A DNA stretch of 64,000 nucleotides, from assembly GCA_964632965.1 (NCBI GenBank), contig CAZWFC010000001.1, forward strand, positions 804 to 64,803, given 5' to 3'. The DNA is from an uncultured Rhodocyclaceae bacterium (lineage in GTDB: Bacteria; Pseudomonadota; Gammaproteobacteria; Burkholderiales; Rhodocyclaceae). Positions within the stretch are counted from its first letter, which is position 1; every line of letters begins with the position of its first letter. Positions 1 to 64,000 of this stretch are shown here, one piece after another. The position numbers were made by a program, and so were the translations under genes. The notes beneath the pieces are model-generated. The model was not told where the DNA came from. It ran no database searches and saw nothing but the letters and a program-made list of their open reading frames with translations.

Positions 1-1052
1 CGCGGCGGCGACCAGCGGCGGCCGCCGTCGACGGATTCGATCAGGCGCACCACGGTCTTGTCGCCGTCGAAGGTCTTCCAGGCCAGCAGCACGCGCGGCC
101 CCATTGCCAGCAGCGCGGGATGGGCGGCGTTCGGCTCGCCGAAGCGCAGCGCCGGTGTCAGGGCCTTGCCGTCCCGGTCCCAACTGCCGTAGAAAAGCGC
201 GGGCTCGCCGCCGGACTGGTTGAACCAGGCGCCGTGGCGCGTGCCGTCGTCGGCGATGGCGAGGTCGGGCCCGTGGTGCGGGCAGGCATTGACCTGCCAG
301 CGTTCGGCGGTCGCCCGCGGCAATCGGTCGTCGTCGGCGAGGGCACCGACGCGGGCGAGCGCATGGTCGCGCGTGCCGTCGGCGAAGACGTGGCGCCAGA
401 ATGCCACCGGGCGGCCGTCCGTGTCCGTCGCCAGCGCGATGCGGCAGCATTCGCAGCTGTGGGCGGCGAGGCGGACGTTGGGCTGGAAGCTGGCGCCGCC
501 GTCCGTGGAGACGGCGTAATAGAGCGCCGCGCCGCGATAGGTTTTTCCGGCGCGCTTGGCGGCCTCGCCTTCGCGCTTGTCGATCCAGACCAGCGTGATG
601 CGTCCGTCCGGCGCGACGTGGAGGCTCTGGAAGCGGTGCGTGATGGCGTCGCGGTTGTCGTTGACCGTCAGCGGCGCCTCAAAACTCCTGCCGCCGTCGA
701 GCGAGCGGGCGAAGCGGATGTGGCCGGCGTAGGGCGTCGGCAGCGGGGAAGTCCAGGCGACATAGACGCGGTCGCCGGCGACGGCGATCTCGGGGCGCAG
801 TTCGCCGCTGGCACCGACGGGCTCGGGTGCGGACGTCACGCGCGTGGCCGGGCCGAAATGGGCGCCGCGGTCGGCCGACGCGTCGACGACGAGATGGCCG
901 TCGGCCATCCTCGCGCGCCATAACTGGCCGGTCGCGTCGAAGGCGACGCTGGTCGCCAGCGGCGCCTTGGCGTCGGCCGCCTGGGCGCCCGCATGGGGCA
1001 GCAGGAACAGGCCGGAGATGCAGGCGATGATGCGGAACGGCGAAAGACGCAA
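1..1052 (-). CDS. Exported BNR/Asp-box repeat (sialidase-fold propeller) protein, partial (3' end outside window)
   Basis: Absent from the ORF track (TTG start, no stop in window). My minus-strand translation gives a signal peptide, (M)RLSPFRIIACISGLFLLPHAGAQA. It also gives Asp-boxes SLDGGRSF, STDGGASF and SVDGGRRW, and a Cys/His motif HSCECC...NACPHH. GGAG lies 9 nt upstream of the TTG at 1052, and the frame is GC3-rich. Confidence 0.6.
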   Translation of the reverse strand, partial: MRLSPFRIIACISGLFLLPHAGAQAADAKAPLATSVAFDATGQLWRARMADGHLVVDASADRGAHFGPATRVTSAPEPVGASGELRPEIAVAGDRVYVAWTSPLPTPYAGHIRFARSLDGGRSFEAPLTVNDNRDAITHRFQSLHVAPDGRITLVWIDKREGEAAKRAGKTYRGAALYYAVSTDGGASFQPNVRLAAHSCECCRIALATDTDGRPVAFWRHVFADGTRDHALARVGALADDDRLPRATAERWQVNACPHHGPDLAIADDGTRHGAWFNQSGGEPALFYGSWDRDGKALTPALRFGEPNAAHPALLAMGPRVLLAWKTFDGDKTVVRLIESVDGGRRWSPP

Positions 1053-1115
1053 GGCGGTTGCTCCGATGTGGTCGACGCCGCATGCTAGCAAGCGGCCGCC
1101 GCTCAGGGGGCTTCC

Positions 1116-3320
1116 TCAGAAGCGCAGCTTGATGCCCGCCGTGACGGTGCGCGGCATGGACAGGGTGCGGTTGTAGGCCTGGGTATAGGTGTAGCTGTTT
1201 TCCGAATACTCCTTGTCGAACAGATTGACCGCGCTGGCGAAGACATCCGTGGTCTTGTTCCAGGCGTAGCTGACGCTGGCGTTGAATACCGTGACGCCGC
1301 CCTGGCTGAAGACGGTGTTGGCGACCGAGGTCGTGTCGATCGGCATGGAGCCGATGTAGCGCAGTTCGGCGTGGGTGCGCAGCTTGTCGCCCGGCTTCCA
1401 GGTCGCGCCCAGGGTGGCGACGTCCTTCGGCGTGCCGGCCAGTTGCACGCCGAGCGGGTCGGTGACGATGCTGCCGCGGCGCGTCAGGTAGGTTTCCGTA
1501 TGGGTGTAGGTGGCCTCCAGCGTCAGGCTGTCCAGCGGTTTCCATTTGCCTTCCAGTTCCACGCCGTGCGACTGGCCGTCCTGGTCGTTGGTGTAGTACT
1601 TGACCGATGCCGGCGATCCGCAATTCACGAATCCGGCGCCGCAGATGGCGAGGACTTGCGCCGGCGCGCTCGCGTTGTTGGCTTGCGTGTAGGTGGCGAT
1701 CATCTTGCTGATGTTGTAGAGGAAGTAGGTCGCCCCGAAGGACAGCCTGCGGCTGTTGAAATCCGCTCCGAGTTCCCATCCCCTCAGGGTTTCGGGTTCG
1801 AGGTCGGGATTCGCGATGGTGGTGCTGCTGCTGGTGCCGTAGGTACGCGTAATGTTGTTGAAGCCCGGCGCGCGGAAGGCCTTGTAGGCGGCGCCGCGGA
1901 TCGAGAGCCGGTCGTTGAGTTCGTAGCGGGCGCCGACGCTGGGACTGAATGCGCTCGTCGATGAATCGGGCAGCGCCCCGCCGGTGGTCACGCCGGTCGA
2001 TGAGGTGCGTGTATTGACGCGGTCGCGGATGTTCCAACGGTCGAAGCGGCCGCTGAACGTGAGTTCCAGCGCGTCGAGTGGCGACACCTTGGTCTGGCCG
2101 AAGAGTCCGGTGAAGGTTTGCTCGCCCTTGCCATAGGTGCTGGCGTTGAAGTTTTGCAGGTTGGCCAGCGTCGTCGGCGCCAGGTAGAAATTCTCCAGGT
2201 CCGTCGCCGACAGGCGCCGGTAGTCCACGCCGAGCTGGAAGTTGCTCCAGCGGCCGGCCATGGCCTTGGAGTAGGCCACCGAGCCGCCCTGCTCCCGGTA
2301 GCGTTGCGATCCGTACTGGGAGAAGTACTGGACGATGTTGCCGTTGACCTGGGCCGCCGTGACGGCGGTCGACGTCGGGCACTTGGTCCCCGCTGTCTGC
2401 CAGTAGCACGAGGCGCCGTTGTACTTCTCGAAATTGACGAACTGCGCCCAGGCATTCGCCGTAATGCTGCTGGTCTTGTCGAGCGTCTGCGTCAGGCCGG
2501 CGGCGATGTCGGGGCTTTTCTGCACATTGTTGGCGAACTGGTAGCTGATGTCCTGGTCCTGGATGTGGTAGCCGAGGCGCAGGTAGCCGTTCAGGTCGGC
2601 CGTGGGCTTGAAGTAGGTGGTGAGCTGGAGATTGGTGTTCTTGCTGCCCACCGGCTGCTTGGCGGCGAAGCGCCACAGATGCTCGGCGGGCGTGGTCTGG
2701 TAGCCGTCGGTTCGGGACTGGTCGGCCGTCAGGTTGAAGCTCAGCGCATCGGAGAGGACGAAGTTCTTTCCCGCGGCGAAGTTGGCGGCGCCCTGTTGCC
2801 CTGCGCTCAAGCTCACTTCGCCGGCATTGTCTGCGGCGCGCCGGGAGACGATGTTCACGACGCCGGCAGCGGCCATGTTGCCCCACAGGCTGGAATTCCC
2901 GCCGCGGATCACTTCGACGCGTTCGATGTTGGACAGCGGCACCTTGAACCACTGCGTGGTCAGGTAGAAGGGATCGTGAATCGGGGCGCCGTCGAGCAGG
3001 ACCAGGACCTTGGCCGTGCCCATGCCGCGCATCCTGGTCGAATGGCCGGTCGGATCGGACTGGGCGGCCGGGATGCCGGTGAAGTTCAGGCCGGGCACGT
3101 TGCGCAGCAGTTGATCCAGCGATTGCGCCGGCGATTTATCGACATCCTCGCGCGAAACGACCGTCGTATGCAGCGGCATCTCGTCGAGACGCGCGGCGCT
3201 GCGGCTGGCCGTGACCACGATGCCGCCGAGTTCCTGTGCGCCGGAAATTTCCTCGCCCGCTGCCGCTGCTCCGTTCAGCATGGCGAAGGCAACGGAGATG
3301 GAGGTAACTGCGGTCTTCAT
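1116..3320 (-). CDS. TonB-dependent outer-membrane receptor
   Basis: ORF 1116..3485 trimmed to ATG 3320 (signal peptide MKTAVTSISVAFAMLNGAAA). Plug-domain motifs are present (IVVTASR, LDQLLRNVPGLN, RMRGMGTAKVLVLLDGAPI, VEVIRGGNSSLWG). A long barrel ends in an aromatic terminus, ...GIKLRF. Confidence 0.9.
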   Translation of the reverse strand: MKTAVTSISVAFAMLNGAAAAGEEISGAQELGGIVVTASRSAARLDEMPLHTTVVSREDVDKSPAQSLDQLLRNVPGLNFTGIPAAQSDPTGHSTRMRGMGTAKVLVLLDGAPIHDPFYLTTQWFKVPLSNIERVEVIRGGNSSLWGNMAAAGVVNIVSRRAADNAGEVSLSAGQQGAANFAAGKNFVLSDALSFNLTADQSRTDGYQTTPAEHLWRFAAKQPVGSKNTNLQLTTYFKPTADLNGYLRLGYHIQDQDISYQFANNVQKSPDIAAGLTQTLDKTSSITANAWAQFVNFEKYNGASCYWQTAGTKCPTSTAVTAAQVNGNIVQYFSQYGSQRYREQGGSVAYSKAMAGRWSNFQLGVDYRRLSATDLENFYLAPTTLANLQNFNASTYGKGEQTFTGLFGQTKVSPLDALELTFSGRFDRWNIRDRVNTRTSSTGVTTGGALPDSSTSAFSPSVGARYELNDRLSIRGAAYKAFRAPGFNNITRTYGTSSSTTIANPDLEPETLRGWELGADFNSRRLSFGATYFLYNISKMIATYTQANNASAPAQVLAICGAGFVNCGSPASVKYYTNDQDGQSHGVELEGKWKPLDSLTLEATYTHTETYLTRRGSIVTDPLGVQLAGTPKDVATLGATWKPGDKLRTHAELRYIGSMPIDTTSVANTVFSQGGVTVFNASVSYAWNKTTDVFASAVNLFDKEYSENSYTYTQAYNRTLSMPRTVTAGIKLRF

Positions 3321-3455
3321 GGTTTCACTATCCCTTGGAAAAACGCCGGAGTCAGGCAAGGCCGACTCCCGGACCGGTCTGGGCGTGTCGCCGTCCCGTC
3401 GCGGGGTCTCGCCTGAGGAGGTCGGGATAGTACGTTCAAAGGCGCAGCCCCCGGG

Positions 3456-3472
3456 TGCGGCAAAATGTCGCG
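3456..3472. promoter_or_regulatory. Candidate RegA/PrrA-type operator (TGCGGCA-AAA-TGTCGCG)
   Basis: A 17-bp near-palindrome read directly from the sequence, about 135 nt upstream of the TBDR start at 3320. It has the same architecture as the other sites listed below. Confidence 0.45.
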
Positions 3473-3551
3473 CACGGGGTGGCAAGTCATGGCCGACGAT
3501 GTGAGTATCGTCGCCGTCTATGTCGGTCGTGCCTTAGCGCTCGTCGCTATT

Positions 3552-3860
3552 TCACTCCTCGTTTGGCGACTGCCGGTCGGCACCGAGCACATCGCACGCC
3601 GCGCTGTCGGCGGCACCCGCCGGCGTCAGGCAGTGCTGCGCGTCGCAAAGGGCGATGCCGGAGCGGCTGCACAAGCCGAACAGCCGGCGCTGCAAGTCGG
3701 CGCCGAGATTCAGGGCGGCGGGCACCGGCCATGTCGTCATCAGCAGCGACAGATCGAGAACGTCGCCGGCCATCTTGCGTATTCCGTCGGGGCAGGCGCG
3801 GTCGTCGGCCAGCCGCCGGGCGTTGGCGGAAACCCTGCGCAGGGAATCGGTGGTCGTCAT
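3552..3860 (-). CDS. Hypothetical small cytoplasmic Cys-containing protein (102 aa)
   Basis: ORF 3552..4076 trimmed to ATG 3860, because the upstream part overlaps the 3' end of the neighbouring TBDR. No signal peptide, 5 Cys, GC3-rich codons. I recognised no family. Confidence 0.5.
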   Translation of the reverse strand: MTTTDSLRRVSANARRLADDRACPDGIRKMAGDVLDLSLLMTTWPVPAALNLGADLQRRLFGLCSRSGIALCDAQHCLTPAGAADSAACDVLGADRQSPNEE

Positions 3861-3924
3861 GAATTCCGGGTTGCATCCGATGAAGTTACGTCCGCAATTT
3901 TGACGGCCTGCGCCACCGGATTCA

Positions 3925-3958
3925 TGCGGCATGTCGCCGCATGCGACATCGTGCCGCA
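3925..3958. promoter_or_regulatory. Two abutting candidate RegA-type operators
   Basis: TGCGGCA-TGT-CGCCGCA (3925-3941) is directly followed by TGCGACA-TCG-TGCCGCA (3942-3958). They lie in the 127-nt gap between the TBDR stop (3988) and the small-gene start (3860). Confidence 0.45.
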
Positions 3959-3987
3959 GTCCCTTCCGTCGTCGCAACGGCGGCGGC

Positions 3988-6072
3988 TCACCACTTTCCT
4001 TCCAGCGACAGCAGTACGGTGCGCGTTCCCCTGTCGGTGGCGGCGAGCGACCAGGTTGCGCCGGGCGCGGAGGCATCGAGCTGGCGGCGGGTGTCGGCGC
4101 GCAGCAGGTTCTGCAAGGACAGACGCAGGTTCAGGGAGCGGCTCAGCTTCTGCAGCGCGTAGGCATCGAACACGGTGCGGCGCCGGGTTTCATAGGCTTG
4201 TTCGCCCGGCACCTGGGTGAGGACGCGGCCGTTGTGCTGCATCGATACGCCGAAGCTCTTGTCGGCCAGGGTCTGGTCGAAGCCGGCGCTGAGGATGTAG
4301 CGCGATGAATCGCGCGCGGCGCGGCTGATGCCCAAGCGCTGGTCCTCCACCCGGCTGCGCGGCACGGTCAGATGGGCACGGAATGTCGCGCCGCGCCAGC
4401 CGAGGCTGTCGGCGCGCAGCTTGCCGTCGAGTTCCACGCCCCAGTGGCGGGCGGCGCCTTCGTTGTAGGGGCGGTCCACCCAGCGCGCGCCTTCCTGCTG
4501 GACGCGCCTTTCGATGAACTCCTCCGTCTGCCGCAGATAGGCGTTGGCGCCGAAGACGCCGGCTTCGTCCGGCAGGTAGCGTTCGAGCACGGCCTCGAAA
4601 TTCACGCTGCGCTCGGGGCGCAGGTTCGGATTGCCGCGCCGGTCGGGTTCCAGCGGCGTGTTGGCATTGACGCTGAATACCGGCTGGTTGGTGAGTTCGT
4701 CGAGGCGCGGCGGCTTGATGCCGGCGCCGAGGGACGTGCGCAGCACCCAGCGCTGCACCGGTTCCCAGCGCAGGGCCAGCGAGGGCAGCAGGCGCCGGTG
4801 GCTCTGGCCGGCGCCGTCGACGGCATAGCGGAGGACTTCGCCGCGCAGACCCGATGTGACGGTCGTCCCGGCGCCCGGACTCCACTCGTCCTGCACCCAG
4901 GTGCTCCATTGCCTGTCCCAGGCCGAGTGCGTTTCGTCGGCCGTCACGGCGCCGCTGTTGATCTGGCTCTCGTCGCGGCGGTGTCCGTTCTCCTCGACGC
5001 TGGCGGCGAGCACATGCTGCCCCGCGCTCCAGTCGAGACGGACGGCGCCGCCCAGGTCGCGCTCCTTGCGGCGCATCTGTTCGTTCGAGAGCGTGGCCGC
5101 TCCGGCGGCGGTGAGCGCGTTGCGCTGCGTATCGGCGTAGCGTGCGCCATCGGAGAACGCCAGCCGCGCGGAATACTTGCGGCCGTCGCGCAGCATCTCG
5201 GCGTCGGCGCGCAGGCGGTTGAAGGCATTGCGGCTGCGCTCGTTGTCGTTGCGCGTGGTGCTGTTGGCCGGGGTGGCGAGGTCGCTGCGTTCGAAGGCGT
5301 TGTCGCCGCGCCCGAAGGAGCGGAAGATCACCGGGTTGATGGACAGGCTGTCGCTGCCGGATTTCCACGCCAGGCGCGGCGACATCACGAATTCGTTGGT
5401 CTTGCGGTCGCCGTGTTCGTCGTCTTCCTGGCGGATTCCGGTGCTGTCGCTGCGGCTCGCCTGCCGCCCCGACGGCATGTCGTGGTGGTTCAGCGTCACC
5501 GGCAGCAGCCAGGAGAAGGCCTGGTCGCCGCCGCCCTTGGTGTAGGAGGTCTGGACCAGCGGCTTGCCGTTGCGCCAGCCGCCGGCCGCCTTGAAGGCGG
5601 TGGATTCCCGCGACAAGGGCTTGTTGAGCACCAGGTTCACGCTCAGCGGCGCGCTGCCGCCGAATTCCGCCGACGAGCCGCGCACGATTTCGACCCGTTG
5701 CAGTTCCGTGGAAGGCAGGCGGCCGACGATGGCCTGGGCCATGCGCGCATTGCCGGGAACGCGCTCGCCGTCGATGAGGATTTGCACCGAATCACGCACC
5801 ATGCCCCGCGAACGCAGTCCCATGGCGCCGTCGGCGCCCGGCGTGCCGGCATCGACGCCGGGCAGCTTGCCCATCACGTCGCTGATCGTCAGCGCGCCCA
5901 TGGCCTCGATGTCCTGGCGGTTGATGACGACTTTCTGTGTCGCGGCCTGGCGGCGCTCGGCGATGTCGTCCTCGCCGCCGGCGGTGACCGTCATTTCCGG
6001 GAGTGTTTTTTCACCGGCCGCCCAGGCGTTTGCCAGGGTCAGCCACAAGGGCAGCAGAAGGTATCGTTTCAT
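3988..6072 (-). CDS. TonB-dependent outer-membrane receptor
   Basis: Signal peptide MKRYLLLPLWLTLANAWA. Plug motifs are present (EMTVTAG, GLRSRGMVRDSVQILIDGERV, VEIVRGSSAEFG). A 694-aa barrel ends in ...LSLEGKW. Confidence 0.9.
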   Translation of the reverse strand: MKRYLLLPLWLTLANAWAAGEKTLPEMTVTAGGEDDIAERRQAATQKVVINRQDIEAMGALTISDVMGKLPGVDAGTPGADGAMGLRSRGMVRDSVQILIDGERVPGNARMAQAIVGRLPSTELQRVEIVRGSSAEFGGSAPLSVNLVLNKPLSRESTAFKAAGGWRNGKPLVQTSYTKGGGDQAFSWLLPVTLNHHDMPSGRQASRSDSTGIRQEDDEHGDRKTNEFVMSPRLAWKSGSDSLSINPVIFRSFGRGDNAFERSDLATPANSTTRNDNERSRNAFNRLRADAEMLRDGRKYSARLAFSDGARYADTQRNALTAAGAATLSNEQMRRKERDLGGAVRLDWSAGQHVLAASVEENGHRRDESQINSGAVTADETHSAWDRQWSTWVQDEWSPGAGTTVTSGLRGEVLRYAVDGAGQSHRRLLPSLALRWEPVQRWVLRTSLGAGIKPPRLDELTNQPVFSVNANTPLEPDRRGNPNLRPERSVNFEAVLERYLPDEAGVFGANAYLRQTEEFIERRVQQEGARWVDRPYNEGAARHWGVELDGKLRADSLGWRGATFRAHLTVPRSRVEDQRLGISRAARDSSRYILSAGFDQTLADKSFGVSMQHNGRVLTQVPGEQAYETRRRTVFDAYALQKLSRSLNLRLSLQNLLRADTRRQLDASAPGATWSLAATDRGTRTVLLSLEGKW

Positions 6073-6090
6073 GAGTGCGGTCGATGAAAA

Positions 6091-6783
6091 TCAGAAGGTC
6101 CGGAGGATCTGGCTCACGCCGACGAGGATCAGCAGGCCGGCGCTGAGCGCCTCGATGCGCGGGCGCCACGGCCCCAGCTGTTCGCGCAGGCGCGCGCCGA
6201 TGTAAGCGACGCCGAGGCCATACACCAGCGACGGCACGACGATGGCGCCGAGGCCGAAGCTGAGCCCGAGCAGGAAGCCGTCGGCGGCCAAGCCGGACGC
6301 CGCGGCCGAGAACAGCACCACGCCCAGCGGCGCGCAGGGCGTCAGCGCCATGCCGACGCCCATCAGGAACAGGCCGCCCGGCAACAGCGGCCGCGGTGCG
6401 CCGGCGAAGTCGATGCGCCGCACCGGCTGGACGTCGCCGGCGGATGCCGCCGTCGTCGCGCAGGCGGGGCGGCGCTGCCAGAAGAGAGCGAGGCCGACCA
6501 TCAGGGCGGCGGCGCCGACGAGCAGGTGCAGCTGCGGCGCGGCGGCGGTGCCGGCCTTGACGAAATGGCCGGCCCAGCCCGCCGCCAGACCGAACAGCGA
6601 GTAGCCCGTCAGGCGTCCGAGGGACAGCGGCAGCACGACGCGCCAGGAGCGGCGAAGGCTGAAGTCGCGGGCGAGGAACACCGGGCCCAGGTAAGGCAGG
6701 CAGCTGACGAGGCAGGGGCCCAGGCCATAGACCAGCCCGAGGGCCATGGCCATGGGCAGGCCGACGACGGTTTCGACGGGCAT
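6091..6783 (-). CDS. Polytopic membrane protein, DsbD_2/CcdA-like or TauE/SafE-like
   Basis: ORF 6091..7200 trimmed to ATG 6783, which forms an ATGA overlap with the upstream stop. 230 aa, about 6 TM helices. It has GPCLVSC in TM1 and LTPCAP in a later TM. Paralog of 46226..46927. Confidence 0.75.
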   Translation of the reverse strand: MPVETVVGLPMAMALGLVYGLGPCLVSCLPYLGPVFLARDFSLRRSWRVVLPLSLGRLTGYSLFGLAAGWAGHFVKAGTAAAPQLHLLVGAAALMVGLALFWQRRPACATTAASAGDVQPVRRIDFAGAPRPLLPGGLFLMGVGMALTPCAPLGVVLFSAAASGLAADGFLLGLSFGLGAIVVPSLVYGLGVAYIGARLREQLGPWRPRIEALSAGLLILVGVSQILRTF

Positions 6784-7586
6784 CAGGACGCCTCGGCGAG
6801 GAACTCGCTGCGCGCCAGGATGGCGGCGCCCAGGGCGGTGGTCGTCTGCGCGTGCTCCGGCACCACGAGTTCGTGCTGCAACTCGTCCTGGATTGCCGCC
6901 ACCAGGCCCTTGTTCAGGGCCGGACCGCCGTCGAAATAGACCCGGCCCTCGATGCCGACGCGCTTGGCCAGACGCACCGTGCGCTTGGCGATCGAATAGT
7001 GGATGCCGGCGATGATCTCTTCCTTGCCGTGGCCGTTGGCGAGCAGGCCGATGATCTCGGATTCGGCGAACACCGTGCAGGTGGCGTTGATGGTCAGCGG
7101 CGCGCCCTTGCTGTTGAAGTGGTAGTCGCCCAGCTCCTCCAGGTCGACATCGAGATTGCGGGCGGCGACGTCGAGAAAGCGCCCGGTGCCGGCGGCGCAC
7201 TTGTCGTTCATGACGAAGTTGGCGACGTTGCCGCCGGCATCGATCTGTATCGCCTTCGAGTCCTGGCCGCCGATGTTGATGATGGTGCGCACGCCGCCGA
7301 AGGCCTTGCCGACTTCATGCGCGCCGATGGCGTTGGCGGTGATCTCGGATATCGAGTCGTCGGCTTCCTTGAACAGCTTGCGGCCGTAGCCGGTGGCGAT
7401 CAGGTATTTCACCTGCTCGCGCGCGACGCCGTGCTGCTCCAGCAGGACGTGCAGGGTTTCCTTGGCGTTCTTGTGGAACAGGCTGCCGGAGTCCCTGACA
7501 TGGACGCCGACGATTTTCCCCTCGCCATCCACCAGCGCCACCTTGATGGCGGTGGAGCCGATGTCGAGGCCGGCGAAATAGTTCAT
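6783..7586 (-). CDS. BcrAD/BadFG/HgdC-family ATPase (activase of 2-hydroxyacyl-CoA-dehydratase-type Fe-S enzymes)
   Basis: ORF trimmed to ATG 7586 (MNYFAGLDIGSTAIKVALVD). Family motifs are present: GGQDSK, NDKCAAGTGRFLD and CTVFAESE (the Cys pair that bridges the dimer 4Fe-4S cluster). Confidence 0.85.
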   Translation of the reverse strand: MNYFAGLDIGSTAIKVALVDGEGKIVGVHVRDSGSLFHKNAKETLHVLLEQHGVAREQVKYLIATGYGRKLFKEADDSISEITANAIGAHEVGKAFGGVRTIINIGGQDSKAIQIDAGGNVANFVMNDKCAAGTGRFLDVAARNLDVDLEELGDYHFNSKGAPLTINATCTVFAESEIIGLLANGHGKEEIIAGIHYSIAKRTVRLAKRVGIEGRVYFDGGPALNKGLVAAIQDELQHELVVPEHAQTTTALGAAILARSEFLAEAS

Positions 7587-7635
7587 GCTGCCTCCGCCGG
7601 GCCGCCCCAAGAGGGCAGCGAGTCGATGGCCCGGA

Positions 7636-7685
7636 GCGAACACCGTTCGCGAACAAGCGTCACCCCCCTTCCGCGGGAAGGGGGG
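7636..7685 (-). promoter_or_regulatory. Intercistronic stem-loops between the HGD-D-type gene and the activase gene
   Basis: GCGAAC-ACC-GTTCGC at 7636-7650. CCCCCCTTCC-GCG-GGAAGGGGGG at 7663-7685, a perfect 10-bp stem. No T-run follows on the transcribed strand. Confidence 0.4.
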
Positions 7686-7701
7686 CTGGGGGGGATGGTT
7701 C

Positions 7702-8985
7702 TCATGTCATTTTCCTCTTGCGGGTCTTGATCGATTCGAGGAAGGCCTCGATGCGCGTCGACAGCTGGCCCTGGTCGTCGGGGCTGTAGTCGGTTTCGAT
7801 GTAGAGCATGGGAATGCCGGCCGCGTTTAGCGCCGCGGCGACGCTCTTCTGTTCCATTTCGTACACCTGGCAGCCGGCGAAGGCCTGGTACACGACGCCG
7901 TCCACCGCGAAGCTGCGCGCCAGTTCCAGCAGGCGGCGCTTGCGGTCGTCGTTGCGCGTGAAGATGGGGCAGGTGCAGGGCTTCAGGTACCTGTCGGCGA
8001 GACTGTCCACCATGTCGTTGAGCAGCCACTCGTCGACGGCGGTCATGTCGTAGAGCATGCGGTTGGCGGAGCAGGTCTCGTCGGCGACGACGACGCCGCC
8101 CGCTTCCTCGATCAGCAGCGGCAGCTTGAGGTTCGGAAACACCGGCGGCGAGCCCGTGAACAGGATGCGCGGCGCCTTGCGCTGCGCTGCCTGGTAGCCA
8201 TCGGCCTGGCGCTGCGCCAACTCCGTGTTGAGCTTTTCCACGGCATCGGTCCAGCGTTCGATGTCGTCGAAGAAGAAGGCGTTGGTGATGAGGAAGACGT
8301 CCTTGCCGAGCATCAGCGCCGGGCTGGCCTTGCGGAAGTCGTGCAGCCGGCGGAAGGCGGCCTGGGCCTGGCCGGTGCGCGCCATCGCCGCCTTGAGGTT
8401 CTTGCGCGTCAGCTTCCTGCCGGTCACCTCGCGCAGCTTCTGCGCGAACTGGCGCACCGAGCGCTGCCAGTAGAGCCGCGCCTCCTCGCTTTCCTTGACG
8501 CTGGGCAGCTCCAGGTTGTAGACGGCATGGCCCATGTCCTCGATCATCGCCGAGGCCTTCTTCTTCTGGTCGCAGGTGGTGGGATTGACGACCAGGTCGG
8601 GCTTGCCGATCCGGGGAACGGGGGCTTCGGAATGCAGCATGCCGAGCGTGGCCTTGACCAGGGAACACGATTTCGCCGGCATGAAGTCGGCGCCGACCTG
8701 GTCGTAATGGTAGGAGCCGTTGCACAGGCGCACCGGCGTCGCGCCGAGGGCGTAGATGAGTTCGTCCGGCACCTGGATGCAGGTGGTGCCGATCAGCTTG
8801 CCGCTGTGGGGCAGCGGCTCGCCCTGGATATAGACGCGGCGGAACAGGTCGTAGAAATACTGCATCGCTGCGGGGTTGCCGTCGAAATCGTCGGTGATGT
8901 GGTCGAGTGCGACCTCCGCTTCGCGCGCCTGGCGCGACAGGTTGTAGGCCGGCTGGCCGCGTTGCGGCGTGGATGTCGTGGTCAC
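7702..8985 (-). CDS. HGD-D family Fe-S protein (2-hydroxyacyl-CoA dehydratase / benzoyl-CoA reductase B-C / double-cubane-cluster protein family), single subunit
   Basis: ORF 7702..9957 trimmed to GTG 8985, which forms a GTGA overlap with the upstream stop (427 aa). Family-like blocks are present: GTTCIQVPDELIYALGATPVRLCNG, TTCDQKKK, ADETCSANR, KPCTCP and FAGCQVY. The exact start is uncertain. Confidence 0.8.
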   Translation of the reverse strand: MTTTSTPQRGQPAYNLSRQAREAEVALDHITDDFDGNPAAMQYFYDLFRRVYIQGEPLPHSGKLIGTTCIQVPDELIYALGATPVRLCNGSYHYDQVGADFMPAKSCSLVKATLGMLHSEAPVPRIGKPDLVVNPTTCDQKKKASAMIEDMGHAVYNLELPSVKESEEARLYWQRSVRQFAQKLREVTGRKLTRKNLKAAMARTGQAQAAFRRLHDFRKASPALMLGKDVFLITNAFFFDDIERWTDAVEKLNTELAQRQADGYQAAQRKAPRILFTGSPPVFPNLKLPLLIEEAGGVVVADETCSANRMLYDMTAVDEWLLNDMVDSLADRYLKPCTCPIFTRNDDRKRRLLELARSFAVDGVVYQAFAGCQVYEMEQKSVAAALNAAGIPMLYIETDYSPDDQGQLSTRIEAFLESIKTRKRKMT

Positions 8986-9974
8986 GGCGTGTGTCCCTTG
9001 TGCATGCGCTTGATGAATCCGGCTTCGGTGGCTGCGAAGACGGGAATGCCGGCGAAGGTGGCGCTGAGCGCGCCCGGTTCCGGGCAGGCGGCGACGCACT
9101 TGAAGCACAGGGTGCAGTCGTCGCTCATGATGTCGGCCTTGTCGACGTCGTCGGCGATGGCCTTGATCTCCATGTCGCAGACGCGGTAGCAGTCGCCGCA
9201 GCGGGTGCATTTGTCGCCGTCCTTCTTCAGCTTCAGCAAGGCCGGCTTGGACATCAGGTAGTGCAGCGCGCTCATCGGGCAGAAGAAGCAGAAGAAGCGC
9301 TTCTTGACGAAGGAACCGACCAGGAACAGGCCGGTGACCGCCATGCCCAGCGCGGTCATTACCAGCGCCGTCCGGCTCGAGAAGTCGATGGTCAGCTGCG
9401 AGAAATCCCCCGTGAACATCGGCAGGACCATGCGTGCCGGGCAGATCAGACAGAACGGCGTCGCCATGTCGCGCGAGAAGAAGCCGCCGCCGATGCCGAG
9501 CGGGATCAGGATCGTCAGCGCGAGCAGGACATACTTGATCCGGGTCAGCTGCGCGAACTGCCCCCGGCTGTAGCGCGAGTAGCGGATGCCGAGGCGGCGG
9601 CGCAACGCGGTGATCCAGTCCTGGATCGTGCCGAGCGGACAGACGAAGCCGCACCAGCCCTTGTTGAGGACGATGAACCAGAGGCCGAAGACGAGGAAGC
9701 CGGTGAGGATGGCGAGGCTGGCGGCGCTGAACAGCATCGGCCAGGAGCGGCTCAGCTGGTGCTGCAGCGGCAGCAGGTAGCACACGCCGCCCCGCCCGTC
9801 CTGGTTGTAGCCGCAGGAGAAGAAGGGCAGGCGCGAGCCCAGGTCGATGGCGAGGTAGCCGCCATAGACGAAGAGGACGAAGCCGGCGATCTGGAACCAG
9901 AAGCGGAAGCGGTTCCAGTCGACGCGATTGACGGCGTCGCGAACCGCCTGCAGGCACGCGTTATTTGGCGTCAT
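8982..9974 (-). CDS. NapH/NosH/MauN-type polytopic membrane protein with two ferredoxin-type 4Fe-4S motifs
   Basis: ORF trimmed to ATG 9974. It has several TM helices, a CGFVCPLGTIQDW motif and a second membrane CxxCP motif (FFCFFCP). The C-terminus carries CTRCGDCYRVC and CTLCFKCVAACP. Confidence 0.8.
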   Translation of the reverse strand: MTPNNACLQAVRDAVNRVDWNRFRFWFQIAGFVLFVYGGYLAIDLGSRLPFFSCGYNQDGRGGVCYLLPLQHQLSRSWPMLFSAASLAILTGFLVFGLWFIVLNKGWCGFVCPLGTIQDWITALRRRLGIRYSRYSRGQFAQLTRIKYVLLALTILIPLGIGGGFFSRDMATPFCLICPARMVLPMFTGDFSQLTIDFSSRTALVMTALGMAVTGLFLVGSFVKKRFFCFFCPMSALHYLMSKPALLKLKKDGDKCTRCGDCYRVCDMEIKAIADDVDKADIMSDDCTLCFKCVAACPEPGALSATFAGIPVFAATEAGFIKRMHKGHTP

Positions 9975-11361
9975 CGAAGCGCACCTCCGGGAACGGCCTG
10001 ATCCGGCGCCGGCGATAGAGATAGACGGCGGCGCCGCCGAACAGCACGATCGCCAGGCCGACGCCGAGGCCCCAGGCATAGGAGCGGTAGTCCTCGGGCG
10101 ACGGGTAGTAGTTGCCGGCCAGGGTGGCCTGATAGCGCACACCGGTGTAGGGCTGGCCCTTGTAGCTGCCGGCTTCGGCGGCGCTGGCTTCGGCGATGAG
10201 CAGGAAGCTCGCCTTGAAGCGTTTCTGGAACTCGTTCCAGGGCGGGAAGTAGTCGCGGATGATCTGGAAGCTGACGCGGCCCTGCTCGTCGCTGACCGCT
10301 TCCTTGGTCCAGCCCTGGTGGCTGACGAAGCGCACCCGCGCCCCCGCCGCGGGCAGGCCCTTCTGCAGGACGACGAAGACCTGCTCGTCGCCGGAGCGCA
10401 GGCGGAAGAACAGCGGCTTTTCGTTCGGCTGGCGCTCGCGCACGATCTCGATCGGCGCCGAGTCCAGCACCCGGTCGGCGGCGGCGCCCCTGGCGCGTTC
10501 CTCCTCCTCGGCATCGTGGGTGAAGTTGCCGACTTCGGCCTTGGCGACGCTGACGCTCAGGGTTTCCCCCTGCAACTTGCGGGTGGTGGCGTACACGCGG
10601 TAGAAGCCCTGTGCCGGCATTTCGAAGGCCAGATTGCGCTGGCCTGCGGCGGGCGGCGGCAGGGGGTCGCCCTCCGGTTTGCCGAACGGCGCGACGAGGA
10701 CGGTCTCCGGCGCCGCATCGGCCTCCTCGCGGTAGAACGGCGACTTCTGTGGGTCCGTGCCGCTGCGCAGCCACAGGCGCTTGACGCGCGGCCCGCCGCC
10801 CATGTCCATTCCCCCCATATCCATGCCGCCCATGCCGCCGCGGCGGCTGCCTTCCGGGCGCACGGCGTCGCCGCGCATCGGCGGCATGTCCGAGATCCAG
10901 ATCGTGCCGCCGCCGCGCATGCCCATGCCGCCGGGCCGGCCGCCGCTGCGGGAACTGTCCTCGGGCTTGCCGGCGACAGTCGGTGGCGCGCCCGCGGCGA
11001 CTTTTTCCGTTGCCGTGCCGTGCCGATGGCCGGCGTCCGCAGCCGGTGGGGCGGGTGGCACGGCCTTGTCTTCCTGCGCGGCGCGTTTGGCGCGCCACTC
11101 GGCTATCTGTGCTGCGCTGGGGCGTCCGCTGCCCGGCTGGGCAGCGTCCGGTTTGCCGCCGGGCTGCGCCGATGCCGCCGGTGCGCCGTCACCTTCCGCC
11201 TTGGCGCGCTCCGCCGCCCGTTTCTGGTAGAACGCCCGCCGTTCCTCCGGGCTGGCGCCCTCGGGCGGACGCGAACCGCTGCTCCCGTCCTGCGCCAGGA
11301 CGAGGCCGCTCGCCAGCAGCGTCAGCAATGCCGGCACGATGCGATGTGTCAGGTGGCTCAT
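9961..11361 (-). CDS. Exported Met/Gly-rich protein with a DUF4198-like (CbiK/NikM-periplasmic-like) C-terminal domain and a C-terminal TM anchor
   Basis: ORF trimmed to ATG 11361 (signal peptide MSHLTHRIVPALLTLLASGLVLA). It has a low-complexity Ala/Pro/Gly region and a Met-rich tract, GGMGMRGGG...MPPMRG...GGMGGMDMGGMDMGGG. An Ig-like block (VFVVLQKGLPAAGARVRFVSHQGWTKEAVSDEQGRVSF) is followed by a terminal TM helix plus RRRR. The DUF4198 assignment is from memory of that family's pattern. Confidence 0.7.
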   Translation of the reverse strand: MSHLTHRIVPALLTLLASGLVLAQDGSSGSRPPEGASPEERRAFYQKRAAERAKAEGDGAPAASAQPGGKPDAAQPGSGRPSAAQIAEWRAKRAAQEDKAVPPAPPAADAGHRHGTATEKVAAGAPPTVAGKPEDSSRSGGRPGGMGMRGGGTIWISDMPPMRGDAVRPEGSRRGGMGGMDMGGMDMGGGPRVKRLWLRSGTDPQKSPFYREEADAAPETVLVAPFGKPEGDPLPPPAAGQRNLAFEMPAQGFYRVYATTRKLQGETLSVSVAKAEVGNFTHDAEEEERARGAAADRVLDSAPIEIVRERQPNEKPLFFRLRSGDEQVFVVLQKGLPAAGARVRFVSHQGWTKEAVSDEQGRVSFQIIRDYFPPWNEFQKRFKASFLLIAEASAAEAGSYKGQPYTGVRYQATLAGNYYPSPEDYRSYAWGLGVGLAIVLFGGAAVYLYRRRRIRPFPEVRFDDAK

Positions 11362-11368
11362 GATCGGG

Positions 11369-13669
11369 TCAGAAGCTGTAGGAGACGCCGGCACGCAGGG
11401 TCAGCGGCGTGTAGGAGCCGCTGTTGCCCTGGCTGCCTATGGCGCCGACCACGTTTGAGACTCCGCCGATCGAGAACAGCGCGGCGCGGGCGGCGTATTT
11501 CTGGTCGGTGAGGTTGAGCGCATGCAGCCAGAACGACCAGTCCTTGCCCCGATAGCTGGCGCGCAGGCTGTAGAGATCCGGACGGGAGTAGGAACCGAGG
11601 CTGTTCGTGGTTTCGAGGTAATAGCTGGCCGTGTAATCGCCCTCCAGTTCCACCAGCCAGCCGGGCGCCGGCTTCACCCCGATCCGCAGGTTGACCTTCT
11701 GGCGCGGCAGGGCCTGGTAGGACTTGCCCGCATAGTCGTAAGTGGTGGTCTTGTAGTCGGTGAAGTAGGCGCGGGCGTTGGTGTAGGTGGCGCCGAGATC
11801 GAGCCAGGAAGCGGCCGCCCAGGTGAACATCGATTCCAGCCCCCGGGTGGCGAGTTGTCCGGCGGCTTCGTTGAGGGTGCAGGTCGCCCCTGCGTTCAAG
11901 GCCGCCTGTTCCGCCGCGGTACAGGTCCGCGTCGTATTGAAGCCGTTGGCTTTTGCGTGGTAGAGGGTCACGTCGTAGTGCAGGCCGAGTTCCCGGAAAC
12001 GTCCGCGGAAGCCGATTTCCCTGGTCAGCCCCCTCTCGGGCGCCAGCACCGCGCCGATCACGTTGGCGGCCTGCCCGACGGTCTTCGTATTCACCAGGCT
12101 GGAGGTGGATTGCGGGTTGAAGGTTTCGCCCCAGTTGGCCCAGACGAGATGGCTCTTGTCGAGTTCGTAGGTCGCGCCCAGGCGCCGCACATCGCCCTTG
12201 CGCGTCATCGTCACGTCCTTGTTCGTGGCGGTCCGGTCGTCGACGTTGTAGTCGATCTTGCCGAAGCGCTCGCCGATGTGAAGCCGCAGTCTTTCGAGGG
12301 GCGAGAACTCGACATGGACGAAGGGCGTGGTCTCCCGGGTTTCGGTCAACGATCCCGACGACGACAGGCTGCCCTGCGCCCACATGCCGGCCTGGGCCTG
12401 AAGCGCGTTGAAGCTGTTGTTGTAGGTGGTCGAGTCGGTCGCGACGTCGATGACCTCGGCGCCGACATAGGCAGTGGTCTTGGCCAGGTCGAATTCCTGC
12501 CGGTACATCGCCAGGGTCGTCTTCGTGGTCGCCGCCGACTTCTTGACGGTGTTCGTGACGGTTGCGCTGCCGTTGACGGCCGCACAGCCGACGGCCACGT
12601 TGTCGCAGATCACGCTGTTGGCGCCGCCGGAACCGCCGCTGCCGTTGTTGATGCCGTCGTCGGTGATCCTGCTGTGCGCGATGGAGAACTCCCCGCGCTC
12701 GCCGATCAGTTGCTGGAGCCGCAACGACGTGGTCTTGTAGGTGTCGATGTACTGGCCGAAGGTGCCGGGTACGACCTGCCGCCAGTCCTTGTCGAAATAG
12801 GTTTCGCGCAGGTTCGCGCCGTTGAGGCTCACGTTCTTCAGTTTGGCCGCCTCGTTCGCATTCAGCGGCAGCGAACCGGCCCAGCGATAGTCGTAGCGCA
12901 GCTGGCTCTGGCCGAGGGTGATCCGGGTCGAGTCGGTCGGCCGGAACTGCGCCCGTACATTGAGGCCGTCCTTGTGCTCGGCTGCGGCATCCTGGGCCGA
13001 CGGGGCGCTGCTCTTGCGCCAGCCGCCGTTGTCCATGCTGCTGCCGGTGACGATGAAACTGAAGCGGCCATCGGCGAAGCCGGTGCCGGCGCTGCCTTGC
13101 GTGCGCAGGAAGCCCCAGCTGCCGGCCTCCTGCGACAGCCTGGCCTGAAAGCGCTCCGGCGGCTGGCGGGTGAACACGCTGATCGTGCCGCCCAGTGCGC
13201 CGCTGCCATAGAGTGCGGAAGCCGGACCGGTGATGACTTCGATGCGTTCGATATCCGCACCATCGACTTCGTCGAATACCGATGTGTTGGTCGCCGTTGC
13301 GCGCATGCCGTCGATGCGGTTCTCGGTGTACAACTTGCCGCCGTCCGGAATGCGCATGTTGCGGACCATGCTGATGCCGGGCACCCGCTTGCCGAGTTCC
13401 AGCAGGTTGTTGACCAGTTGCAGGTGCTCGATTTCCTCCTTGCCCACGACGGCGCCGGAGATCGGCGTGTACTCGGTCAGCTTGCCCAGTTCGGTACGCA
13501 GTTGTATCGGTTTGTCGGTGTCCGAGGAAACGCTCACTTCCTTGAGCCGGGTTTCGTTGTCTTCGGCAACGGCGCTGCCGGCGCAGAGCAGGCCGATGGC
13601 CGCCGCGACGGCGACGGGCAGCGGACGGCGGGCGGCGATGGCGGCTGCCGCATTGGGTTTGCGGATCAT
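11369..13669 (-). CDS. TonB-dependent outer-membrane receptor
   Basis: Signal peptide ...AIGLLCAGSAVA. Plug motifs are present (VSVSSD, ELGKRVPGISM, NRIDGMR, IEVITGPASALYGSGALGGTI). The C-terminus is ...AGVSYSF. Confidence 0.9.
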   Translation of the reverse strand: MIRKPNAAAAIAARRPLPVAVAAAIGLLCAGSAVAEDNETRLKEVSVSSDTDKPIQLRTELGKLTEYTPISGAVVGKEEIEHLQLVNNLLELGKRVPGISMVRNMRIPDGGKLYTENRIDGMRATATNTSVFDEVDGADIERIEVITGPASALYGSGALGGTISVFTRQPPERFQARLSQEAGSWGFLRTQGSAGTGFADGRFSFIVTGSSMDNGGWRKSSAPSAQDAAAEHKDGLNVRAQFRPTDSTRITLGQSQLRYDYRWAGSLPLNANEAAKLKNVSLNGANLRETYFDKDWRQVVPGTFGQYIDTYKTTSLRLQQLIGERGEFSIAHSRITDDGINNGSGGSGGANSVICDNVAVGCAAVNGSATVTNTVKKSAATTKTTLAMYRQEFDLAKTTAYVGAEVIDVATDSTTYNNSFNALQAQAGMWAQGSLSSSGSLTETRETTPFVHVEFSPLERLRLHIGERFGKIDYNVDDRTATNKDVTMTRKGDVRRLGATYELDKSHLVWANWGETFNPQSTSSLVNTKTVGQAANVIGAVLAPERGLTREIGFRGRFRELGLHYDVTLYHAKANGFNTTRTCTAAEQAALNAGATCTLNEAAGQLATRGLESMFTWAAASWLDLGATYTNARAYFTDYKTTTYDYAGKSYQALPRQKVNLRIGVKPAPGWLVELEGDYTASYYLETTNSLGSYSRPDLYSLRASYRGKDWSFWLHALNLTDQKYAARAALFSIGGVSNVVGAIGSQGNSGSYTPLTLRAGVSYSF

Positions 13670-13725
13670 GGTGCTTGACTCCGTTATCTGGATTGAATGA
13701 GGTTTTCCGTCCGGCCGACGGGCAG

Positions 13726-14136
13726 CTAGCGCGGCGATTCGGTGACGAAGGCGATCTTCGTCACCCCCGCGTTCTGCGCCACGGCCAGGATGTCGGCCAC
13801 TTTTTCGTAGGGCGTGCCGCGGTCGGCACGCAGGTGGAGTTCCGGTTGCGACGATGCGAGTTCGTTGAGGCGGGCATGGATATCGGCGCGGGTCGTCGGG
13901 ATGCCGTCGAGGTACAGGTTGCCCGGGCCGTCCAGGGCCAGCTTCACCACCACGGGCTTGTCGTCGAGCCGGGTCGAATCGACGCGCGGCAGGTCGATGG
14001 GCACGGCCTGATGGAAGAGCGGCGCGGTGATGATGAAAATGACCAGCAGCACCAGCATCACGTCGACCAGGGGCGTGGTGTTGATCTCGGCCATCGGCGC
14101 CTGGTTTGCGCCTTCGTTGAAGGAACCGAAGGCCAT
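13726..14136 (-). CDS. exbD: Biopolymer transport protein ExbD/TolR
   Basis: ORF trimmed to ATG 14136, which forms an ATGA overlap with the exbB stop. It has MAEINTTPLVDVMLVLLVIFIITAP, typical of ExbD. 136 aa. Confidence 0.9.
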   Translation of the reverse strand: MAFGSFNEGANQAPMAEINTTPLVDVMLVLLVIFIITAPLFHQAVPIDLPRVDSTRLDDKPVVVKLALDGPGNLYLDGIPTTRADIHARLNELASSQPELHLRADRGTPYEKVADILAVAQNAGVTKIAFVTESPR

Positions 14137-14957
14137 CACGCGGCCCTCGCCGTTGCCACCGCGGCGACGGCCGGGCGCGTTGCCGCGCTGGACGGGAAGC
14201 TCTCCGCCGGGCGGCGTGCGCCGGTGGTCAGGAAGGCATGCAGGTCGTGCGCGAAGCCGTCGAGCTGCGCCAGCACCAGCCGATTGCCGCGCGTCAGCGC
14301 GTTGTAGGCCAGCACGGCGGGAATGGCGACGAAAAGGCCGGCAGCGGTCATGATCAGCGCCTCGCCGACCGGGCCGGCGACCTTGTCCAGCACCACCTGA
14401 GTCGAGCCGGACAACGCGACCAGCGCATGGTAGATGCCCCATACCGTGCCGAACAGACCGATGAACGGCGCCGTCGATCCCACCGACGCCAGGAAGGTCA
14501 GGCCGCTTTCCATCCCGGCCTGGGCGTGAAGCATGTGGTTGCGCAGCGCACGGGTCACGCATTCGTTGAGGCTGACGCCGGCACCGAGGCCGCGCGCGGC
14601 ATGGCATTCCGCCGCCGCCTGGGCGCAGCTGCCGCAGTCGGCGTTTCCCGCACCCAGGTTGCGTCCCGCCGGGCAGCCGTGGATTTGCGCGGCCTGAGTG
14701 CCGGCGCGGGCCAATCCGGCGAACGCCCCGGTGCGGTCCGCGCCTTCGATGGCCGCGAGCGCTTCGGGCAAGGTGCGCGCCTGCCAGAACGTCTGCGGCG
14801 CCTGCTCCATGGCGCGGTTGAAGCGGAGCTGGAGAACGAAGCGCGTGATGGTCAGCGACCAGCCGGCGATCGACAGCAGCAGCAGCAGGACTGCCACGGA
14901 ATGGGTGACCAGATCGCCCTGTTGCCAGAAATGAGCCAAGCCGAGATCGGAGTGCAT
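14136..14957 (-). CDS. exbB: MotA/TolQ/ExbB proton-channel protein with a Cys-rich cytoplasmic-loop insertion
   Basis: Conserved ExbB blocks are present (APFIGLFGTVWGIYHAL, VAGPVGEALIMTAAGLFVAIPAVLAYN). It is 273 aa versus 236 aa for the paralog at 18904. The extra segment carries C95, C108, C111, C118 and C133. Confidence 0.9.
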   Translation of the reverse strand: MHSDLGLAHFWQQGDLVTHSVAVLLLLLSIAGWSLTITRFVLQLRFNRAMEQAPQTFWQARTLPEALAAIEGADRTGAFAGLARAGTQAAQIHGCPAGRNLGAGNADCGSCAQAAAECHAARGLGAGVSLNECVTRALRNHMLHAQAGMESGLTFLASVGSTAPFIGLFGTVWGIYHALVALSGSTQVVLDKVAGPVGEALIMTAAGLFVAIPAVLAYNALTRGNRLVLAQLDGFAHDLHAFLTTGARRPAESFPSSAATRPAVAAVATARAA

Positions 14958-14962
14958 GGAAG

Positions 14963-15634
14963 CTACCCTTGAAGGTTGAAGGTGATGGGGACCTGGACCC
15001 AGGCCGCGACCGTCTCGTCGCCGCGCCGCGCGGGAACGAAGCGCCAGCGGCTGACGGCCTCTTCGGCGGCCTGGTCGAGGCGGGCGAAGCCGCTGCTGAG
15101 CTTGATTTCGACCTTCTCGGCCAGGCCGGCGGCACTGACGCGAACCCGCAGCAGCACGCGGCCCTCTTCGCGCAGGCGGCGCGAGGCGTGCGGATAGACA
15201 GGCTTGGGGTTGTCGAGGTAATCGGCGTCGAAGCGGGCGGCTGTCACCGGCACCGCTTCGGGTGCGGCGATCGGCGCCGGGGCCGGCGCGGCCTGCGGTG
15301 CCGGCGGCTGGGGCGGTACGGCGAATGCCGCGGCCTGCGGTGCCGGTGTGTCGGCGGCGAGGACCGGCTGCGGGGCGGGTCTGGCTTTTCGCGGTGTCTG
15401 CCTGGGCGGAGGCGGCGGCGGAACTTCCGGCGCCGATTCGATCAGGCGCGCGGTGAAGGGGCGCGCCAGATCGGCGAACCGCTCGGCCGGAACGGCGAGC
15501 GCGACGAGGACGAGCAGCGCCGCATGCCCTGCGGCCACGCCGGCGAAGGAGAGCGTCTGGCCGCGCGGCTTGCCGAGCGGTGTTCCGTAATCAGGAAAAA
15601 AAAGTCCCATTGCGCCTGTCGAAGAATTTTCCAT
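14963..15634 (-). CDS. tonB: Energy transducer TonB
   Basis: N-terminal TM helix, a Pro-rich spacer (PPPPPPRQTPRKARPAPQP...) and a C-terminal TonB domain (YPHASRRLREEGRVLLRVRV...RWRFVPARRGD). The start could instead be the ATG at 15610. Confidence 0.85.
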   Translation of the reverse strand: MENSSTGAMGLFFPDYGTPLGKPRGQTLSFAGVAAGHAALLVLVALAVPAERFADLARPFTARLIESAPEVPPPPPPRQTPRKARPAPQPVLAADTPAPQAAAFAVPPQPPAPQAAPAPAPIAAPEAVPVTAARFDADYLDNPKPVYPHASRRLREEGRVLLRVRVSAAGLAEKVEIKLSSGFARLDQAAEEAVSRWRFVPARRGDETVAAWVQVPITFNLQG

Positions 15635-15730
15635 TGGCAGGCAACGCCGATCCGCCGGGTCGCGACGAAACGAAGCCGCCTATGCCTTAAGTGAGGCGGC
15701 ATTAAATCGGACACTGCCGGTGCTGGGAAT

Positions 15731-15832
15731 GCGGCACGTTGTCGCGCGGCGGATTGCCGCGCGGCATCTTGCCGCACCATCGATTCGTCATGATTGCCGT
15801 GCGGCATAACGCCGCATGCGACGCTGTGTCGC
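15731..15832. promoter_or_regulatory. Array of five GCGNC-N5-GNCGC units in the divergent tonB / TBDR control region
   Basis: Three units abut exactly: GCGGC-ACGTT-GTCGC | GCGGC-GGATT-GCCGC | GCGGC-ATCTT-GCCGC (15731-15775). They are followed by GCGGC-ATAAC-GCCGC (15801-15815) and GCGAC-GCTGT-GTCGC (15818-15832). Confidence 0.5.
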
Positions 15833-15894
15833 AGGGGCGCGGGCGGGCGCGCACCTAGAATCACGGACTTTCACGTTTCCTTCCAAAAATCATC

Positions 15895-18102
15895 ATGAAG
15901 AGTCCCGTCAGGTTCGCGCTGAAACCCCTCGCACTGCTGCTGGCCGCCGCCCCGTTCGCCGGCCAGGCGCAGGAAGCCCAGCTCACCCCGGTCGTCGTTG
16001 CGGCGCCGAAGATCGAAACGAATTCCGCCGCTGTCGCCGGGGCCGACCTGGCGCCCCTGCGGGCGTCGACCAGCGACACGGCCGGCCTGCTGCGCGACAT
16101 CCCCGGCGTCAGTCTCTACGGCGCCGGCGGCGTTTCCAGCCTGCCGGCCATCCACGGCATGGCCGACGACCGCGTGCGCGTCAAGGTCGATGGCATGGAC
16201 CTGATTTCCGCTTGCGCCAACCACATGAATCCGCCGCTGTCCTACATCGATCCGTCCAGCGTCGGCAGCGTCAAGGTGTTCGCCGGCATCACGCCGGTCA
16301 GCATGGGCGGCGACAGCATCGGCGGCACCATCGCGGTCTCCTCGGCGGCGCCCGAGTTCGCGGCGGCCGGGCAGGGCCCCCTGGTCAAGGGCCAGGCCGG
16401 CATCTTCTATCGCAGCAACGGCAATGCCCAGGGCGGCAATCTGTCGGCGACGATCGCGGGCGAGAAACTGAACCTGACATACAGCGGTTCAAGCGCGCAG
16501 TCCGGCGACTACCGGGCGGCGAAGGACTTCAAGGCGGTAAGCGCCACCGGATCGGACAAGCCGGGGAACCTGCTCCCCGGCGACGTGGTCGGGTCTTCCC
16601 GCTACAAATCGCAGAATCACGCGCTCGGTTTCGCGCTGCGCCACGAAAACCATCTGCTGGAACTGAAGCTGGGCTTTCAGGACATCCCCTACCAGGGCTT
16701 CCCGAACCAGCGCATGGACATGACCGGAAACGACAGCCAGCAGATCAACCTGCGCTATACGGGGCAATACCAGTGGGGGGCACTGGAAGCCCGCGTGTAT
16801 GACGAAAAGACGCGCCACAAGATGAACTTCGGCGACGACAAGCTGTTCTGGTACTCCACGACCACGCCCGGCATGCCGATGGATACGGAAGGGAGAAACA
16901 CCGGTGCGCTGGTCAAGGCCGACATCGCGCTTTCCGAGCGCGACATCATCCGGGTGGGCGGCGAATACCAGCGCTATCGTCTCAGGGACTGGTGGGATCC
17001 GTCCGGCACCGGCGGGATGTCGCCGCTCACGTTCTGGAACATCAACGACGGCCGGCGCGACCGTTTCGGCGCCTTCGCCGAATGGGAGGCGCGCTGGAGC
17101 CCGCAGTGGCTGAGCCAGGTGGGGTTGCGCCACGAGACCGTCAAGATGGATACGGGAACGGTACAGGGCTACAAGTCCACCGGCACCGTCTATCCGGCCC
17201 AGGCGGCGGCGTTCAACGCCGGCGACCGCAAGCGCACCGACCGCAACGTGGACCTGACCGCCCTGGCGCGCTACACGCCGGACACGAGCCAGGCCTTCGA
17301 GGCCGGCTACGCCAGGAAGGTCCGCTCGCCGAACCTGTACGAGCGCTACACCTGGTCCAGCGGCAGCACCATGGTGATGAACATGAACAACTGGTTCGGC
17401 GACGGCAACGGCTATGTCGGCAACACGGACCTGAAGCCGGAAACCGCGCATACGCTGAGCGTCACGGGCAGCTGGCACGATGCGGCGCGGGAGGCATGGG
17501 AACTGAAAGCCACGCCTTACTACACGCGCGTCCAGAACTATATCGATGCCGTGACCTGCGCCTCCGTCGGCAAGACCTGCACCACACGGACCGACGGGTT
17601 TGCCAACCTCACCCTCGCCAACCAGACCGCCCGCCTCTATGGCATGGACGTTTCCGGCCGCATGCCGCTGGCGAAAACCGCCGGCTACGGCAGCTTCACG
17701 TTTCTGGGCGGGTTGAATTACGTCAATGGCAAGAACCTGACGACGGGCGACAATCTCTACAACATCATGCCGCTGAACGTGAAGCTGGCCGTCGAGCAGC
17801 GCCTCGGCGGCTGGACCAACACCCTGGAAGCAAGACTGGTGGATGCCAAGACGCGCCTCCAGGCGGTACGCAAGGAACTCAGGACCGGCGGCTACGGCTT
17901 GCTCAACCTGCGCAGCAGCTACGACTGGAAGACAGTCCGGCTGGATGTGGGGATCGAGAATCTGCTGAACAAGCATTACGCCGATCCCTTGGGCGGGGCG
18001 TATGTCGGACAGGGCAGCACGATGTCGACGGGCGTGCCCTACGGGGTTTCCGTTCCCGGCATGGGGCGTTCGATCTACACCGGCCTGACGGTCAAGTTCT
18101 GA
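15895..18102 (+). CDS. TonB-dependent receptor, OprC/NosA-like (candidate copper receptor)
   Basis: Signal peptide MKSPVRFALKPLALLLAAAPFAGQA. Plug motif HGMADDRVRVKVDGMDL. It has a CxxxM motif (C107-ANH-M111) and an HxM motif (H308-K-M310), resembling the OprC Cu site. The C-terminus is ...GLTVKF. Confidence 0.85.
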   Translation: MKSPVRFALKPLALLLAAAPFAGQAQEAQLTPVVVAAPKIETNSAAVAGADLAPLRASTSDTAGLLRDIPGVSLYGAGGVSSLPAIHGMADDRVRVKVDGMDLISACANHMNPPLSYIDPSSVGSVKVFAGITPVSMGGDSIGGTIAVSSAAPEFAAAGQGPLVKGQAGIFYRSNGNAQGGNLSATIAGEKLNLTYSGSSAQSGDYRAAKDFKAVSATGSDKPGNLLPGDVVGSSRYKSQNHALGFALRHENHLLELKLGFQDIPYQGFPNQRMDMTGNDSQQINLRYTGQYQWGALEARVYDEKTRHKMNFGDDKLFWYSTTTPGMPMDTEGRNTGALVKADIALSERDIIRVGGEYQRYRLRDWWDPSGTGGMSPLTFWNINDGRRDRFGAFAEWEARWSPQWLSQVGLRHETVKMDTGTVQGYKSTGTVYPAQAAAFNAGDRKRTDRNVDLTALARYTPDTSQAFEAGYARKVRSPNLYERYTWSSGSTMVMNMNNWFGDGNGYVGNTDLKPETAHTLSVTGSWHDAAREAWELKATPYYTRVQNYIDAVTCASVGKTCTTRTDGFANLTLANQTARLYGMDVSGRMPLAKTAGYGSFTFLGGLNYVNGKNLTTGDNLYNIMPLNVKLAVEQRLGGWTNTLEARLVDAKTRLQAVRKELRTGGYGLLNLRSSYDWKTVRLDVGIENLLNKHYADPLGGAYVGQGSTMSTGVPYGVSVPGMGRSIYTGLTVKF

Positions 18103-18162
18103 GCCGGATTGTCGACCGTCCGCCGCGGCAGCCGCCTGCGGCGGACGATGCCGCCACCCGGC

Positions 18163-18179
18163 TGCGGCAATTTGTCGCA
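18163..18179. promoter_or_regulatory. Candidate RegA-type operator (TGCGGCA-ATT-TGTCGCA)
   Basis: Near-perfect 17-bp palindrome between the TBDR stop (18102) and the second tonB start (18265). Confidence 0.5.
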
Positions 18180-18264
18180 GCGCTGCCGCGGGTGAAGGGA
18201 TTACCCTGTCGCCCTTTCGCACAGGCGGGCGGCGGCATGGCCGGCCGCCTGTAAAATCTGGACC

Positions 18265-18900
18265 ATGGCAAGCGGGCAAACGACAGAGCGTGGAGTGGAT
18301 GCGGCGGGGCTGGCCATCGTGCTCGCCCTGCATACGGCCGTCCTCTGGGGTTTGTGGAGTCATCGCCTGATCCCGACGCCGGACGAGGCCGTGACGCTGT
18401 TCGTCAATTTCATCGCGCCGCCGGCACCCAGGGTCGAGGACCCGCCCAAGCCGCCGCCACCCAAGCCGCGGCCGGTGGAGAAGCCGCAACCCCGGCAGTT
18501 GGTCGCCGCAACTCCGGTCGTTGCGCCCACGGAATACGCCGCCCCGCCGCCCCCGCCCGCGCCGGCGATCGAGGCGCCGCCGGCCCCGGCGCCGAAGCCG
18601 GTCGGCCCGGTGACTCTCGGCTCCGAACTTTCCGTCGCCTGCCCCGAGCGCACGCCGCCGAATTACCCGTCGATCTCGCGGCGCCTCAGCGAAGAGGGTA
18701 CGGTGACCCTGCGCGTCGAACTCGACGAGCAAGGCCATGTCGCCGCGGCCCGCGTCGCCACCGGCAGCGGCCATCCGCGCCTCGACGACGCCGCGCTCGC
18801 GGCGGTGCGCACATGGCGCTGCATGCCCGCCAGCCGCAACGGCCAGCCGGTGCGCGCCGTCGCCCTGCAACCCTTCAAATTCATCCTGCAAGGAAACTGA
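18265..18900 (+). CDS. tonB: Energy transducer TonB (second copy)
   Basis: TM helix LAIVLALHTAVLWGLW, a Pro-rich linker (PPKPPPPKPRPVEKPQP) and a C-terminal TonB domain (YPSISRRLSEEGTVTLRVEL...). Confidence 0.85.
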   Translation: MASGQTTERGVDAAGLAIVLALHTAVLWGLWSHRLIPTPDEAVTLFVNFIAPPAPRVEDPPKPPPPKPRPVEKPQPRQLVAATPVVAPTEYAAPPPPPAPAIEAPPAPAPKPVGPVTLGSELSVACPERTPPNYPSISRRLSEEGTVTLRVELDEQGHVAAARVATGSGHPRLDDAALAAVRTWRCMPASRNGQPVRAVALQPFKFILQGN

Positions 18901-18903
18901 TTC

Positions 18904-19614
18904 ATGGAACAAGGACTCGGCTTTGCCCACTTTCTCACCCAGGCCGACGGCGTGGGCAAGGCCGTGCTGGGGGTGCTGCTGCTGCTCTCGGTGGCGAGCT
19001 GGTACCTCATCGTCACGCGCGCGCTCGCCAACACGCTGGCGCAGCGGAGTGCGGATGCCTTCCTCAATGACTTCTGGCAGGCCGACTCGCTCGCCGACGT
19101 TCGCCGTGCCCTGGCGGCGCGTCCGGCCGACAACGCCTTTGCCAGGCTGGTGGAGCGGGCTGCCGAAGCGGCCGAGGAAGGCGAGCGCCAGGGAACGCAG
19201 AGCCTAGCCGTGGCCGGCGGCATGGCCGAATACCTGACCCGCGTCCTTGCCAACGAGGTCGACCAGGAAGCCGCCCGCGTCGAACACGGCCTTACGGTGC
19301 TGGCTTCGGCCGGCTCGGCGGCGCCCTACATCGGTCTCTTCGGCACCGTTTGGGGCATCTACCACGCTCTGGTGCAGATCGGCATGAGCGGGCAGGGCAC
19401 CCTCGACAAGGTTGCCGGCCCGGTGGGCGAGGCACTGATCATGACCGCCCTCGGCCTGGCCGTCGCCATTCCCGCCGTGCTCGCCTACAACGCCTTCAAC
19501 CGGCGCAACCGCATGTGGCTGTCGCGCCTGGAGGGCTTCGCCCATGACTTGTATGTGCTATTGACCGTGAAGACCGGCAACGGCCAGGCGCAGCAACCGC
19601 TGGCGCAGCGCTGA
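18904..19614 (+). CDS. exbB: MotA/TolQ/ExbB proton-channel protein (second copy)
   Basis: APYIGLFGTVWGIYHAL and VAGPVGEALIMTALGLAVAIPAVLAYN. It starts 3 nt after the tonB stop. Confidence 0.9.
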   Translation: MEQGLGFAHFLTQADGVGKAVLGVLLLLSVASWYLIVTRALANTLAQRSADAFLNDFWQADSLADVRRALAARPADNAFARLVERAAEAAEEGERQGTQSLAVAGGMAEYLTRVLANEVDQEAARVEHGLTVLASAGSAAPYIGLFGTVWGIYHALVQIGMSGQGTLDKVAGPVGEALIMTALGLAVAIPAVLAYNAFNRRNRMWLSRLEGFAHDLYVLLTVKTGNGQAQQPLAQR

Positions 19615-19625
19615 GGAACGGCGAT

Positions 19626-20042
19626 ATGGCACAGGGACGCTTCGACAAGCATCGCCGCCAGGCGCCGATGGCGGACATGAACGTGGTGCCGCTGGTGGAT
19701 GTGATGCTGGTGCTGCTGGTGATCTTCATCGTCACCGCGCCGCTGCTGACCCACGCGGTGAAAATCGACCTGCCGAAGGCCTCTTCGAGCGCCAACGTCA
19801 CCAAGCCCGAGCACATCGAGTTCGGCATTCGCGAAAGCGGCGAGCTGTTCTGGAACGGCGAGGCGGTCGCCCTGGAGGCCCTGCCGCAGCGTTTCGCCGC
19901 CGAAGCGCCGAAGCAGCCGCAGCCGGAGGTGCATATCCGCGCCGACCGGCATGTGCATTACGAGAAGGTGGCTCAGGTGATGGCCCTGGCGGCCAAGGCG
20001 GGGTTGGTCCGGATCGGTTTCATCAGCGATCCGGCGCAGTAA
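19626..20042 (+). CDS. exbD: Biopolymer transport protein ExbD/TolR (second copy)
   Basis: MADMNVVPLVDVMLVLLVIFIVTAPLL, 138 aa. Confidence 0.9.
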   Translation: MAQGRFDKHRRQAPMADMNVVPLVDVMLVLLVIFIVTAPLLTHAVKIDLPKASSSANVTKPEHIEFGIRESGELFWNGEAVALEALPQRFAAEAPKQPQPEVHIRADRHVHYEKVAQVMALAAKAGLVRIGFISDPAQ

Positions 20043-20242
20043 CAAGCTCTGCCGGACATGCTCCGGCATGAGTCGCGGCAAGCGGCGATGACGGATGTCG
20101 CCCGCTCGCGCGAAATCCTTTCCGCTGCAACGCAGCGTCCCGTACTGCACTCCATGCCCGATTCCGGTATCCACCGCTGAAGGTTGCGGCGCAGGCCGGC
20201 GGATTCGTGCGCGACGACGAGGGGCGCGCCACCCCGACGCCC

Positions 20243-20259
20243 TGCGACAATATGTCCAA
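20243..20259. promoter_or_regulatory. Weak candidate RegA-type operator (TGCGACA-ATA-TGTCCAA)
   Basis: One perfect and one degenerate half-site, about 125 nt upstream of the Sel1-repeat gene. Confidence 0.3.
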
Positions 20260-20382
20260 TGGGCAAACCGGGGGCAATGGAATACGCTTTACTTGTTTCC
20301 GGTCATTGACAGACGTGACGTGTTTGTGGTCAGCGGGCTGTTTCGATATCGGGAATCCCTCCATTACAACGTGAGCCCCGCC

Positions 20383-20973
20383 ATGAGAATGTTGCCGCGA
20401 ATTGTTCTGGGAGCATGCCTCGCTCCCCTGTTGATCTGGTCGAGCCTGGCATGCGGCAGCGACGCCGACGGTGATCTGCGGCACGCGGCGAAGTTGCAGA
20501 AGAACGGCGAAACCGCGACGGCTCTGGCGATCTGGAAACGCTGGGCGGAGAAAGGCAATGCCGACGCCGCCTACAACCTGGCGGTGATTCATCAGCACGG
20601 CGACGGTGTGGCGGTTGACTACGCGCAGGCCCTGCACTGGTATCGCCATGCCGCTGCACTCGGCGACCGCATCTCGGAATACCAGATCGGACTGATGTAC
20701 CAGATCGGTCAGGGCGTGGCGGCCGATGCCGCAGAGGCACACCGCTGGTTTACCGCACACCGTTCCCATCATGCGCATCACGAGCGAAGCGAACAGATGC
20801 AGACATGGCGGAAGCAGGCGGCCCGACTGATCGAGGAGAGCGACCGGCGCGAGGCACTGGTCAAGTCGCGTGCCGATAGCGCACGCGTGCTCGCCGAATT
20901 GCGGCGGCGAGCCGGCGCATCCGCAGCGCCTACCGATGTCGCTGCTGCGGCGACGGACCGGCCCATCAATTGA
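20383..20973 (+). CDS. Sel1-repeat (SLR/TPR-like) lipoprotein with a His-rich segment
   Basis: ORF 20095..20973 trimmed to ATG 20383 (MRMLPRIVLGACLAPLLIWSSLAC, a lipobox). Sel1 repeats are present (GNADAAYNLAVIHQHGDGVAVDYAQALHWYRHAA..., YQIGLMYQIGQGVAADAAEAHRWF). A His run follows: HRSHHAHHE. Confidence 0.75.
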   Translation: MRMLPRIVLGACLAPLLIWSSLACGSDADGDLRHAAKLQKNGETATALAIWKRWAEKGNADAAYNLAVIHQHGDGVAVDYAQALHWYRHAAALGDRISEYQIGLMYQIGQGVAADAAEAHRWFTAHRSHHAHHERSEQMQTWRKQAARLIEESDRREALVKSRADSARVLAELRRRAGASAAPTDVAAAATDRPIN

Positions 20974-20989
20974 CCAGCGGGAGGTCGCC

Positions 20990-21523
20990 TTGAAGCTCCT
21001 GTTCATCGACGATGACCGCCGTTTTTCAAGCGTGGCTGCCCGCGCGCTCGGGCGGCGCGGTTTCAAAGTCAGGATCGCCCCGGATGCGGCCTCGGCTCTG
21101 CGCCTGGTCGACAGTGAAACCGGATTCGCAGTGGTCGATCTGCAACTCGGCGCGGTTTCCGGCCTGACCCTGCTGCCCCGGTTGAAGGCGACGAACCCCG
21201 CGATGCGCATCCTCATGCTGACCGGCTACGCCAGCATCGAAACGGCGGTGGAAGCCATCAAGCTCGGGGCGGACGACTATTTGCTCAAGCCGGTCGATAT
21301 CGACACCCTCGTCGCGGCCTTGCGCAACGACACCGCCGGACAGCATGAACGGGCCGACGCCAAGCCGCTGCCGCTCAAACGGCTGGAGTCCGCCCACATT
21401 CGGCAGGTGCTGTCCGATTGCCGCGGCAACATTTCCGCCGCCGCGCGCGCCCTGCAGATGCATCGGCGCACCTTGCAAAGGAAGCTGGCAAAAAGCGAGG
21501 CCGGGCGAAACGTTGCGATATGA
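20990..21523 (+). CDS. RegA/PrrA/ActR-family response regulator (receiver + Fis-type HTH); no partner kinase adjacent
   Basis: TTG start at 20990, 7 nt after GGGAGG. Receiver blocks are present: LLFIDDD, VVDLQLG..SGL, MLTGYASIETAVEAIKLGADDYLLKP. The C-terminal HTH GNISAAARALQMHRRTLQRKLAK is the near-invariant RegA-family signature. Confidence 0.8.
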   Translation: MKLLFIDDDRRFSSVAARALGRRGFKVRIAPDAASALRLVDSETGFAVVDLQLGAVSGLTLLPRLKATNPAMRILMLTGYASIETAVEAIKLGADDYLLKPVDIDTLVAALRNDTAGQHERADAKPLPLKRLESAHIRQVLSDCRGNISAAARALQMHRRTLQRKLAKSEAGRNVAI

Positions 21524-22176
21524 ATATGCGGTTGCGGCAATCCGCTGAAGCGTTCTTGAAAGCGGAGCCCTTGTCCGCCGCCGCAAGTGACGATGGCACG
21601 TCGAGTGCGAGGCATCATGCACCGGGCGAGCGCATCCATGAAGCAGGCGCATCGGGTTCGGCATGGCGCGTGATATCGGGCGTCGTGCGCCTGGATGCGC
21701 CCGAAGGCGCGGACGGCCGCCTGGTGTTCGCGGGCCTCGCCGTTCCGGGAGACATCGTCGGCGCCGAAACCCGGATGTTCGGCCTGTGCTTTTTCGGCGC
21801 CACGGCGCTGACGCCCACGAAACTGTCGCCCTGGCCCGGGGCAACGGCGCCGCAGGCGGACTTCCTCATGAACGCCCTGGCCCGGGCCGAGAGACGCACC
21901 GCCAGAATGATGGGGCTGCGGGCTGGACAGGCGATCGACCGGGTCAAGCGCCTGATCCAGTTGCTGGTGCCGCACAGGGACGGCGAAGCCTTCATCGAGA
22001 TCGAGCTGCCGTCCTTGCGCGACATCGCCGACATCACCGCCTTGACCATGGAAACGGTTTCCCGTTCGTTGAGCGGCCTGCGTCGGCAAGGCATGCTCGA
22101 ACCCAGCGGCCAGCGGCGCGGCAACGGCAGGAAGAACTGCCGTTGCCGCGTGCCGGACGCCCCGGCGGCAGCCTGA
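21520..22176 (+). CDS. Crp/Fnr-family transcriptional regulator
   Basis: ATG 21520 forms an ATGA overlap with the regulator stop. It has a cNMP-binding-like beta-roll (VISGVVRLD...VFAGLAVPGDIVG) and a C-terminal HTH (LPSLRDIADITALTMETVSRSLSGLRRQGML). Confidence 0.75.
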   Translation: MNMRLRQSAEAFLKAEPLSAAASDDGTSSARHHAPGERIHEAGASGSAWRVISGVVRLDAPEGADGRLVFAGLAVPGDIVGAETRMFGLCFFGATALTPTKLSPWPGATAPQADFLMNALARAERRTARMMGLRAGQAIDRVKRLIQLLVPHRDGEAFIEIELPSLRDIADITALTMETVSRSLSGLRRQGMLEPSGQRRGNGRKNCRCRVPDAPAAA

Positions 22177-22210
22177 GTCGGGCGGGCCGGCAGCGAAAGG
22201 TTCTGCCCCC

Positions 22211-22227
22211 TGCGACAACATGTCGCA
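22211..22227. promoter_or_regulatory. Perfect 17-bp palindrome TGCGACA-ACA-TGTCGCA (candidate RegA-type operator)
   Basis: Read directly from the sequence. It lies 35 nt after the crp/fnr-like stop and 64 nt upstream of the small ORF that precedes SCO1. Confidence 0.55.
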
Positions 22228-22290
22228 TCCCAATTTGCTTCCGCCGGCATTAGCATTCCCTCCAGGCTCTGATCAAGATGGGAGACGGAC

Positions 22291-22470
22291 ATGAACCAGC
22301 AACCCGCCCGCCGGGAAAACGACATCGAGATGTCTTCGCTGCTGCTCGGCGCAGGCTTCGCGCTCGCTTCGCTGATCCTGCTGCCGGCCGTGGCGCAGCG
22401 CATCGGCATGGGCTCCAGCCTCACCATCGCCCTGCGCGGCGCCTTGATGCGCGCAGCCAACCGTCTCTAG
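22291..22470 (+). CDS. Possible 59-aa small membrane protein
   Basis: Below the ORF-track size cut-off. GGAGACGGAC precedes the ATG. Translation: MNQQPARRENDIEMSSLLLGAGFALASLILLPAVAQRIGMGSSLTIALRGALMRAANRL, with one clear TM helix. Confidence 0.35.
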   Translation: MNQQPARRENDIEMSSLLLGAGFALASLILLPAVAQRIGMGSSLTIALRGALMRAANRL

Positions 22471-22491
22471 TCGCCAACGAAAGTTTTTACG

Positions 22492-22524
22492 ACGGCCGTC
22501 CCGGAACCTTGCCGGGACGGCCGT
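22492..22524 (+). terminator. Strong stem-loop (13-bp perfect stem) just upstream of the SCO1 start; terminator or attenuator candidate
   Basis: ACGGCCGTCCCGG-aaccttg-CCGGGACGGCCGT, followed by TCTTGCT. It ends 7 nt before ATG 22532. Confidence 0.45.
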
Positions 22525-22531
22525 TCTTGCT

Positions 22532-23107
22532 ATGCTTCGCCGCGCCATGCCGATCCCCGTCCGCTTTCTCGCCGTTCTTGCCGTCGCCTTGCTTGCCGCC
22601 TGTTCCGATGCCCGCTCGCCCGCGGATGCTCCGGCCGGCGGCGATTTCGTGCTGCAATCCTCCGCCGGCCCCTTCGATACCAGGGTCTTGCGCGGCAAGG
22701 TGTTGATCCTGTTCTTCGGCTACACGAACTGCCCGGATATCTGCCCGACCTTCCTCGGCAACGGCGCGCAGGCGCTGAACCGGCTGTCGGCGGCGGAACG
22801 TGCGCGGGTGCGTCTGGTGCTGGTGGGCGTCGATCCCGAGCGCGATACGCCGGCCGGCCTCAAGGAATACACGGCCTTCTTCCATCCGGAGATGATCGGC
22901 GTCACCGGTTCGCCGGCGGAAATCGCGGCCGTGGCGAAGCTCTACGGCGCGGGTTACGTGAAGCAGCCGGCGCGGCCGGATGGCAGCTATGCCGTCGATC
23001 ACAGTGCGCAGACCTATGTGGTGGGGCCGGACGGACGGCTGGCCGCCACGCTCGATCTCGGCACGCCGGTGGACAAGGTGGTCGATACGGTGAGGAAGTT
23101 CCTGTGA
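22532..23107 (+). CDS. SCO1/SenC-family copper chaperone / thiol-disulfide protein (lipoprotein)
   Basis: Lipobox LLAAC. The CPDIC motif sits in FGYTNCPDICP, and a conserved His is in VDHSAQTYVVGPDG. Confidence 0.85.
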   Translation: MLRRAMPIPVRFLAVLAVALLAACSDARSPADAPAGGDFVLQSSAGPFDTRVLRGKVLILFFGYTNCPDICPTFLGNGAQALNRLSAAERARVRLVLVGVDPERDTPAGLKEYTAFFHPEMIGVTGSPAEIAAVAKLYGAGYVKQPARPDGSYAVDHSAQTYVVGPDGRLAATLDLGTPVDKVVDTVRKFL

Positions 23108-23424
23108 CGAGCCGGCCATCGACCCGCGCCTTCGTGGCACTGGCTGCGGCGGTCGCGGTGTTTTTCCTCACCTTCGCCGATGCCGCGCAACTGGCGCACA
23201 TGCGCGCCGCCGGTCGGGCCGAAGCCGCCGCACTCGCGGCCCGGCTCGGCCTCACCGATCTTGCGCTATTCACGGAGGCGCGCTACACGCGCCATCCGAC
23301 GCAGGCGGATCTGCACTCGGCCTTTCAGGACCACCCGCTCGCCCTGGAGCACTTTCCCACCGGCAGCCTGCTGCCGCCCCAACCTCATGAATCCGTGGAT
23401 CGAAAAGCAGCGCAGCCTGATTGA
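23104..23424 (+). CDS. Hypothetical membrane-anchored protein (106 aa)
   Basis: GTG start forms a GTGA overlap with the SCO1 stop. N-terminal TM helix AFVALAAAVAVFFLTF. The frame is strongly GC3-rich. No family recognised. Confidence 0.5.
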   Translation: MTSRPSTRAFVALAAAVAVFFLTFADAAQLAHMRAAGRAEAAALAARLGLTDLALFTEARYTRHPTQADLHSAFQDHPLALEHFPTGSLLPPQPHESVDRKAAQPD

Positions 23425-24520
23425 CTTCACGCTGGCATCGCTGGCGCGGCGCAAGACCCGCAATCTCGGCCTGCTGGCCGTGTACAGCGTGCTGGTGTTC
23501 GTGCTCGCTTCGGTGATGCTGTTCACCCATGCCCTGCGCCAGGAGGCGACCGCCGTGCTCGCCGGAACGCCGGAGGTGATACTCCAGCGCATGGTCGCCG
23601 GGCGCCACGATCTGATTCCGCCGGGCTACCTGGAGCGCATCGGCCGCATTCGCGGCGTGCAGCGGAAGGAGGGCCGCCTCTGGGGCTACTACTACGATCC
23701 GGTAGTCAAGGCCAACTACACGTTCATGGTGCCGCCGCACGAAGTCACCGACGGCACGCTGCACATCGGCCCGGCGCTGGCGCGCGAGCGCGGGCTGATC
23801 GTCGGCAACACCGTGTCCTTCCGTTCCTATTCGGGCCGGCTGTTCGCCTTCACGGTTTCGGCCGTCCTGCCGCAGCGCTCGGAGCTGGCGAGCGCCGACC
23901 TGGTGCTGCTGTCCGAGAAGGACTTCCGCGCCTTTTTCGAGTATCCGGCGGGGCATTACACGGATATCGCGCTGTCGGTGGCCAATCCGCAGGAAGTGCG
24001 CACCGTGGCGACCAAACTGGCGAGTGCGTTGCCCGATGCGCGCCCCATCCTGCGCGAGGAAGTGCTGCGCACTTATGCGTCGATCTTCGACTGGCGCGAG
24101 GGCATCGTGCTGACTGTGCTGTCGGGCGCGCTGTTCGCCTTCGCCATCCTCGCCTGGGAAAAGGCGTCGGGACTCTCGGCCGACGAGAAGCGCGAGATCG
24201 GCATCCTCAAGGCCATCGGCTGGGAAACCGGCGACGTCATCAAGATGAAGTTCTGGGAGGGGGCGCTGATCTCGCTCAGCGCCTTCCTGCTGGGTTACGT
24301 CGCCGCCTACCTGCATGTGTTCCGTTTCGATGCCACCCTGTTCGAACCGGTGCTCAAGGGCTGGGCGGTGCTCTACCCGCGCTTTTCGCTGACGCCGGCC
24401 ATCGACGGCCTCGCCGTGGCGACGCTGTTCTTCTTCACGGTGGTGCCTTATACAGCGGCGGTGCTGGTGCCGATCTGGCGCGCGGCGATCACCGATCCGG
24501 ACGCGGTGATGCGGGCATGA
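23387..24520 (+). CDS. ABC transporter permease, FtsX/MacB-type
   Basis: ORF 23180..24520 trimmed to ATG 23387 (MNPWIEKQRSLIDFTLASLARRKTRNLGLLAV). It has a large periplasmic loop and a C-terminal FtsX-type 3-TM bundle (REIGILKAIGWETGDVIKM). Confidence 0.8.
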   Translation: MNPWIEKQRSLIDFTLASLARRKTRNLGLLAVYSVLVFVLASVMLFTHALRQEATAVLAGTPEVILQRMVAGRHDLIPPGYLERIGRIRGVQRKEGRLWGYYYDPVVKANYTFMVPPHEVTDGTLHIGPALARERGLIVGNTVSFRSYSGRLFAFTVSAVLPQRSELASADLVLLSEKDFRAFFEYPAGHYTDIALSVANPQEVRTVATKLASALPDARPILREEVLRTYASIFDWREGIVLTVLSGALFAFAILAWEKASGLSADEKREIGILKAIGWETGDVIKMKFWEGALISLSAFLLGYVAAYLHVFRFDATLFEPVLKGWAVLYPRFSLTPAIDGLAVATLFFFTVVPYTAAVLVPIWRAAITDPDAVMRA

Positions 24521-25191
24521 TCGAACTCAAGGATATCCGCAAGGCCTTCAACCAGGGCCGGCCAAACGAATACTGGGCGCTGTCGGGCATCGATCTCGCC
24601 ATCGAGGCCAACCGCGTCACCGCCTTTCGCGGCCCCAGCGGCTCGGGCAAGACGACGCTGCTGACCCTCGTCGGCTGCCTGGCGCGGCCGACCTCGGGCC
24701 GCGTACGCCTGAAGGGCGAGGATATTTCGGGCTTGCCCGAACGCTTCCTTACCGAAATTCGCCGCCGCACCTTCGGCTTCGTCTTCCAGCAGTTCAACCT
24801 GATCAAGGGACTTTCGGCGCTCGATAACGTCATGTTGCCGGCGGCGCCGACGGGACGCCCCCACCGTGAGGTGCGCGAACAGGCGACGGCGTTGCTGGAT
24901 CGATTGCATCTGGCCCATCGCCGCGAGGCGCGCGTCGAATGGCTGTCCGGCGGCGAGCAGCAGCGCGTCGCCATCGCCCGCGCCCTGATCAACGATCCCG
25001 AGGTGGTCATCGCCGACGAGCCGACCGCCAATCTCGACACGGCGCTGTCGCTGCAGTTCATGAACATACTCGAAGAGCTGAGCGCCGAAGGCCGCACGGT
25101 GCTACTGACCAGCCACGATCCGCTGGTGGTCGAATCCATCGCCGTGCATCGCGTCGTCAGCATGCGCGACGGGCGGTTGGTCGAGTCGTGA
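24517..25191 (+). CDS. ABC transporter ATP-binding protein (MacB/LolD-like)
   Basis: Walker A GPSGSGKTT, signature LSGGEQQRVAIARAL, Walker B VVIADEPT. ATGA overlap with the permease. Confidence 0.9.
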   Translation: MIELKDIRKAFNQGRPNEYWALSGIDLAIEANRVTAFRGPSGSGKTTLLTLVGCLARPTSGRVRLKGEDISGLPERFLTEIRRRTFGFVFQQFNLIKGLSALDNVMLPAAPTGRPHREVREQATALLDRLHLAHRREARVEWLSGGEQQRVAIARALINDPEVVIADEPTANLDTALSLQFMNILEELSAEGRTVLLTSHDPLVVESIAVHRVVSMRDGRLVES

Positions 25192-26186
25192 TCTTTCAGC
25201 CGGCGATCATCGCGCTGCTGCTCGCCTCCGGGCTGGGCGTGGCGATGCTGCTGGCCGCCGCACCGTTCGCGCTGCAAGTGATTCGCCGCTGGGATATCGC
25301 CAGCGGCTCCGAACTGCAACTGCAACTGGAGCGACGCACCTACCTCTTCTCCACGCTGCTCAGTTTCGTTTTCGCCATCCAGTTGGTCGCCCTGCTGCTG
25401 TTCATTTTCAACGCCGACAAGATGGCGGTGATGTTCGTCGGCGCCATGTGCGCGGTCGGCACCTTGAATGCCAATGCCTGGGGGTTTCCGGCGCTGATCG
25501 CACAGATGGCGGTTTTCTTCCTCGCCGCCATGTGGCTGGCGATCAACCATGTCGATGTCCGTGCCCCGGACTATCCGCTGGTGCGGATCAAGTACGGCCT
25601 GCTGGTAGCCCTGCTGCCGGTGCTCGCCGCGGCTTTCGCGTTCCAGTTGGCGTACTTCCTCGGTCTCAAGGCCGACGTCATCACCTCCTGCTGCGGCAGC
25701 CTGTTCTCGGGCGAGACGAAGGGGTTGTCGGGCGACCTCTCGGCATTGCCGCCCGGCCCGGCACTGGCGGGCTTCTACGCCGCGCTGGCGTGCGCCGTCG
25801 CTGCGGCCGGCTATTGCGCCCGGCGGCAGCGCGGCGGCTATCTCGTCGCCCTCGCCAGTGCCGCCGCTTTCGCCGCCGCCATCGCTGGCATTCTTTCCTT
25901 TCTCTCGCTTTACCTCTACGAGCATCCTCATCACCACTGCCCGTTCTGCATTCTCAAGCCGGAATACGACCGCCAGGGCTACTGGCTCTACATTCCCATC
26001 TTCGCCGCCACGGCGGCGGGTCTGGGCGTCGGCGCCATCCAGCCGTTTCGCCGCGTGGCAAGCCTTGCCGGGATTGTTCCAGCGGTTTCGGCCCGGCTGG
26101 CGGCGGTGGCGGTCGGCGGTTTCCTGTTGTTCGCCGCCATTGCTTCGGTGATGATCTGGCGATCCAACCTGATTCTTCTCGAATGA
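25188..26186 (+). CDS. Hypothetical polytopic membrane protein with SCCGS and HPHHHCPFC motifs
   Basis: GTG 25188 forms a GTGA overlap with the ATPase stop. 332 aa, about 8 hydrophobic helices. No family recognised. Confidence 0.6.
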   Translation: MIFQPAIIALLLASGLGVAMLLAAAPFALQVIRRWDIASGSELQLQLERRTYLFSTLLSFVFAIQLVALLLFIFNADKMAVMFVGAMCAVGTLNANAWGFPALIAQMAVFFLAAMWLAINHVDVRAPDYPLVRIKYGLLVALLPVLAAAFAFQLAYFLGLKADVITSCCGSLFSGETKGLSGDLSALPPGPALAGFYAALACAVAAAGYCARRQRGGYLVALASAAAFAAAIAGILSFLSLYLYEHPHHHCPFCILKPEYDRQGYWLYIPIFAATAAGLGVGAIQPFRRVASLAGIVPAVSARLAAVAVGGFLLFAAIASVMIWRSNLILLE

Positions 26187-26280
26187 GAATCTTCGCGCCT
26201 CTTTTCGCCTTGCGGGCCTCTGCCGGGTTTATGGCAGGCGATGCCCCGATTCGCCCTCCCAGCGGCATGTCGTAGTCGCC

Positions 26281-26799
26281 ATGTCAGACACCAAATCCGC
26301 CATTGCCGAGTTGTATCGCGAACATTACGGAAGCGTTCATCGTTTCCTCGCAAAGCAGGTGTCTTGCCGCGAACTCGCCGCCGATCTGGTGCAGGAACTG
26401 TTCCTGCGCCTGCTGTCGCGGGAAGTGGCCATGGCGGACGTGCGCCATCCGCGCGGCTTCCTGTTTTCCTCGGCGCGGAACATGGCCGCCGAAGCGCAAC
26501 GCTCGCCACGCTGGCGTGGCACGCCCAGAGTCGATGGGGACGAGGACGAGCCAGCCGATACCGCGCCATCGCCCGACCTTCTGGCGGAAGACCGGCAAGC
26601 CCTTGGCTTGCTGCTGGAAGTGGTGGCCGGGCTGCCGCCCCGCTGCCGCGAAACCTTCATCCTGCACAAGTTCGAAGGACTCTCCTATCCTGAGATTGCA
26701 GCCCGGCTCGGCATCTCGGTGAGTGCCGTCGAGAAGCACCTGATGCGGGCGCTCGATGCCTGTCGTGCCGGGATTGATCGACAGGGCAACGTCCCATGA
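26281..26799 (+). CDS. ECF sigma-70 factor (FecI-like)
   Basis: Region 2 (DLVQELFLRLL) and region 4 (FEGLSYPEIAARLGISVSAVEKHLMRAL). Confidence 0.85.
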   Translation: MSDTKSAIAELYREHYGSVHRFLAKQVSCRELAADLVQELFLRLLSREVAMADVRHPRGFLFSSARNMAAEAQRSPRWRGTPRVDGDEDEPADTAPSPDLLAEDRQALGLLLEVVAGLPPRCRETFILHKFEGLSYPEIAARLGISVSAVEKHLMRALDACRAGIDRQGNVP

Positions 26800-27737
26800 G
26801 CCACGCCGATGTCGCTCAGGAGGCTTTGCGCTGGTTCATCCGTGCCCGGGCTCCCGACTTTTGCCCCGAGGAGCAGCGCGCCTTGGACACATGGCTGACG
26901 GGCGACGTCGTCCACCAACGGGAATTCGACCGCCTCAAAGACACTTGGCGGACGCTCGACGGACTTGCCCCACATCTGCCTGCCCTGCGGCAGCCTCGGC
27001 CCGCTGCGGAAATAGTAGCCCCGCCCCGCTGGCGAGGATTTCTCCCCTGGTCCGGCCTGGGCGCCGCCCTGGCCGTGGCGCTGCTGGTTTTCCTCATTCC
27101 CGTCCCGGTGGAAAGCCTGCGTTACGAAACGACCCCCGGCCAGCATCGCAGCATCGCCCTCGCGCCGCGCATGGAACTCGTGCTCGATGCCGACAGCGCC
27201 GTCACTATCGCCCGAAGCAATCCCCCGCGCGTTCAACTCTTACAGGGGAAGGCGTATTTCGACATCGGCGACCATGCCTCGCATGGGTTGGAGGTCAGTC
27301 TGGGCAGCGTGCGCATCAAGGACATCGGTACCCGATTCGCCGTGGTGCGAAGGCCGGAAGGCGGCAGTGTCGCCGTGGCCGAGGGCCTGGTGGAGGTCCA
27401 TGTGGGTGGCGGTCTGCACCTCGTCAGTCCCGGTCAGCGCGTAGAGTTCGACCAAACCCGCATCACCGGCGAAACGGCTATCGCCGCGAGCGACGTGGCG
27501 CCCTGGCGCCTCGGTCAATGGCGTTTCGCCGCCACGCCCCTAGCCGAGGTGGCGGACGAAATGGCCCGCCAGACTCGCATCCGGCTCGATATTCCGGACC
27601 CGAAAGTCGCCGCGCTGACCGTCAGCGGCAACTTCGACATGCAGCAGCCGGAACAAGTGCTCTGGGCCGTCGCCCAGGTGCATGGACTCAAGGTGGAACC
27701 CATCGGAGAGCGCCGGTTCGTTATGAAACGGCGTTAA
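26796..27737 (+). CDS. FecR-family anti-sigma / signal transducer
   Basis: ATGA overlap with the sigma gene. N-terminal block ALRWFIR...EQRALDTWL, a central TM helix and a C-terminal FecR domain (LLQGKAYFDI...IKDIGTRFAV). Confidence 0.85.
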   Translation: MSHADVAQEALRWFIRARAPDFCPEEQRALDTWLTGDVVHQREFDRLKDTWRTLDGLAPHLPALRQPRPAAEIVAPPRWRGFLPWSGLGAALAVALLVFLIPVPVESLRYETTPGQHRSIALAPRMELVLDADSAVTIARSNPPRVQLLQGKAYFDIGDHASHGLEVSLGSVRIKDIGTRFAVVRRPEGGSVAVAEGLVEVHVGGGLHLVSPGQRVEFDQTRITGETAIAASDVAPWRLGQWRFAATPLAEVADEMARQTRIRLDIPDPKVAALTVSGNFDMQQPEQVLWAVAQVHGLKVEPIGERRFVMKRR

Positions 27738-27884
27738 GCCGCGCGTCATTTGCCGCCCGATCGCGCACGCAAGCATGAAGAACGCAAGGGTGCGGCATCG
27801 TGTCACATGAGGTATCAGCCCTCTCGGCGCATCTCCCCGACTGTAGCTGCAAATCCGGCAGCCGAAACATTAGCGGGGATCACC

Positions 27885-30326
27885 ATGCAAGACCGAAAGA
27901 CAGCATTGCAACACGTCCGTCGTCATCTGGTTTACGTCGTGTTGCGCCGTACCGCCTTGTGCCCGGCCCTCGTCCTGGCCGGCATCATTCAAGCGCCCAC
28001 TGTGCTGGCCCAGGCCGAGTTGCCTGCCATCAGCATCCCGGCGCAGCCGCTGGGCGCGGCCCTTGACGCCCTGGCTGTCCAGGCGCGATTCAAACTGCTG
28101 TATTCGCCCGACGCCGTAAAAGGCAAGACGGCCCCGGCGCTGGCCGGCCGCCTCTCTCCAGACGAGGCTCTGCGTCGTTTGCTTGCGGGCTCGGGCTTGA
28201 CCTATTCGGGCGCGGATGGAGCTTATGCGATCAAGGAAGCGACAGTCGAAAAGCTCACCAAGCTCAGCGATATCGTCGTCAAGGGCCTGCGGGCGGAAAC
28301 GGACGGAACGGGGTCGTACACCAGCCCAGCGCTTACCGTGGCGGGCAAGGTTCCCCTGCCAATGAAGGAGATTCCCAACTCGGTGTCCGTCCTGACCCGG
28401 CAGCAGATGGACGACCAGAACATGGTATCGGTCTGGGATGCCATGACCCAGATCGCTGGCGTCCAGCCCATCTGGAACGACAACCTTCAAGGCCAATACC
28501 ATGCTCGCGGCAATGCGCTGGACATCCGCTACGATGGCGTGCCGTCCCTGTTTCCCTTCAGTGGCAACCGCCAGTTCGACCTGGCGATTTACGATCGCAT
28601 CGAGGTGCAGCGGGGTTCGGCGGGTTTGCTGCAAGGCTCGGGTTCCTTTGCCGGGACGGTGAACATGGTCAAGAAACGGCCGCGGGACAGCTTCGGCGCC
28701 TATGTTCTTGGCACCGTCGGATCTTGGAACAACAAGAAAATTGAAGCCGATGTAACCGGCCCGCTGAACGAAGACAAAAGCGTGCGCGGAAGGTTTGTCG
28801 CCTCGGCCATCGACAAGGACTGGTTCGTCAATCGGGTCTATGACAAAAGTTGGTTAGCCTATGGCGTCCTGGAAGTCGACCTGTCGCCGGCAACGACCGT
28901 TCGGGTGTCGACAACGGGACAGCGTGACGAAACCCCCTCGTTTTCGGGGCTCCCGACCTACACCAATGGAACACTGCTCAACGTCGATCGGTCATTCAAC
29001 CATCTCCCGACCTGGAACAAGACGCTATGGCGCTCGGCCGATCTCAGCGCCGAGATCGAGCATCGCTTCGACAACCGCTGGGTGGGCAAAGTCAGCGTCA
29101 TCCAACGCGATGCATTCCAGCATTTCAAGGACGCCTACCTGACCACCGGCGTCAATCCGCTCACCAACACCGCCACCTACACGCGTCGGGAATTCGACTA
29201 CCACTACCGTTCGGAGGACCTCGATGCCTACGTTTCCGGCCCCTTCGAATTGCTGGGCCGGACCCACAACCTCCTGCTCGGCGCTAATTACAGTTGGTAC
29301 CGGAGCGCCGGCAAAGGGGTCAATCGCAACCAGACGGGGATGGCGGCTGTACTGGACGTAACGAACGTCGTTTTCAACGATCCGCCGAATGTTCCGGAAA
29401 TTAACGTCGGCTTCAGGACTGGTAGCGAAAACATCACTTGGCAGCAAGGACTTTACGGACAAGTTCGTCTCAGCCTTGCCGATCCGCTGACCCTGGTACT
29501 GGGCGGGCGCTCCACCGACTACTATGCCAAATCGCACAACGTGGCCCCCGCCGCACAGACGGGCTGGACTCCGGGCACCACCATTCGGCATCACATCACG
29601 CCCTACGCCGGTACGGTCTACGATCTGACCAAGCAGGTTTCTCTGTACGCCAGCTATTCGGATGTCTTTGTCCCGCAGAGCAATCTTCAGTCCGACGGTA
29701 CGCCGTTGAAGCCCCGCGAGGGACGCCAATATGAAATCGGCGCCAAGGGCGAATTCTTCGACGGCAAGTTGACGCCTTCGTTTGCCGTTTTCAACATCCG
29801 GGACGAGAACCGGTCGTATGCCGACCCTAATTATCCTGGCTTTTATCTTCCCCTCGGAAAAGTCGAGAGCAAGGGGTGGGAAACCGAAATCGCCGGCAGC
29901 CCCGCACGCGGCTGGGATATTTCCACGAGCTATACCAACCTCATTACGCGGCAGTTGAGCACTTCGACCGCCGCATCGATGGGTGCGCCCATCAGCTACT
30001 GGTATCCGCGGCATCTCTTCAAGCTCTGGTCGAACTACCGCTTCCAGGACGGACAACTGGACGGCTTCAACGTCGGCTTTGGGTTGAACGGTCAAAGCCA
30101 TACCGCCAGCGGGACGTCGACGGCCACCGAGCAGGCGCGCGAACAAGGCGCCTACACGGTGGCCAGCATCCAGGTCGGCTACAAGATCAACAAGACATTC
30201 ACCACCACGCTGACCGTAAACAATCTGTTTGACCGGGCCTATTTCACCCGTGTTCAGGGCACCAACAGCTACATGATGTATGGCGAACCCAGAAACTGGC
30301 TGCTGGCGGTTCGCGCGGCCTACTGA
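27885..30326 (+). CDS. TonB-dependent receptor with N-terminal STN signalling domain (transducer type)
   Basis: ORF 27750..30326 trimmed to ATG 27885. STN block ISIPAQPLGAALDALAVQARFKLLYSPDAVKGKTAPALAGRLSPDEALRRLLAGSGLTY, followed by plug and barrel. The C-terminus is ...AVRAAY. Confidence 0.85.
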   Translation: MQDRKTALQHVRRHLVYVVLRRTALCPALVLAGIIQAPTVLAQAELPAISIPAQPLGAALDALAVQARFKLLYSPDAVKGKTAPALAGRLSPDEALRRLLAGSGLTYSGADGAYAIKEATVEKLTKLSDIVVKGLRAETDGTGSYTSPALTVAGKVPLPMKEIPNSVSVLTRQQMDDQNMVSVWDAMTQIAGVQPIWNDNLQGQYHARGNALDIRYDGVPSLFPFSGNRQFDLAIYDRIEVQRGSAGLLQGSGSFAGTVNMVKKRPRDSFGAYVLGTVGSWNNKKIEADVTGPLNEDKSVRGRFVASAIDKDWFVNRVYDKSWLAYGVLEVDLSPATTVRVSTTGQRDETPSFSGLPTYTNGTLLNVDRSFNHLPTWNKTLWRSADLSAEIEHRFDNRWVGKVSVIQRDAFQHFKDAYLTTGVNPLTNTATYTRREFDYHYRSEDLDAYVSGPFELLGRTHNLLLGANYSWYRSAGKGVNRNQTGMAAVLDVTNVVFNDPPNVPEINVGFRTGSENITWQQGLYGQVRLSLADPLTLVLGGRSTDYYAKSHNVAPAAQTGWTPGTTIRHHITPYAGTVYDLTKQVSLYASYSDVFVPQSNLQSDGTPLKPREGRQYEIGAKGEFFDGKLTPSFAVFNIRDENRSYADPNYPGFYLPLGKVESKGWETEIAGSPARGWDISTSYTNLITRQLSTSTAASMGAPISYWYPRHLFKLWSNYRFQDGQLDGFNVGFGLNGQSHTASGTSTATEQAREQGAYTVASIQVGYKINKTFTTTLTVNNLFDRAYFTRVQGTNSYMMYGEPRNWLLAVRAAY

Positions 30327-30335
30327 TCGATCTGC

Positions 30336-30917
30336 ATGAAATCGGAGAACCGCATGGACAGAAGAACCCTGTTGCGCAGCGCCTTGCTGCTGGCCGCCTC
30401 GACCCAGGTTGGCGCGGGCGAGACGACGGAACCGGCGCTCGACCCCGCGCCGCTGGAAAACGAACTGGAGAAATATTCCCGTTGCGTCATTTGCAACATG
30501 GATCGCCGCAAGTTCCACTTTGCGCGGCATCTGCTGCACTACGGCGACGGTCATGCCCAAGGTACTTGCTCGATCAACTGCGCCGCCGAGTGCATGCTGA
30601 AGGAACGTCGCCGTGGATTCCAGGTCATCTATGCGCCGGACTACGGCGCGGAAGGCGAACCCAAGCCGCTAATCGAAGCGTCTGCGGCGGCCTACCTGAT
30701 CGGCAGCGACTTGCGCGGAGTCATGACCCCCGTCAGCAAATACGCCTTCGCGACTCTGGATGCAGCCCAGAAAGCGCAGACGGTTGCCGGCGGCAAGATC
30801 GGCAGTTTTGCCGATGCGATCAATGCCTCGTTCGGAGAATTCGGCGCCGGCGCAATCCGCCGCTACGAAACCGACCGCGACCGCCTGCGGCGCAAGAAGA
30901 CGGAAAGCACAGGCTGA
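30336..30917 (+). CDS. Tat-exported Cys4 (TRASH-like) / NosL-like metal-binding protein, paralog 1
   Basis: Twin-arginine signal MDRRTLLRSALLLAA. Motif C50-VI-C-x24-C-SIN-C82. The C-terminal half resembles NosL (AAAYLIGSDLRGVMTPVSKYAFATLDAAQ). Basic tail. It starts 9 nt after the TBDR stop; the start may instead be ATG 30354. Confidence 0.7.
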   Translation: MKSENRMDRRTLLRSALLLAASTQVGAGETTEPALDPAPLENELEKYSRCVICNMDRRKFHFARHLLHYGDGHAQGTCSINCAAECMLKERRRGFQVIYAPDYGAEGEPKPLIEASAAAYLIGSDLRGVMTPVSKYAFATLDAAQKAQTVAGGKIGSFADAINASFGEFGAGAIRRYETDRDRLRRKKTESTG

Positions 30918-30984
30918 TTGTTGCGCGCTCGCAGGGCGCGCGGAGTGCGCCGGGCGCCCATGATTCTGCATCCGAATCTCGTGC

Positions 30985-32268
30985 TCATCGAATAGGTAAG
31001 GTGCCGCCGTCCGCCGCTTGCCTTGCCGCCGACTTCTGACGGGCGCGACGTTTTTTCCGCCAGACATATACTCCCGTTGCCGCCAGCATGGCGACGGCCA
31101 GGCCGAGGATGCAAACGAAGATGCGGTAGGGCAGGCCGAACACATTGGCTTCGTGCAAGGTTTGCAGCCAGTGGGTAACGGTGCTGCCGCTGTGCTGTCC
31201 GGAAGGAAGCACCAGTTGTCTGAGTTCTCCGGTGTCGGCATCGAAGATTGCTTGCGTGCGTCCACGCTTGTCCTGGAAGTCCAGGCTGCTGTGGACGACG
31301 TAGTGGTAGTTGCCATGTTCGCGGTCGATCCAGAGATTGACCGGGCGTTCGACGACGAAGCCATGGCGTCGCGCTTGCTCAGCCATCAGGCGCTCGGCGG
31401 CTTGTTGCGCCTGCCGCCAGCCAAGCAGGGGATTTTCCACCGGCTTGTCCAGTCTTGAGCCCTCCCAGGGGCGTTGCGGGTAGTCGAGCACCAGGCGGGT
31501 CACCGGCGCATAAACCTGGTCATGCAGATTCATGAAGACGCTCGACCAGGCGAAAATCAGCAGCGGCAGCCACAGCCACAAGCCGCTGGCACGGTGCAAA
31601 TCGAAGTTGATGCGATAGGCGGAAGCCTGCCTCTTCACCAGCCAGGCTGGCTTCCAGCGGACAAGAAAGCTGCGCCGGCCGGACAAATCTCCCGTCGTCG
31701 GCAAAGCCGCGTGGACGTTCTCCCGATCGCTTCGCTTGCGCCGCCTGGCCGGCAAGGTGAGGTACAAACCTGCAAAACAGTCGATGGTCCAGAGCAAGGC
31801 GGTGATGCCGAGGATCCACTTCCCGATGTTTCCAAGCGCCAGGTTGAAGTGCAGTTTGTAGATGAACGGCATGAGGTTGACCCAGCCGGTGGAGATGGCA
31901 CCCCATTGACGGCGTCCCAGTTCGTTCCCGGTATAGGGATCCAGGAATATGGAATTGAAACCCAGTTCGACGGGCCTGCCGGTCAATGGATCGATACGCG
32001 GTGCGAGATACACCAAGGCCGTTCCGGCTTCTCCCAGGAAGACGCCGTTGATGCGTGCCTGCGGGACCAGGCTTTCGGCGCGCTCGGCCAGGGCGGCCTG
32101 ATCCAGCATCTTGCCCGCGTGCGGTGCCGGAAACAGTTGTGGCGCGGTGATGCGGTTCAGTTCGGGTAGAAACGCGAGCAGGCTGCCGGTCAGCCCGGCA
32201 AGCATCAGCGGCAAGGCCATGCCGAGGCCGACGTAGCGGTGCAGGCGGGCCCATAGCCTCCGTGTCAT
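30985..32268 (-). CDS. PepSY-associated TM-helix protein (PiuB/FoxB-like)
   Basis: ORF trimmed to ATG 32268 (MTRRLWARLHRYVGLGMALPLML). LHFNLALGNIGKWILGITALLW, and a terminal TM helix plus a basic tail. Confidence 0.8.
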   Translation of the reverse strand: MTRRLWARLHRYVGLGMALPLMLAGLTGSLLAFLPELNRITAPQLFPAPHAGKMLDQAALAERAESLVPQARINGVFLGEAGTALVYLAPRIDPLTGRPVELGFNSIFLDPYTGNELGRRQWGAISTGWVNLMPFIYKLHFNLALGNIGKWILGITALLWTIDCFAGLYLTLPARRRKRSDRENVHAALPTTGDLSGRRSFLVRWKPAWLVKRQASAYRINFDLHRASGLWLWLPLLIFAWSSVFMNLHDQVYAPVTRLVLDYPQRPWEGSRLDKPVENPLLGWRQAQQAAERLMAEQARRHGFVVERPVNLWIDREHGNYHYVVHSSLDFQDKRGRTQAIFDADTGELRQLVLPSGQHSGSTVTHWLQTLHEANVFGLPYRIFVCILGLAVAMLAATGVYVWRKKRRARQKSAARQAADGGTLPIR

Positions 32269-32343
32269 GGGCAGCACCGGCCGGCGTCGGTCGGTTCGGC
32301 GGCAGTCAGGAAATGCCAAGCCGGGAACTGCCGCGCCATCGTC

Positions 32344-34677
32344 TTAGAACTCGTATTTCAGCGACGCCAGGAAACTGCGGGGCGACCCCGGCATGATCGA
32401 CGTGCGGCTGCCGCCGGAATTCGCGTAGTACTCCTTGTTGAACAGGTTGTTGATGTTCAGTTGCACGGTCATCCGGTGCTGTCCGACACGTTGCGTATAG
32501 GCCGCCATCGCATCGATCCGGCCATAGCCCGGAAGTTGGACGGTATTGTTGGCGTCGGCCTGCCGGGTGCCGATCGCGACGCCGCCCAATCCGGCCTTGA
32601 CGGCATCGTTGACTCGATAGGTGCCCCACAGACTGCCCTGGTTCATCGGCACGTTCTCCAGGCGCATCCCCATCAATCCGTTGTTGTTGCGGGTATACCG
32701 GGCATCGGTGTGCGCATAGGTTGCCAGCAGGTCGAGTTTGCCGGTGACTTGTCCGGCGACGTCGACCTCGACACCCTTGCTCTTGGCTTCCCCGGCCAGG
32801 ATCTGGAACAAGGCGTTGTTGGGGTCGGTGGTCAGCATGTTGTATTTGGTCAGATCGAACAGCGCAACCGTCGATGTGAAGCGTTTGTCCTGCGACTCGG
32901 TCTTGAAGCCGACTTCGTATTGCTTGCCTTTCTGCGGATCGAAGGACTGACCGCTTGCACTCACGCCATTGTTTCCGCCGAACGATTCCGTATAGCTCCC
33001 GTATACCGACAACCAGTTTCTGATCTGATACAGCACGCCGAGACGGGGGCTGAGTTGTTTGTCGGTGCGCTCTATGCGCGCCGCCTTGGCGGTATCCATC
33101 GATACGAGAGAGGACGCCGAACCGGTTTTCACGCTGTCGTGGCGGAGGCCCACCAGAACATGGAGCTTGTCGAGAACCGTGATCTGGTCCTGAACATAGA
33201 GGCCGGACCATGCCTCCTTCCTGTAGAAGTTGTTGTTCGGCGTGATCGCCTCCCAGTTCACGGCGCCATAGACGGGGTTAAGGATATTGATGGTCGGAGC
33301 GGCCATGAATATCTGTGGCAGCGACGCTGTTTCGGCCCAGAAATTGTCCACGCCGACCAGAAAATTGTGCTTGGCACCGAACAGTTCGAATTTGCCGCTC
33401 AAGTCCAGGTTTGTAGCGCTCGTATCGACATTCTGCGTGCCGACCAGCAGGTTTCTGTTCTGCGTGACGTTGTTCGCCTGCAACGCGCCGGCCAGCACGC
33501 CGCGCATGTTGTATTGCCAGTTCTGCTGGTGATAGCGCTGCGTCAGTTTCCAGTCCTCATTGAAACGGTAGGTCCAGTCGAACGCGATGAGCGTGTTGTC
33601 GATGGATGCCCGGAGGGGACCGTCGGACAGGCTCCGGTTGAGCGGGATCGGCGCCGGACGGTTGCCGATGGACGGAATGCCGATGTCGGCCTGAAAACTG
33701 TCGTGTTTGCGTTCGAGTTCGAGATTGGCTTCGAAGTCCTTGGTGGGGCGCCAGGTCAGCGTTGGCGCGACGAACTCCCTCTTGCTGCCGACGAAGTCCC
33801 TGAACGACTCGTTGTCCGTAAAGGATGCGTTAATCCGATAGAGCAGCGTCCGATTTTCGTCGATCGGCCCGGTGGCATCGGCCGAGGTACGGAACTGATG
33901 ATCGGAGCCGAGTTGCTGCTGTATGGCATGGTACGGCGTGTCGAGCGGCTTCTTGGTGACGTAATTGACGAGGCCGCCAGGCTCGATGCGGCCATAGAGG
34001 ATCGCCGCCGGTCCCTTGACCACCTCGATCTGTTCGATGTTGGACAGGTCGTAGATGTCTTGCCGGTTGTAGAGACCATTTCGGTACGCGTCGCCGAAAC
34101 CGCTGCCGGCGAAGCCGCGGATCACGAAGTTATCGTAAAGAGTGCCGCCGCCGGTGCGTGCGAGTACGCCGCTCACATGGCCGTTGATGGCATCGGGCAA
34201 GGTCATGGACTGCTTGTCCTCCAGCACGGCCTTCGGTATCACCTGGATGGAAACTGGCGTGTACAAGAGCGGCGTGTCGGTCTTGGTGGCGGCCGATGCC
34301 CGCTTGACCGCGTATCCCGTTTCTCCGTCATCCCGCACCTCGATCGGCGCCAGTTGCGTCAGCTTTTCCGCTGGCGCCAGTTTGATCGCCACCGCCTTCT
34401 CCGCCGTGAATTGGAAGGACAGTCCGCTGCCGGCCAGCAGTTTCTCCAATGCCTCGCGCGTCGTGAGCGTTCCCCTGAGAGCCGCCGTGCGCTTGCCGTC
34501 CAGCGCCTTGCGGTCGAACAGCAGTTGCAGGTCGGTTTGGCGGGCGAGGGTCTCGACGGCGGCGGCGAGGGTTCCGGCCGGCAGGTCGAGATCGAAGCGC
34601 TTGTCGTCGGCCCAAGCGGCGCCGGCGATGAGGCCGGCGCTGAGCAGCAGGGCGCGGAGCAGGCAGGTGGCGGTCAT
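32344..34677 (-). CDS. TonB-dependent siderophore receptor with STN domain
   Basis: STN block LDLPAGTLAAAVETLARQTDLQLLFD...LLAGSGLSF. Siderophore-receptor-like plug (ASAATKTDTPLLYTPVSIQVI, VVKGPAAILYGRIEPGG). The C-terminus is ...ASLKYEF. Confidence 0.9.
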   Translation of the reverse strand: MTATCLLRALLLSAGLIAGAAWADDKRFDLDLPAGTLAAAVETLARQTDLQLLFDRKALDGKRTAALRGTLTTREALEKLLAGSGLSFQFTAEKAVAIKLAPAEKLTQLAPIEVRDDGETGYAVKRASAATKTDTPLLYTPVSIQVIPKAVLEDKQSMTLPDAINGHVSGVLARTGGGTLYDNFVIRGFAGSGFGDAYRNGLYNRQDIYDLSNIEQIEVVKGPAAILYGRIEPGGLVNYVTKKPLDTPYHAIQQQLGSDHQFRTSADATGPIDENRTLLYRINASFTDNESFRDFVGSKREFVAPTLTWRPTKDFEANLELERKHDSFQADIGIPSIGNRPAPIPLNRSLSDGPLRASIDNTLIAFDWTYRFNEDWKLTQRYHQQNWQYNMRGVLAGALQANNVTQNRNLLVGTQNVDTSATNLDLSGKFELFGAKHNFLVGVDNFWAETASLPQIFMAAPTINILNPVYGAVNWEAITPNNNFYRKEAWSGLYVQDQITVLDKLHVLVGLRHDSVKTGSASSLVSMDTAKAARIERTDKQLSPRLGVLYQIRNWLSVYGSYTESFGGNNGVSASGQSFDPQKGKQYEVGFKTESQDKRFTSTVALFDLTKYNMLTTDPNNALFQILAGEAKSKGVEVDVAGQVTGKLDLLATYAHTDARYTRNNNGLMGMRLENVPMNQGSLWGTYRVNDAVKAGLGGVAIGTRQADANNTVQLPGYGRIDAMAAYTQRVGQHRMTVQLNINNLFNKEYYANSGGSRTSIMPGSPRSFLASLKYEF

Positions 34678-34805
34678 GGCGTATTTCTTCCCTTTGATGA
34701 ACGGTCGATATCCTTACGACGTTCGGGGCAGGGAGAAGTGGACATGCTTGGCGTACTGGCGTTTCCGCAGCACTCCATGACGAGGGGCGACCGGCCTGAT
34801 CCGGT

Positions 34806-35762
34806 TCAGGAAGCCGCTGCGCGCCGCAGGATCACCCGATCCGGCGCCTGGATCTGCGCCCTCACCGGGAACCCGGCTTCGAGCGTCTTCAGGAACAGGT
34901 TGAGATCGGTGATGCGGAAAATTCCGCTGATGCGCAGGTCGGCCAGCGCGGGATCGGCGAGGTCGAAATGCACGGGGTAGTAGCGGACGAGGCGTTCCAG
35001 TACTTCGCCCAAGGGTTCGTTGCGGAAGACCCGCAGCCCTTCCTGCCAGGCGGCGGCCGTAGCGTCCACGGGTACGACCGGAGACACGGCGCCGGCATTG
35101 TCGAAGCCGACGCCCTGACCGGCATCGAGTGCCACGCGGCCGTGCGGGGTGCCGATGTCGACCTTGCCTTCGAGAACGGCGACATGGACATGGCCGTGTT
35201 GCATCTCGACATTGAAGCGGGTGCCCAGATCGACGATACGGCCGGCTCCCGCCGTTACCGCAAAGGGTCGCGACTCGTCGTGCGTGACGGCAAACAGCGC
35301 TTCGCCGCGGACCAGGGTGACGTTGCGCCGCCGGTAGCCGATCCGATGCGTGATCTCGCTGCCGGCGTCGAGGACGACCTTCGAGCCGTCGGCGAGGGTG
35401 AGGATTTTCTGCTGGCCGCGGGCAGTGGCAATGGTTTCGGACACGCCGTTCCACCAGCGGTCGGCCATCACGCCGAGCGGAATCGTCAGCAGGGCGAAGG
35501 CGAACCCGATGGCGGCACCAACCAGAGGGCCGCGACCCAGAATGCGTCGCGGCGGCGGTTTGCAATGACTGCCGGCTTCGGCCAGTTCGCCGGCGATGCC
35601 CCAGGTTCGGGCCACCCGCGCGTAGGCTTGCCGATGTGCCGGGTCGGCCGCCAGCCAGTCGTCTAGTTCCTGCGCATCCTTCCCGCCCCACTCGCCGGAA
35701 TGGGCGGCAACCCACCAGCGGATGGCTTGCCGTTCAGCCGGAGAAAGATTCGGATCGGACAT
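34806..35762 (-). CDS. FecR-family anti-sigma / signal transducer
   Basis: ORF trimmed to ATG 35762 (MSDPNLSPAERQAIRWWV). A TM helix and a FecR domain (LVRGEALFAVTHD...IVDLGTRFNV). Confidence 0.85.
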   Translation of the reverse strand: MSDPNLSPAERQAIRWWVAAHSGEWGGKDAQELDDWLAADPAHRQAYARVARTWGIAGELAEAGSHCKPPPRRILGRGPLVGAAIGFAFALLTIPLGVMADRWWNGVSETIATARGQQKILTLADGSKVVLDAGSEITHRIGYRRRNVTLVRGEALFAVTHDESRPFAVTAGAGRIVDLGTRFNVEMQHGHVHVAVLEGKVDIGTPHGRVALDAGQGVGFDNAGAVSPVVPVDATAAAWQEGLRVFRNEPLGEVLERLVRYYPVHFDLADPALADLRISGIFRITDLNLFLKTLEAGFPVRAQIQAPDRVILRRAAAS

Positions 35763-35837
35763 CGAGGTTGGCTCTGCCGGGGAAGATGGGAGCATATACC
35801 TTACGACGGCCGGGGCGATGCAAAGTGGACAGGGTCA

Positions 35838-36341
35838 TCAATCCGCCAGCCGGGCCAGACAATGGCTCAGGGCGCGTTCGATGTGGCGCTGGACGGTCTT
35901 GGTGGAGACGCCGAGCCGGTCGGCGATCTGGGCATGAGTGAGTCCTTCCAGCCGGTTCAGCAGGAAGGCGTTTCGGCAGGCGGCAGGCAGGTCGTCGAGG
36001 GCGTTCGCCAGCCGTTCCACCTGCCGCCGGGCGTCTATCACGGTTTCGTGACAGGGCTGCGGGCAGATCGGTTCGAAGTCCGCATCGGCAGCGTCGAACA
36101 GGTCTTTGCGCACTTGCTGCCGGCGCCAGGCATCCACCGTCAGGTTGCCGGCCGTGGCGAAGGCGATGGCACGCGGTTCGCGCCATGACTCGGGATTGCC
36201 ATGTTGGTGAAGATTGAGCCAAGTGTCCTGCACGATGTCCTCGGCATCCTGGCTGCCGACACGGCGTGTCACGTAGGAGAGAAGGTCTTCCCTCGCGTCA
36301 TGAAACAGCGAGATCAGAAAATTGGGTTTGTTGGCCGGCAT
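35838..36341 (-). CDS. ECF sigma-70 factor (FecI-like)
   Basis: DAEDIVQDTWLNL and LEGLTHAQIADRLGVSTKTVQRHIERAL. I chose the start at ATG 36341; ATG 36386 is possible. Confidence 0.8.
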   Translation of the reverse strand: MPANKPNFLISLFHDAREDLLSYVTRRVGSQDAEDIVQDTWLNLHQHGNPESWREPRAIAFATAGNLTVDAWRRQQVRKDLFDAADADFEPICPQPCHETVIDARRQVERLANALDDLPAACRNAFLLNRLEGLTHAQIADRLGVSTKTVQRHIERALSHCLARLAD

Positions 36342-36378
36342 CGAGCGCAAATTCTGCCTGCGACACAGCGTATCCGTG

Positions 36379-36395
36379 TGCGGCAAATTGCCGCA
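36379..36395. promoter_or_regulatory. Candidate RegA-type operator (TGCGGCA-AAT-TGCCGCA)
   Basis: Perfect 7-3-7 inverted repeat in the divergent region between the ECF sigma gene and the tlpA-like/Cu-ATPase operon (start 36457). Confidence 0.5.
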
Positions 36396-36456
36396 GAAGG
36401 CCGTGGAGCGGGGTTTGCGCTATGATGCGAACGACTAACTCCGGTGTGCGCCACGC

Positions 36457-36951
36457 ATGAAACTCCTGCTTTTTTCGCTTCTGGTTTTTCTCGGCACCGC
36501 CTGCGGCGGCAACGAAGCACAATCCAAGCTCAACATCGGCGGTATGGCGCCGACATTCCAGACCTACCGGCTCGACGGCGCGCCGGCCCATTTCCCTGCC
36601 GCTTATGCCGGCAAGCCGGTGGTGATCCGTTTCTGGGCCGACTGGTGCAAGTTCTGCGAGGGCGAGATGAAGGCCATCGAGGCGGTCTACCGGCGCCACA
36701 AGGGCCGCGGCCTCGAAGTCCTGGCCGTCAATGCCGGCCAGGACAAGGCCAGCGTCGAGGCCTTCGTGAAGAAGATCGGCATCAGCTATCCGGCGCTGCT
36801 CGACGAGAAATCCGCCATCGCCAGGCAGTACGGCGTGGTGGGGCTGCCGACGACGTACTTCGTCGACGCCAAGGGCATCGTCCGCGCCAAGATCGTCGGC
36901 GAGGCCGACGAGGCCACTTTCGAGCGGCATGTGCTGGACCTGCTGAAATGA
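36457..36951 (+). CDS. TlpA/ResA-family periplasmic thioredoxin-like lipoprotein
   Basis: Lipobox FLGTAC. Active-site motif WADWCKFCEGE. GLPTTYFVD. Confidence 0.85.
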   Translation: MKLLLFSLLVFLGTACGGNEAQSKLNIGGMAPTFQTYRLDGAPAHFPAAYAGKPVVIRFWADWCKFCEGEMKAIEAVYRRHKGRGLEVLAVNAGQDKASVEAFVKKIGISYPALLDEKSAIARQYGVVGLPTTYFVDAKGIVRAKIVGEADEATFERHVLDLLK

Positions 36952-37136
36952 GCGACCCGAACCGGCCCTGCGATCTTTGCGCCCTCGCCGTCGGCATCAA
37001 GCCTTTCGCGTTGCCGACCCCGGGAAAGACGCTCGAATTCTGCTGCGAGGGCTGCAAGGGGATTTACGAAATGTTGCACCAGATCAATGAACCGCCGGCT
37101 GGATCGGCACAGAATGATTCGACCGAATCGCACTAA
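36948..37136 (+). CDS. 62-aa Cys-rich mini-protein resembling the N-terminal metal-binding domain of FixI/CcoI-type ATPases
   Basis: ATGA overlap with the tlpA-like stop. Translation MSDPNRPCDLCALAV...LEFCCEGCKGIYEML (a CxxC ... CCxxC pattern). Confidence 0.6.
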   Translation: MSDPNRPCDLCALAVGIKPFALPTPGKTLEFCCEGCKGIYEMLHQINEPPAGSAQNDSTESH

Positions 37137-37146
37137 GGAGATCGCC

Positions 37147-37503
37147 ATGTTGATGGAAGAAGCTGCCAAACACGCCGCAGGACAGATGCCTGGCATGATG
37201 GGTGGGATGATGACCAATCCGATGGCCCACGGCGCCATGATGGCGGCCACCGGCTTCGCTGCCGGGCGCGGACTGGTCGGCGCGACGCTGTTCCGCAATC
37301 CGCTGCTGCTGCTGGCTGGCGGCATTGCCGTCGGTTACCTGCTGCACAAGTACGAAAAGGAAATCGTGCTGGCGGTGACCAAGGCCACGGGCATGGGCAA
37401 GGACTTCGTGTTGCAGCAGCAGGAAAACCTCAACGACCTCGTCGCCGAGGCGCAGCAGACAGAGGCGCAGGAAGGTGCCGCCGCCGCGCCGCCGCAGGGC
37501 TGA
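37147..37503 (+). CDS. Small Met-rich membrane protein (118 aa)
   Basis: ORF 37087..37503 trimmed to ATG 37147, with AGGAG 8 nt upstream. N-terminus QMPGMMGGMMTNPMAHGAMMAATG, then TM helix LLLLAGGIAVGYLL. Confidence 0.6.
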   Translation: MLMEEAAKHAAGQMPGMMGGMMTNPMAHGAMMAATGFAAGRGLVGATLFRNPLLLLAGGIAVGYLLHKYEKEIVLAVTKATGMGKDFVLQQQENLNDLVAEAQQTEAQEGAAAAPPQG

Positions 37504-37510
37504 TCCCGTC

Positions 37511-38167
37511 ATGAACGTAGAGGAATTGGCGCGGCGGATCGTCGTCCGCCACCGGGAGCTTGGTCATTTGCGGCTGGAACTGCCGGCGGAGTTGTGTCGC
37601 GCCGCGACGGCGGCCGTGGTGGAAGGAAGCCTGAGGCAGGTGGAAGGAGTCTATCGCGTCGACTTCGATCTCCCCTCGCGACGGCTGTCGATTCGTTTCG
37701 ACAGCCATGTCTGTACGACCGGCGATGTGGCGCGCCAGTTGAAAACATTGCTGAAGCGGGTGGCGCCTCATTTGCCCGCTTACCTGCCCCCATCGGCCGC
37801 TTCGGCGTCATCGGATGGCGAAGTGCTGGCGAACCATCCGTTCCACAAGGTCGGCGAGCGGGTGCGCGAGGTGGCACGGGAGGCCGCCGCGCGCGTGAAG
37901 GTGGCGCTTGCGGGCCTGAATCCGCCCGCGGTCGCGGAGGGTTCGCTGCAAGCCAAGCTGCAGCCGGTGATCGCCAGTGCGCTCACCGAGAAGGCGATCA
38001 CCAACTTCATCAACGACATCGTCGCCTTCTACCTGATCAAGGTGCATTGGGAACTTATTTCGCAGCGCTGGCTGAAAGACCCGCTCAAGTTCCGCAACGC
38101 CTGGCTGACCACTTTCTACCTCGTCTTCCTGCTCGTGCGTTACCGCAAGCAGGGCGCGAAGAAATGA
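37511..38167 (+). CDS. Hypothetical protein: Cys-less HMA-like N-domain + C-terminal membrane segment
   Basis: ORF trimmed to ATG 37511. The N-domain pattern (LGHLRLELP...[21 protein letters not shown]) parallels the first domain of the downstream ATPase. C-terminal helices [11 protein letters not shown] and [10 protein letters not shown]. Confidence 0.55.
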
Positions 38168-40590
38168 ACTTCAGCGTCGCCCATCGCCTGACACGCCGCA
38201 TCCGCCTGGTGGCGCCGCCGCTGGTCAAGCAGCCGGAGCGCTGCTACCTGCTCGAAATTTTGCTGCGCAAGCATGCCGCAGTGAAGGATGTGCGCATCGT
38301 GCCGGAGATCGGCTCGTTGACGTTGTATTACGATCCCGCGCAACTGCCCGAGCCGCGCCTGCTCGCCGTTGTCGATGCGGTGATCGGCAATATTGCCACG
38401 GCTGCGCCTGCGCCCCCGCCACCGGCCCCTCTGGTGGCCGACGGCCCGGTGCAGGAGTGCAACGTCGCTGTCGAGGGCATGACATGCGCCTCGTGCGCAG
38501 CATTGATCGAAATGTCGCTGAAGCGCGATCCGCGCGTGGCCGATGCCGGCGTGAATTACGCCGCGGAAACGGCGACCGTGCGCGGCCAATTGACACGCGA
38601 CGATGTCTTCGCGCTCGTGAACAAGCTCGGCTACCGGCCGCACCCGATGGATACGCTGGCCCAGCGCCGCCTGATGGTCGAGCGCGAGAAGGTGCGGCTG
38701 GCCGAAGCGAAGCGGCGCCTGGTGCAGGCCGCATGGCTGACGGTGCCGGTGATGGTGTCCGGCATGCTGATGCACCGTTCGCCGGCCCTGCGCGTCATGG
38801 AACTGGCGCTGTCGTCGGCCGTCCTGTTCGGCAGCGGCAGCGAGATTTTCCGCAAGGCCTGGGCTCTCGCCAAGCAGCGCGAGGCGAACATGGACACGCT
38901 GATCGCGGTCGGTGCCGGCGCTGCCTACGCCTACAGCCTGCCCGGCGCGCTGCGCATGCACCACCACGTCTATTTCGAGTCGGCCGCCGGCATCGTCGCC
39001 TTCGTGCTGCTCGGCCGCTACATGGAGGAACGAGCCAAGGGCAAGGCCTCCGAGGCGATACGCAAGCTCATCGAACTGCAGCCCGAGACGGCGATTCGCA
39101 TCACGGTGCAGGGCGACGAGACCGTGCCGATCGACGCGGTGCAGGTCGGCGACCTGCTGCGCGTGCGGCCCGGCGACAAGGCGCCGACTGACGGGGTGGT
39201 GGTCGAGGGCGCCTCGCGCGTCGACGAATCCATGCTCACCGGCGAGTCGCTGCCGGTGGCGAAAGGGCCGGGCGACGCGGTCGTCGGCGGTTGTCTGAAC
39301 GGCAACGGCGCCTTCACCCTGCGCGTTACGGCCATCGGCGGCAATACCGTGCTCGCCGGCATCGTCAAACTCGTCGATCACGCGCAAGGCTCGAAACTGC
39401 CGGTGCAGAAGCTGGCCGACCGCATCTCCGCGCGTTTCGTGCCGGCCGTCGGCGTCGTTGCCGCAGCCACCTTCGGCGGCTGGCTGCTGGCGGGCCACCC
39501 GACCTCGCGCGCGCTGGCGCACGCCGTCGCGGTGCTGCTGATCGCCTGCCCCTGCGCGCTCGGGCTGGCCACACCGACCGCGATCATGGTCGGCACCGGC
39601 CAGGCGGCGCGGCGCGGCATCTACATTCGCAACGGCGAAGCATTGGAAACCGCGGCGCAACTCACCACCCTGGTGTTCGACAAGACCGGCACCATCACCG
39701 AGGGCCGGCCGGTCGTCACCGACTTCGTCGCCATCGAGGGCGCGGATGAAGCGCACCTGCTTGCCCTGGTCGCCGGTGTCGAAGCGCATTCCGAACATTT
39801 TCTCGCCCGGGCCATCGGCGCCTTCTGCCGGGCGCGCGGCGCCGCGCCCGCGCCGGTGGCCGATTTCGAGGCCTGGCCCGGCCGCGGCGTGCGTGCCCAT
39901 GTCGGCGCGGGCGAACTCCTGATCGGCAACAGCGCGCTGATGGAATCAGCCGGCATCGCCGTCGACCGGCAGGCCGACCAGGCCGAGGCACTGGCGGCGC
40001 AGGGGAAGACGCCGGTATTCGTGGCCCACGAGGGCATGTGCGTCGCGCTCTTCGCCATCGCCGACCGGCCGCGCGCCGGCGCGCGCGAAGCCATCGCCCT
40101 GCTGCACCGGCTCGGCCTCGTCACCATCATGGCGACGGGCGACGTGGCCGCGGCCGCCAACCATATCGCGCGCGAAGTCGGCATCGATCGCGTCATCGCC
40201 CGCGCCACGCCGGCCGACAAGCTGGCGCTGATTCGCAGTTTGCAGGCGGAAGGAAAGAAAGTCGGCATGATCGGCGACGGCATCAACGACGCCCCCGCGC
40301 TGGCGGCGGCGGATGTCGGCTTCGCCATCGGCGGCGGTGCCGACATCGCGGTGGAATCCGCCGACGTCACGCTGGTCGGCGGCGACATCGCCCGCGTCGC
40401 GGCCGGCATCGACCTTTCGCGGCGCACCATGACCGTGATTCGCCAGAACCTCTTCTGGGCGCTGGGCTACAACACCGTTTCCATTCCCGTCGCGGTGGCC
40501 GGACGCCTCAATCCGATGATCGCCTCGGCGGCCATGGCGCTCTCTTCGGTGTCGGTGGTGACGAATTCGCTGCGGCTGCAGCGGCCGTAG
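38164..40590 (+). CDS. P1B-type heavy-metal (Cu+) translocating ATPase
   Basis: ORF 37594..40590 trimmed to ATG 38164 (ATGA overlap). HMA GMTCASC, TGES, CPC in TM6 ([14 protein letters not shown]), [13 protein letters not shown]. 808 aa. Confidence 0.9.
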
Positions 40591-40597
40591 GCGATCT

Positions 40598-41362
40598 CTA
40601 TTCCAGAACCCTGACCACCCGGAAGCCGAAGTCGCCGGCGCGGAAACTCGGCTTGAAACTGAACCGGAGCGTGGCGCGGCTGTACTGGGGGCCGCTGAGC
40701 CAGGAGCCGCCGCGCAGGATGCGGCTGGCGCATTCACCTGCATCCTCCCAAGAGGACCCGTCCGCCGGGGCACCGGCATAGCTGGCGTGGCTGCAATCCT
40801 GAATCCACTCCCAGACATTGCCGCTCATGTCGTACAGGCCCCAGATGTTGGGCTGCTTCTGGCCGGCCGGATGGGGGCTACCGTATGTGTCCCCGGCCCA
40901 GGCGACCCGGTCGGCATCATCGCCGCCGCAGTAGTCATGCCGGCCACCGGCGCGGCATGCGTATTCCCATTCCGCTTCGGAGGGCAGGCGGTAGGCTTTC
41001 CCGGTCTTCGCGCTCAGGCGTTTCACGAATTCCTGCGCATCGTGCCAACTGACGCTTTCTACCGGGCAGGTGTCGCCGCAAGTGACGGCCTTGCTCGGAT
41101 TGCTACCCATGACGGCCTTCCATTCTCCCTGCGTGACTTCATATTTTCCGATGGCGAAGGCGCGCAGGGTCACGACATGAACCGGCGCGGCGTTGGAGGG
41201 CATCGCCGCGCCCATCTGGAAGCTCCCGGTCGGCAGGGTTTCCATTTCCGGGCAGTCGGCGCAGTCCTTGAAGGATGCGGCTTGCGCGCCGATCTGCCAC
41301 AGAGCGGCGATCAGCAAAAGCAGGTGGGAATATTTTTTCATCGGGGCTTTTCTCGCGGCCAT
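40598..41362 (-). CDS. Exported FGE/SUMF1-sulfatase-domain protein
   Basis: ORF trimmed to ATG 41362, which forms an ATGA overlap with the upstream stop; ATG 41341 is an alternative. Signal peptide KKYSHLLLLIAALWQIGAQA. Blocks FAIGKYEVTQGEW, VSWHDAQEFV, YRLPSEAEWEYACRAG, GNVWEWIQD, RGGSW. Confidence 0.8.
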   Translation of the reverse strand: MAARKAPMKKYSHLLLLIAALWQIGAQAASFKDCADCPEMETLPTGSFQMGAAMPSNAAPVHVVTLRAFAIGKYEVTQGEWKAVMGSNPSKAVTCGDTCPVESVSWHDAQEFVKRLSAKTGKAYRLPSEAEWEYACRAGGRHDYCGGDDADRVAWAGDTYGSPHPAGQKQPNIWGLYDMSGNVWEWIQDCSHASYAGAPADGSSWEDAGECASRILRGGSWLSGPQYSRATLRFSFKPSFRAGDFGFRVVRVLE

Positions 41363-41970
41363 CAGCTTTGCGGTTTTTTCGCCGCGCGGCGGCGGCGCTC
41401 TTCGCGGTTCTTGCGCATGCGGTCGAGATCGTCGGCGAGGTCGGTGAACGAGACCTTCAATGTCTGCTGAAAGTCCAGGAGTTGTCCGCCATGAGTTTTC
41501 TGCATGGAGGTAGCCGCTTCCACGCTGCTGAAGGCGACCTTGCTGTTCCAGGTCATTACGCCCGGCAGGTCGCTGCCGACGAGGAAGGTCGCCTTGCCGA
41601 CTTCGACGAGCGGCCGCGGATCGGTTTCGATGGCATTGTCGCCGACGTAGATCGCCTTCGGGTCGAGCGCCAGGTTGATGGCTAGGCTGATGACGGCGCA
41701 ATGGATGGAACAGAGCGGGTCGGGCAGGTCGTTGCTGAAGTGGATCAACATCCGGGCGCGATGGTTGTAGCGACGATCCATACCGCAATAGGGACAGGTC
41801 GGGTACTTCTCGATGTCGTCGATTTCGGGCGCGGGATCGAACGGCTTCTTCGGTAGAAATTGGGCCGGCGTACCGTCAGTCGGCTTGCTTTGACAATCGG
41901 CGCGGGCGGGCGCGGTGGCGATGCCGGCGCCTACGAGTAGGGAAAGTTTAAGTAGTTCGCGGCGGTCCAT
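41362..41970 (-). CDS. Tat-exported Cys4 (TRASH-like) / NosL-like metal-binding protein, paralog 2
   Basis: ORF trimmed to ATG 41970, 2 nt after the TBDR stop. MDRRELLKLSLLVGAG. Motif CPYC-x24-CSIHC. NosL-like block IYVGDNA...ATFLVGSDLPGVMT. Basic tail RKNREERRRR. Confidence 0.75.
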   Translation of the reverse strand: MDRRELLKLSLLVGAGIATAPARADCQSKPTDGTPAQFLPKKPFDPAPEIDDIEKYPTCPYCGMDRRYNHRARMLIHFSNDLPDPLCSIHCAVISLAINLALDPKAIYVGDNAIETDPRPLVEVGKATFLVGSDLPGVMTWNSKVAFSSVEAATSMQKTHGGQLLDFQQTLKVSFTDLADDLDRMRKNREERRRRAAKKPQS

Positions 41971-41972
41971 GA

Positions 41973-44348
41973 TCAGAAGTCCATGCCGAGAGAGACCTTC
42001 AGGCTGCGCCCTTCCTGATAAGTGTAGGCGTAGGCATTGGACGACTGGTAAGCCGAGTAGCGTTTGTCGAACAAGTTGCCGACGCCGGCATCGATCTTGT
42101 AGCGCTGACCAGTCGGTGCCCAACTCAGGAACAGGTCGTGGGTGGCGTAGCCGGGGCGGCGGCGCAGTACGGTGGCATCGTAGTCCTGGGAGGCTATGGC
42201 CGTGGTGTTCCAGAATACCGCCACACTTTCCCTGGGCAACTGTCGGCGAACCTGGAGCGAGAATTTGTCCGGCGGCGAGAACAGCCCATTGCCGCTGCTG
42301 CTGTCGGTGATGCGCACCCGGCTGTAGGCGGCATTGAATTGCCAGAGGTCGATGCCGTATCCGCCTTCGATTTCGCCACCGGTGCGCTTGGCATTGGGAA
42401 TGTTCTGATACTGGAGTTTGCAGTTGAGTCCCGTGGCGGCGCAGTTGGCGGCGTAGGTGGCTTGTTGCGCCGGAGTCGAGCCGGCGGGGGCCATGCCGCC
42501 GAGATTGGTGCTGTAGATGAGGTCGGTGGCGCGGGAGTCAAACACGGAAACGCGTAGCTTCAGCGTGTCTCGTTCGGCGAAGACGTTCTTGCGCCGGAAG
42601 TCGGCGCCGATTTCGGCGGTCTTGTCGATTTCGGGTTTCAGGCCGGCATTGGGAAGGAAGTTGGTTAGACCGAAGCCCGTATAGTTCTGATAGAGCTCGT
42701 TTACCGTTGGTGCCCGGAATGCCTCGCCGAAGCTGCCATACAACATCAGTCCCTTGTCATTCCATGCCAGTGCCAGCTTGGGGGATAAGCGGCCGGCACC
42801 GTTGGGCGCCAAGCTGTTGTCGCCGAGGGCGGCGTCGTAATGGTCGGAGCGCAGGCTGGGCGTCAGGCTCCAACTTTCACCCAAGGCGATTTCATCCTGG
42901 ACGAAGATTCCGGTCACCTTGCGGTTGCCGTCGCGGATCACCGTGCTCGGTGCCGACGGGTTGGCCGCCGACGCCGAGACCGCGAACTGGCGGTCCTTGA
43001 AGTAATCGATACCGCCGGTGAGACGATGCTGCACCGTATCCGCCGCACCGAGCATCAGGGTGCCTTGCACGCTGGCGCCATCGGTGATGGTCCGACTGTT
43101 GCTGTACAGGACATTGGTGATGGTGGGGTCAGGGCTTTTATCGGCGATGATTTTCAGATCGGCCCGATACACCGTGGCAACGACGGCCGGAGCGCCGCCG
43201 GCGTTTCCGAACAGCCCCTTCAGGACGCTATTGCTCTGGTCGATGTGGGTGAGTTGGATTGCCGGCTTGTCGATCGGGAGGTTGGCTGTCTTGTAGTCGG
43301 TCGCCTGCGGATTGTTCACCTGAAGGTTCTGGCTGCGATAAAACTGATGGGAAAGTTCTATGCGGCCGTCCTTGATCGGTTGTATGCCAAGCTTGACGAG
43401 TCCGGTAGCGGAATTGCCGTCATTGGGATCGAGGTAGGAACCGCCGCCTTGCCTGACCTTGTTCCAATCGTGCTTGCCCAGTGCCAGCAGTCCGTCCGCC
43501 CCATCGTTCGCTGCATAGATACGGGCATTGAGGTTGTCCGACCCATCGGCCGTTGCGTGACCCGCCTTGATCCCGCCGCCCAATGTCTGCCCCGGCGCCA
43601 GCAGATCCCGCGCCGACAGCGTAGTGAACGTCATGAGGCCGCCGATCCCGCCGGATCCATACAGGGACGAAGCCGACCCCCGCAGGACTTCGGCTTGCTT
43701 CAGGAAGTAGGGGTCCAAATAAAGCGGCGACTTCATTCCGGGCGAGGTGGTGTCGTTCTGGCGTGCGCCGTCCACCAGCAAGGTCAGGGATGCACCAAAT
43801 ACGCCGCGTACCGTGGGGACTTCTCCGTTGACTCGCGGGCCGCCGCCGAATTCGACGTTGGGCAGCTTCTTCATCACGTGAGAAACGGTGGACGCTTGTA
43901 CTTCGTCGAAATCGTCCTGAGTCACGACGCTCAGAGATGCCGCAATCTTGTCAAGTGGATTGGCGGTTCGGGTGGCGGATACAACCATTTCGGCGAGTTG
44001 TTGGTCCGCCGTGCCATCGTGTTTCTTCGGCGGCTGTGCCGGACGCAAGGCGAACGTACCGTCGCCGTTGGCCTTGAATTCCAGGCCGCTGCCCGCCAGC
44101 AATGTCCGCAACGCGGCTTCCGGCGTATAGCCACCTTTCAGGGCGGGGCTTCTTTTCCCATCCACCAGGTTTGTCGCAAACAGTATCTGGACGTTTGCCT
44201 GTCTGGCCAGCAGGTTGATGGCGCCACCCATATCCTGGGCGGGGATATCGAGGGCCAGATCGCCGGCATGGGCGACGGCGATGGAAAGGAATGCCATCGC
44301 GACGGCGGTGCAGAGCCTGCGACGCAGGACGGGCGGACGAACGGACAT
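41973..44348 (-). CDS. TonB-dependent receptor with N-terminal STN signalling domain (transducer type)
   Basis: ORF trimmed to ATG 44348. STN block LDIPAQDMGGAINLLARQANVQILF...LLAGSGLEF. Plug MVVSATRTANPLDKIAASLSVV. The C-terminus is ...VSLGMDF. Confidence 0.9.
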   Translation of the reverse strand: MSVRPPVLRRRLCTAVAMAFLSIAVAHAGDLALDIPAQDMGGAINLLARQANVQILFATNLVDGKRSPALKGGYTPEAALRTLLAGSGLEFKANGDGTFALRPAQPPKKHDGTADQQLAEMVVSATRTANPLDKIAASLSVVTQDDFDEVQASTVSHVMKKLPNVEFGGGPRVNGEVPTVRGVFGASLTLLVDGARQNDTTSPGMKSPLYLDPYFLKQAEVLRGSASSLYGSGGIGGLMTFTTLSARDLLAPGQTLGGGIKAGHATADGSDNLNARIYAANDGADGLLALGKHDWNKVRQGGGSYLDPNDGNSATGLVKLGIQPIKDGRIELSHQFYRSQNLQVNNPQATDYKTANLPIDKPAIQLTHIDQSNSVLKGLFGNAGGAPAVVATVYRADLKIIADKSPDPTITNVLYSNSRTITDGASVQGTLMLGAADTVQHRLTGGIDYFKDRQFAVSASAANPSAPSTVIRDGNRKVTGIFVQDEIALGESWSLTPSLRSDHYDAALGDNSLAPNGAGRLSPKLALAWNDKGLMLYGSFGEAFRAPTVNELYQNYTGFGLTNFLPNAGLKPEIDKTAEIGADFRRKNVFAERDTLKLRVSVFDSRATDLIYSTNLGGMAPAGSTPAQQATYAANCAATGLNCKLQYQNIPNAKRTGGEIEGGYGIDLWQFNAAYSRVRITDSSSGNGLFSPPDKFSLQVRRQLPRESVAVFWNTTAIASQDYDATVLRRRPGYATHDLFLSWAPTGQRYKIDAGVGNLFDKRYSAYQSSNAYAYTYQEGRSLKVSLGMDF

Positions 44349-44420
44349 CTTGACTTCTCCCTGAGTTGGCAACGATCAGGGTGTAGACGCCGAAGGGTGG
44401 GGTTCACCCAACCCCGGCAT

Positions 44421-45419
44421 TCAGCGAAGTGGCGGGAGCGGCGTTTCTTTCCCGCCAGGCCGGATGGCTACGAGGTCTACGCGCCCGTCGCGACCGACAG
44501 CCCGCAGCGGCAGTGTCTGTTCGAGCGCCCAGACGAGACCCCTGTTGTCATCGAGGCGGAAGACGCCGGAAACTTTCAGTCCTTCAAGTGCCGTGTCGGC
44601 AATCGCGAGCGGTTCCTTGCGGTAGCGATTGGCGCGAACAACCGCTACGCGCAATGGCGTGCGGTCGAATACCAGGCGACCTTCGCGCCAGGCGAAAGTG
44701 GCGTCGGCATCGAGGGGCATGGGTTGGCTGACCGTTTGAGGGCCGAGAACGACACCTTGCCCCGCAGTGACCCGATGCGGCGGGCTGTCGCCCTCGCGCA
44801 GGCCGGCTTCCACTTCGCCCTCGGCAACGGCGACGGTGGTGCGTCCGTCGTCTTCCAGACGCACACCGAAGCGCGTGCCGATGTCGACGATCCGCCCGGC
44901 ACCGGCCTCCACCACGAAACGTCGCTCGGGTCGATGAACTACTTCGAAATAGGCTTCGCCGCGCTCGACGACGATGTGCTGGCTATTGTCGGAAGGATGG
45001 ACAGTGACGACGGAGTCGACATCGAGATGCAGGCGAGAGCCGTCGTCGAGGACGATCTGCTTGCGTTCTCCGGATGCGGTGGTCAGGCGCAGCGTGCGCA
45101 TCGGGCTCTCCAGCGTGACAAGGCCGATGGCAACGACGAGGACGAAGGCGGCGGCCAACGCCGGTCGCCAGGGAACCGCGCGCCGGGCGGAAGCGTCGCG
45201 ACGTTCGCTCCGAACGACCGGGCTGTCGGCCAGGTCGCCGACGGCATCCCAGAGTGCGTGCAATGCCTCGAATTCGCGGCGATGGCGGGTATCGGCAGCG
45301 AGCCAGGCGTCCAGTTGCCGCCTGTCGTCCGCGGTGAGACGGCCTGACCGGCAGCGGGCCAGCCAGGAGGCGGCCTGTTCGCGGATTGTCGCGGCCGAAG
45401 CGTTGTCGGAACGGGTCAT
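44421..45419 (-). CDS. FecR-family anti-sigma / signal transducer
   Basis: ORF trimmed to ATG 45419 (MTRSDNASAATIREQAASWL). TM helix ALAAAFVLVVAIGLV. FecR domain VERGEAYFEVVH...IVDIGTRFGV. Confidence 0.85.
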   Translation of the reverse strand: MTRSDNASAATIREQAASWLARCRSGRLTADDRRQLDAWLAADTRHRREFEALHALWDAVGDLADSPVVRSERRDASARRAVPWRPALAAAFVLVVAIGLVTLESPMRTLRLTTASGERKQIVLDDGSRLHLDVDSVVTVHPSDNSQHIVVERGEAYFEVVHRPERRFVVEAGAGRIVDIGTRFGVRLEDDGRTTVAVAEGEVEAGLREGDSPPHRVTAGQGVVLGPQTVSQPMPLDADATFAWREGRLVFDRTPLRVAVVRANRYRKEPLAIADTALEGLKVSGVFRLDDNRGLVWALEQTLPLRAVGRDGRVDLVAIRPGGKETPLPPLR

Positions 45420-45478
45420 CGGCCGAAGCTTACGCGCGTGTCGAGGCGGTTGCCAACAGGAGAGATTCTGCGCCCCGA

Positions 45479-46042
45479 TCAACGCTGATCCGGCTCGTCG
45501 AGCCGTGTTCGCAGATGCAATAAGGCCTTGGCAATGTGGCGCTCGGTCATTTGTCGCGAAATGCCCATTCGTTCGGCTACCTCGACTTGCGACAAGCCTT
45601 CGAAGCGGTTGAGAACGAAAGCGCGTCGACATTGGGGCGACAATTCCGCGACGGCAGCTTCGGCCCGGTGCATGAGCTGCCGGAATGCGGCGGTTTCTTC
45701 CGGATCGGGCGCGGACGAAGGCATGTCGTCGAATACCCGTGATTCGGCAGTTTCGGGTCGCTTCCGCATGTTCCGGTAATGGTCGACGACAAGATTGCGG
45801 GCGATGCAGTAGGCGAACGCGAGCGGATTGCGTACCTCCGCTTCGTTCTGTCCAGACAGTCGCACGAAAATTTCCTGCGTCAGATCGGCAGCCGTTTCTT
45901 CACAGCGCAGACGCGCCGACAGAAATCCGCGCAGTTCGGCCGCATGATGGAAGTAGAGATCGAAAAGCGGTGACTTGCGCGACACGTCGTGGCCTGAAGT
46001 TGTTCCTTGTTTTTGCAGAGAGCGCATTCCCGACGCAGGCAA
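45479..46042 (-). CDS. ECF sigma-70 factor (FecI-like)
   Basis: AADLTQEIFVRL and FEGLSQVEVAERMGISRQMTERHIAKAL. The start may be 46042 or 46027. Confidence 0.8.
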   Translation of the reverse strand: MPASGMRSLQKQGTTSGHDVSRKSPLFDLYFHHAAELRGFLSARLRCEETAADLTQEIFVRLSGQNEAEVRNPLAFAYCIARNLVVDHYRNMRKRPETAESRVFDDMPSSAPDPEETAAFRQLMHRAEAAVAELSPQCRRAFVLNRFEGLSQVEVAERMGISRQMTERHIAKALLHLRTRLDEPDQR

Positions 46043-46134
46043 CCATCGGCGGAGGTAAGACGCAAACAGTTGCCGGAATGGGGTATCGCGCCGGGAATGG
46101 ACGGCATCCTATGCTTTCGCCGCCGTTCCCGGAA

Positions 46135-46151
46135 TATGGCAAATTGCCGCA
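46135..46151. promoter_or_regulatory. Weak candidate RegA-type operator (TATGGCA-AAT-TGCCGCA)
   Basis: One perfect and one degenerate half-site in the divergent region between the ECF sigma gene and 46226. Confidence 0.3.
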
Positions 46152-46225
46152 GGCTGCCGGTTTTAGAGTTATCCAGCGGTTGTTGGTTAGAATCCACCGG
46201 CCCGATTTCTCATGTCTGAACATTC

Positions 46226-46927
46226 ATGGATCATTCGCATCACCATGCCGTAGCCGAGTTCTCCTACTGGCTGGCCTTCATGACCGGGCTGCTCGGCAGC
46301 GGCCATTGCCTGGGTATGTGCGGCGGCCTGGTGTCCGGCTTCTTCATGAAGCTCAACGCGAAAGGCGTGTCGCCCTACCTCGCCTACCATGGCGCACGTG
46401 TATCGGTGTATGCGCTGATCGGCCTCGTCGCCGCGCTGGTGGGCACGGTGCTGGTGGCGACCGGCATGGTCGGCCTGGCGCAGGGGGTGTTGCAGATTGT
46501 CGCCGGCGTCATCGTCATCCTGCTCGGACTCGATCTGCTGGGCGTTTCGCCGTTGCGCAACAGCGTCGGTTTTGCTCCCCTGGCCTGGTTGCGCCGCCAG
46601 TTTGTCGCCGCAACGCAGAAGGGGCCGGTGGCCGGCGCGCTGATCGGCGGCGCCATCAACGGCCTCATGCCCTGCTCGATGACCATGGCGATGGCGGTGC
46701 AGGCGACCACCGCACCGTCGCCACCCGAGGGCATGCTGCTGATGCTGGCCTTCGGCGCCGGCACGCTGCCGGCGATGCTCTCGGCCTCTTTCCTCTTCGG
46801 CAAGTTCGGTCCGCGGCTGCGCGGCTGGCTGCTCCGGGGCGCGGCGCTGTTCGTCATCGCCTTGGGCGTGTCGACGCTGTGGCAGGGCGTGCGCTTCTAT
46901 CTCGTCATGTACAAGCTGGTGCTCTGA
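46226..46927 (+). CDS. Polytopic membrane protein, DsbD_2/CcdA-like or TauE/SafE-like, with a His-rich N-terminus
   Basis: MDHSHHHAV..., GSGHCLGMCGG in TM1, GLMPCSMTMAM in a later TM. 233 aa, about 6 TM helices. Paralog of 6091..6783. Confidence 0.75.
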   Translation: MDHSHHHAVAEFSYWLAFMTGLLGSGHCLGMCGGLVSGFFMKLNAKGVSPYLAYHGARVSVYALIGLVAALVGTVLVATGMVGLAQGVLQIVAGVIVILLGLDLLGVSPLRNSVGFAPLAWLRRQFVAATQKGPVAGALIGGAINGLMPCSMTMAMAVQATTAPSPPEGMLLMLAFGAGTLPAMLSASFLFGKFGPRLRGWLLRGAALFVIALGVSTLWQGVRFYLVMYKLVL

Positions 46928-46928
46928 C

Positions 46929-46945
46929 TGCGACAACATGCCGCA
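46929..46945. promoter_or_regulatory. Candidate RegA-type operator (TGCGACA-ACA-TGCCGCA)
   Basis: Begins 2 nt after the stop of 46226..46927 and lies 67 nt upstream of the ATG at 47012. Confidence 0.5.
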
Positions 46946-47011
46946 GTGGAGATATATTCAGCAAGACTAATATTGCGGGGAAACTTATTCCCTTTGTGAA
47001 GGAGCCATGAC

Positions 47012-47623
47012 ATGGATCGCCGCGATTTGCTCAAACTTTCCCTCGCCGCCGGCGCCGGCCTCGCCGTGCACACCGCCCAGGCGCAGCAGCCCGCGTGCGC
47101 GACCGATGGTACGCCCGCCCAGTTCACACCGAAGCGGCCGCCTGACGCGAGTCCGGCGGAGAACGACATCGGCAAGCAGCCCAAGTGTCCCTACTGCGGC
47201 ATGGACCGCAAGCAGTTCGGCCATACGCGCATGCTGGTGCATTACAGCGACGACCTGTCCGACGGCACCTGTTCCCTGCATTGCGCGGCGATCAGTCTCG
47301 CGGTGAATGTCGATCGCGAGCCGAAGGCGATCTATGTCGGCGACAACGCCGCGACTGCGGAGACGAAGCCGCTGGTCGAAGTGGGCAAGGCGACCTTTCT
47401 CATCGGCAGCGGCATCAAGGGCGTGATGACCAAGCGCAGCAAGATGGCCTACGGCACGGCCGACGTCGCCAGGGCGGCGCAGGCCGCGCATGGCGGCGAA
47501 CTCGCCGGTTTCGATCAGGCGTTGCTGGCGGCCTATGCCGACATGGCCGCCGACGTCGCCATGATCCGCAAGAACCGCGAGGAGCGCCGCAAACGCATGA
47601 TGGATCAGCAGCACAAGGGATGA
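47012..47623 (+). CDS. Tat-exported Cys4 (TRASH-like) / NosL-like metal-binding protein, paralog 3
   Basis: MDRRDLLKLSLAAGAGLAV. Motif CPYC-x24-CSLHC. NosL-like block IYVGDNA...ATFLIGSGIKGVMT. Tail RKNREERRKR. Very similar to paralog 2. Confidence 0.75.
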   Translation: MDRRDLLKLSLAAGAGLAVHTAQAQQPACATDGTPAQFTPKRPPDASPAENDIGKQPKCPYCGMDRKQFGHTRMLVHYSDDLSDGTCSLHCAAISLAVNVDREPKAIYVGDNAATAETKPLVEVGKATFLIGSGIKGVMTKRSKMAYGTADVARAAQAAHGGELAGFDQALLAAYADMAADVAMIRKNREERRKRMMDQQHKG

Positions 47624-48096
47624 AGCGCTTTCTCTGCGCCCTGTCGCTCCTCTTCTGGGCCGTCCTGACGGCGGCCCAGGTGCCGCCGAAGCCGGGAACA
47701 AAGGATTTGTGCCCGGTCTGCGGCATGCTGGTCGCGAAATATCCGAACTGGGCGGCCACCGTCGTCTGGCGCGACGGCCATGCCCACCACTTCGACGGCG
47801 CCAAGGACATGTTCAAGTTCCTTCACGACCTGGCGAAATTCGCTCCCGGCCACAAGTCGCAGGATATCGCCGGTCTGTACGTCACCGACTTCTACGGCCT
47901 GGGAAAAATCGATGCGAAGAAGGCCTTCTATGTCATCGGTTCCGACGTGCTCGGGCCGATGGGACACGAACTGGTGCCGCTGGCCAATGCGGAAGATGCC
48001 GCGGATTTCATGAAGGACCACAAGGGAAAGCGCCTGCTCGGTTTCGACCAGGTGAGCCGCGACGTGCCGCAGGGCCTGGATTCCGGGAAATTCTGA
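47620..48096 (+). CDS. NosL-family exported copper-binding protein
   Basis: ATGA overlap with the upstream gene. Signal peptide MKRFLCALSLLFWAVLTAAQ. DLCPVCGMLVAKYPNW..., AFYVIGSDVLGPMGHELVPLANAEDAADFM, typical of the NosL family. No nosZ/nosDFY nearby. Confidence 0.75.
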   Translation: MKRFLCALSLLFWAVLTAAQVPPKPGTKDLCPVCGMLVAKYPNWAATVVWRDGHAHHFDGAKDMFKFLHDLAKFAPGHKSQDIAGLYVTDFYGLGKIDAKKAFYVIGSDVLGPMGHELVPLANAEDAADFMKDHKGKRLLGFDQVSRDVPQGLDSGKF

Positions 48097-48102
48097 CTGG
48101 TA

Positions 48103-49002
48103 TCAGGCGTCGCGCAGGTATTGCCGCAGCGACAGCGAGGCGCCGAGCCAGCCGAGACCGGCGGCGAGCGTCAGCAGCAGCAGGGAGTCGATGCCGCCGA
48201 GCGGTTTGAGCGCGAAGTCAAGGCTGTAGAGCTGGGCCAGTTCGTCAATGGGGCCGCGCAGCCAGAGCACGACCGCCCAGACGATGGCCGCGGCGACCGC
48301 ACCGCCGAGCAGCCCCAGCAAAGTGCCGAAGTAGTGGAAGGGGCGGCGGATGTAGGCGTCGGTGGCGCCGAGCAGGCGGCTCACCTCGATTTCGGCGCGC
48401 TGCGTCAGCACCTGCAGGCGGATGGTGTTGAAGGTGATGGACACCAGCCCGATGCCGAGCAGGACCGCCAGCAGGACGACGCCGGTGCGGCCGATTTTGA
48501 GGATGGCGTCGAGTCGCCGCACCCAGGCCGAGTCGAGCTGCACATGCTCGACGCGCGGCAGTTTCCTCAGTTCCTGCGCCAGGGTTTCCATGGCTTGCGG
48601 CCGCTCGTCCTTCGGGTCGATGACGAAGGCGTCGGGAAAGGGGTTCTTCGGCAGCACCTCGATCACCTCGCCCAGGCCTTCCGCCGTTTTCATGCGCGCC
48701 AGTGTGTCCTCGCGCGGCACGAAGCGGATGTTCCTGATGCCGGCATTGTTCCTGAGCCGGGTCTCGATTTCGCCGGCGGCGGTGCGCGAGGCGTCGAGCG
48801 CCATGAACAGCGAAATTTGCGGCGTGGGCGCCGCGCTCGACGCCAGTTGCAGCGCATTGGCGACCAGCATCTGGCCGCCGGCGGGCAGCGCCAGGGCGAT
48901 GCCGATGGCGAGCAGCGAGAGCAGGGTATTGAGCGGCGTCGCCGCCAGCCGGCGCAGGGCCAGCAGGAAGGCGTCGCGGTGCTGGATCAGCCAGGCCGTC
49001 AT
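48103..49002 (-). CDS. ftsX: Cell-division ABC transporter permease FtsX
   Basis: 299 aa, four-TM FtsX topology, RAEIEVSRLLGATDAYIRRPF. ATGA-type overlap with ftsE. Confidence 0.85.
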   Translation of the reverse strand: MTAWLIQHRDAFLLALRRLAATPLNTLLSLLAIGIALALPAGGQMLVANALQLASSAAPTPQISLFMALDASRTAAGEIETRLRNNAGIRNIRFVPREDTLARMKTAEGLGEVIEVLPKNPFPDAFVIDPKDERPQAMETLAQELRKLPRVEHVQLDSAWVRRLDAILKIGRTGVVLLAVLLGIGLVSITFNTIRLQVLTQRAEIEVSRLLGATDAYIRRPFHYFGTLLGLLGGAVAAAIVWAVVLWLRGPIDELAQLYSLDFALKPLGGIDSLLLLTLAAGLGWLGASLSLRQYLRDA

Positions 49003-49646
49003 GATGTCATCCGGCCGTGGTCGAGCACGATGCGGCGCGATCCGGCGAACAGCGGGTTGTCGTAGGTGGCGATGACGACGCCGACGCCGACCTGGTGGAA
49101 GTCGCGGAATATCTGCGCGACGTCGCGCGCCGTCTCCGGGTCGAGGTGCGCGGTGGGTTCGTCGGCAAGCAGCAGGTTGGGCCGGTTCACCACGGCGCGG
49201 GCGATGGCCAGGCGCTGCTGTTCGCCGCCCGAGAGCGCTATCGGCAGTGCCTTCTCGCGCGCCAGCAGGCCGACCTTGTCGAGCGCGGCGCGCACGCGCT
49301 TGGCCGCCTCGCGCGGTGGAAAGCCGGCGATGGCCAGCGGCAGCATGGCGTTCTCGAAGACGTTGCGGTCGAACAGCAGTTTCTGGTCCTGGAAGATCAG
49401 ACCGAGATTGCGGCGCAGGTAGGGAATCGCCGCGCGCTTGAGGGCGCCAACGTTCTGGCCATTGACCAGCACCACGCCGCCGCTGGGCCGCTCGATGGCG
49501 GCGATGAGCTTCAGCAGCGTGGACTTGCCGGCGCCGGAGTGGCCGCTGATGATCGCCATTTCGCCGTCGGCGATCTCGAAATTGATCGCCGCCAGGGCGT
49601 CGATGCCCGGCGGGTAGCGCTTGGAGACGTGGCGGAATTCGATCAT
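48999..49646 (-). CDS. ftsE: Cell-division ATP-binding protein FtsE
   Basis: ORF trimmed to ATG 49646 (MIEFRHVSKRYP). GHSGAGKST, LSGGEQQRLAIARAV, LLLADEPT. Confidence 0.9.
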   Translation of the reverse strand: MIEFRHVSKRYPPGIDALAAINFEIADGEMAIISGHSGAGKSTLLKLIAAIERPSGGVVLVNGQNVGALKRAAIPYLRRNLGLIFQDQKLLFDRNVFENAMLPLAIAGFPPREAAKRVRAALDKVGLLAREKALPIALSGGEQQRLAIARAVVNRPNLLLADEPTAHLDPETARDVAQIFRDFHQVGVGVVIATYDNPLFAGSRRIVLDHGRMTS

Positions 49647-49969
49647 AAGGTGACTATTGCAAGCGGCTCGGCCGTCAGCCGGCGGCGTTGCCGTGAAGCG
49701 GCGATCGAGCGGAAATCTTAGCGCGTCAGGATAAACCACTCGACGCCGCGTTGCGCATTCCGGCGATTATTTCATTGGCTGGAGGGCTGCCGAACGATGC
49801 CGAGCCGGATGCGCCCGTCAAGTCGCGCCGACAATCAAGACCCGACGGAGTCTTCCCGCCATCCCGATACCTGATGTAAGTCAAAAGTTATATCATCCGA
49901 ACGGTTAGGCTATGCGACGAAACTTTGTTAAAGACCCCGTTTGACGTGCCGAGACGCCGCACCTTATCC

Positions 49970-50821
49970 ATGAAGACATTTCGCCGCCTGTTCGGCATCC
50001 TCGCTTTCATTCCTTGCGCGGCCTCGGCCGCATGTCCCGACGGCAATGCCGTTGCGGCCTATCTCGCCGAGTTCAAGTCCGCGACGCTCAGCAAGGGATT
50101 CGGCAAGGAGATGAGTCTCGAAGACGCACTATGCGCCCGCGCCAAGCTCATCGATGCGCTCCCGGCCGTGCTGGGCAGCCGGCGAGGCTACAAGGCCGTA
50201 TTCACCAATGCGGACGCGCAGCGCCGTTTCGGCGTCAGCGGCCCCGCTTGGGGCGCCATGTTCGGCAACATGATGCTTGCGAACGATGCGCATGTGCCGG
50301 CCAAATTCGGCGCGCGGCCGCTTTATGAATCCGACTTTATCGTCGTGGTCAAGGATGCCGGGCTTGCCGATGCAACGACGCCTTTGGACGCGCTTGACCA
50401 TATCAGCGAACTTGTCCCCTTCGTCGAATTGCCCGACCTGATGCTGGAAGGCGCGCTGTCCGGTCCGGAACTGATTGCCACCAACGCGGCATTCCGCGGT
50501 GGAGTTCTCGGTCCGGGAATCGAGGTCGTGCCAAGCCAGGCACTGCTGGACGCGCTGTCCGAGATGGAAGTGGTCATCAGCGAAGAGCGCAGTGGCAAGG
50601 AAATCGGGCGGGCCAAGGGCAATGTGCTGATGTCCCAGCCGATCAACGCCGCCATCTGGCTGGCCAAAGCCCTGAAGCAAGACGGCATCGTCCTCAAGCC
50701 CGGCGACTTGCTGAGTCTGGGCGGGTTTCGCGCTTCCGCCCCGGTCCAGCCACACAGCACCATCACCGTTCGTTACCTCGGCCTGCCTGGCAATCCCACC
50801 GTGACCGTACATTTCGACTGA
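49970..50821 (+). CDS. Exported 2-keto-4-pentenoate-hydratase-like (MhpD/FAH-superfamily) protein
   Basis: ATG 49970 (signal peptide MKTFRRLFGILAFIPCAASA). General resemblance to hydratase/decarboxylase family members (GYKAVFTN..., PINAAIWLAKALKQDGIVLKPGDLLSLG). The assignment is tentative. Confidence 0.5.
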   Translation: MKTFRRLFGILAFIPCAASAACPDGNAVAAYLAEFKSATLSKGFGKEMSLEDALCARAKLIDALPAVLGSRRGYKAVFTNADAQRRFGVSGPAWGAMFGNMMLANDAHVPAKFGARPLYESDFIVVVKDAGLADATTPLDALDHISELVPFVELPDLMLEGALSGPELIATNAAFRGGVLGPGIEVVPSQALLDALSEMEVVISEERSGKEIGRAKGNVLMSQPINAAIWLAKALKQDGIVLKPGDLLSLGGFRASAPVQPHSTITVRYLGLPGNPTVTVHFD

Positions 50822-50826
50822 ATCGA

Positions 50827-51840
50827 ATGCGCATTGATGCAAATAGGCGCAATGCAAGCCTGTTGGCGGCAGGCGCCGCGGTACTGGGGCTGCTGCTCTT
50901 CCTCGCCGCGCGCGGACACTTGGACCACTGGCGAACGGATCCGCCGGAATCCCTCAGCGTCGGCGCGTTTTCCGGCGATGTCGGCGCTTTGACCTGGATC
51001 GCCAAGGAACATGGATTCTTCGATCGCGTCGGTCTCGATGTGGAAGTGCATGGCTATGCGTCCGGCAAAGACAGCGTGGATGCTCTGCGTGCGCGGCAAG
51101 TGGATCTGGCGACGGCTTCCGAGTTTGTCGTCGCCGACCGCAGTTTTGCCGAACCTGATCTGCGCATCTTGGCCAGCGTCTGCCAATACTGGAACAAGGG
51201 ACTGATCGGCCGCCGCGACCATGGTATCGCCAAGCCGGCCGACCTAAAGGGCAAGCGTGTCGGCGTCACGACGACCTCGACCGCCGAACATACCTTGGCG
51301 GTATTCCTGGCGATGCAGGGCTTGGTCATGAAGGATATCCAGGCGGTCAATCTTGCGCCCCGGCAGATGGTCGAACAAATCGGCACCGGCGCGATTGACG
51401 CCGCCATGACCTGGCAGCCGCATGTGAGCGTGATCGAGCGTCGACTGGGCGACAACGCGGTCAGCCTGCTGGACCACGGATCCGACGCCTATCTGCTGGT
51501 TCTGACGCGGCAAGATGCCTTGCCTGCCAAAGCCGAGGCGTTCAAGCGATTTCTGCGGGCTTTGCTGCTGGCGGAGGACTGGATCCGGACCGACCCGGGG
51601 CGTGCCAGGAAGTGGCTGGCCACCCGGTTCTCCCTGGACGATGCCTATGTCGAAAAGCTGTGGTCCAAGATACGTCTGGAGGTCAGTCTGCCCCAGGAAA
51701 TTCTCGACATCATGGATGGGGAGGCCCGCTGGTTGGCGAGAGCAAAAGGGAGCAGCGTGCAGCCGGATTATTCGCAATTTTTGTACAGTGCGCCGCTGGC
51801 CGCGATCAAGCCGCCCGCCGTAACCCTGTTTTCTCGCTGA
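50827..51840 (+). CDS. Membrane-anchored NMT1/SsuA-like periplasmic solute-binding protein
   Basis: N-terminal TM helix. Typical SBP blocks are present (VDLATASEFVVA, LKGKRVGVTTTSTAEHTL, IDAAMTWQPH). Confidence 0.65.
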   Translation: MRIDANRRNASLLAAGAAVLGLLLFLAARGHLDHWRTDPPESLSVGAFSGDVGALTWIAKEHGFFDRVGLDVEVHGYASGKDSVDALRARQVDLATASEFVVADRSFAEPDLRILASVCQYWNKGLIGRRDHGIAKPADLKGKRVGVTTTSTAEHTLAVFLAMQGLVMKDIQAVNLAPRQMVEQIGTGAIDAAMTWQPHVSVIERRLGDNAVSLLDHGSDAYLLVLTRQDALPAKAEAFKRFLRALLLAEDWIRTDPGRARKWLATRFSLDDAYVEKLWSKIRLEVSLPQEILDIMDGEARWLARAKGSSVQPDYSQFLYSAPLAAIKPPAVTLFSR

Positions 51841-51852
51841 TTCCATCGACAT

Positions 51853-53346
51853 ATGCGCAGCATCAAGACGAGCTTTCATGCCGCCCTGGTAATGGGAGCC
51901 AGCCTGATAGGCAGTTCGCTGTTGGCCTACACTGTCAGCCAGTCGATGTTTGTCGTCGATTCCTCGCGCAGCCAGGTGCTGGACAGAATTGCCGACGAGG
52001 GCATGGAACTGGTGCATCTGACTCACGCCGTCCTGCAATATCCCGGTCCCAGAAGCATCGGGCAGTGGCAAAGCCAGCTCGCCGAGCTCAGCGAACTCTG
52101 CGCGGCGAACGACAAGGCAGCCGAACCGGATATTGCCAAAATACTGGAGCAGACCAGGATTCGTCTCGACGTCTTGGCCCCCATCAAGGGAAAGCTTCTC
52201 GACGCCCGCGACAGGAGTGCCTTCGACCGGCAGTCGTCGGAGGTTGCCGCCATTCTTTCCGCGCAGATGTTTCAGGAGGCGACGCAATTGCAGGCCACCA
52301 TGAAGGCCTTGCGGGCGGCGGTCGACGTTTCCTTGCAGGCGGCATACGAACAGGCCCGCATCCGTCAGGTCGGCATTTTCCTGTTTTTCGCGACGCTGGG
52401 AACGTTGTTCGGAATCTATTTGTCGCTTGGCTTTCGGAAGCGAGTTCTTTACCCCTTGAACGGTCTCGAACGCACCATTGACGCGCTCAGGGATGGGCAG
52501 CGTCAGCGTGCGCCGATCATCGGCAACGACGAAATCGGCGCCATCAGCATGGCTTTCAACAATCTCCTCGACGAACAGGAAGAAGATGAAATAAAGCTCC
52601 GGACATCGGCGGACGAGATCATGAAGCTGAACAGCGCGCTGGAGCATCGGGTGCAGGAAAGGACGGCGCAGCTGGAGGCTGCCAACAAGGATCTGGAGGC
52701 CTTTTCCTATTCGGTGTCCCACGATCTGCACGCACCGCTGCGGGCAATCGACAACTTTGCGCGCATTCTCCGCGAAGATGAAGCCGAACGCCTCAGTCCG
52801 GGCGGGTTACAGTCGCTTGAGCGGATTTGGACCAACGCGGAAAAGATGGGCGCCCTGATCGACGATATCCTGCACTTTTCCCGCGTCGGGCGGCATGAGA
52901 TACGGCGTGCGGATGTCGATATGACGGCGCTGGCGCGGGAGGTGGTCGACGAATTGCGCGTCGAATATCCCCGGGCCGAGGCGACGGTTGCAGAACTGGC
53001 GAACGTTAGCGCCGACGCATCGATGCTGAGGCAGGTTTGGGTGAACCTGATCGGGAACGCCCTCAAGTTTTCCTCGAAAGCCGAGACGCCGCGCATTGTC
53101 GTCGGCATGGCGGCGGCACAAGAAATACCGACGTTCTTTGTTCGCGACAACGGCGTCGGCATCGATATGGCGCATGCCGGGAAGCTCTTCCAAGTCTTCG
53201 AACGAATGCATGCATACAGCGACTTCCCCGGCACCGGAGCGGGCCTTGCCATCGTCAAACGCATTGTCGAGCGGCACGGCGGGCGCATCTGGGTGGAGTC
53301 GCAGCCCGGCATGGGCGCGACGTTCTACTTTACGGTCGGCGACTAG
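51853..53346 (+). CDS. Sensor histidine kinase (TM sensor - HAMP - coiled coil - HisKA - HATPase_c)
   Basis: H-box FSYSVSHDLHAPLRAI, N-box NLIGNALKFS, G-boxes RDNGVGID and GTGAGLAIVKRI. No adjacent response regulator. Confidence 0.85.
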   Translation: MRSIKTSFHAALVMGASLIGSSLLAYTVSQSMFVVDSSRSQVLDRIADEGMELVHLTHAVLQYPGPRSIGQWQSQLAELSELCAANDKAAEPDIAKILEQTRIRLDVLAPIKGKLLDARDRSAFDRQSSEVAAILSAQMFQEATQLQATMKALRAAVDVSLQAAYEQARIRQVGIFLFFATLGTLFGIYLSLGFRKRVLYPLNGLERTIDALRDGQRQRAPIIGNDEIGAISMAFNNLLDEQEEDEIKLRTSADEIMKLNSALEHRVQERTAQLEAANKDLEAFSYSVSHDLHAPLRAIDNFARILREDEAERLSPGGLQSLERIWTNAEKMGALIDDILHFSRVGRHEIRRADVDMTALAREVVDELRVEYPRAEATVAELANVSADASMLRQVWVNLIGNALKFSSKAETPRIVVGMAAAQEIPTFFVRDNGVGIDMAHAGKLFQVFERMHAYSDFPGTGAGLAIVKRIVERHGGRIWVESQPGMGATFYFTVGD

Positions 53347-53406
53347 CCGGATACCCCGTATCCGCAGCCTTGTCGAACGACAGCCCGTCCTCGTGACAGC
53401 GGTCGC

Positions 53407-54366
53407 TTAGTTGTCGAACAGCGCCGCGACGAATTCCTTGACGCGAAACGGCTGCAAGTCCTGGATGCCTTCGCCGACGCCGATATAGCGCACGGGCTTG
53501 GGGCACTGGCGCGCAATCGCGGCGAGCACGCCGCCCTTGGCGGTGCCGTCGAGCTTGGTGACGACGAGGCCGGTGACGCCGATGGCCTTGTCGAAGGCCT
53601 TGACCTGCTGCACGGCGTTCTGGCCGATGTTGGCGTCGAGCACCAGCAGCACTTCGTGCGGGCCGGTCGGGTCGGCTTTCTGGATCACGCGCCGCACCTT
53701 GGCGATTTCTTCCATCAGGTGCAGTTGGGTCGGCAGGCGGCCGGCGGTGTCGGCGAGCACGATGTCGATGTTGCGCGCCTTGGCGGCGCTGATGGCGTCG
53801 AAGACGACGGCGGCCGGATCTCCCGACTCCTGGGCAATGACGGTGACGTCGTTGCGGCGGCCCCATTCGACGAGCTGTTCGCGCGCGGCGGCGCGGAAGG
53901 TGTCGCCGGCGGCGAACAGTACGCTCTTTCCGTCGTCGTGAAAATGGTGGGCCAGCTTGCCGATGGAGGTGGTCTTGCCGGCGCCGTTGATGCCGGCGAT
54001 CATGACGATGAAGGGCTTGTGGGTCGTTACGGCTAGCGGCTGTTCCAGCGGTGCGAGCAATTGTTCGAGCAGGGCCACGAGGGCCTGCCGCAGCTGCGCC
54101 GGGGTATCGAGTTTTTCGCGCTTGACCCGGGCCTTGAGTTCGTCGAGCAGCCAAGTGGTGGCATCGACGCCGCAATCGGCCATCAGCAGCGTGGTTTCCA
54201 GTTCTTCGAGCAGTTCGTCGTCGATCCGGGCGCGGCTGAACAATTCGCCCAGCGGCGTATTGAGCGCGGTGCGTGTCTTGGCGAGGCCGGCCTTGAGGCG
54301 ATCCGCCCAGCTATCGGTGCTCGCTGCGGCGGGCTCGGGGACTTTCTTTTTCAGGAAACCAAACAT
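53407..54366 (-). CDS. ftsY: Signal recognition particle receptor FtsY
   Basis: GINGAGKTTSIGKLA, DTAGRL, TKLDGTAKGG. 319 aa. Confidence 0.95.
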   Translation of the reverse strand: MFGFLKKKVPEPAAASTDSWADRLKAGLAKTRTALNTPLGELFSRARIDDELLEELETTLLMADCGVDATTWLLDELKARVKREKLDTPAQLRQALVALLEQLLAPLEQPLAVTTHKPFIVMIAGINGAGKTTSIGKLAHHFHDDGKSVLFAAGDTFRAAAREQLVEWGRRNDVTVIAQESGDPAAVVFDAISAAKARNIDIVLADTAGRLPTQLHLMEEIAKVRRVIQKADPTGPHEVLLVLDANIGQNAVQQVKAFDKAIGVTGLVVTKLDGTAKGGVLAAIARQCPKPVRYIGVGEGIQDLQPFRVKEFVAALFDN

Positions 54367-54469
54367 GGGGCGTTCGTGTCACAGGCAGTGCCGCGCTATC
54401 ATGTGCGGCTCGGAAAATCATTCTAACAGAAGCCCTTATGGCGACATGGGGGCGCACATGGGCGCTGAC

Positions 54470-55825
54470 ATGAGAAGAACCCTGGCCTTTGCGGCACTGG
54501 TGGCCTGCACGGCAACGGCGGCAGCCAATCCCTACGAAAAACAGTTGGCGAACGGTTTGCGCGTCATCGTCAAGGAAGACCACCGCGCGCCTTCGGCCGT
54601 GCATATGGTCTGGTACCGCGCCGGCGCGATGGACGAATACGACGGCTATTCGGGCCTCGCCCACGCCCTCGAACACATGATGTTCAAGGGCACGAAGAAT
54701 GTGCCGCCCGGCGGCTTCAACAAGCGCGTCGCCGAGGCCGGCGGCCGCGACAACGCTTTCACCAGCCTCGACTACACCGCCTACTTCCAGATCGTGCCCA
54801 AGCGCGCGCTGCCGGAGATGATGGCGCTGGAGGCCGATCGCATGGCCAACCTGACGCTGACGGAAAAGGAGTTCGCCGCCGAGATCAAGGTGGTGATGGA
54901 AGAGCGGCGCATGCGCACCGACGACAATCCGCAGGCGCTGGTGTACGAGGCCCTCAACTCGGTGGCCTTCCAGTCCCATCCCTACCGCCGTCCCATCATC
55001 GGCTGGATGGACGACCTGGAGAACATGACCTGGCTGGACGCCCGCGACTGGTACCGGCGCTGGTACGCGCCGAACAACGCCTACGTGGTGGTGGTCGGCG
55101 ACGTCGATCACCGGGAAGTGTTCCGCCTCGCCGAGAAGACCTACGGCAAGCTGAAGGCCCATGCGCTGCCCGGCCGCAAGCCGCAGAAGGAGCCGGAGCA
55201 GACCGGCACCAAGCGCGTCACCGTCAAGGCGCCGGCGAAGCTCGCCTACCTGGCGATGGCCTGGAAGGTGCCCAAGCTCAAGGATGTCGACAACGACCGC
55301 GAACCCTACGCGCTCGAAGTCCTGGCGGCGTTGCTCGACGGCCACGATGCCGCGCGCTTCGCCCGCAACCTGGTGCGCGAGCAGAAGGTCGCCCAGTCCG
55401 CCGGAGCCCATTACGACAGCACGCTGCGTGGCGAAAGCCTGTTCATCCTCGGCGGTCAGCCGGGCGAGGGCCGGAGCGTCGCCGACCTGGAGGCGGCCCT
55501 GCGCGGCGAGATCAGGCGCATCCAGGACGAGGGCGTCTCGGCGGAAGAGCTGGCGCGGGTGAAGACCCAACTGGTCGCCGCCCAGGTGTACAAGCGCGAC
55601 TCGATGATGGCGCAGGCGATGGAGCTCGGTTTCATGGAAGCCTCGGGCTTCCACTGGCGCGACGTCGACAAGGTCGTCGACAAGCTGCGTACGGTGACGG
55701 CCGAGGAAGTGCTGGCCGTCAGCAAGAAGTATTTCAAGGACGACACCCTGTCGGTGGCGGTGCTCGATCCGCAGCCCATGGACAAGGCCCAGCCGAAGAA
55801 GCCCGCGGCGGCGGCGCGCCATTGA
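54470..55825 (+). CDS. M16-family zinc peptidase (active subunit, HxxEH)
   Basis: ORF 53957..55825 trimmed to ATG 54470 (signal peptide MRRTLAFAALVACTATAAA); ATG 54446 is possible. Zinc motif GLAHALEHMMFKGT. Confidence 0.85.
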   Translation: MRRTLAFAALVACTATAAANPYEKQLANGLRVIVKEDHRAPSAVHMVWYRAGAMDEYDGYSGLAHALEHMMFKGTKNVPPGGFNKRVAEAGGRDNAFTSLDYTAYFQIVPKRALPEMMALEADRMANLTLTEKEFAAEIKVVMEERRMRTDDNPQALVYEALNSVAFQSHPYRRPIIGWMDDLENMTWLDARDWYRRWYAPNNAYVVVVGDVDHREVFRLAEKTYGKLKAHALPGRKPQKEPEQTGTKRVTVKAPAKLAYLAMAWKVPKLKDVDNDREPYALEVLAALLDGHDAARFARNLVREQKVAQSAGAHYDSTLRGESLFILGGQPGEGRSVADLEAALRGEIRRIQDEGVSAEELARVKTQLVAAQVYKRDSMMAQAMELGFMEASGFHWRDVDKVVDKLRTVTAEEVLAVSKKYFKDDTLSVAVLDPQPMDKAQPKKPAAAARH

Positions 55826-55839
55826 GGAGCAGCGGAAAC

Positions 55840-57135
55840 ATGACCATGAAAAAACTCTACCTTGCCGGTATCGCCCTGCTGATGACCCTTTCCGCTCATG
55901 CCGGTGTCAAGATCGAACACTGGGTCACGCCGTCCGGCGCCCGCGTCTATTTCGTCGAAACCCACGCGTTGCCCATTCTCGACGTGCAGGCGGATTTCTC
56001 CGCCGGCTCGGCTTTCGATCCGCCCGGCAAGAGCGGGCTGGCGGCGATGACACGCGGACTGCTCGACACCGGCACCGGCGACATGGACGAGGAGAAGATC
56101 GCCGGCCGGCTGGTCGACCTCGGCGTGCGGCTCGCCGGTTCGATCGATTACGACCGCGCCGGACTCAGTCTGCGCACCCTGTCGTCGCGGACGGAACGCG
56201 ATGCGGCGCTGGATCTCATGCGCCGGCTGCTGGCGCAGCCCGCCTTTCCCGAGGCGCCGCTGGCGCGCGAGAAGACGCGCACCATCGCCGAGATACAGGA
56301 GTCGGAGACGCGCCCGGACAGCATCGCCGCAAAGCGCTTCGCCGCGGCCATCTATCCGGGCCACCCCTACGGCGTCACGGCGACGGCCGAGAGCGTCGGC
56401 CGCATCGCGCGCGAGGACCTCGTCGCCTTCCATCGCGACTACTACTCGGCGAAGCGCGCGGTGATCTCGATCATCGGCGACGTCTCGCGCGCGGAAGCCG
56501 AAACCATCGCCCAAAACCTGTCCGGCGCCTTGCCCGCCGGCATCGACGAGCAACCGCTGCCCGCGGTCGCCAGCCCGGCGCAGGGCGTCGTCAAGGTCGC
56601 GCATCCGGCATCGCAGAGCCATATCCACGTCGGCCTGCCGGCGGTCAAGCGCGGCGACCCCGATTTCTACGCGCTCCAGGTTGGCAACTACAGCCTCGGC
56701 GGCGGCGGTTTCGTCTCGCGGCTGATGAAGGAAGTGCGCGAGAAGCGCGGCTATGCCTACAGCGTCTATTCCTACTTCGCGCCGCGCCGGCTCGAAGGGC
56801 CCTTCGAGATCGGCCTGCAAACCAAGCGCGAACAGGCCGACGCGGCGCTCAAGGTGGCGCGGGACGTGCTGACCGACTTCCTCGCCCAGGGGCCGACCGA
56901 CAAGGAACTGGCGGCGGCGAAGAAGAACCTCATCGATGGCCTGTCGCTGCGCATCGACAGCAATGCCAAGCTGCTCGGCTATCTCGCGGTGATCGGCTTC
57001 TACAACCTGCCGCTGACCTATCTCGACGATTTCCCGGCCAAGGTGCAGGCCGTGACGGCCAAGGACGTGCGCGCGGCCTTCGCGCGCCACGTCAAGCCGG
57101 AAAACCTCGTGACGGTGATCGTGGCGACGGATTGA
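55840..57135 (+). CDS. M16-family peptidase-like protein (no HxxEH, probably the non-catalytic partner)
   Basis: ATG 55840 after GAGGAG (MTMKKLYLAGIALLMTLSAHA). It has the M16 fold pattern but GLAAMTRGLLDTGTG in place of the zinc motif. Confidence 0.8.
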   Translation: MTMKKLYLAGIALLMTLSAHAGVKIEHWVTPSGARVYFVETHALPILDVQADFSAGSAFDPPGKSGLAAMTRGLLDTGTGDMDEEKIAGRLVDLGVRLAGSIDYDRAGLSLRTLSSRTERDAALDLMRRLLAQPAFPEAPLAREKTRTIAEIQESETRPDSIAAKRFAAAIYPGHPYGVTATAESVGRIAREDLVAFHRDYYSAKRAVISIIGDVSRAEAETIAQNLSGALPAGIDEQPLPAVASPAQGVVKVAHPASQSHIHVGLPAVKRGDPDFYALQVGNYSLGGGGFVSRLMKEVREKRGYAYSVYSYFAPRRLEGPFEIGLQTKREQADAALKVARDVLTDFLAQGPTDKELAAAKKNLIDGLSLRIDSNAKLLGYLAVIGFYNLPLTYLDDFPAKVQAVTAKDVRAAFARHVKPENLVTVIVATD

Positions 57136-57319
57136 TGGTCCGCCCACCCCCGACCTCTCCCTCTCGGGAGGGGAGCTCGCAAGCTCGCTGCGCTCGATCG
57201 TTTTGGGGCGCGCTGTCTTGCTACCGGCGCGGATGCCGCCTCCGACGGCGTGCCGTTTCGCCTTGTCCCGCGGGGATTTCCTCCGGTCAGGGCGGCCCGG
57301 CGGCGAAACTGTCCGGGTT

Positions 57320-58640
<1,321 letters not shown>

Positions 58641-58644
58641 GCGG

Positions 58645-59457
58645 CTACCTCTGGCAGCGCGGGCAGAAGAATGTGCTTCGCTGTCCCTGGCGGATCGCCT
58701 TGATCGGCGTGCCGCAATTTGTGCAGGGCTGGCCGGCGCGGTCGTAGACCCGGTGGCGCGTCTGGAAACAGCCGAGTTCCCCGTCCGAATGCGAGAAGTC
58801 GCGCAGGCTGCTGCCGCCGGCGGCGATCGCCGCGCGCAGTATCTTCCTGATCGCCGGCACCAGTCTGCCCAGCCGTTCGTCGGCGATGCGGCCGGCCGCG
58901 CGGCGCGGGTCTATGCCGGCGAGGAAGAGGCTTTCCGAGGCGTAGATGTTGCCGATGCCGACGACCAGATGGGCATCCATCAGCGCCGGCTTGATCGCCG
59001 TCTTGCGGCCGGAGAGGCGTTCCGCCAGCCATGCGGCGGTGAATGCCGACGCCAGCGGTTCCACGCCCAGGCTCGCCAGCAGCGGATGGTCTGCGGGATC
59101 GCCCTCGATCCACAGCAATGCGCCGAAGCGGCGCGGGTCGCGCAGGCGCAGCGCGGTGGCGCCGAAAACCAGATCGACGTGATCGTGCTTTTCCGGCGCC
59201 GATTCCGCCGGCACCAGCCTCAGGCTGCCCGACATGCCCAGGTGCAGCAGCAGGTGGCCGCTGCCGAAGTCCAGCAGCAGGTATTTGCCGCGGCGCGCGA
59301 CGGAGACCAGTTCGGCGCCGGCGAGACGGCGGCCCAGTTCCGCCGGCAGCGGGTAGCGCAGTGCCGGCACGCGCATCACGGCGCCGGTCAGACGCTCTCC
59401 GGCGAGGCGGGGCTCGATGCCGCGCCGCGTGACTTCGACCTCGGGCAGTTCAGGCAT
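58645..59457 (-). CDS. mutM: Formamidopyrimidine-DNA glycosylase
   Basis: N-terminal MPELPEVE. C-terminal zinc finger CTNCGTPI...FFCPRCQ. Confidence 0.95.
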   Translation of the reverse strand: MPELPEVEVTRRGIEPRLAGERLTGAVMRVPALRYPLPAELGRRLAGAELVSVARRGKYLLLDFGSGHLLLHLGMSGSLRLVPAESAPEKHDHVDLVFGATALRLRDPRRFGALLWIEGDPADHPLLASLGVEPLASAFTAAWLAERLSGRKTAIKPALMDAHLVVGIGNIYASESLFLAGIDPRRAAGRIADERLGRLVPAIRKILRAAIAAGGSSLRDFSHSDGELGCFQTRHRVYDRAGQPCTNCGTPIKAIRQGQRSTFFCPRCQR

Positions 59458-59552
59458 CGCGGTCTGTCCCTGCGCGCGCGGCGTTTCGGGAGGCTTGCGA
59501 AACTGCTAACATGGCCGCATTGTATTGGAACACCCGCCCATACCGTTCTCCG

Positions 59553-61247
59553 ATGAAGCTGCGACTCCTTGTCACCCTGATTTGCGCCAGTCTCGGCAGC
59601 GGGTTTGTCCATGCCGACGATGCTGTCGTCGCACCCGATGACGTTGCTGCCGCAGCACGCCTGCCCAGGATCGATCTCACGCCGCAACTGCTGCACCAGT
59701 TCCTGGTCGCAGAAATGGCGGGCCATCGCGGTCAGATGGCGCTGGCGGTCGGCGCCTACCGCGACCTCGCCAAATCGACGCGCGACCCTCGTGTCGCCAG
59801 GCGTGCCGCCGAAATTGCCATCTATGCGCGCCAGTACGATGCCGCGCTCGACGCCGCACGCATCTGGGTCGATGCCGATCCGGATTCGCAAGGCGCGCGG
59901 CAAATGCTCGCGAGCCTCCTCGCGGCCAGCGGCCGCGGCGACGAATTATCGGTCCATGTCGCCAAGATGCTGGCGGCGGCCGGCCCCGATATCGGTCCCG
60001 CACTCCTGCGCCTGAACCGCGTCTTCGCGCGCAGCACGGACAAGGCGGCCGTGCAGAGACTCATTGACGAAGTGACGGCACCCTACCTGGGTATGGCCGA
60101 AGCGCATTTCGCCCGTTCCATTGCCGCCGTCGAAGCCCAGGACCTGTTTCGGTCCCGCGCCGAGGTCGAGCGTGCCCTGGCACTGCGTCCCGATTGGGAG
60201 CAGGCGGCGCTGCTGCGCGCCCAGGTGTCGCCGCGTGCCGAGGTGCTCGACGGCCTGAAGCGTTTCGTCGCCGACAACCCGAAGGCGCGCGAGGCCCGTC
60301 TGGCCTATGCCCGTGCCCTGGTCGGCGAAAAGCGTTTCGAGGAGGCGCGGCGCGAATTCGCCGATATCCTTGCCGACAACCCGGATAACGCCGATGTGAT
60401 CTATGCGGTCGCCGTGCTCTCGCTGCAGTTGGGCGATACCGCGCTGGCCGAGGTGCATCTCAAGCGTCTGGTCGAACTCGGCTACAGCGAAGCCGGCAGC
60501 GCCCGCCTGTATCTCGGCCAGATCGCCGAGGAGAAGAAGCGCTGGGACGATGCGATCCAGTGGTATTCCCAGGTCGGCGCCGGCGAGCAATATCTGGCGG
60601 CGCAGGTGCGGCTGGCCAGCGTATTGGCTCAGACCGGGCGGCTCGACGAAGCGCGCCGCCACCTGCAGGAGGCCCGCGCCGGCAGTCCGCGCGAACGGGT
60701 GCAGCTGATTCTCGGCGAAGCCCAGCTTCTGCGCGAGGCGCGCCGCAACGACGAGGCGTTCCAGGTGCTCGAAGCGGGTCTCGCCGCCCTGCCGGACCAG
60801 CCCGAGCTGCTCTACGAAGCCGGCCTGGCCGCGGAAAAGATCGGCCGCCCGGCCGTGCTCGAAAAATACTTGCGCCAGCTCATCCAGATCAAGCCCGATC
60901 ACGCCCACGCCTACAACGCGCTCGGCTATTCGCTGGCCGACCGTGGCGAGCGCCTCGACGAAGCGCAGCAACTGATCGACAAGGCGCTGCTGATTTCCCC
61001 GGAAGACCCCTTCATTCTCGACAGCAAGGGCTGGCTGCTCTACCGCAGGGGCGACAGCGGTGCCGCGCTCGACGTGCTGAAGAAGGCGCTGGCCCTGCGC
61101 GCCGACCCGGAGATCGCCGCGCACTGCGGTGAAGTGCTGTGGGTGCTTGGCCGTCGCGACGAAGCGCTCAAGACCTGGAGCGATGCGGTGCAGGCCAGCC
61201 CCGGCAACGAAGCGCTGGCGGCGACGATCAAGCGGTTCAAACCCTGA
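59553..61247 (+). CDS. Exported tetratricopeptide-repeat protein
   Basis: ORF 59511..61247 trimmed to ATG 59553 (signal peptide MKLRLLVTLICASLGSGFVHA). Multiple TPR-like helical repeats. It holds the position upstream of lolB that I recall as typical in beta/gamma-proteobacteria. Confidence 0.8.
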   Translation: MKLRLLVTLICASLGSGFVHADDAVVAPDDVAAAARLPRIDLTPQLLHQFLVAEMAGHRGQMALAVGAYRDLAKSTRDPRVARRAAEIAIYARQYDAALDAARIWVDADPDSQGARQMLASLLAASGRGDELSVHVAKMLAAAGPDIGPALLRLNRVFARSTDKAAVQRLIDEVTAPYLGMAEAHFARSIAAVEAQDLFRSRAEVERALALRPDWEQAALLRAQVSPRAEVLDGLKRFVADNPKAREARLAYARALVGEKRFEEARREFADILADNPDNADVIYAVAVLSLQLGDTALAEVHLKRLVELGYSEAGSARLYLGQIAEEKKRWDDAIQWYSQVGAGEQYLAAQVRLASVLAQTGRLDEARRHLQEARAGSPRERVQLILGEAQLLREARRNDEAFQVLEAGLAALPDQPELLYEAGLAAEKIGRPAVLEKYLRQLIQIKPDHAHAYNALGYSLADRGERLDEAQQLIDKALLISPEDPFILDSKGWLLYRRGDSGAALDVLKKALALRADPEIAAHCGEVLWVLGRRDEALKTWSDAVQASPGNEALAATIKRFKP

Positions 61248-61273
61248 AGCCCGGTTCAACGAGTTCGTCGCGG

Positions 61274-61855
61274 ATGCGTCGCCTGGCGGGACAAGCCTTG
61301 TTCTTGCGCGGACTGTTCCTTTGTCTCGTGGCCGGCCTGCTGGCGGGTTGCGAAGCCTTGCCGGTCAGGGAAAACCATTTCGCGCCGCGGCCGGCGCCGG
61401 CGGACATCGCGGCGTTTTCCTTCGATGGGCGCATTTCGGCGCGCCAGGGCGAGACTAGCCACCATGCCAATATCGCTTGGCGGCACACGCCGGATGACGA
61501 CGAAATCCTGCTGACCACGCCGCTGGGCCAGGGCGTGGCGGAACTCACTCGCGGCGCCCGCGGCGCCCGGCTCGTGGGCGCCGACCGGCAGGTGTTCGAG
61601 GCGCCGGACTGGGAGGGACTTTCCGCCCGCCTGTTCGGCTTCGAACTGCCGCTGACCGGCCTGCCGCGCTGGGTGCTCGGCGACGTGCCGTCCGCCGGGC
61701 GCGGCGCCCAGCTCGATGCGGCGCGGGTTGCCGGCTGGGATATCCGCTATCTCGACCGTGAGTCGGATGCACCCGGTGCCCTGCCGGTGCTGATCGAATT
61801 CCGGCGCGACGACATCGAACTGCGGCTCAAGGTGGACGAATGGCATCTGGAATAG
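61274..61855 (+). CDS. lolB: Outer-membrane lipoprotein insertion protein LolB
   Basis: ORF trimmed to ATG 61274. Lipobox LLAGC. FSFDGRISARQGE...ANIAWRH pattern. Context immediately upstream of ispE. Confidence 0.8.
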   Translation: MRRLAGQALFLRGLFLCLVAGLLAGCEALPVRENHFAPRPAPADIAAFSFDGRISARQGETSHHANIAWRHTPDDDEILLTTPLGQGVAELTRGARGARLVGADRQVFEAPDWEGLSARLFGFELPLTGLPRWVLGDVPSAGRGAQLDAARVAGWDIRYLDRESDAPGALPVLIEFRRDDIELRLKVDEWHLE

Positions 61856-62688
61856 CGGACTGGAATCGCGACTGGCCGGCGCCGGCTAAGATCAATCTGT
61901 TCCTCCATGTGGTGGGCCGTCGCGACGACGGCTATCACCTGTTGCAGACCGTGTTCCGTTTCCTCGATTTCGGCGACGTGCTGCGCTTCGCGCCGCGCCC
62001 GGACGGCGCCATCGTCGCCGCCAATCCCCTGCCCGGCGTCGATCCGGAAACCGATCTCACGGTACGCGCGGCGCGCCTGCTGCAGGAAGCCGCGGGCGGT
62101 CGGGAGGGCGTGAGCATCGCGCTGGAGAAGCGCATCCCGATGGGCGGCGGACTCGGCGGCGGCAGTTCCGATGCGGCAACCACCCTGATCGCCCTGAACC
62201 GGCTCTGGAGCTGCGGCCTGTCGTCCGCCGACTTGCAGGCGCTGGGCCTTCGGCTCGGCGCCGACGTGCCGATCTTCATTCACGGCCGCAGCGCCTTCGC
62301 CGAAGGCGTGGGGGAGCGCTTTACCGACGTTTTTCCGCCGCCGGCCTGGTATCTGGTGACGATGCCGCATGTCGCCGTGCCGACGCCCGAAATTTTCCGT
62401 GCCGCCGACTTGCGGCGCGACACGCCGGCCATCGGCACGGGCGACTGGCGCCCCGGTTTCGGCGGCAACGACCTTGAAGCCGTGGCCTGCCGGCTCTACC
62501 CCGCAGTGGCCGAGCACCTCCGTTGGCTGCGGCAGCGCGCACCGGCCCGCATGAGCGGCTCGGGGGCCTGCTGCTTCGCGGAGTTCGCCGCCGCGGACGA
62601 AGCGCGTGCGGCGCTGGCTGCCCTGCCGGCGACCATGCGCGGTTTCGTCGCCTGTGGGCTGGACCGGCATCCTCTGGAAGATTCCTGA
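61840..62688 (+). CDS. ispE: 4-diphosphocytidyl-2-C-methyl-D-erythritol kinase
   Basis: PAPAKINLFLHVVGRRDDGYH, IPMGGGLGGGSSDAA (GHMP kinase motif). Confidence 0.95.
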   Translation: MASGIADWNRDWPAPAKINLFLHVVGRRDDGYHLLQTVFRFLDFGDVLRFAPRPDGAIVAANPLPGVDPETDLTVRAARLLQEAAGGREGVSIALEKRIPMGGGLGGGSSDAATTLIALNRLWSCGLSSADLQALGLRLGADVPIFIHGRSAFAEGVGERFTDVFPPPAWYLVTMPHVAVPTPEIFRAADLRRDTPAIGTGDWRPGFGGNDLEAVACRLYPAVAEHLRWLRQRAPARMSGSGACCFAEFAAADEARAALAALPATMRGFVACGLDRHPLEDS

Positions 62689-62757
62689 TTGACATCCGCA
62701 GCGGAAAGCCCGTAAAATCCGCGTCCTTTCGACGGTACTGCAAAAGTGCTGCCGAGT

Positions 62758-62834
62758 TGGGGAGTCGCCAAGCTGGTTAAGGCACTGGATTTTGATTCCA
62801 GCATGCGAAGGTTCGAATCCTTCCTCCCCAGCCA
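62758..62834 (+). tRNA. tRNA-Gln (anticodon TTG)
   Basis: Hand-folded cloverleaf. Acceptor TGGGGAG/CTCCCCA. Anticodon stem CTGGA/TCCAG with loop TT-TTG-AT. T-arm GAAGG-TTCGAAT-CCTTC. Discriminator G plus encoded CCA. Closely resembles E. coli tRNA-Gln. Confidence 0.9.
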
Positions 62835-62889
62835 AAATCCATAGCGGGCGGGCTTTCGATGCCTGCCCGATTTGTTTCCAGGGGCGCCC

Positions 62890-63840
62890 ATGGCCTTCGA
62901 CAGCCTGATGGTATTCACCGGCAACGCCAATCCCAAGTTGGCGACCGACGTCGTGAAACGGCTCAACATCAAGCTGGGTCGGGCCACGGTCGGCCGCTTC
63001 TCGGATGGCGAGATCACCGTCGAGATTCTCGAACATGTGCGTGGCCACGACTGCTTCATCCTGCAGCCGACCTGCCAGCCCACCAACGACAGCCTGATGG
63101 AAGTGGTGATCCTCGCCGACGCCCTCAAGCGCGCCTCGGCCGGCCGCATCACCGCCGCCATCCCCTATTTCGGCTATGCCCGCCAGGACCGCCGCCCGCG
63201 CTCGGCGCGCGTGCCGATCACGGCCAAGGTCATCGCCAACATGCTGCAGGCCGCCGGCGTGCAGCGCCTGCTGACGGTCGACCTTCACGCCGACCAGATC
63301 CAGGGCTTCTTCGACATCCCCGTCGACAACATCTACGCCGCGCCCATCCTGCTCGGCGACATCTGGAAGCAGAGCCATCCGGACCTGCTTGTGGTGTCGC
63401 CCGACGTCGGCGGCGTGGTGCGCGCACGCGCCATCGCCAAGCGCCTCGAATCCGACCTCGCCATCATCGACAAGCGTCGCCCGAAGGCCAACGTCTCGGA
63501 AGTGATGAACATCATCGGCGACGTCGATGGCCGCACCTGCGTCATCATGGACGACATCGTCGATACCGCCGGCACGCTGTGCAAGGCGGCCCAGGCACTG
63601 AAGCAGCAAGGCGCCAAGCGCGTGCTGGCCTACTGTACCCACCCGGTTCTGTCGGGTTCCGCCGTCGCCCGCATCGCCGAATCCGAACTCGACGAGCTGG
63701 TCGTCACCGACACCATTCCGCTGCGCGAGGATGCCCGCGCCTGCAAGCGCATCCGCGTCGTGCCGATCGCCGGCCTGCTGGCGGAGACCCTGCTGCGCAT
63801 CAGCAACGAGGAATCGGTGTCCTCGCTGTTCATGGACTGA
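62890..63840 (+). CDS. prs: Ribose-phosphate pyrophosphokinase
   Basis: ORF 62872..63840; ATG 62890 preferred ([18 protein letters not shown]). [42 protein letters not shown]. Confidence 0.95.
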
Positions 63841-63847
63841 TTTTTTT

Positions 63848-63900
63848 GCCGCGATTCCTTCGCGGCTCAACCTGAATCGTCTGGTCGCGGACGATTTTTT
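63848..63900 (+). terminator. Two stem-loops after prs; the second is a rho-independent-terminator-like hairpin with a T-run
   Basis: GCCGCGA-ttcct-TCGCGGC (63848-63866). AATCGTC-tggtcgcg-GACGATT followed by TTTT (63875-63900). Confidence 0.45.
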
Positions 63901-63914
63901 ACTGGAGCAACAAA

Positions 63915-64000
63915 ATGCAAATAGAATTTAACGCGCAAGCGCGCGAACTGCAGGGAACGGGTGCGAGCCGCCGTCTGCGTCGCGCCGGCCGGGTCCCCGG
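63915..64000 (+). CDS. rplY: 50S ribosomal protein L25/general stress protein Ctc, partial (5' end only)
   Basis: GGAG 8 nt upstream of the ATG. MQIEFNAQARELQGTGASRRLRRAGRVP matches the L25 N-terminus. It holds the usual position after prs. Confidence 0.8.
   Translation, partial: MQIEFNAQARELQGTGASRRLRRAGRVP

Follow-up and report, generated by a model that had tools for sequence, protein, structure and literature searches.

The window, a 64,000-nucleotide stretch of DNA from an uncultured Rhodocyclaceae bacterium, holds three paralogous genes, here called c1, c2 and c3, and a fourth gene to which they are related; all three reading frames are present, with the translations given in an earlier note on this DNA.

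30354..30917, + strand: c1, NosL paralog with a predicted Tat signal and a Cys4 motif, 187 aa (Pfam NosL 44.7 bits; independent gene call P0121)
41362..41970, - strand: c2, NosL paralog with a predicted Tat signal and a Cys4 motif, 202 aa (translation; Pfam NosL 47 bits; gene call P0241)
47012..47623, + strand: c3, NosL paralog with a predicted Tat signal and a Cys4 motif, 203 aa (Pfam NosL, AF2, Foldseek and ligand mapping)
47620..48096, + strand: NosL with a Sec signal and no lipobox, 158 aa (Pfam NosL 107 bits)

The c1 reading frame begins at 30336 if read from its first ATG, which was the start originally assigned; the most likely start is instead 30354 (MDRR), given a GGAG 6 nt ahead of it and an independent gene call with the same 187-aa product. 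The plus-strand frame at 41362-41970 is full of stops, and c2 is a minus-strand gene. Each protein opens with a twin-arginine motif (DRRTLLR, DRRELLK and DRRDLLK, one per paralog), carries C-x2-C-x24-C-x3-C and ends in an Arg/Lys-rich tail (K+R make up a mean of 26% of the last 30 residues), all as the earlier note had described; among close homologs the RR pair recurs in 232 of 240 and the exact 24-residue spacing in 238 of 240, the other two being truncated. The MDRR said to follow CxxC is found in c1 (CVICNMDRR...CSINC) and not in c3, which reads CPYCGMDRK. Pairwise identity of 36-54% marks the three as old paralogs whose likeness is no accident, and their claimed likeness to the NosL protein at 47620-48096 is real, at 24-27% identity.

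The proteins had also been described as a new-looking family in which a TRASH motif is fused to a NosL-like domain, and neither part of that description survived. In the profile search that had been proposed as a check, PF05573 (NosL), whose gathering score is 24, matched c1, c2 and c3 at 44.7, 47.0 and 44.0 bits across model positions 3/4 to 125/126 of 131; the Cys4 motif falls within this match as the metal site of NosL domain 1, and is no separate module. Databases already contain more than 1,000 clusters of such proteins, many of them automatically named ‘nitrous oxide reductase accessory protein NosL’; a full-text literature search found no paper on Tat-type or Cys4 NosL. Apart from NosL, no Pfam model of the TRASH clan (YHS, Arc_trans_TRASH, ATPase-cat_bd) matched the paralogs at E <= 1, nor did any zinc-finger Pfam model, and Pfam and NCBIfam profile searches returned no Fe-S family. 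NCBIfam has no model for the three, its weak PvdN and RiPP matches reflecting the leader only. Searching PDB sequences with c3 alone returned only noise (cytochrome c6, E 1.5); it took the family profile to reach NosL (7og7, E 1.6e-11).

Structure prediction, a further check proposed at the outset, gave the same answer. For the AF2 model of c3 (mean pLDDT 88, pTM 0.77), the best Foldseek matches were the solved NosL chains 7osg_H and 7og7 (target-normalised TM 0.64-0.69, rmsd 2.8-2.9 Å); the top five were all NosL (target-normalised TM 0.60-0.69), and the first non-NosL match had E = 0.7. The paralogs are thus predicted to share the two-domain β-β-α-β fold of NosL. In Shewanella denitrificans NosL, Zn(II) is bound by Cys59, Cys62, Cys88 and Asp92 and the transferable Cu(I) by Cys62, Met64 and Met145, and Zn ligands differ between NosL proteins (PMC8457098). 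A profile alignment with 7og7 places CxxCGM, C-S-x-x-C/D and G-x-M in shared columns, so that c3 Cys59, Cys62, Cys87 and Cys91 align with the Zn(II) ligands and Cys62, Met64 and Met139 with the Cu(I) ligands. The candidate c3 metal ligands from this alignment are C59, C62, M64, C87, C91 and M139; C59, C62, M64 and M139 are invariant across 122 sequences, and C87 and C91 are at least 90% conserved (c3 numbering). The paralogs therefore appear to keep the complete heterobimetallic site of NosL, with a sole ligand change, Asp92 to Cys (c3 Cys91), which could alter the metals bound. We conclude that all three are genuine genes, conserved and related to the copper chaperone NosL; they encode a variant of a known chaperone and no new kind of protein.

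Tat export, as the earlier note proposed, is probable for c1, c2 and c3 from their leaders, with borderline profile scores. The classical Tat signal peptide consists of [ST]-R-R-x-F-L-K, an h-region and an AxA cleavage site. With TIGR01409, whose cutoff is 16.7, c3 reaches 16.8 bits, and its 22.4 bits with Pfam TAT_signal fall just short of the 22.7 set there; c2 reaches a borderline Tat HMM score of 14.1 bits and c1 has no HMM match, and the RR pair is invariant in c1-type proteins and at least 90% conserved across the whole family. The leaders of the three (MDRRxLLK...AxA) contain no L-[AS]-[GA]-C lipobox. A Tat-lipoprotein was ruled out, the conserved N-terminal Cys of c2 and c3 lying outside any lipobox; so was a C-terminal Tat tail anchor, as the last helix, an extra one at residues 167-202 in the AF2 model of c3, has Asp and Arg and no hydrophobic stretch. 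Among 130 diverse representatives with the Cys4 motif, 95 are without the twin-arginine motif and have leaders that appear Sec-type; the Cys4 form of NosL thus seems to be widespread and mostly Sec-exported. In a rough tree the Tat forms make up one clade, so far mostly in Betaproteobacteria. Host lineages include Thauera, Accumulibacter and Sulfuricella, which belong to denitrifier groups, and Tat-NosL genes are also present in Gallionellaceae iron-oxidisers, polyphosphate accumulators and a methanotroph.

Judged by the predicted functions of the neighboring genes, the paralogs sit in a conserved copper-handling island comprising SCO1, a redoxin, a Cu(I) P1B-1 ATPase, DsbD_2 and an ABC module:

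22532-23107, + strand: SCO1/SenC lipoprotein, CxxxC motif
23180-24520, + strand: FtsX-type permease ORF
24517-25191, + strand: ABC ATPase
25188-26186, + strand: 332-aa Cys-rich membrane protein, CC/CxxC
36457-36951, + strand: TlpA/ResA-like redoxin, first gene of a five-gene operon (36457..40590)
36948-37136, + strand: 62-aa TRASH-like protein, CxxC...CCxxC, second gene of the operon
37147-37503, + strand: Met-rich 118-aa protein, third gene of the operon
37511-38167, + strand: 218-aa protein, fourth gene of the operon
38164-40590, + strand: Cu(I) P1B-1 ATPase, fifth gene of the operon
40598..41341, - strand: PvdO-like/FGE-sulfatase protein, Sec signal, directly downstream of c2 (Pfam/NCBIfam profile)
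46138..46152: palindromic box GGCAAATTGCCGCAG, upstream of DsbD_2-c3-NosL
46226..46927, + strand: DsbD_2-family membrane protein, HCxxMCGG and MPCS motifs, upstream of c3 (PF13386 136.8 bits)

The ATPase passes TIGR01511 (572 bits against 397) and has CPC, N..YN and MALSS motifs, and the gene order of its operon, from redoxin to ATPase, is repeated in many loci. The SCO1-FtsX-ABC-332aa module (22532..26186), found in Azonexus too, adjoins c2-FGE and NosL in Methylospira mobilis, where the cluster runs in a single direction as sigma-FecR-c2-FGE-SCO1-FtsX-ABC-332aa-NosL. The PvdO-like protein was ruled out as a copper-dependent FGE, the Cys pair of LCHxSYC being lost in its LSGPQYS. The palindromic box recurs at 36378-36396 and 18162-18180, with five matches observed against 0.3 expected, and in other genomes it precedes c3 orthologs by about 75 bp. 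The three promoter regions contain no Fur-box site with at least 12/19 matches to the E. coli consensus, which may misfit this host. Neither nosZ, nosF nor nosY was found among the Pfam-scanned ORFs of the window or in Pfam-annotated related loci, in agreement with the earlier view that the paralogs are not part of an N2O-reductase cluster. A single unlinked NosD-domain gene was met among the window and related loci scanned.

In the window, two of the three paralogs lie directly behind TonB-dependent receptors (TBDRs) with an N-terminal STN signaling domain, each the last gene of a regulatory cassette:

26281..30326, + strand: cassette A, directly upstream of c1 (ECF sigma factor, FecR anti-sigma, STN-TBDR)
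26281-26799, + strand: ECF sigma factor of cassette A
26796-27737, + strand: FecR anti-sigma of cassette A
27885-30326, + strand: TBDR-A, siderophore-type STN-TBDR
41973..45985, - strand: cassette B, directly upstream of c2 (ECF sigma factor, FecR, STN-TBDR)
45479-45985, - strand: ECF sigma factor of cassette B
44421-45419, - strand: FecR of cassette B
41973-44348, - strand: TBDR-B, STN-TBDR of the haem/haemoglobin-receptor family (TIGR01785)

The claim that the paralogs act downstream of TBDRs held for some ortholog groups and failed for another. A TBDR lies upstream of c2-type genes in 7 of 8 loci and of about half of c1-type genes (12 of 21), and beside none of the c3-type genes (0 of 88 loci). 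Nine of the 21 c1-type genes are orphans amid housekeeping genes, for example between thiD and thiE, and c2-type genes are followed by a PvdO-like/FGE gene in 7/7 loci. The fixed partner of c3-type genes is a Sec-exported NosL that follows them in 89 of 90 loci, and a DsbD_2 gene lies directly upstream in 33 of 88; in the window, the c3 stop overlaps the ATG of NosL at 47620 (ATGA), and the two genes are probably translationally coupled.

The cargo of the receptors is less readily assigned. TBDR-A passes the NCBIfam siderophore-receptor model, and TBDR-B scores 381.8 bits against TIGR01785 (cutoff 316.85). The copper-type model TIGR01778 gave 43.5 bits for TBDR-B (cutoff 472) and no match at E <= 0.001 for TBDR-A, which ruled out OprC/NosA-type receptors; TBDR-A moreover has a single cysteine, near its N-terminus, and hence no OprC-like Cu site. 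In TBDR-B FRAP is present, NPNL is absent and no His lies between them, and we doubt from its sequence that it is a true haem receptor. Cassettes of sigma, FecR and STN genes are classically iron systems, and a PepSY_TM gene flanks one of those here. The TBDR cassettes remain inside the copper island despite shuffled gene order across loci. Copper is a putative cargo of the receptors.

We consider the chances somewhat better than even that the products of the three genes are metallochaperones of the NosL type that handle Cu(I) and are soluble in the periplasm, a reading based throughout on homology and gene context, which likewise support the original description of periplasmic, metal-handling proteins related to NosL and TRASH. 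The NosL domain would fold in the cytoplasm, probably around Zn, and then be exported by Tat; the exported paralogs would shuttle Cu(I) within the periplasm, every one with its own partner. c3 would give Cu to, or receive it from, the adjacent and translationally coupled Sec-NosL, while c1 and c2 would serve the TonB-dependent receptor encoded directly upstream, the PvdO-like periplasmic protein also taking part with c2. DsbD_2 and the TlpA-like redoxin would hold the thiolate ligands reduced; and SCO1, the Cu(I) ATPase and the FtsX-type ABC module would be further stations of one copper-distribution network, supplying cuproenzymes of the periplasm or membrane, with or without N2O reductase among them. 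Much more tentatively, and with the odds against it, we suggest that the cassettes of ECF sigma, FecR, STN-TBDR and Tat-NosL, with or without the PvdO-like enzyme, are a so-far undescribed copper-acquisition route. The TBDR may bring in copper as a chalkophore- or porphyrin-like chelate; on the periplasmic side, a soluble NosL-type chaperone dedicated to this task may strip off the Cu(I) or be given it; and the Cu may then be passed to the network of Sec-NosL, SCO1 and FtsX-type ABC module, and so to periplasmic cuproenzymes. Such a route, if true, would explain how NosL-type chaperones get extracellular copper.

The same cassettes could point to iron. The paralogs would then be uptake accessories that help release or reduce iron from a chelate brought in by siderophore- or haem-type receptors, for instance as electron carriers, with a rubredoxin-like Fe(Cys)4 or an Fe-S centre, that require Tat export. 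The family models passed by TBDR-A and TBDR-B, ECF sigma and FecR regulation, the adjacent PepSY_TM gene, and a Tat leader combined with four cysteines would all fit, as would a Haloferax NosL-family protein that iron starvation induces 13-fold (PMC11349517). We nonetheless think this unlikely: the invariant Met64 and Met139 correspond to Cu(I) ligands of NosL, c3-type genes have no TBDR (0/88) and are paired with NosL (89/90), linkage is to genes for SCO1, a Cu(I) ATPase and NosL, and the three promoter regions lack a Fur-box-like site, with the same reservation about the E. coli consensus. Sec-exported proteins could not carry an Fe-S cluster built in the cytoplasm; as most Cys4 relatives, with identical spacing, are without a twin-arginine motif and appear Sec-exported (95/130), an Fe-S cargo, which the earlier note had allowed as an alternative, is improbable. 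Nor do we give much credence to the idea that the paralogs move no metal at all and are zinc-finger-like adaptors, protein-protein modules with a purely structural Zn in the Cys4 site, tuning the TBDR/anti-sigma signal, for example, or escorting the PvdO-like enzyme or Sec-NosL. Most Cys4 sites of the TRASH/treble-clef kind hold a structural Zn, the gene partners are fixed to the point of translational coupling of c3 to NosL, and the long charged C-terminal helix of the AF2 model suits docking; yet three Cu(I)-ligand positions of NosL are invariant, Met139 lies in a loop without obvious structural role, and the neighboring genes encode copper carriers, not signaling proteins.

Two further explanations keep the metal chemistry and change its purpose. 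That these are ordinary NosL proteins, spare or specialised copies maturing an N2O reductase encoded elsewhere in the genome, is what their database names imply; every Cu ligand is conserved, and many of the host lineages (Thauera, Accumulibacter, Sulfuricella) belong to denitrifier groups. This is very unlikely, however, given that neither the window nor the Pfam-annotated related loci have an annotated nosZ, nosF or nosY, that the genes also occur in Gallionellaceae iron-oxidisers and a methanotroph, that three to four NosL-domain genes per island exceed the expected need of one enzyme, and that the paralogs lack a lipobox whereas NosL is a lipoprotein (PMC8457098). We give least credit of all to defence against thiophilic toxic metals (Hg, Ag, Cd, Au), or to a thiol-disulfide redox role in which CxxC would act with DsbD_2 and the redoxin. 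A structural relationship between NosL and MerB lends this some appeal, as do the Cys-rich neighbors, namely DsbD_2 (HCxxMCGG), the 332-aa CC/CxxC membrane protein and the redoxin. The NosL-MerB kinship is attributed to Taubner 2006 and Kaur & Subramanian 2014 in PMC8261052. Against a toxic-metal role, no MerA, MerR, MerP or RND efflux gene lies nearby, the ATPase signature is that for Cu(I) and not Zn/Cd/Pb, and SCO1 and NosL are assembly rather than resistance factors.

NosL is generally regarded as a helper specific to N2O reductase, and annotation puts that name on every PF05573 match. The Tat-Cys4 subfamily breaks with this assumption: its members appear to have a full Zn/Cu site, are predicted to be soluble and carry a probable Tat leader; they fall into three ortholog groups with fixed partners, in a copper island with SCO1, Cu(I) ATPase and TBDRs; and their hosts range from iron oxidisers and polyphosphate accumulators to a methanotroph. 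If the metallochaperone model is true, NosL-type chaperones would be general periplasmic copper couriers, the TBDR/NosL and NosL/NosL gene pairs would be directly testable hand-over partners, and ‘nosL’ counts in metagenomes would overestimate the potential for N2O reduction.

Among known systems the nearest is NosL itself (PF05573; 7OG7, 7OSG, 2HPU), whose whole domain model the paralogs match and whose two-domain fold they are predicted to share, with the Cu(I) ligands Cys62/Met64/Met145 and the Zn ligands Cys59/Cys88 at aligned positions. They differ in that the fourth Zn-site residue is Cys, not Asp, completing C-x2-C-x24-C-x3-C, and in having a twin-arginine leader without a lipobox where NosL has a lipoprotein signal (PMC8457098). 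They also have a ~35-residue N-terminal extension and a 36-residue basic C-terminal helix, and their genes lie away from nosZDFY, in the company of TBDR cassettes, a second NosL, DsbD_2, SCO1 and the Cu ATPase. The TRASH domain, reportedly defined by Ettema et al. in 2003 as C-x2-C-x19-22-C-x3-C, has the same cysteine order and CxxC(G)M start, a likeness in cysteine order only; the paralog spacing of 24 falls outside the published 19-22, and the motif is embedded in a larger fold of two domains rather than standing free. Kaur and Subramanian are said to have proposed in 2014 that NosL and MerB derive from duplicated TRASH units.

A relay has been proposed between NosA/OprC and NosL: a TonB-dependent copper importer in the outer membrane would supply a chaperone of the NosL type. 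TBDR and NosL-type genes are linked here as well, in this case adjacent and under one shared set of regulators, but the TBDRs carry STN, are under sigma/anti-sigma control, are cysteine-poor and are not of the OprC/NosA type. In NosDFY-NosL (7OSF-7OSJ), an ABC machine takes Cu from NosL. The permease here is FtsX/MacB-LolC-like rather than NosY, and the module has no NosD β-helix protein; the Methylospira cluster nonetheless brings a NosL gene together with those for an ABC ATPase, a permease and a further component of the membrane or periplasm, and an ABC module of the same type lies in the island described here, an analogy of gene order alone.

Translation of the window, together with 240 close database homologs, confirmed the three paralogs (c1, c2 and c3) described in an earlier note, each with a twin-arginine leader, a Cys4 motif (C-x2-C-x24-C-x3-C) and a basic tail; the open reading frames are real, and corrections fell on the strand of the second copy, the start of the first and the motif of the third, which reads MDRK.

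30336-30917, plus strand: c1, start placed at 30354 (translation and gene call)
41362-41970, minus strand: c2 (translation)
47012-47623, plus strand: c3 (translation)

The plus-strand frame of 41362-41970 has stops throughout. We placed the c1 start at 30354 because independent gene calls, from identical metagenome contigs, give a 187-aa product (202 aa for c2, 203 aa for c3); GGAG lies 6 nt 5' of this ATG (MDRR). All three products begin M-D-R-R-x-L-L-(R/K), carry C-x2-C-(N/G)-M-D-R-(R/K)...C-S-(I/L)-(N/H)-C and have an Arg/Lys-rich C-terminal stretch. Pairwise identity is 36-54% among them and 24-27% to the NosL at 47620-48096, bearing out the likeness seen earlier. The exact 24-residue spacing is kept in 238 of the 240 homologs, the other two being truncated, and the RR motif in 232.

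The Cys4 motif had been taken for a TRASH-like module fused to a NosL-like domain in a new-looking family, which does not hold. Pfam NosL (PF05573) matches each paralog at 44-47 bits (gathering score 24) over model positions 3-126 of 131, nearly the full model, with the Cys4 motif inside the match; NCBIfam has no model for the family. The best PDB matches of an AlphaFold2 model of c3 (alignment of 122 sequences; mean pLDDT 88, pTM 0.77) are all NosL (7osg_H, 7osj_H, 7znq_L, 7og7 and 7osf_H; E 1.5e-5 to 4.6e-5, target-normalised TM 0.60-0.69), with rmsd of 2.8-3.2 Å for four and 5.7 Å for 7osj_H; the first non-NosL match has E = 0.7. Outside the NosL core the model has an N-terminal extension and a leader modelled as disordered; at the C-terminus, residues 167-202 form a 36-residue helix on which the basic tail sits. 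We conclude that c1, c2 and c3 are NosL family members with the NosL fold, whose leaders lack a lipobox and conserve the RR motif.

The crystal structure of Shewanella denitrificans NosL has a heterobimetallic site, with structural Zn(II) bound by Cys59, Cys62, Cys88 and Asp92 and transferable Cu(I) by Met64, Met145 and the bridging Cys62; all three Cu ligands are essential and show strict conservation, whereas the Zn ligands differ between NosL proteins (PMC8457098). The profile of the c1/c2/c3 family aligns to this structure (7og7, E = 1.6e-11) column by column: CxxCGM with CHLCGM, t-C-S-l-h-C with F-C-S-T-R-D, and G-v-M with G-A-M. The corresponding c3 residues are C59, C62, M64, C87, C91 and M139, and across 122 sequences (all three paralog types and the canonical NosL of the window) C59, C62, M64 and M139 are invariant and C87 and C91 at least 90% conserved, so that all six metal-ligand positions are conserved. 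Because the profile aligns on the 7og7 ligands, the Cys4 motif is predicted to be the NosL Zn site with Cys in place of the fourth ligand, Asp92 of S. denitrificans NosL, all Cu(I) ligand positions being kept. The Sec-exported NosL beside c3 retains C, C, M, D and M and lacks the Cys88 equivalent.

When the profile was run against 1.84 billion representatives clustered at 50% identity, 1,156 clusters matched at E <= 1e-3, of which 457 reached <= 1e-10 and 88 reached <= 1e-30. Among the best 150, 130 of 147 newly returned proteins have CxxC.M...CxxxC, the spacing being identical in almost all. An RR leader is present in only 35 of the 130; the other 95 showed no twin-arginine motif, and their leaders look Sec-type. 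When the domain was placed in a rough neighbour-joining tree, c1-, c2- and c3-type sequences grouped with about 15 further RR-bearing representatives in one clade, separate from Sec-type Cys4 sequences. Many distant relatives (P0357, P0364, P0366, P0368, P0387, P0394, P0397, P0404 and others) are 350-450 aa long with two NosL-like stretches, usually one with the full Cys4 and the other with CxxC.M only. Relatives are encoded on 463 stretches (GTDB contigs, one genome per species), the best 80 of which are nearly all betaproteobacterial (Rhodocyclaceae, Thauera, Accumulibacter, Propionivibrio, Sulfuricella, Gallionellaceae/Sideroxydans, Methyloversatilis); a c2-type gene also occurs in the methanotroph Candidatus Methylospira mobilis.

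The copper genes below were identified in the window by gene calling and by Pfam/NCBIfam scans of its ORFs.

22532-23107, plus: SCO1/SenC lipoprotein with CPDIC
23180-24520 (ORF), plus: FtsX-type permease
24517-25191, plus: ABC ATPase
25188-26186, plus: 332-aa Cys-rich membrane protein (SCCG, HHHCPFC), no Pfam or NCBIfam family match
36457-36951, plus: TlpA/ResA-like redoxin
36948-37136, plus: 62-aa cytoplasmic CxxC...CCxxC protein, weak ATPase-cat_bd/TRASH likeness
37147-37503, plus: 118-aa protein with methionine-rich stretch MPGMMGGMMTNPM
37511-38167, plus: 218-aa protein, no family match
38164-40590, plus: P1B ATPase
46226-46927, plus: DsbD_2 with HCLGMCGG
47620-48096, plus: Sec-exported NosL

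The ATPase passes the copper-translocating model TIGR01511 (572 bits, cutoff 397), and its motifs (GMTCASC, CPC, N..YN, MALSS) correspond to the P1B-1 Cu(I) signature; the uncharacterised 62-, 118- and 218-aa protein genes (36948-38167, plus) always lie 5' of the Cu(I) ATPase. In ATGA, the stop codon of c3 and the start codon of NosL overlap. Interspersed are cassettes of TonB-dependent receptors (TBDRs) with an N-terminal signalling domain (STN).

26281-26799, plus: ECF sigma factor
26796-27737, plus: FecR
27885-30326, plus: siderophore-type STN-TBDR-A
30354-30917, plus: c1
30985-36341, minus: PepSY_TM, STN-TBDR, FecR, sigma factor
45479-45985, minus: sigma factor
44421-45419, minus: FecR
41973-44348, minus: haem-family STN-TBDR-B
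41362-41970, minus: c2
40598-41341, minus: Sec-exported PvdO-like FGE-sulfatase protein (PvdO model 174 bits, cutoff 500)

The PvdO-like protein lacks the two Cu-binding Cys of true formylglycine-generating enzyme (LSGPQYS vs LCHxSYC). An OprC/NosA-type identity of the receptors was rejected (TBDR-B 43.5 bits, cutoff 472, TIGR01778), and TBDR-A has a single Cys, close to its N-terminus; for both reasons a chelate is more likely than ionic copper as cargo. Third-position GC is 0.75-0.79 in the TBDR cassettes (26281-36386 and 40598-45985, including c1, c2 and the PvdO-like gene) and 0.82-0.88 in the backbone copper genes (22532-26186, 36457-40590, 46226-48096), consistent with later insertion or different expression of the cassettes. 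Four more TBDRs lack STN (1116-3485, 3988-6072, 11369-13669 and 15895-18102, the last nearest to TIGR01778 at 130.8 bits, under the cutoff of 472), making seven in the 64 kb, with a tonB-exbB-exbD set at 18265-20042. Between receptor genes lies a 2-hydroxyglutaryl-CoA dehydratase D-component-like gene (7702-9957, minus) beside a BcrAD/BadFG-type activator ATPase (6783-7643, minus).

A near-perfect 19-bp palindrome, CTGCGGCAAATTGCCGCAG, lies at 18162-18180, 36378-36396 and 46138-46152, upstream of tonB-exbBD, the redoxin-to-Cu-ATPase operon and DsbD_2-c3-NosL (5 matches observed, 0.3 expected), and about 75 bp 5' of c3 orthologs elsewhere (L014:9922-9934, L046:8389-8401, L066:9900-9912, L083:425-437, L128:4211-4223). 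Its form, GCGGC-N5-GCCGC, presumably resembles the PrrA/RegA/RegR box. A candidate binder is the response regulator at 20870-21523 (plus; REC and Fis-type HTH), whose best NCBIfam match, ActR/PrrA/RegA, scores 147 bits and so stays under its cutoff of 250; the SCO1/SenC gene lies about 1 kb downstream of the regulator, an arrangement that recalls the Rhodobacter regA-senC linkage.

Neighbours were counted after tblastn had placed the window proteins on two sets of loci, 81 from genomes and a further 50. A Sec-type NosL lies directly downstream of c3-type genes in 89 of 90 cases, and directly upstream lies DsbD_2 (33/88) or a redoxin (15/88). The proposed position downstream of TBDRs stood for c2-type (7/8, with a PvdO-like gene downstream in 7/7) and c1-type genes (12/21, the others being orphans, one between thiD and thiE), and failed for c3-type genes (0/88). 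The gene partners are fixed, in a neighbourhood of copper trafficking. TBDR cassettes nearly always lie within an island of redoxin, small proteins, Cu-ATPase, DsbD_2, c3, NosL and ABC module, whose order and orientation vary by genome (for example L091, L092, L097, L099, L102, L103, L107, L117 and Azonexus); because linkage persists despite this shuffling, it argues for a shared function. The L082 locus (252-6777) holds another DsbD_2/TBDR pairing about 3 kb from a c3-NosL pair: TBDR, 300-aa protein, Fer4_5 (CcoG/NapH-like), DsbD_2, TonB, ExbB, ExbD.

On balance we favour the reading of c1, c2 and c3 as soluble periplasmic NosL-type Cu(I) chaperones. The domain would fold in the cytoplasm, probably around Zn, exit via Tat and serve as a soluble Cu(I) carrier of the periplasm; c3 would exchange Cu with its co-translated Sec-NosL, and c1 and c2 would act at the periplasmic face of their receptors. 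TlpA keeps ScoI thiolates reduced, and DsbD_2 with the TlpA-like redoxin may do so for the thiolate ligands here, with SCO1, the ATPase and the ABC module as additional stations. Copper import from TBDR to NosL is a doubtful reading.

A role in iron uptake would suit the receptor types, FecIR control, the PepSY_TM neighbour and the 13-fold induction of a Haloferax NosL-family protein by iron starvation (PMC11349517), but is improbable given the Cys4 relatives that look Sec-exported, the invariant methionines, the c3-type genes without a TBDR and the copper-related neighbours; nor did a scan with the E. coli consensus, which may not fit this host, find Fur-like boxes in the three promoter regions. 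Quite improbable, too, is a purely structural Zn adaptor, which leaves the invariant Cu ligand positions unexplained. That these are plain NosL proteins serving N2O reductase is very unlikely: the lipobox is missing, the family occurs in iron oxidisers and a methanotroph, and no nosZ, nosD, nosF or nosY was among the window ORFs scanned, in line with the earlier note's exclusion of N2O-reductase maturation. A toxic-metal or thiol-redox role, for which no mer or efflux genes lie nearby as support, is the most unlikely.

Where sources name these proteins, it is almost always as "nitrous oxide reductase accessory protein NosL" or "copper chaperone NosL". Full-text literature searching turned up nothing published on Tat-type or all-Cys NosL. 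Prasser et al. (PMC8457098) had noted that certain NosL homologs are encoded away from nos clusters and may be chaperones of wider use; we therefore regard c1, c2 and c3 as a NosL variant rather than a new family. New are the union in one NosL variant of a predicted complete Cys4 Zn site, a putative Tat leader and a lost lipid anchor; a division into three ancient paralog groups, every one of them tied to a fixed partner; and the physical coupling of NosL-type genes to sigma/anti-sigma-controlled TonB receptors within a copper island. A module of SCO1/SenC (or redoxin), a protein of about 108 aa, FtsX-type permease, ABC ATPase and the 332-aa membrane protein is also conserved (SCO1-FtsX-ABC-332aa at window 22532-26186, plus; L089:11582-15729; L084:14731-17875). 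In Methylospira mobilis, where sigma-FecR-c2-PvdO-like-SCO1-109aa-FtsX-ABC-332aa-NosL are all co-directional, a NosL gene directly follows it, and module and NosL may together form a machine analogous to NosDFY-NosL, the likeness being one of gene order only.

Follow-up and report, generated by a model that had tools for sequence, protein, structure and literature searches.

Five genes, coding in order for an ECF sigma factor, a FecR-type anti-sigma factor, an STN-bearing TonB-dependent receptor (TBDR), a NosL-family protein and a PvdO-like protein of the FGE fold, probably serve to acquire copper by a route not described before, and are probably no ordinary iron system. This reading of the sequence is drawn from the fact that the unit lies inside a copper-trafficking gene cluster, and that a RegA-type site is common to both. 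The unit, here module A, was studied in the window, i.e. the whole 64 kb stretch of DNA analysed, to which all positions refer (Table 1). The organism is uncultured, and its sequence has so far come only from metagenomes of groundwater and rock.

Results

Three signalling modules

Pfam and NCBIfam searches confirmed the five-gene order that had been proposed at 40598-46042. The best NCBIfam matches of sigma A were FecI-like ECF sigmas, every one under its cut-off. The anti-sigma ORF extends to 45632, and the placement of DUF4880 favours the start at 45419. Two nucleotides separate the receptor and NosL-A genes, as claimed in the earlier note. The ATGA coupling that it described between the last two genes is wrong: the actual junction is TGATG (...AGC TGA TGG...), a 1-nt overlap between the stop TGA and the ATG. 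A second possible start of the FGE-like gene lies 21 nt downstream, at 41341 (MKKYSHLL...).

Module B, the plus-strand copy, has the same order up to NosL, with the 9-nt gap before that gene that had been reported. Module C (30985-36386, minus strand), a third sigma/FecR/STN-TBDR set, was absent from the earlier note. It terminates in a PepSY_TM gene and, since the TBDT-PepSY_TM pairing is frequent (PMC12914433), the rule that the receptor is normally the last gene of a FecIRA-type module was overstated. The window lies in a wider TonB/TBDR island with seven receptors, so part of the co-location could stem from a general metal-uptake island. Two TonB/ExbBD sets are encoded nearby (a TonB-ExbB-ExbD set lies at 18265-20042).

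Table 1. Genes and RegA-type boxes of the window.
Feature	Position	Strand	Remarks
Module A
ECF sigma factor A, FecI-like	45479..46042	-	Pfam Sigma70_r2 + r4_2
FecR-type anti-sigma factor A	44421..45419	-	Pfam DUF4880 + FecR
TonB-dependent transducer A (TBDR)	41973..44372	-	Pfam STN, Plug, barrel
NosL-A, Tat-signal NosL-family protein	41362..41970	-	PF05573
PvdO-like FGE-fold protein, Sec signal	40598..41362	-	PF03781
Module B
Sigma	26281-26799	+	
FecR	26796-27737	+	
STN-TBDR	27750-30326	+	FpvA/FptA type
Tat-NosL-B	30336-30917	+	
Module C
Sigma	35838-36386	-	
FecR	34806-35795	-	
STN-TBDR	32344-34677	-	FhuA/FoxA/CntO type
PepSY_TM	30985-32319	-	
Copper cluster, left half (22532..26186)
SCO1/SenC	22532-23107	+	
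Small TM protein	about 23101-23421	+	
FtsX-type permease	to 24520	+	
ABC ATPase	24517-25191	+	
Membrane protein	about 25182-26186	+	invariant YEHPHHHCPFC and ITSCCGS motifs
Copper cluster, middle (36457..40590)
TlpA/ResA-like thioredoxin	36457-36951	+	
Met-rich 138-aa protein	37087-37503	+	
P1B-1 Cu(I)-ATPase	37594-40590	+	CPC, YN, MALSS, one HMA
Copper cluster, right end (46226..48096)
DsbD_2	46226-46927	+	
Tat-NosL-C	47012-47623	+	
Sec-NosL-D	47620-48096	+	107 bits
Regulator and boxes
RegA/PrrA/RoxR-family response regulator	20870..21523	+	Pfam Response_reg + HTH_8 (REC + Fis-type HTH)
RegA-type box	18163	.	precedes TonB-ExbB-ExbD set
RegA-type box	22211	.	copper cluster left half
RegA-type box	27791-27807	.	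module B, between FecR and probable TBDR start
Perfect RegA-type box TGCGGCAAATTGCCGCA	36379..36395	.	divergent sigC / TlpA-like promoter region
RegA-type box, 2 mismatches	46135..46151	.	divergent sigA / DsbD_2 promoter region
RegA-type box	46929-46945	.	cluster right end, between DsbD_2 and NosL-C

The modules split a conserved copper cluster

Elsewhere the genes for SCO1, FtsX/ABC, a Cys/His membrane protein, the TlpA-like protein, the Met-rich protein, the Cu(I) P1B-ATPase (TIGR01511: 572 bits, cut-off 397), DsbD_2 and two NosL proteins are contiguous in this order. The cluster is uninterrupted in seven loci (L054, L056, L059, L066, L067, L071, L075), and is split in the window by modules A, B and C. 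In further loci, modules interrupt this cluster at other junctions (L003, L004, L005, L008, L011, L012, L084-L089, L103), and in Methylospira mobilis a sigma-FecR-NosL-FGE group is joined head-to-tail to SCO1-FtsX-ABC-membrane-NosL. The two NosL genes of the right end had been overlooked; the 163-aa NosL-D family follows NosL-C in 48 loci.

A check put forward earlier was the synteny of NosL-like and receptor genes in other genomes, and it was found in many. Every one of the 16 related loci that were examined contains the TBDR-NosL-FGE core. The 12 NosL-A orthologue loci of other genomes all have this order, 9 of them together with sigma and FecR; in two that lack the latter pair, the TBDR match is shorter (about 650 aa). 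Metagenome loci L084 and L088 carry the core as well, and L103 and L104 the entire five-gene unit (independent gene calls, precomputed Pfam matches). For module B, a gene of the TBDR-B type immediately precedes the NosL-B relative in 11 of 22 metagenome loci. Remoter Tat-NosL relatives are solitary, amid housekeeping genes (L097).

A RegA-type operator common to modules and copper genes

A palindrome of 17 bp, TGCGRCA-N3-TGYCGCA, is consistent with RegA sites in the literature, and agrees with both the ChIP-seq sites and the consensus SSGNVRDNHYSNCSS of R. capsulatus RegA. In 1.34 Mb, 45 exact copies and 92 with at most one mismatch were counted, compared to 0-2 and 0-8 in random sets. Of the 13 sigma genes of modules, 10 have a copy in the 250 nt before them, as do 35 of the 58 NosL-C genes and none of the control genes (0/16, 0/13 and 0/31). 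The box at 46135..46151 precedes sigA by 93 nt and DsbD_2 by 75 nt. The modules are embedded in, and have an operator in common with, copper genes encoding SCO1, a P1B-1 ATPase (CPC/YN/MxxSS), TlpA-like, DsbD_2 and Met-rich proteins. No Fur box (up to 5 mismatches) was found in the 64 kb.

The response regulator (PDB 3rqi, E 1e-40; HTH reading NISAAARALQMHRRTLQRKLAK) is, by its sequence, a candidate for binding these boxes. Its family is found near the copper cluster in 13 loci, several with an adjoining RegB-like kinase. As in RegB/RegA systems (PrrBA, RoxSR) with senC/prrC, a REC + Fis-HTH regulator is encoded ~1 kb upstream of SCO1/SenC, and the boxes agree with GCGACA-N3-TGTCGC, the form seen at ccoNOQP and cydAB of R. 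capsulatus. In contrast to those systems, box-bearing genes here are mostly TonB-dependent receptors, TonB/ExbBD, sigma factors and copper chaperones, and the window has no RegB-like kinase, which stands beside the regulator in other loci. Control of this type is no guide to the metal: RegA drives iron (feo) uptake in Methylomonas (PMC13274454), and respiratory oxidases need haem and iron besides copper.

NosL-A and the PvdO-like protein

NosL-A matched PF05573 with 46 bits (cut-off 24), starts with a twin-arginine signal (MDRRELLK) and is 37% identical to NosL-B (E 3e-36). The five top Foldseek hits of its AF2 model (pLDDT 78) were all NosL (prob 1.0, TMt 0.58-0.70). Residues C59, C62, M64, C87, C91 and M139 are invariant. 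In alignments at 22-23% identity with S. denitrificans NosL (SdNosL, 7OG7), C62, M64 and M139 align with its strictly conserved Cu(I) ligands Cys62, Met64 and Met145, while C59, C87 and C91 occupy Zn ligand positions: Cys59 and Cys88 of SdNosL are kept, and its Asp92 has a Cys as counterpart, which makes the site a Cys4 one. From the conserved ligands and the NosL fold, NosL-A is proposed to be a periplasmic Cu(I) acceptor. It has the Pfam family and fold in common with SdNosL and the NosL of P. stutzeri NosDFYL (7OSF-7OSJ), but differs from nos-cluster NosL, which has a lipoprotein signal, by its Tat signal without lipobox, an N-terminal extension and a long, basic helix at the C-terminus; its gene follows that of a TonB-dependent transducer and is not grouped with nosZDFY.

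The FGE-like protein has a Sec-type signal peptide and matches PF03781 (E 1.4e-49). Its closest PDB match is PvdO (5hha, E 1.3e-39), and the NCBIfam PvdO model gave 171.8 for a cut-off of 500. No Cys is present past the RGGS motif, the place of the Cu-binding pair in FGE.

The receptors group with haem and siderophore receptors

Receptor A scored 381.8 bits with TIGR01785 (haem receptor, cut-off 316.85) and groups with ShuA/HasR/PhuR, ShuA being its closest PDB match (E 3.6e-53). Aligned to ShuA, both haem-ligating histidines are absent (His86 replaced by Met, His420 by Gly); the FRAP motif is retained and NPNL becomes NAGL. Judged by sequence, it nonetheless belongs to the haem-receptor subfamily. 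Met213 varies among the orthologues, whose alignment shows no conserved Cys or Met able to bind copper directly. ZnuD was a weak match (28.7 bits). Receptor B falls in the pyoverdine/pyochelin group, nearest to FpvA and FptA (E 1e-117 to 1e-109), and receptor C is closest to FoxA, CntO and FhuA in the PDB.

Receptors A and B are unlike OprC/NosA (TIGR01778: 43.5 bits, cut-off 472). OprC/NosA resembles module A in proposed role, a TonB-dependent outer-membrane copper entry tied to maturation of a cuproenzyme, N2O reductase, where NosL acts. However, there is no meaningful receptor similarity, the CxxxM-HxM motif and Met track are absent here, and OprC has neither the STN domain nor the sigma/anti-sigma pair of module A.

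Discussion

Comparison with known systems

A precedent is the CrtA family (BfrG/PA0434; PDB 9RVQ), whose members import chelated copper for haem-copper oxidases without Fur control, some of their operons carrying ScoI or PCuAC genes (PMC12914433). As with the role proposed for module A, this is a TonB-dependent copper supply to these oxidases with no Fur box, and some CrtA operons have TonB/ExbBD genes, as found near the modules. Receptors A, B and C are nevertheless not CrtA members (no match, 76 bits and 92 bits respectively with 9RVQ). CrtA is regulated by the upstream ORF cruR, without the sigma/anti-sigma pair present here, and its usual partner is PepSY_TM instead of NosL and a PvdO-like protein. 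MbnI/MbnR/MbnT also combines an ECF sigma, a FecR-type anti-sigma and an STN-bearing transporter for copper acquisition, the role proposed for module A, and a relative of the module exists in the methanotroph M. mobilis. Unlike there, mbnABC, MbnE and MbnPH genes are absent nearby, the periplasmic partners are NosL-family and PvdO-like, and control would be by RegA-type boxes. FecIRA, HasISR and FpvIR-FpvA have the identical three-part architecture and domain set, with receptors A and B nearest to ShuA/HasR and FpvA/FptA; what differs here is the missing Fur box, the loss of haem-ligating histidines in receptor A, the downstream NosL and PvdO-like genes and the embedding in a copper cluster.

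Which metal, and which function

These last likenesses are the basis for regarding the modules as ordinary iron systems, importing a haem(-like) compound through receptor A and ferric siderophores through receptors B and C. In that case, the NosL-like and PvdO-like proteins would help to process iron or the ligand in the periplasm, e.g. as a Tat-exported Cys4 metal or redox protein that frees iron, a counterpart of module C's PepSY_TM reductase, and the copper neighbours would reflect a common respiratory (RegA) regulon needing Fe, haem and Cu together. The affinities of all three receptors, the PepSY_TM gene after receptor C, the TonB/TBDR island and the action of PvdO on a siderophore agree with this, as does RegA driving iron (feo) uptake in Methylomonas (PMC13274454). 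We nonetheless regard it as unlikely: no Fur box exists in the window, receptor A has lost its haem ligands and has a degenerate NPNL, NosL-A, B and C retain the exact Cu(I) ligand set essential in SdNosL by mutagenesis, modules have repeatedly inserted at differing points of the SCO1/Cu-ATPase/NosL cluster across genomes, and TBDT-PepSY_TM pairs are now known for copper too (PMC12914433).

We think it quite improbable that the module takes up a different metal of thiophilic or borderline character (Zn, Ni, Co), either bound to a metallophore or by piracy, with the NosL-like proteins as periplasmic acceptors and a Cys4 site that is functional, not structural. ZnuD-type zinc receptors are related to haem receptors, as the weak ZnuD match of receptor A recalls, the PDB matches of receptor C include the pseudopaline (Zn/Ni/Co) receptor CntO, SdNosL is itself a tight Zn binder, and the fourth Cys of NosL-A replaces an Asp ligand. 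Yet the cluster under common control is specific to copper (SCO1; a P1B-1 ATPase that exceeds the TIGR01511 cut-off and has CPC, YN and MxxSS), the two Met ligands marking the Cu(I) site are invariant, and the genes scanned yielded neither ZnuABC nor a Zur-like box. Very improbable, finally, is a sensing or protective device in which the transducer would detect a copper complex outside the cell or a metabolite of a competitor, and whatever enters would be buffered or detoxified by NosL and the PvdO-like protein. FGE-fold proteins can be periplasmic immunity proteins, acting in type VI secretion (bioRxiv 10.1101/2021.05.21.445229), cell-surface-signalling systems are inherently sensors, and the Cu-ATPase is of the efflux type; but in none of the examined loci is the module flanked by type VI secretion or effector genes, SCO1, TlpA-like, DsbD_2 and NosL serve cuproenzyme assembly and not detoxification, CueO, CusCBA, CopAB and CueR were not seen among the genes scanned, and RegA-type boxes are no known copper-stress operator.

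Import of a copper chelate with the NosL-like protein as acceptor, suggested in the earlier note, is partly supported, by synteny, Cu(I) ligands, NosL fold, the copper-cluster context with its common operator and the lack of a Fur box; the grouping of the receptors with haem and FpvA/FptA receptors, the want of a conserved Cys or Met in receptor A orthologues and the solitary Tat-NosL relatives go against it. On balance we lean slightly towards reading module A as a ligand-induced, RegA-gated importer of a copper complex that passes copper to NosL.

Proposed mechanism

In characterised systems, RegA/PrrA-type regulators report the redox state of the respiratory chain. Here, such a regulator would bind the boxes in the promoter regions common to the sigma/anti-sigma and copper-cluster genes. 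A ligand docking on transducer A would then signal from the STN domain through the anti-sigma factor, and the freed ECF sigma would drive TBDR-NosL-FGE transcription, as the matching domain set suggests by analogy with FecIRA. Import would be powered by TonB/ExbBD, and the PvdO-like protein might, speculatively, bind or act on the organic ligand in the periplasm. Tat-exported NosL-A, its shape held by the Cys4 zinc site, would take Cu(I) at the Cys/Met site, and copper would be handed to the co-regulated SCO1, TlpA-like, DsbD_2, P1B-ATPase and NosL-C/D machinery, so that haem-copper oxidases and other cuproenzymes may be metallated.

Gene content of the modules

The G+C content of the window is ~65%, and the closest relatives of its proteins come from uncultured Rhodocyclaceae and related Betaproteobacteria. 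Matches to the DNA itself came solely from metagenomic DNA runs of rock and groundwater, and from no RNA run. A complete FecIRA-type set, i.e. adjacent genes for an ECF sigma factor, a FecR/DUF4880 anti-sigma factor and a TonB-dependent receptor (TBDR) with an N-terminal STN domain, was found in all three modules of the table below. Domains and coordinates bore out the five-gene order that the earlier note had proposed for 40598-46042, with 2 nt between receptor and NosL, and also its plus-strand module at 26281-30917, of the same order up to NosL and with a 9-nt gap. The junction of NosL-A and the FGE-like gene, described there as an ATGA coupling, actually reads TGATG. As an inventory, the note was right on these two modules, but missed module C, NosL-C and NosL-D.

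Beyond receptors A, B and C (the STN-TBDRs of the respective modules), the window encodes four more TonB-dependent receptors and two TonB/ExbB(D) sets. The Cu-ATPase (plus strand) and FGE-like (minus strand) genes converge at 40590-40598. Their stop codons are 7 nt apart, so that separate terminators cannot fit.

Features of the window, with RegA-type boxes (17-bp palindromes TGCGRCA-N3-TGYCGCA) and the genes or promoters at which they lie
Feature	Position	Strand	Remarks
ECF sigma factor, module A (sigA)	45479-46042	-	
DUF4880/FecR anti-sigma factor, module A	44421-45419	-	
STN-Plug-barrel TonB-dependent transducer (receptor A)	41973-44372	-	
NosL-A, 202 aa, twin-arginine signal	41362-41970	-	starts 2 nt past receptor A gene
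FGE-fold protein, 254 aa, Sec signal	40598-41362	-	1-base overlap with NosL-A stop
Module B: sigma, FecR, transducer, then Tat-NosL-B after 9 nt	26281-30917	+	
Module C: sigma (sigC), FecR, STN-TBDR, PepSY_TM	30985-36386	-	between modules A and B
NosL-C, third Tat-NosL	47012-47623	+	after DsbD_2 gene
NosL-D, fourth NosL, Sec-type	47620-48096	+	start overlaps NosL-C end
TonB-dependent receptor without STN domain	15895-18102	+	4 RegA-type boxes 5', TonB-ExbB-ExbD 3'
Receptor (11369-13669), then 477-aa protein with weak DUF4198 and bMG3 matches	9961-13669	-	
REC + Fis-HTH response regulator	20870-21523		~1 kb 5' of SCO1
ABC ATPase	24517-25191	+	
Polytopic Cys/His membrane protein	~25182-26186	+	
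Met-rich 138-aa protein	37087-37503	+	
Box	36379		perfect; divergent sigC / thioredoxin promoter
Box	46135		divergent sigA / DsbD_2 promoter
Box	46929		NosL-C
Box	22211		upstream of SCO1
Box	27791		FecR-B / receptor-B junction
Box	18163		TonB-ExbBD
Boxes, 4 copies	~15730-15817		TonB / receptor promoter
Boxes, 3 sites	3456, 3925, 3942		upstream of receptor 1116-3485

Conservation of the modules

Relatives of NosL-A were aligned and one genome per species was scanned, which gave 79 loci. In all 12 loci with a NosL 73-83% identical to NosL-A, a type-A receptor gene lies directly 5′ and an FGE-like gene directly 3′. The objection foreseen by the earlier note, that NosL-like genes might not be syntenic with such receptors elsewhere, does not hold here. 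Sigma and FecR genes are present as well in 9 of the 12; two others lack them and give a shorter receptor match (~650 aa), as expected if the signalling domain has been lost, and one is broken off by a contig end. The TBDR-NosL-FGE core was also found in two metagenome loci, and independent gene calls with precomputed Pfam matches revealed the complete five-gene unit in two loci that were located by way of diverged FGE-like proteins (identities of 58% and 62%). As to module B, a type-B receptor gene directly precedes the NosL-B relative in 11 of 22 metagenome loci. At greater distance, Tat-NosL relatives that share 54% identity with NosL-B (locus L097) have no receptor link and stand alone among thiD, thiE and hemL, meaning that the association is clade-specific and not family-wide.

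Carriers were found among Rhodocyclaceae, Gallionellaceae, Sulfuricella and Accumulibacter-type bacteria, together with one methanotroph. No cultured carrier of the full five-gene module was present among the top NosL-A or FGE-like relatives, and Candidatus Methylospira mobilis has a receptor-less version. There (CP044205.1, 7784-15729, locus L102), the order is sigma-FecR-NosL-FGE, with a 360-nt gap and no receptor between FecR and NosL. FGE is directly followed by SCO1-small protein-FtsX-ABC-membrane protein-NosL, and an STN-less receptor lies 1.7 kb beyond.

The copper cluster around the modules

Mapping of the window proteins onto the loci, combined with de novo ORF clustering, revealed a gene cluster in the order SCO1/SenC, small membrane protein, FtsX-type permease, ABC ATPase, polytopic Cys/His membrane protein, TlpA/ResA-like thioredoxin, Met-rich 138-aa protein, P1B-ATPase, DsbD_2, Tat-NosL and Sec-NosL. 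Genomes of Sulfuricella, Gallionellaceae, Tepidiphilus and Accumulibacter have this cluster uninterrupted (loci L054, L056, L059, L066, L067, L071 and L075). The P1B-ATPase scored 572 bits against the copper-subfamily model TIGR01511 (cut-off 397), and has CPC, YN and MALSS motifs. In the window, modules B and C split the cluster between the Cys/His membrane protein and the thioredoxin, and module A splits it between the ATPase and DsbD_2. Modules occupy other junctions of the same cluster in L003, L004, L005, L008, L011, L012, L084-L089 and L103. That the association repeats itself in differing arrangements speaks for a functional link between modules and copper cluster, and against an accident of shared ancestry.

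Several members of the cluster deserve a comment. A 482-aa minus-strand ORF at 24489-25937, with tblastn matches of 50-70% identity in ~28 loci, was discarded as an antisense artefact, since codon-position GC places the real genes, ABC ATPase and Cys/His membrane protein, on the plus strand. The latter has invariant YEHPHHHCPFC, ITSCCGS and VGAMCAVGTLNAN motifs and no Pfam or NCBIfam match. Its family comes after the FtsX/ABC pair without exception (35 loci), and the protein could be a metal-binding partner of a MacB-type transporter. The 138-aa protein, Met-rich in its N-terminal half (MPGMMGGMMTNPMAHGAMMAATG), has no family match and is encoded 5′ of the Cu-ATPase in 14 loci.

NosL proteins

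Against PF05573 (cut-off 24), NosL-A, NosL-B and NosL-C scored 46.2, 44.7 and 44.0 bits, and NosL-D 107 bits; NosL-A and NosL-B are 37% identical. NosL-A matched NosL structures by profile, and the top five Foldseek PDB matches of its AlphaFold (AF2) model (pLDDT 78) were all NosL entries (prob 1.0, TMt 0.58-0.70, rmsd 2.5-3.3 Å). On this model, NosL-A has the NosL fold of two beta-beta-alpha-beta domains.

In the S. denitrificans protein SdNosL, Cu(I) is bound by Cys62, Met64 and Met145, each found essential by mutagenesis, and zinc by Cys59, Cys62, Cys88 and Asp92, the zinc ligands differing from one NosL protein to another (PMC8457098). Residues C62, M64 and M139 of NosL-A align to the Cu(I) ligands of SdNosL and of P. 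stutzeri NosL, in an alignment of only 22-23% identity. C59, C62, M64, C87, C91 and M139 are invariant in 10 diverse relatives, the three Tat-NosL paralogues of the window among them, meaning that the copper triad is intact. At the zinc site, C59 and C87 are kept and the position of Asp92 is taken by the invariant Cys91 (CSIHC), which predicts a Cys4 zinc site in NosL-A.

Whereas canonical NosL is lipidated, the Tat-NosLs of the window have twin-arginine signals (MDRRELLK, MDRRTLLR) for Tat export, and NosL-C also matches the Pfam TAT_signal family. No lipoprotein signal with a lipidated cysteine was recognised in them, the Cys after the signal not being conserved. NosL-A further differs from canonical NosL by an extra N-terminal stretch and a long basic C-terminal helix. 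The ~45 window proteins scanned, part of its ORFs, contained no NosZ, NosD or NosY domain.

The overlapping NosL-C/NosL-D tandem was found in 48 loci, as a rule with a RegA-type box ~80 nt upstream of it. In 8 loci (for example L008, 11508-12260), though not in the window, the NosL genes have as neighbour a regulator of the Crp/Fnr family whose N-terminus bears a Cys cluster (CNGRSNCFTCSLRSTMVC).

The FGE-like protein

The FGE-like protein scored 169.5 bits against PF03781, the FGE-sulfatase domain, and its closest solved structure is PvdO (E 1.3e-39). Its score against the NCBIfam PvdO equivalog, 171.8 bits, is far under the cut-off of 500, and no pvd genes were found nearby. Past the RGGS motif, where the active-site cysteines of FGE lie, it has no cysteine (the stretch reads RGGSWLSGPQYSRATLRF). 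In FGE, the two active-site cysteines bind Cu(I); its chemistry and its relatives PvdO and NirV are described in the same source (bioRxiv 10.1101/2021.05.21.445229).

The receptors

Receptors A and B are alike only in their signalling and plug regions. Receptor A scored 381.8 bits against the haem-receptor model TIGR01785 (cut-off 316.85), its nearest relatives being ShuA (E 3.6e-53), HasR and PhuR. In the alignment with ShuA, both haem-iron-ligating histidines are missing: His86 in the plug corresponds to Met213, and His420, between the FRAP and NPNL boxes, to a glycine. FRAP itself is retained, and the NPNL box reads NAGL. Met213 was considered as a soft copper ligand and dropped, because most receptor A orthologues have Leu there. 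Receptor B is nearest to FpvA and FptA, and receptor C to FoxA, CntO and FhuA.

Known copper receptors were compared as well. With the OprC/NosA model TIGR01778 (cut-off 472.45), receptor A scored 43.5 bits and receptor B gave no match. As to the CxxxM-HxM copper site of OprC, conserved Cys or Met residues are absent from the orthologues of receptor A, apart from one loop Cys pair. The CrtA structure 9rvq was not among the matches of receptor A at E≤1e-5, and gave 76 bits with receptor B and 92 bits with receptor C over a partial stretch. The gene of CrtA's PepSY_TM partner follows the receptor in module C only, not in modules A and B. Judged by sequence, none of the three receptors resembles the OprC/NosA or CrtA copper transporters. 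In the neighbouring genes that were scanned, none of mbn type came to light. The STN-less receptor at 15895-18102 matches the OprC/NosA model over its full length, with 131 bits, well under its cut-off of 472.

RegA-type boxes

The regions upstream of sigA and sigC have GGCAAATTGCCGCAG in common. A reading of GGCAAATTGCC as a sigma-54 promoter was rejected because its GG-to-GC spacing is 8, not 12, the element being a 7-N3-7 palindrome. In 1.34 Mb (loci plus window), there are 45 exact copies of TGCGRCA-N3-TGYCGCA, and 92 if up to one mismatch is allowed, compared to 0-2 and 0-8 in first-order random sequences. Within 250 nt upstream of the gene, and with up to two mismatches, the palindrome precedes 10 of the 13 sigma genes of modules and 35 of the 58 NosL-C genes; for control genes, the counts were 0/16, 0/13, 0/31 and 1/40.

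Position by position, the core GCGRCA-N3-TGYCGC agrees with the RegA consensus from the literature, SSGNVRDNHYSNCSS (as cited in PMC5506826). The palindrome also resembles individual RegA ChIP-seq sites of R. capsulatus, for example GCGACCGTTCGTCGC at ccoNOQP and CGGACAAAATGTCGC (PMC5359404). The Fur box (19-bp consensus) had no match with up to 5 mismatches anywhere in the window, and none of the matches with 6-7 mismatches (the limit of the search) lies in a promoter region. The boxes suggest a regulon of the RegA family in which genes for outer-membrane transport predominate, in a stretch without Fur box.

A candidate regulator is the REC + Fis-HTH protein encoded near SCO1. Among solved structures, its closest match is a response regulator of 184 aa from Burkholderia (E 1e-40), and the recognition helix of the window protein reads MHRRTLQRKLAK. 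Members of the family lie close to the cluster in 13 loci, and several of these loci have, next to the regulator, a kinase with a GGATNPL motif, the RegB quinone-site signature; no such RegB-like kinase is encoded in the window. Together with boxes that fit the consensus, this protein has the features of a RegA/PrrA/RoxR regulon, and we infer that regulator and boxes form a pair.

Discussion

TonB-dependent copper uptake, sigma/anti-sigma control, NosL as a chaperone and RegA together with SenC are all already known; what is new is the combination of these parts in one module. Full-text literature searches gave no description of a receptor-NosL-PvdO-like module, and no copper-linked cell-surface signalling outside methanobactin. 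Bacterial copper acquisition, unlike copper removal, is poorly understood (PMC12914433, the 2026 CrtA study).

The simplest account of modules and cluster is a copper-supply regulon. In such a regulon, the RegA-type regulator would set the level of the sigma/anti-sigma pairs, TonB systems, receptors and copper chaperones, and each transducer, once its ligand is bound, would free its own sigma factor and so induce its own operon. The adjacent NosL paralogue would take the imported copper and hand it on to the assembly line formed by SCO1, the TlpA-like protein, DsbD_2, the Cu-ATPase and NosL-C/D. The PvdO-like protein might process or bind an organic carrier, which is the most speculative step.

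For module A, we lean modestly towards copper import. The idea has a recent precedent, as CrtA receptors bring in chelated copper for haem-copper oxidases without Fur control, and some CrtA operons include ScoI or PCuAC genes (PMC12914433). An iron or haem role appears unlikely to us; it would agree with the place of the receptors, by sequence, in iron and haem receptor groups, with the control of iron uptake by RegA elsewhere (PMC13274454), and with the need of respiratory enzymes for iron and haem as much as for copper, and it has to be set beside the recurrent embedding of the modules in a copper cluster and the intact copper triad of NosL-A. Even with an iron compound as ligand, it would be unusual for receptors and sigma factors to form a regulon with RegA boxes and no Fur boxes. 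Another metal, or a sensing or protective role, are each quite improbable.

Within copper import, a more specific and hitherto unrecognised route is conceivable, though we hold it only tentatively and rather doubt it. A transducer derived from haem or siderophore receptors would import a copper complex, the PvdO-like protein would open or oxidise the ligand, and Tat-NosL would capture Cu(I) to supply SCO1 and oxidase assembly, all switched by RegA, which would follow the state of the respiratory chain. As ligand, one may think of a foreign chalkophore, or of a copper tetrapyrrole like Cu-coproporphyrin III, the latter because it would fit a haem-type receptor devoid of iron-ligating histidines.

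If copper import is true, the modules would be a second ligand-sensing copper uptake system besides methanobactin, with a defined periplasmic acceptor for the copper brought in. The state of the respiratory chain would be linked to copper supply. On the more specific route, respiration would govern copper import directly, and NosL would accept periplasmic copper in general after outer-membrane transport, instead of being a nos-specific factor. Bacteria of the carrier groups remove phosphorus from wastewater, denitrify (a process that includes the copper enzyme N2O reductase), and oxidise iron and methane. Given these activities, the supply of copper to their enzymes bears on N2O and CH4 fluxes.
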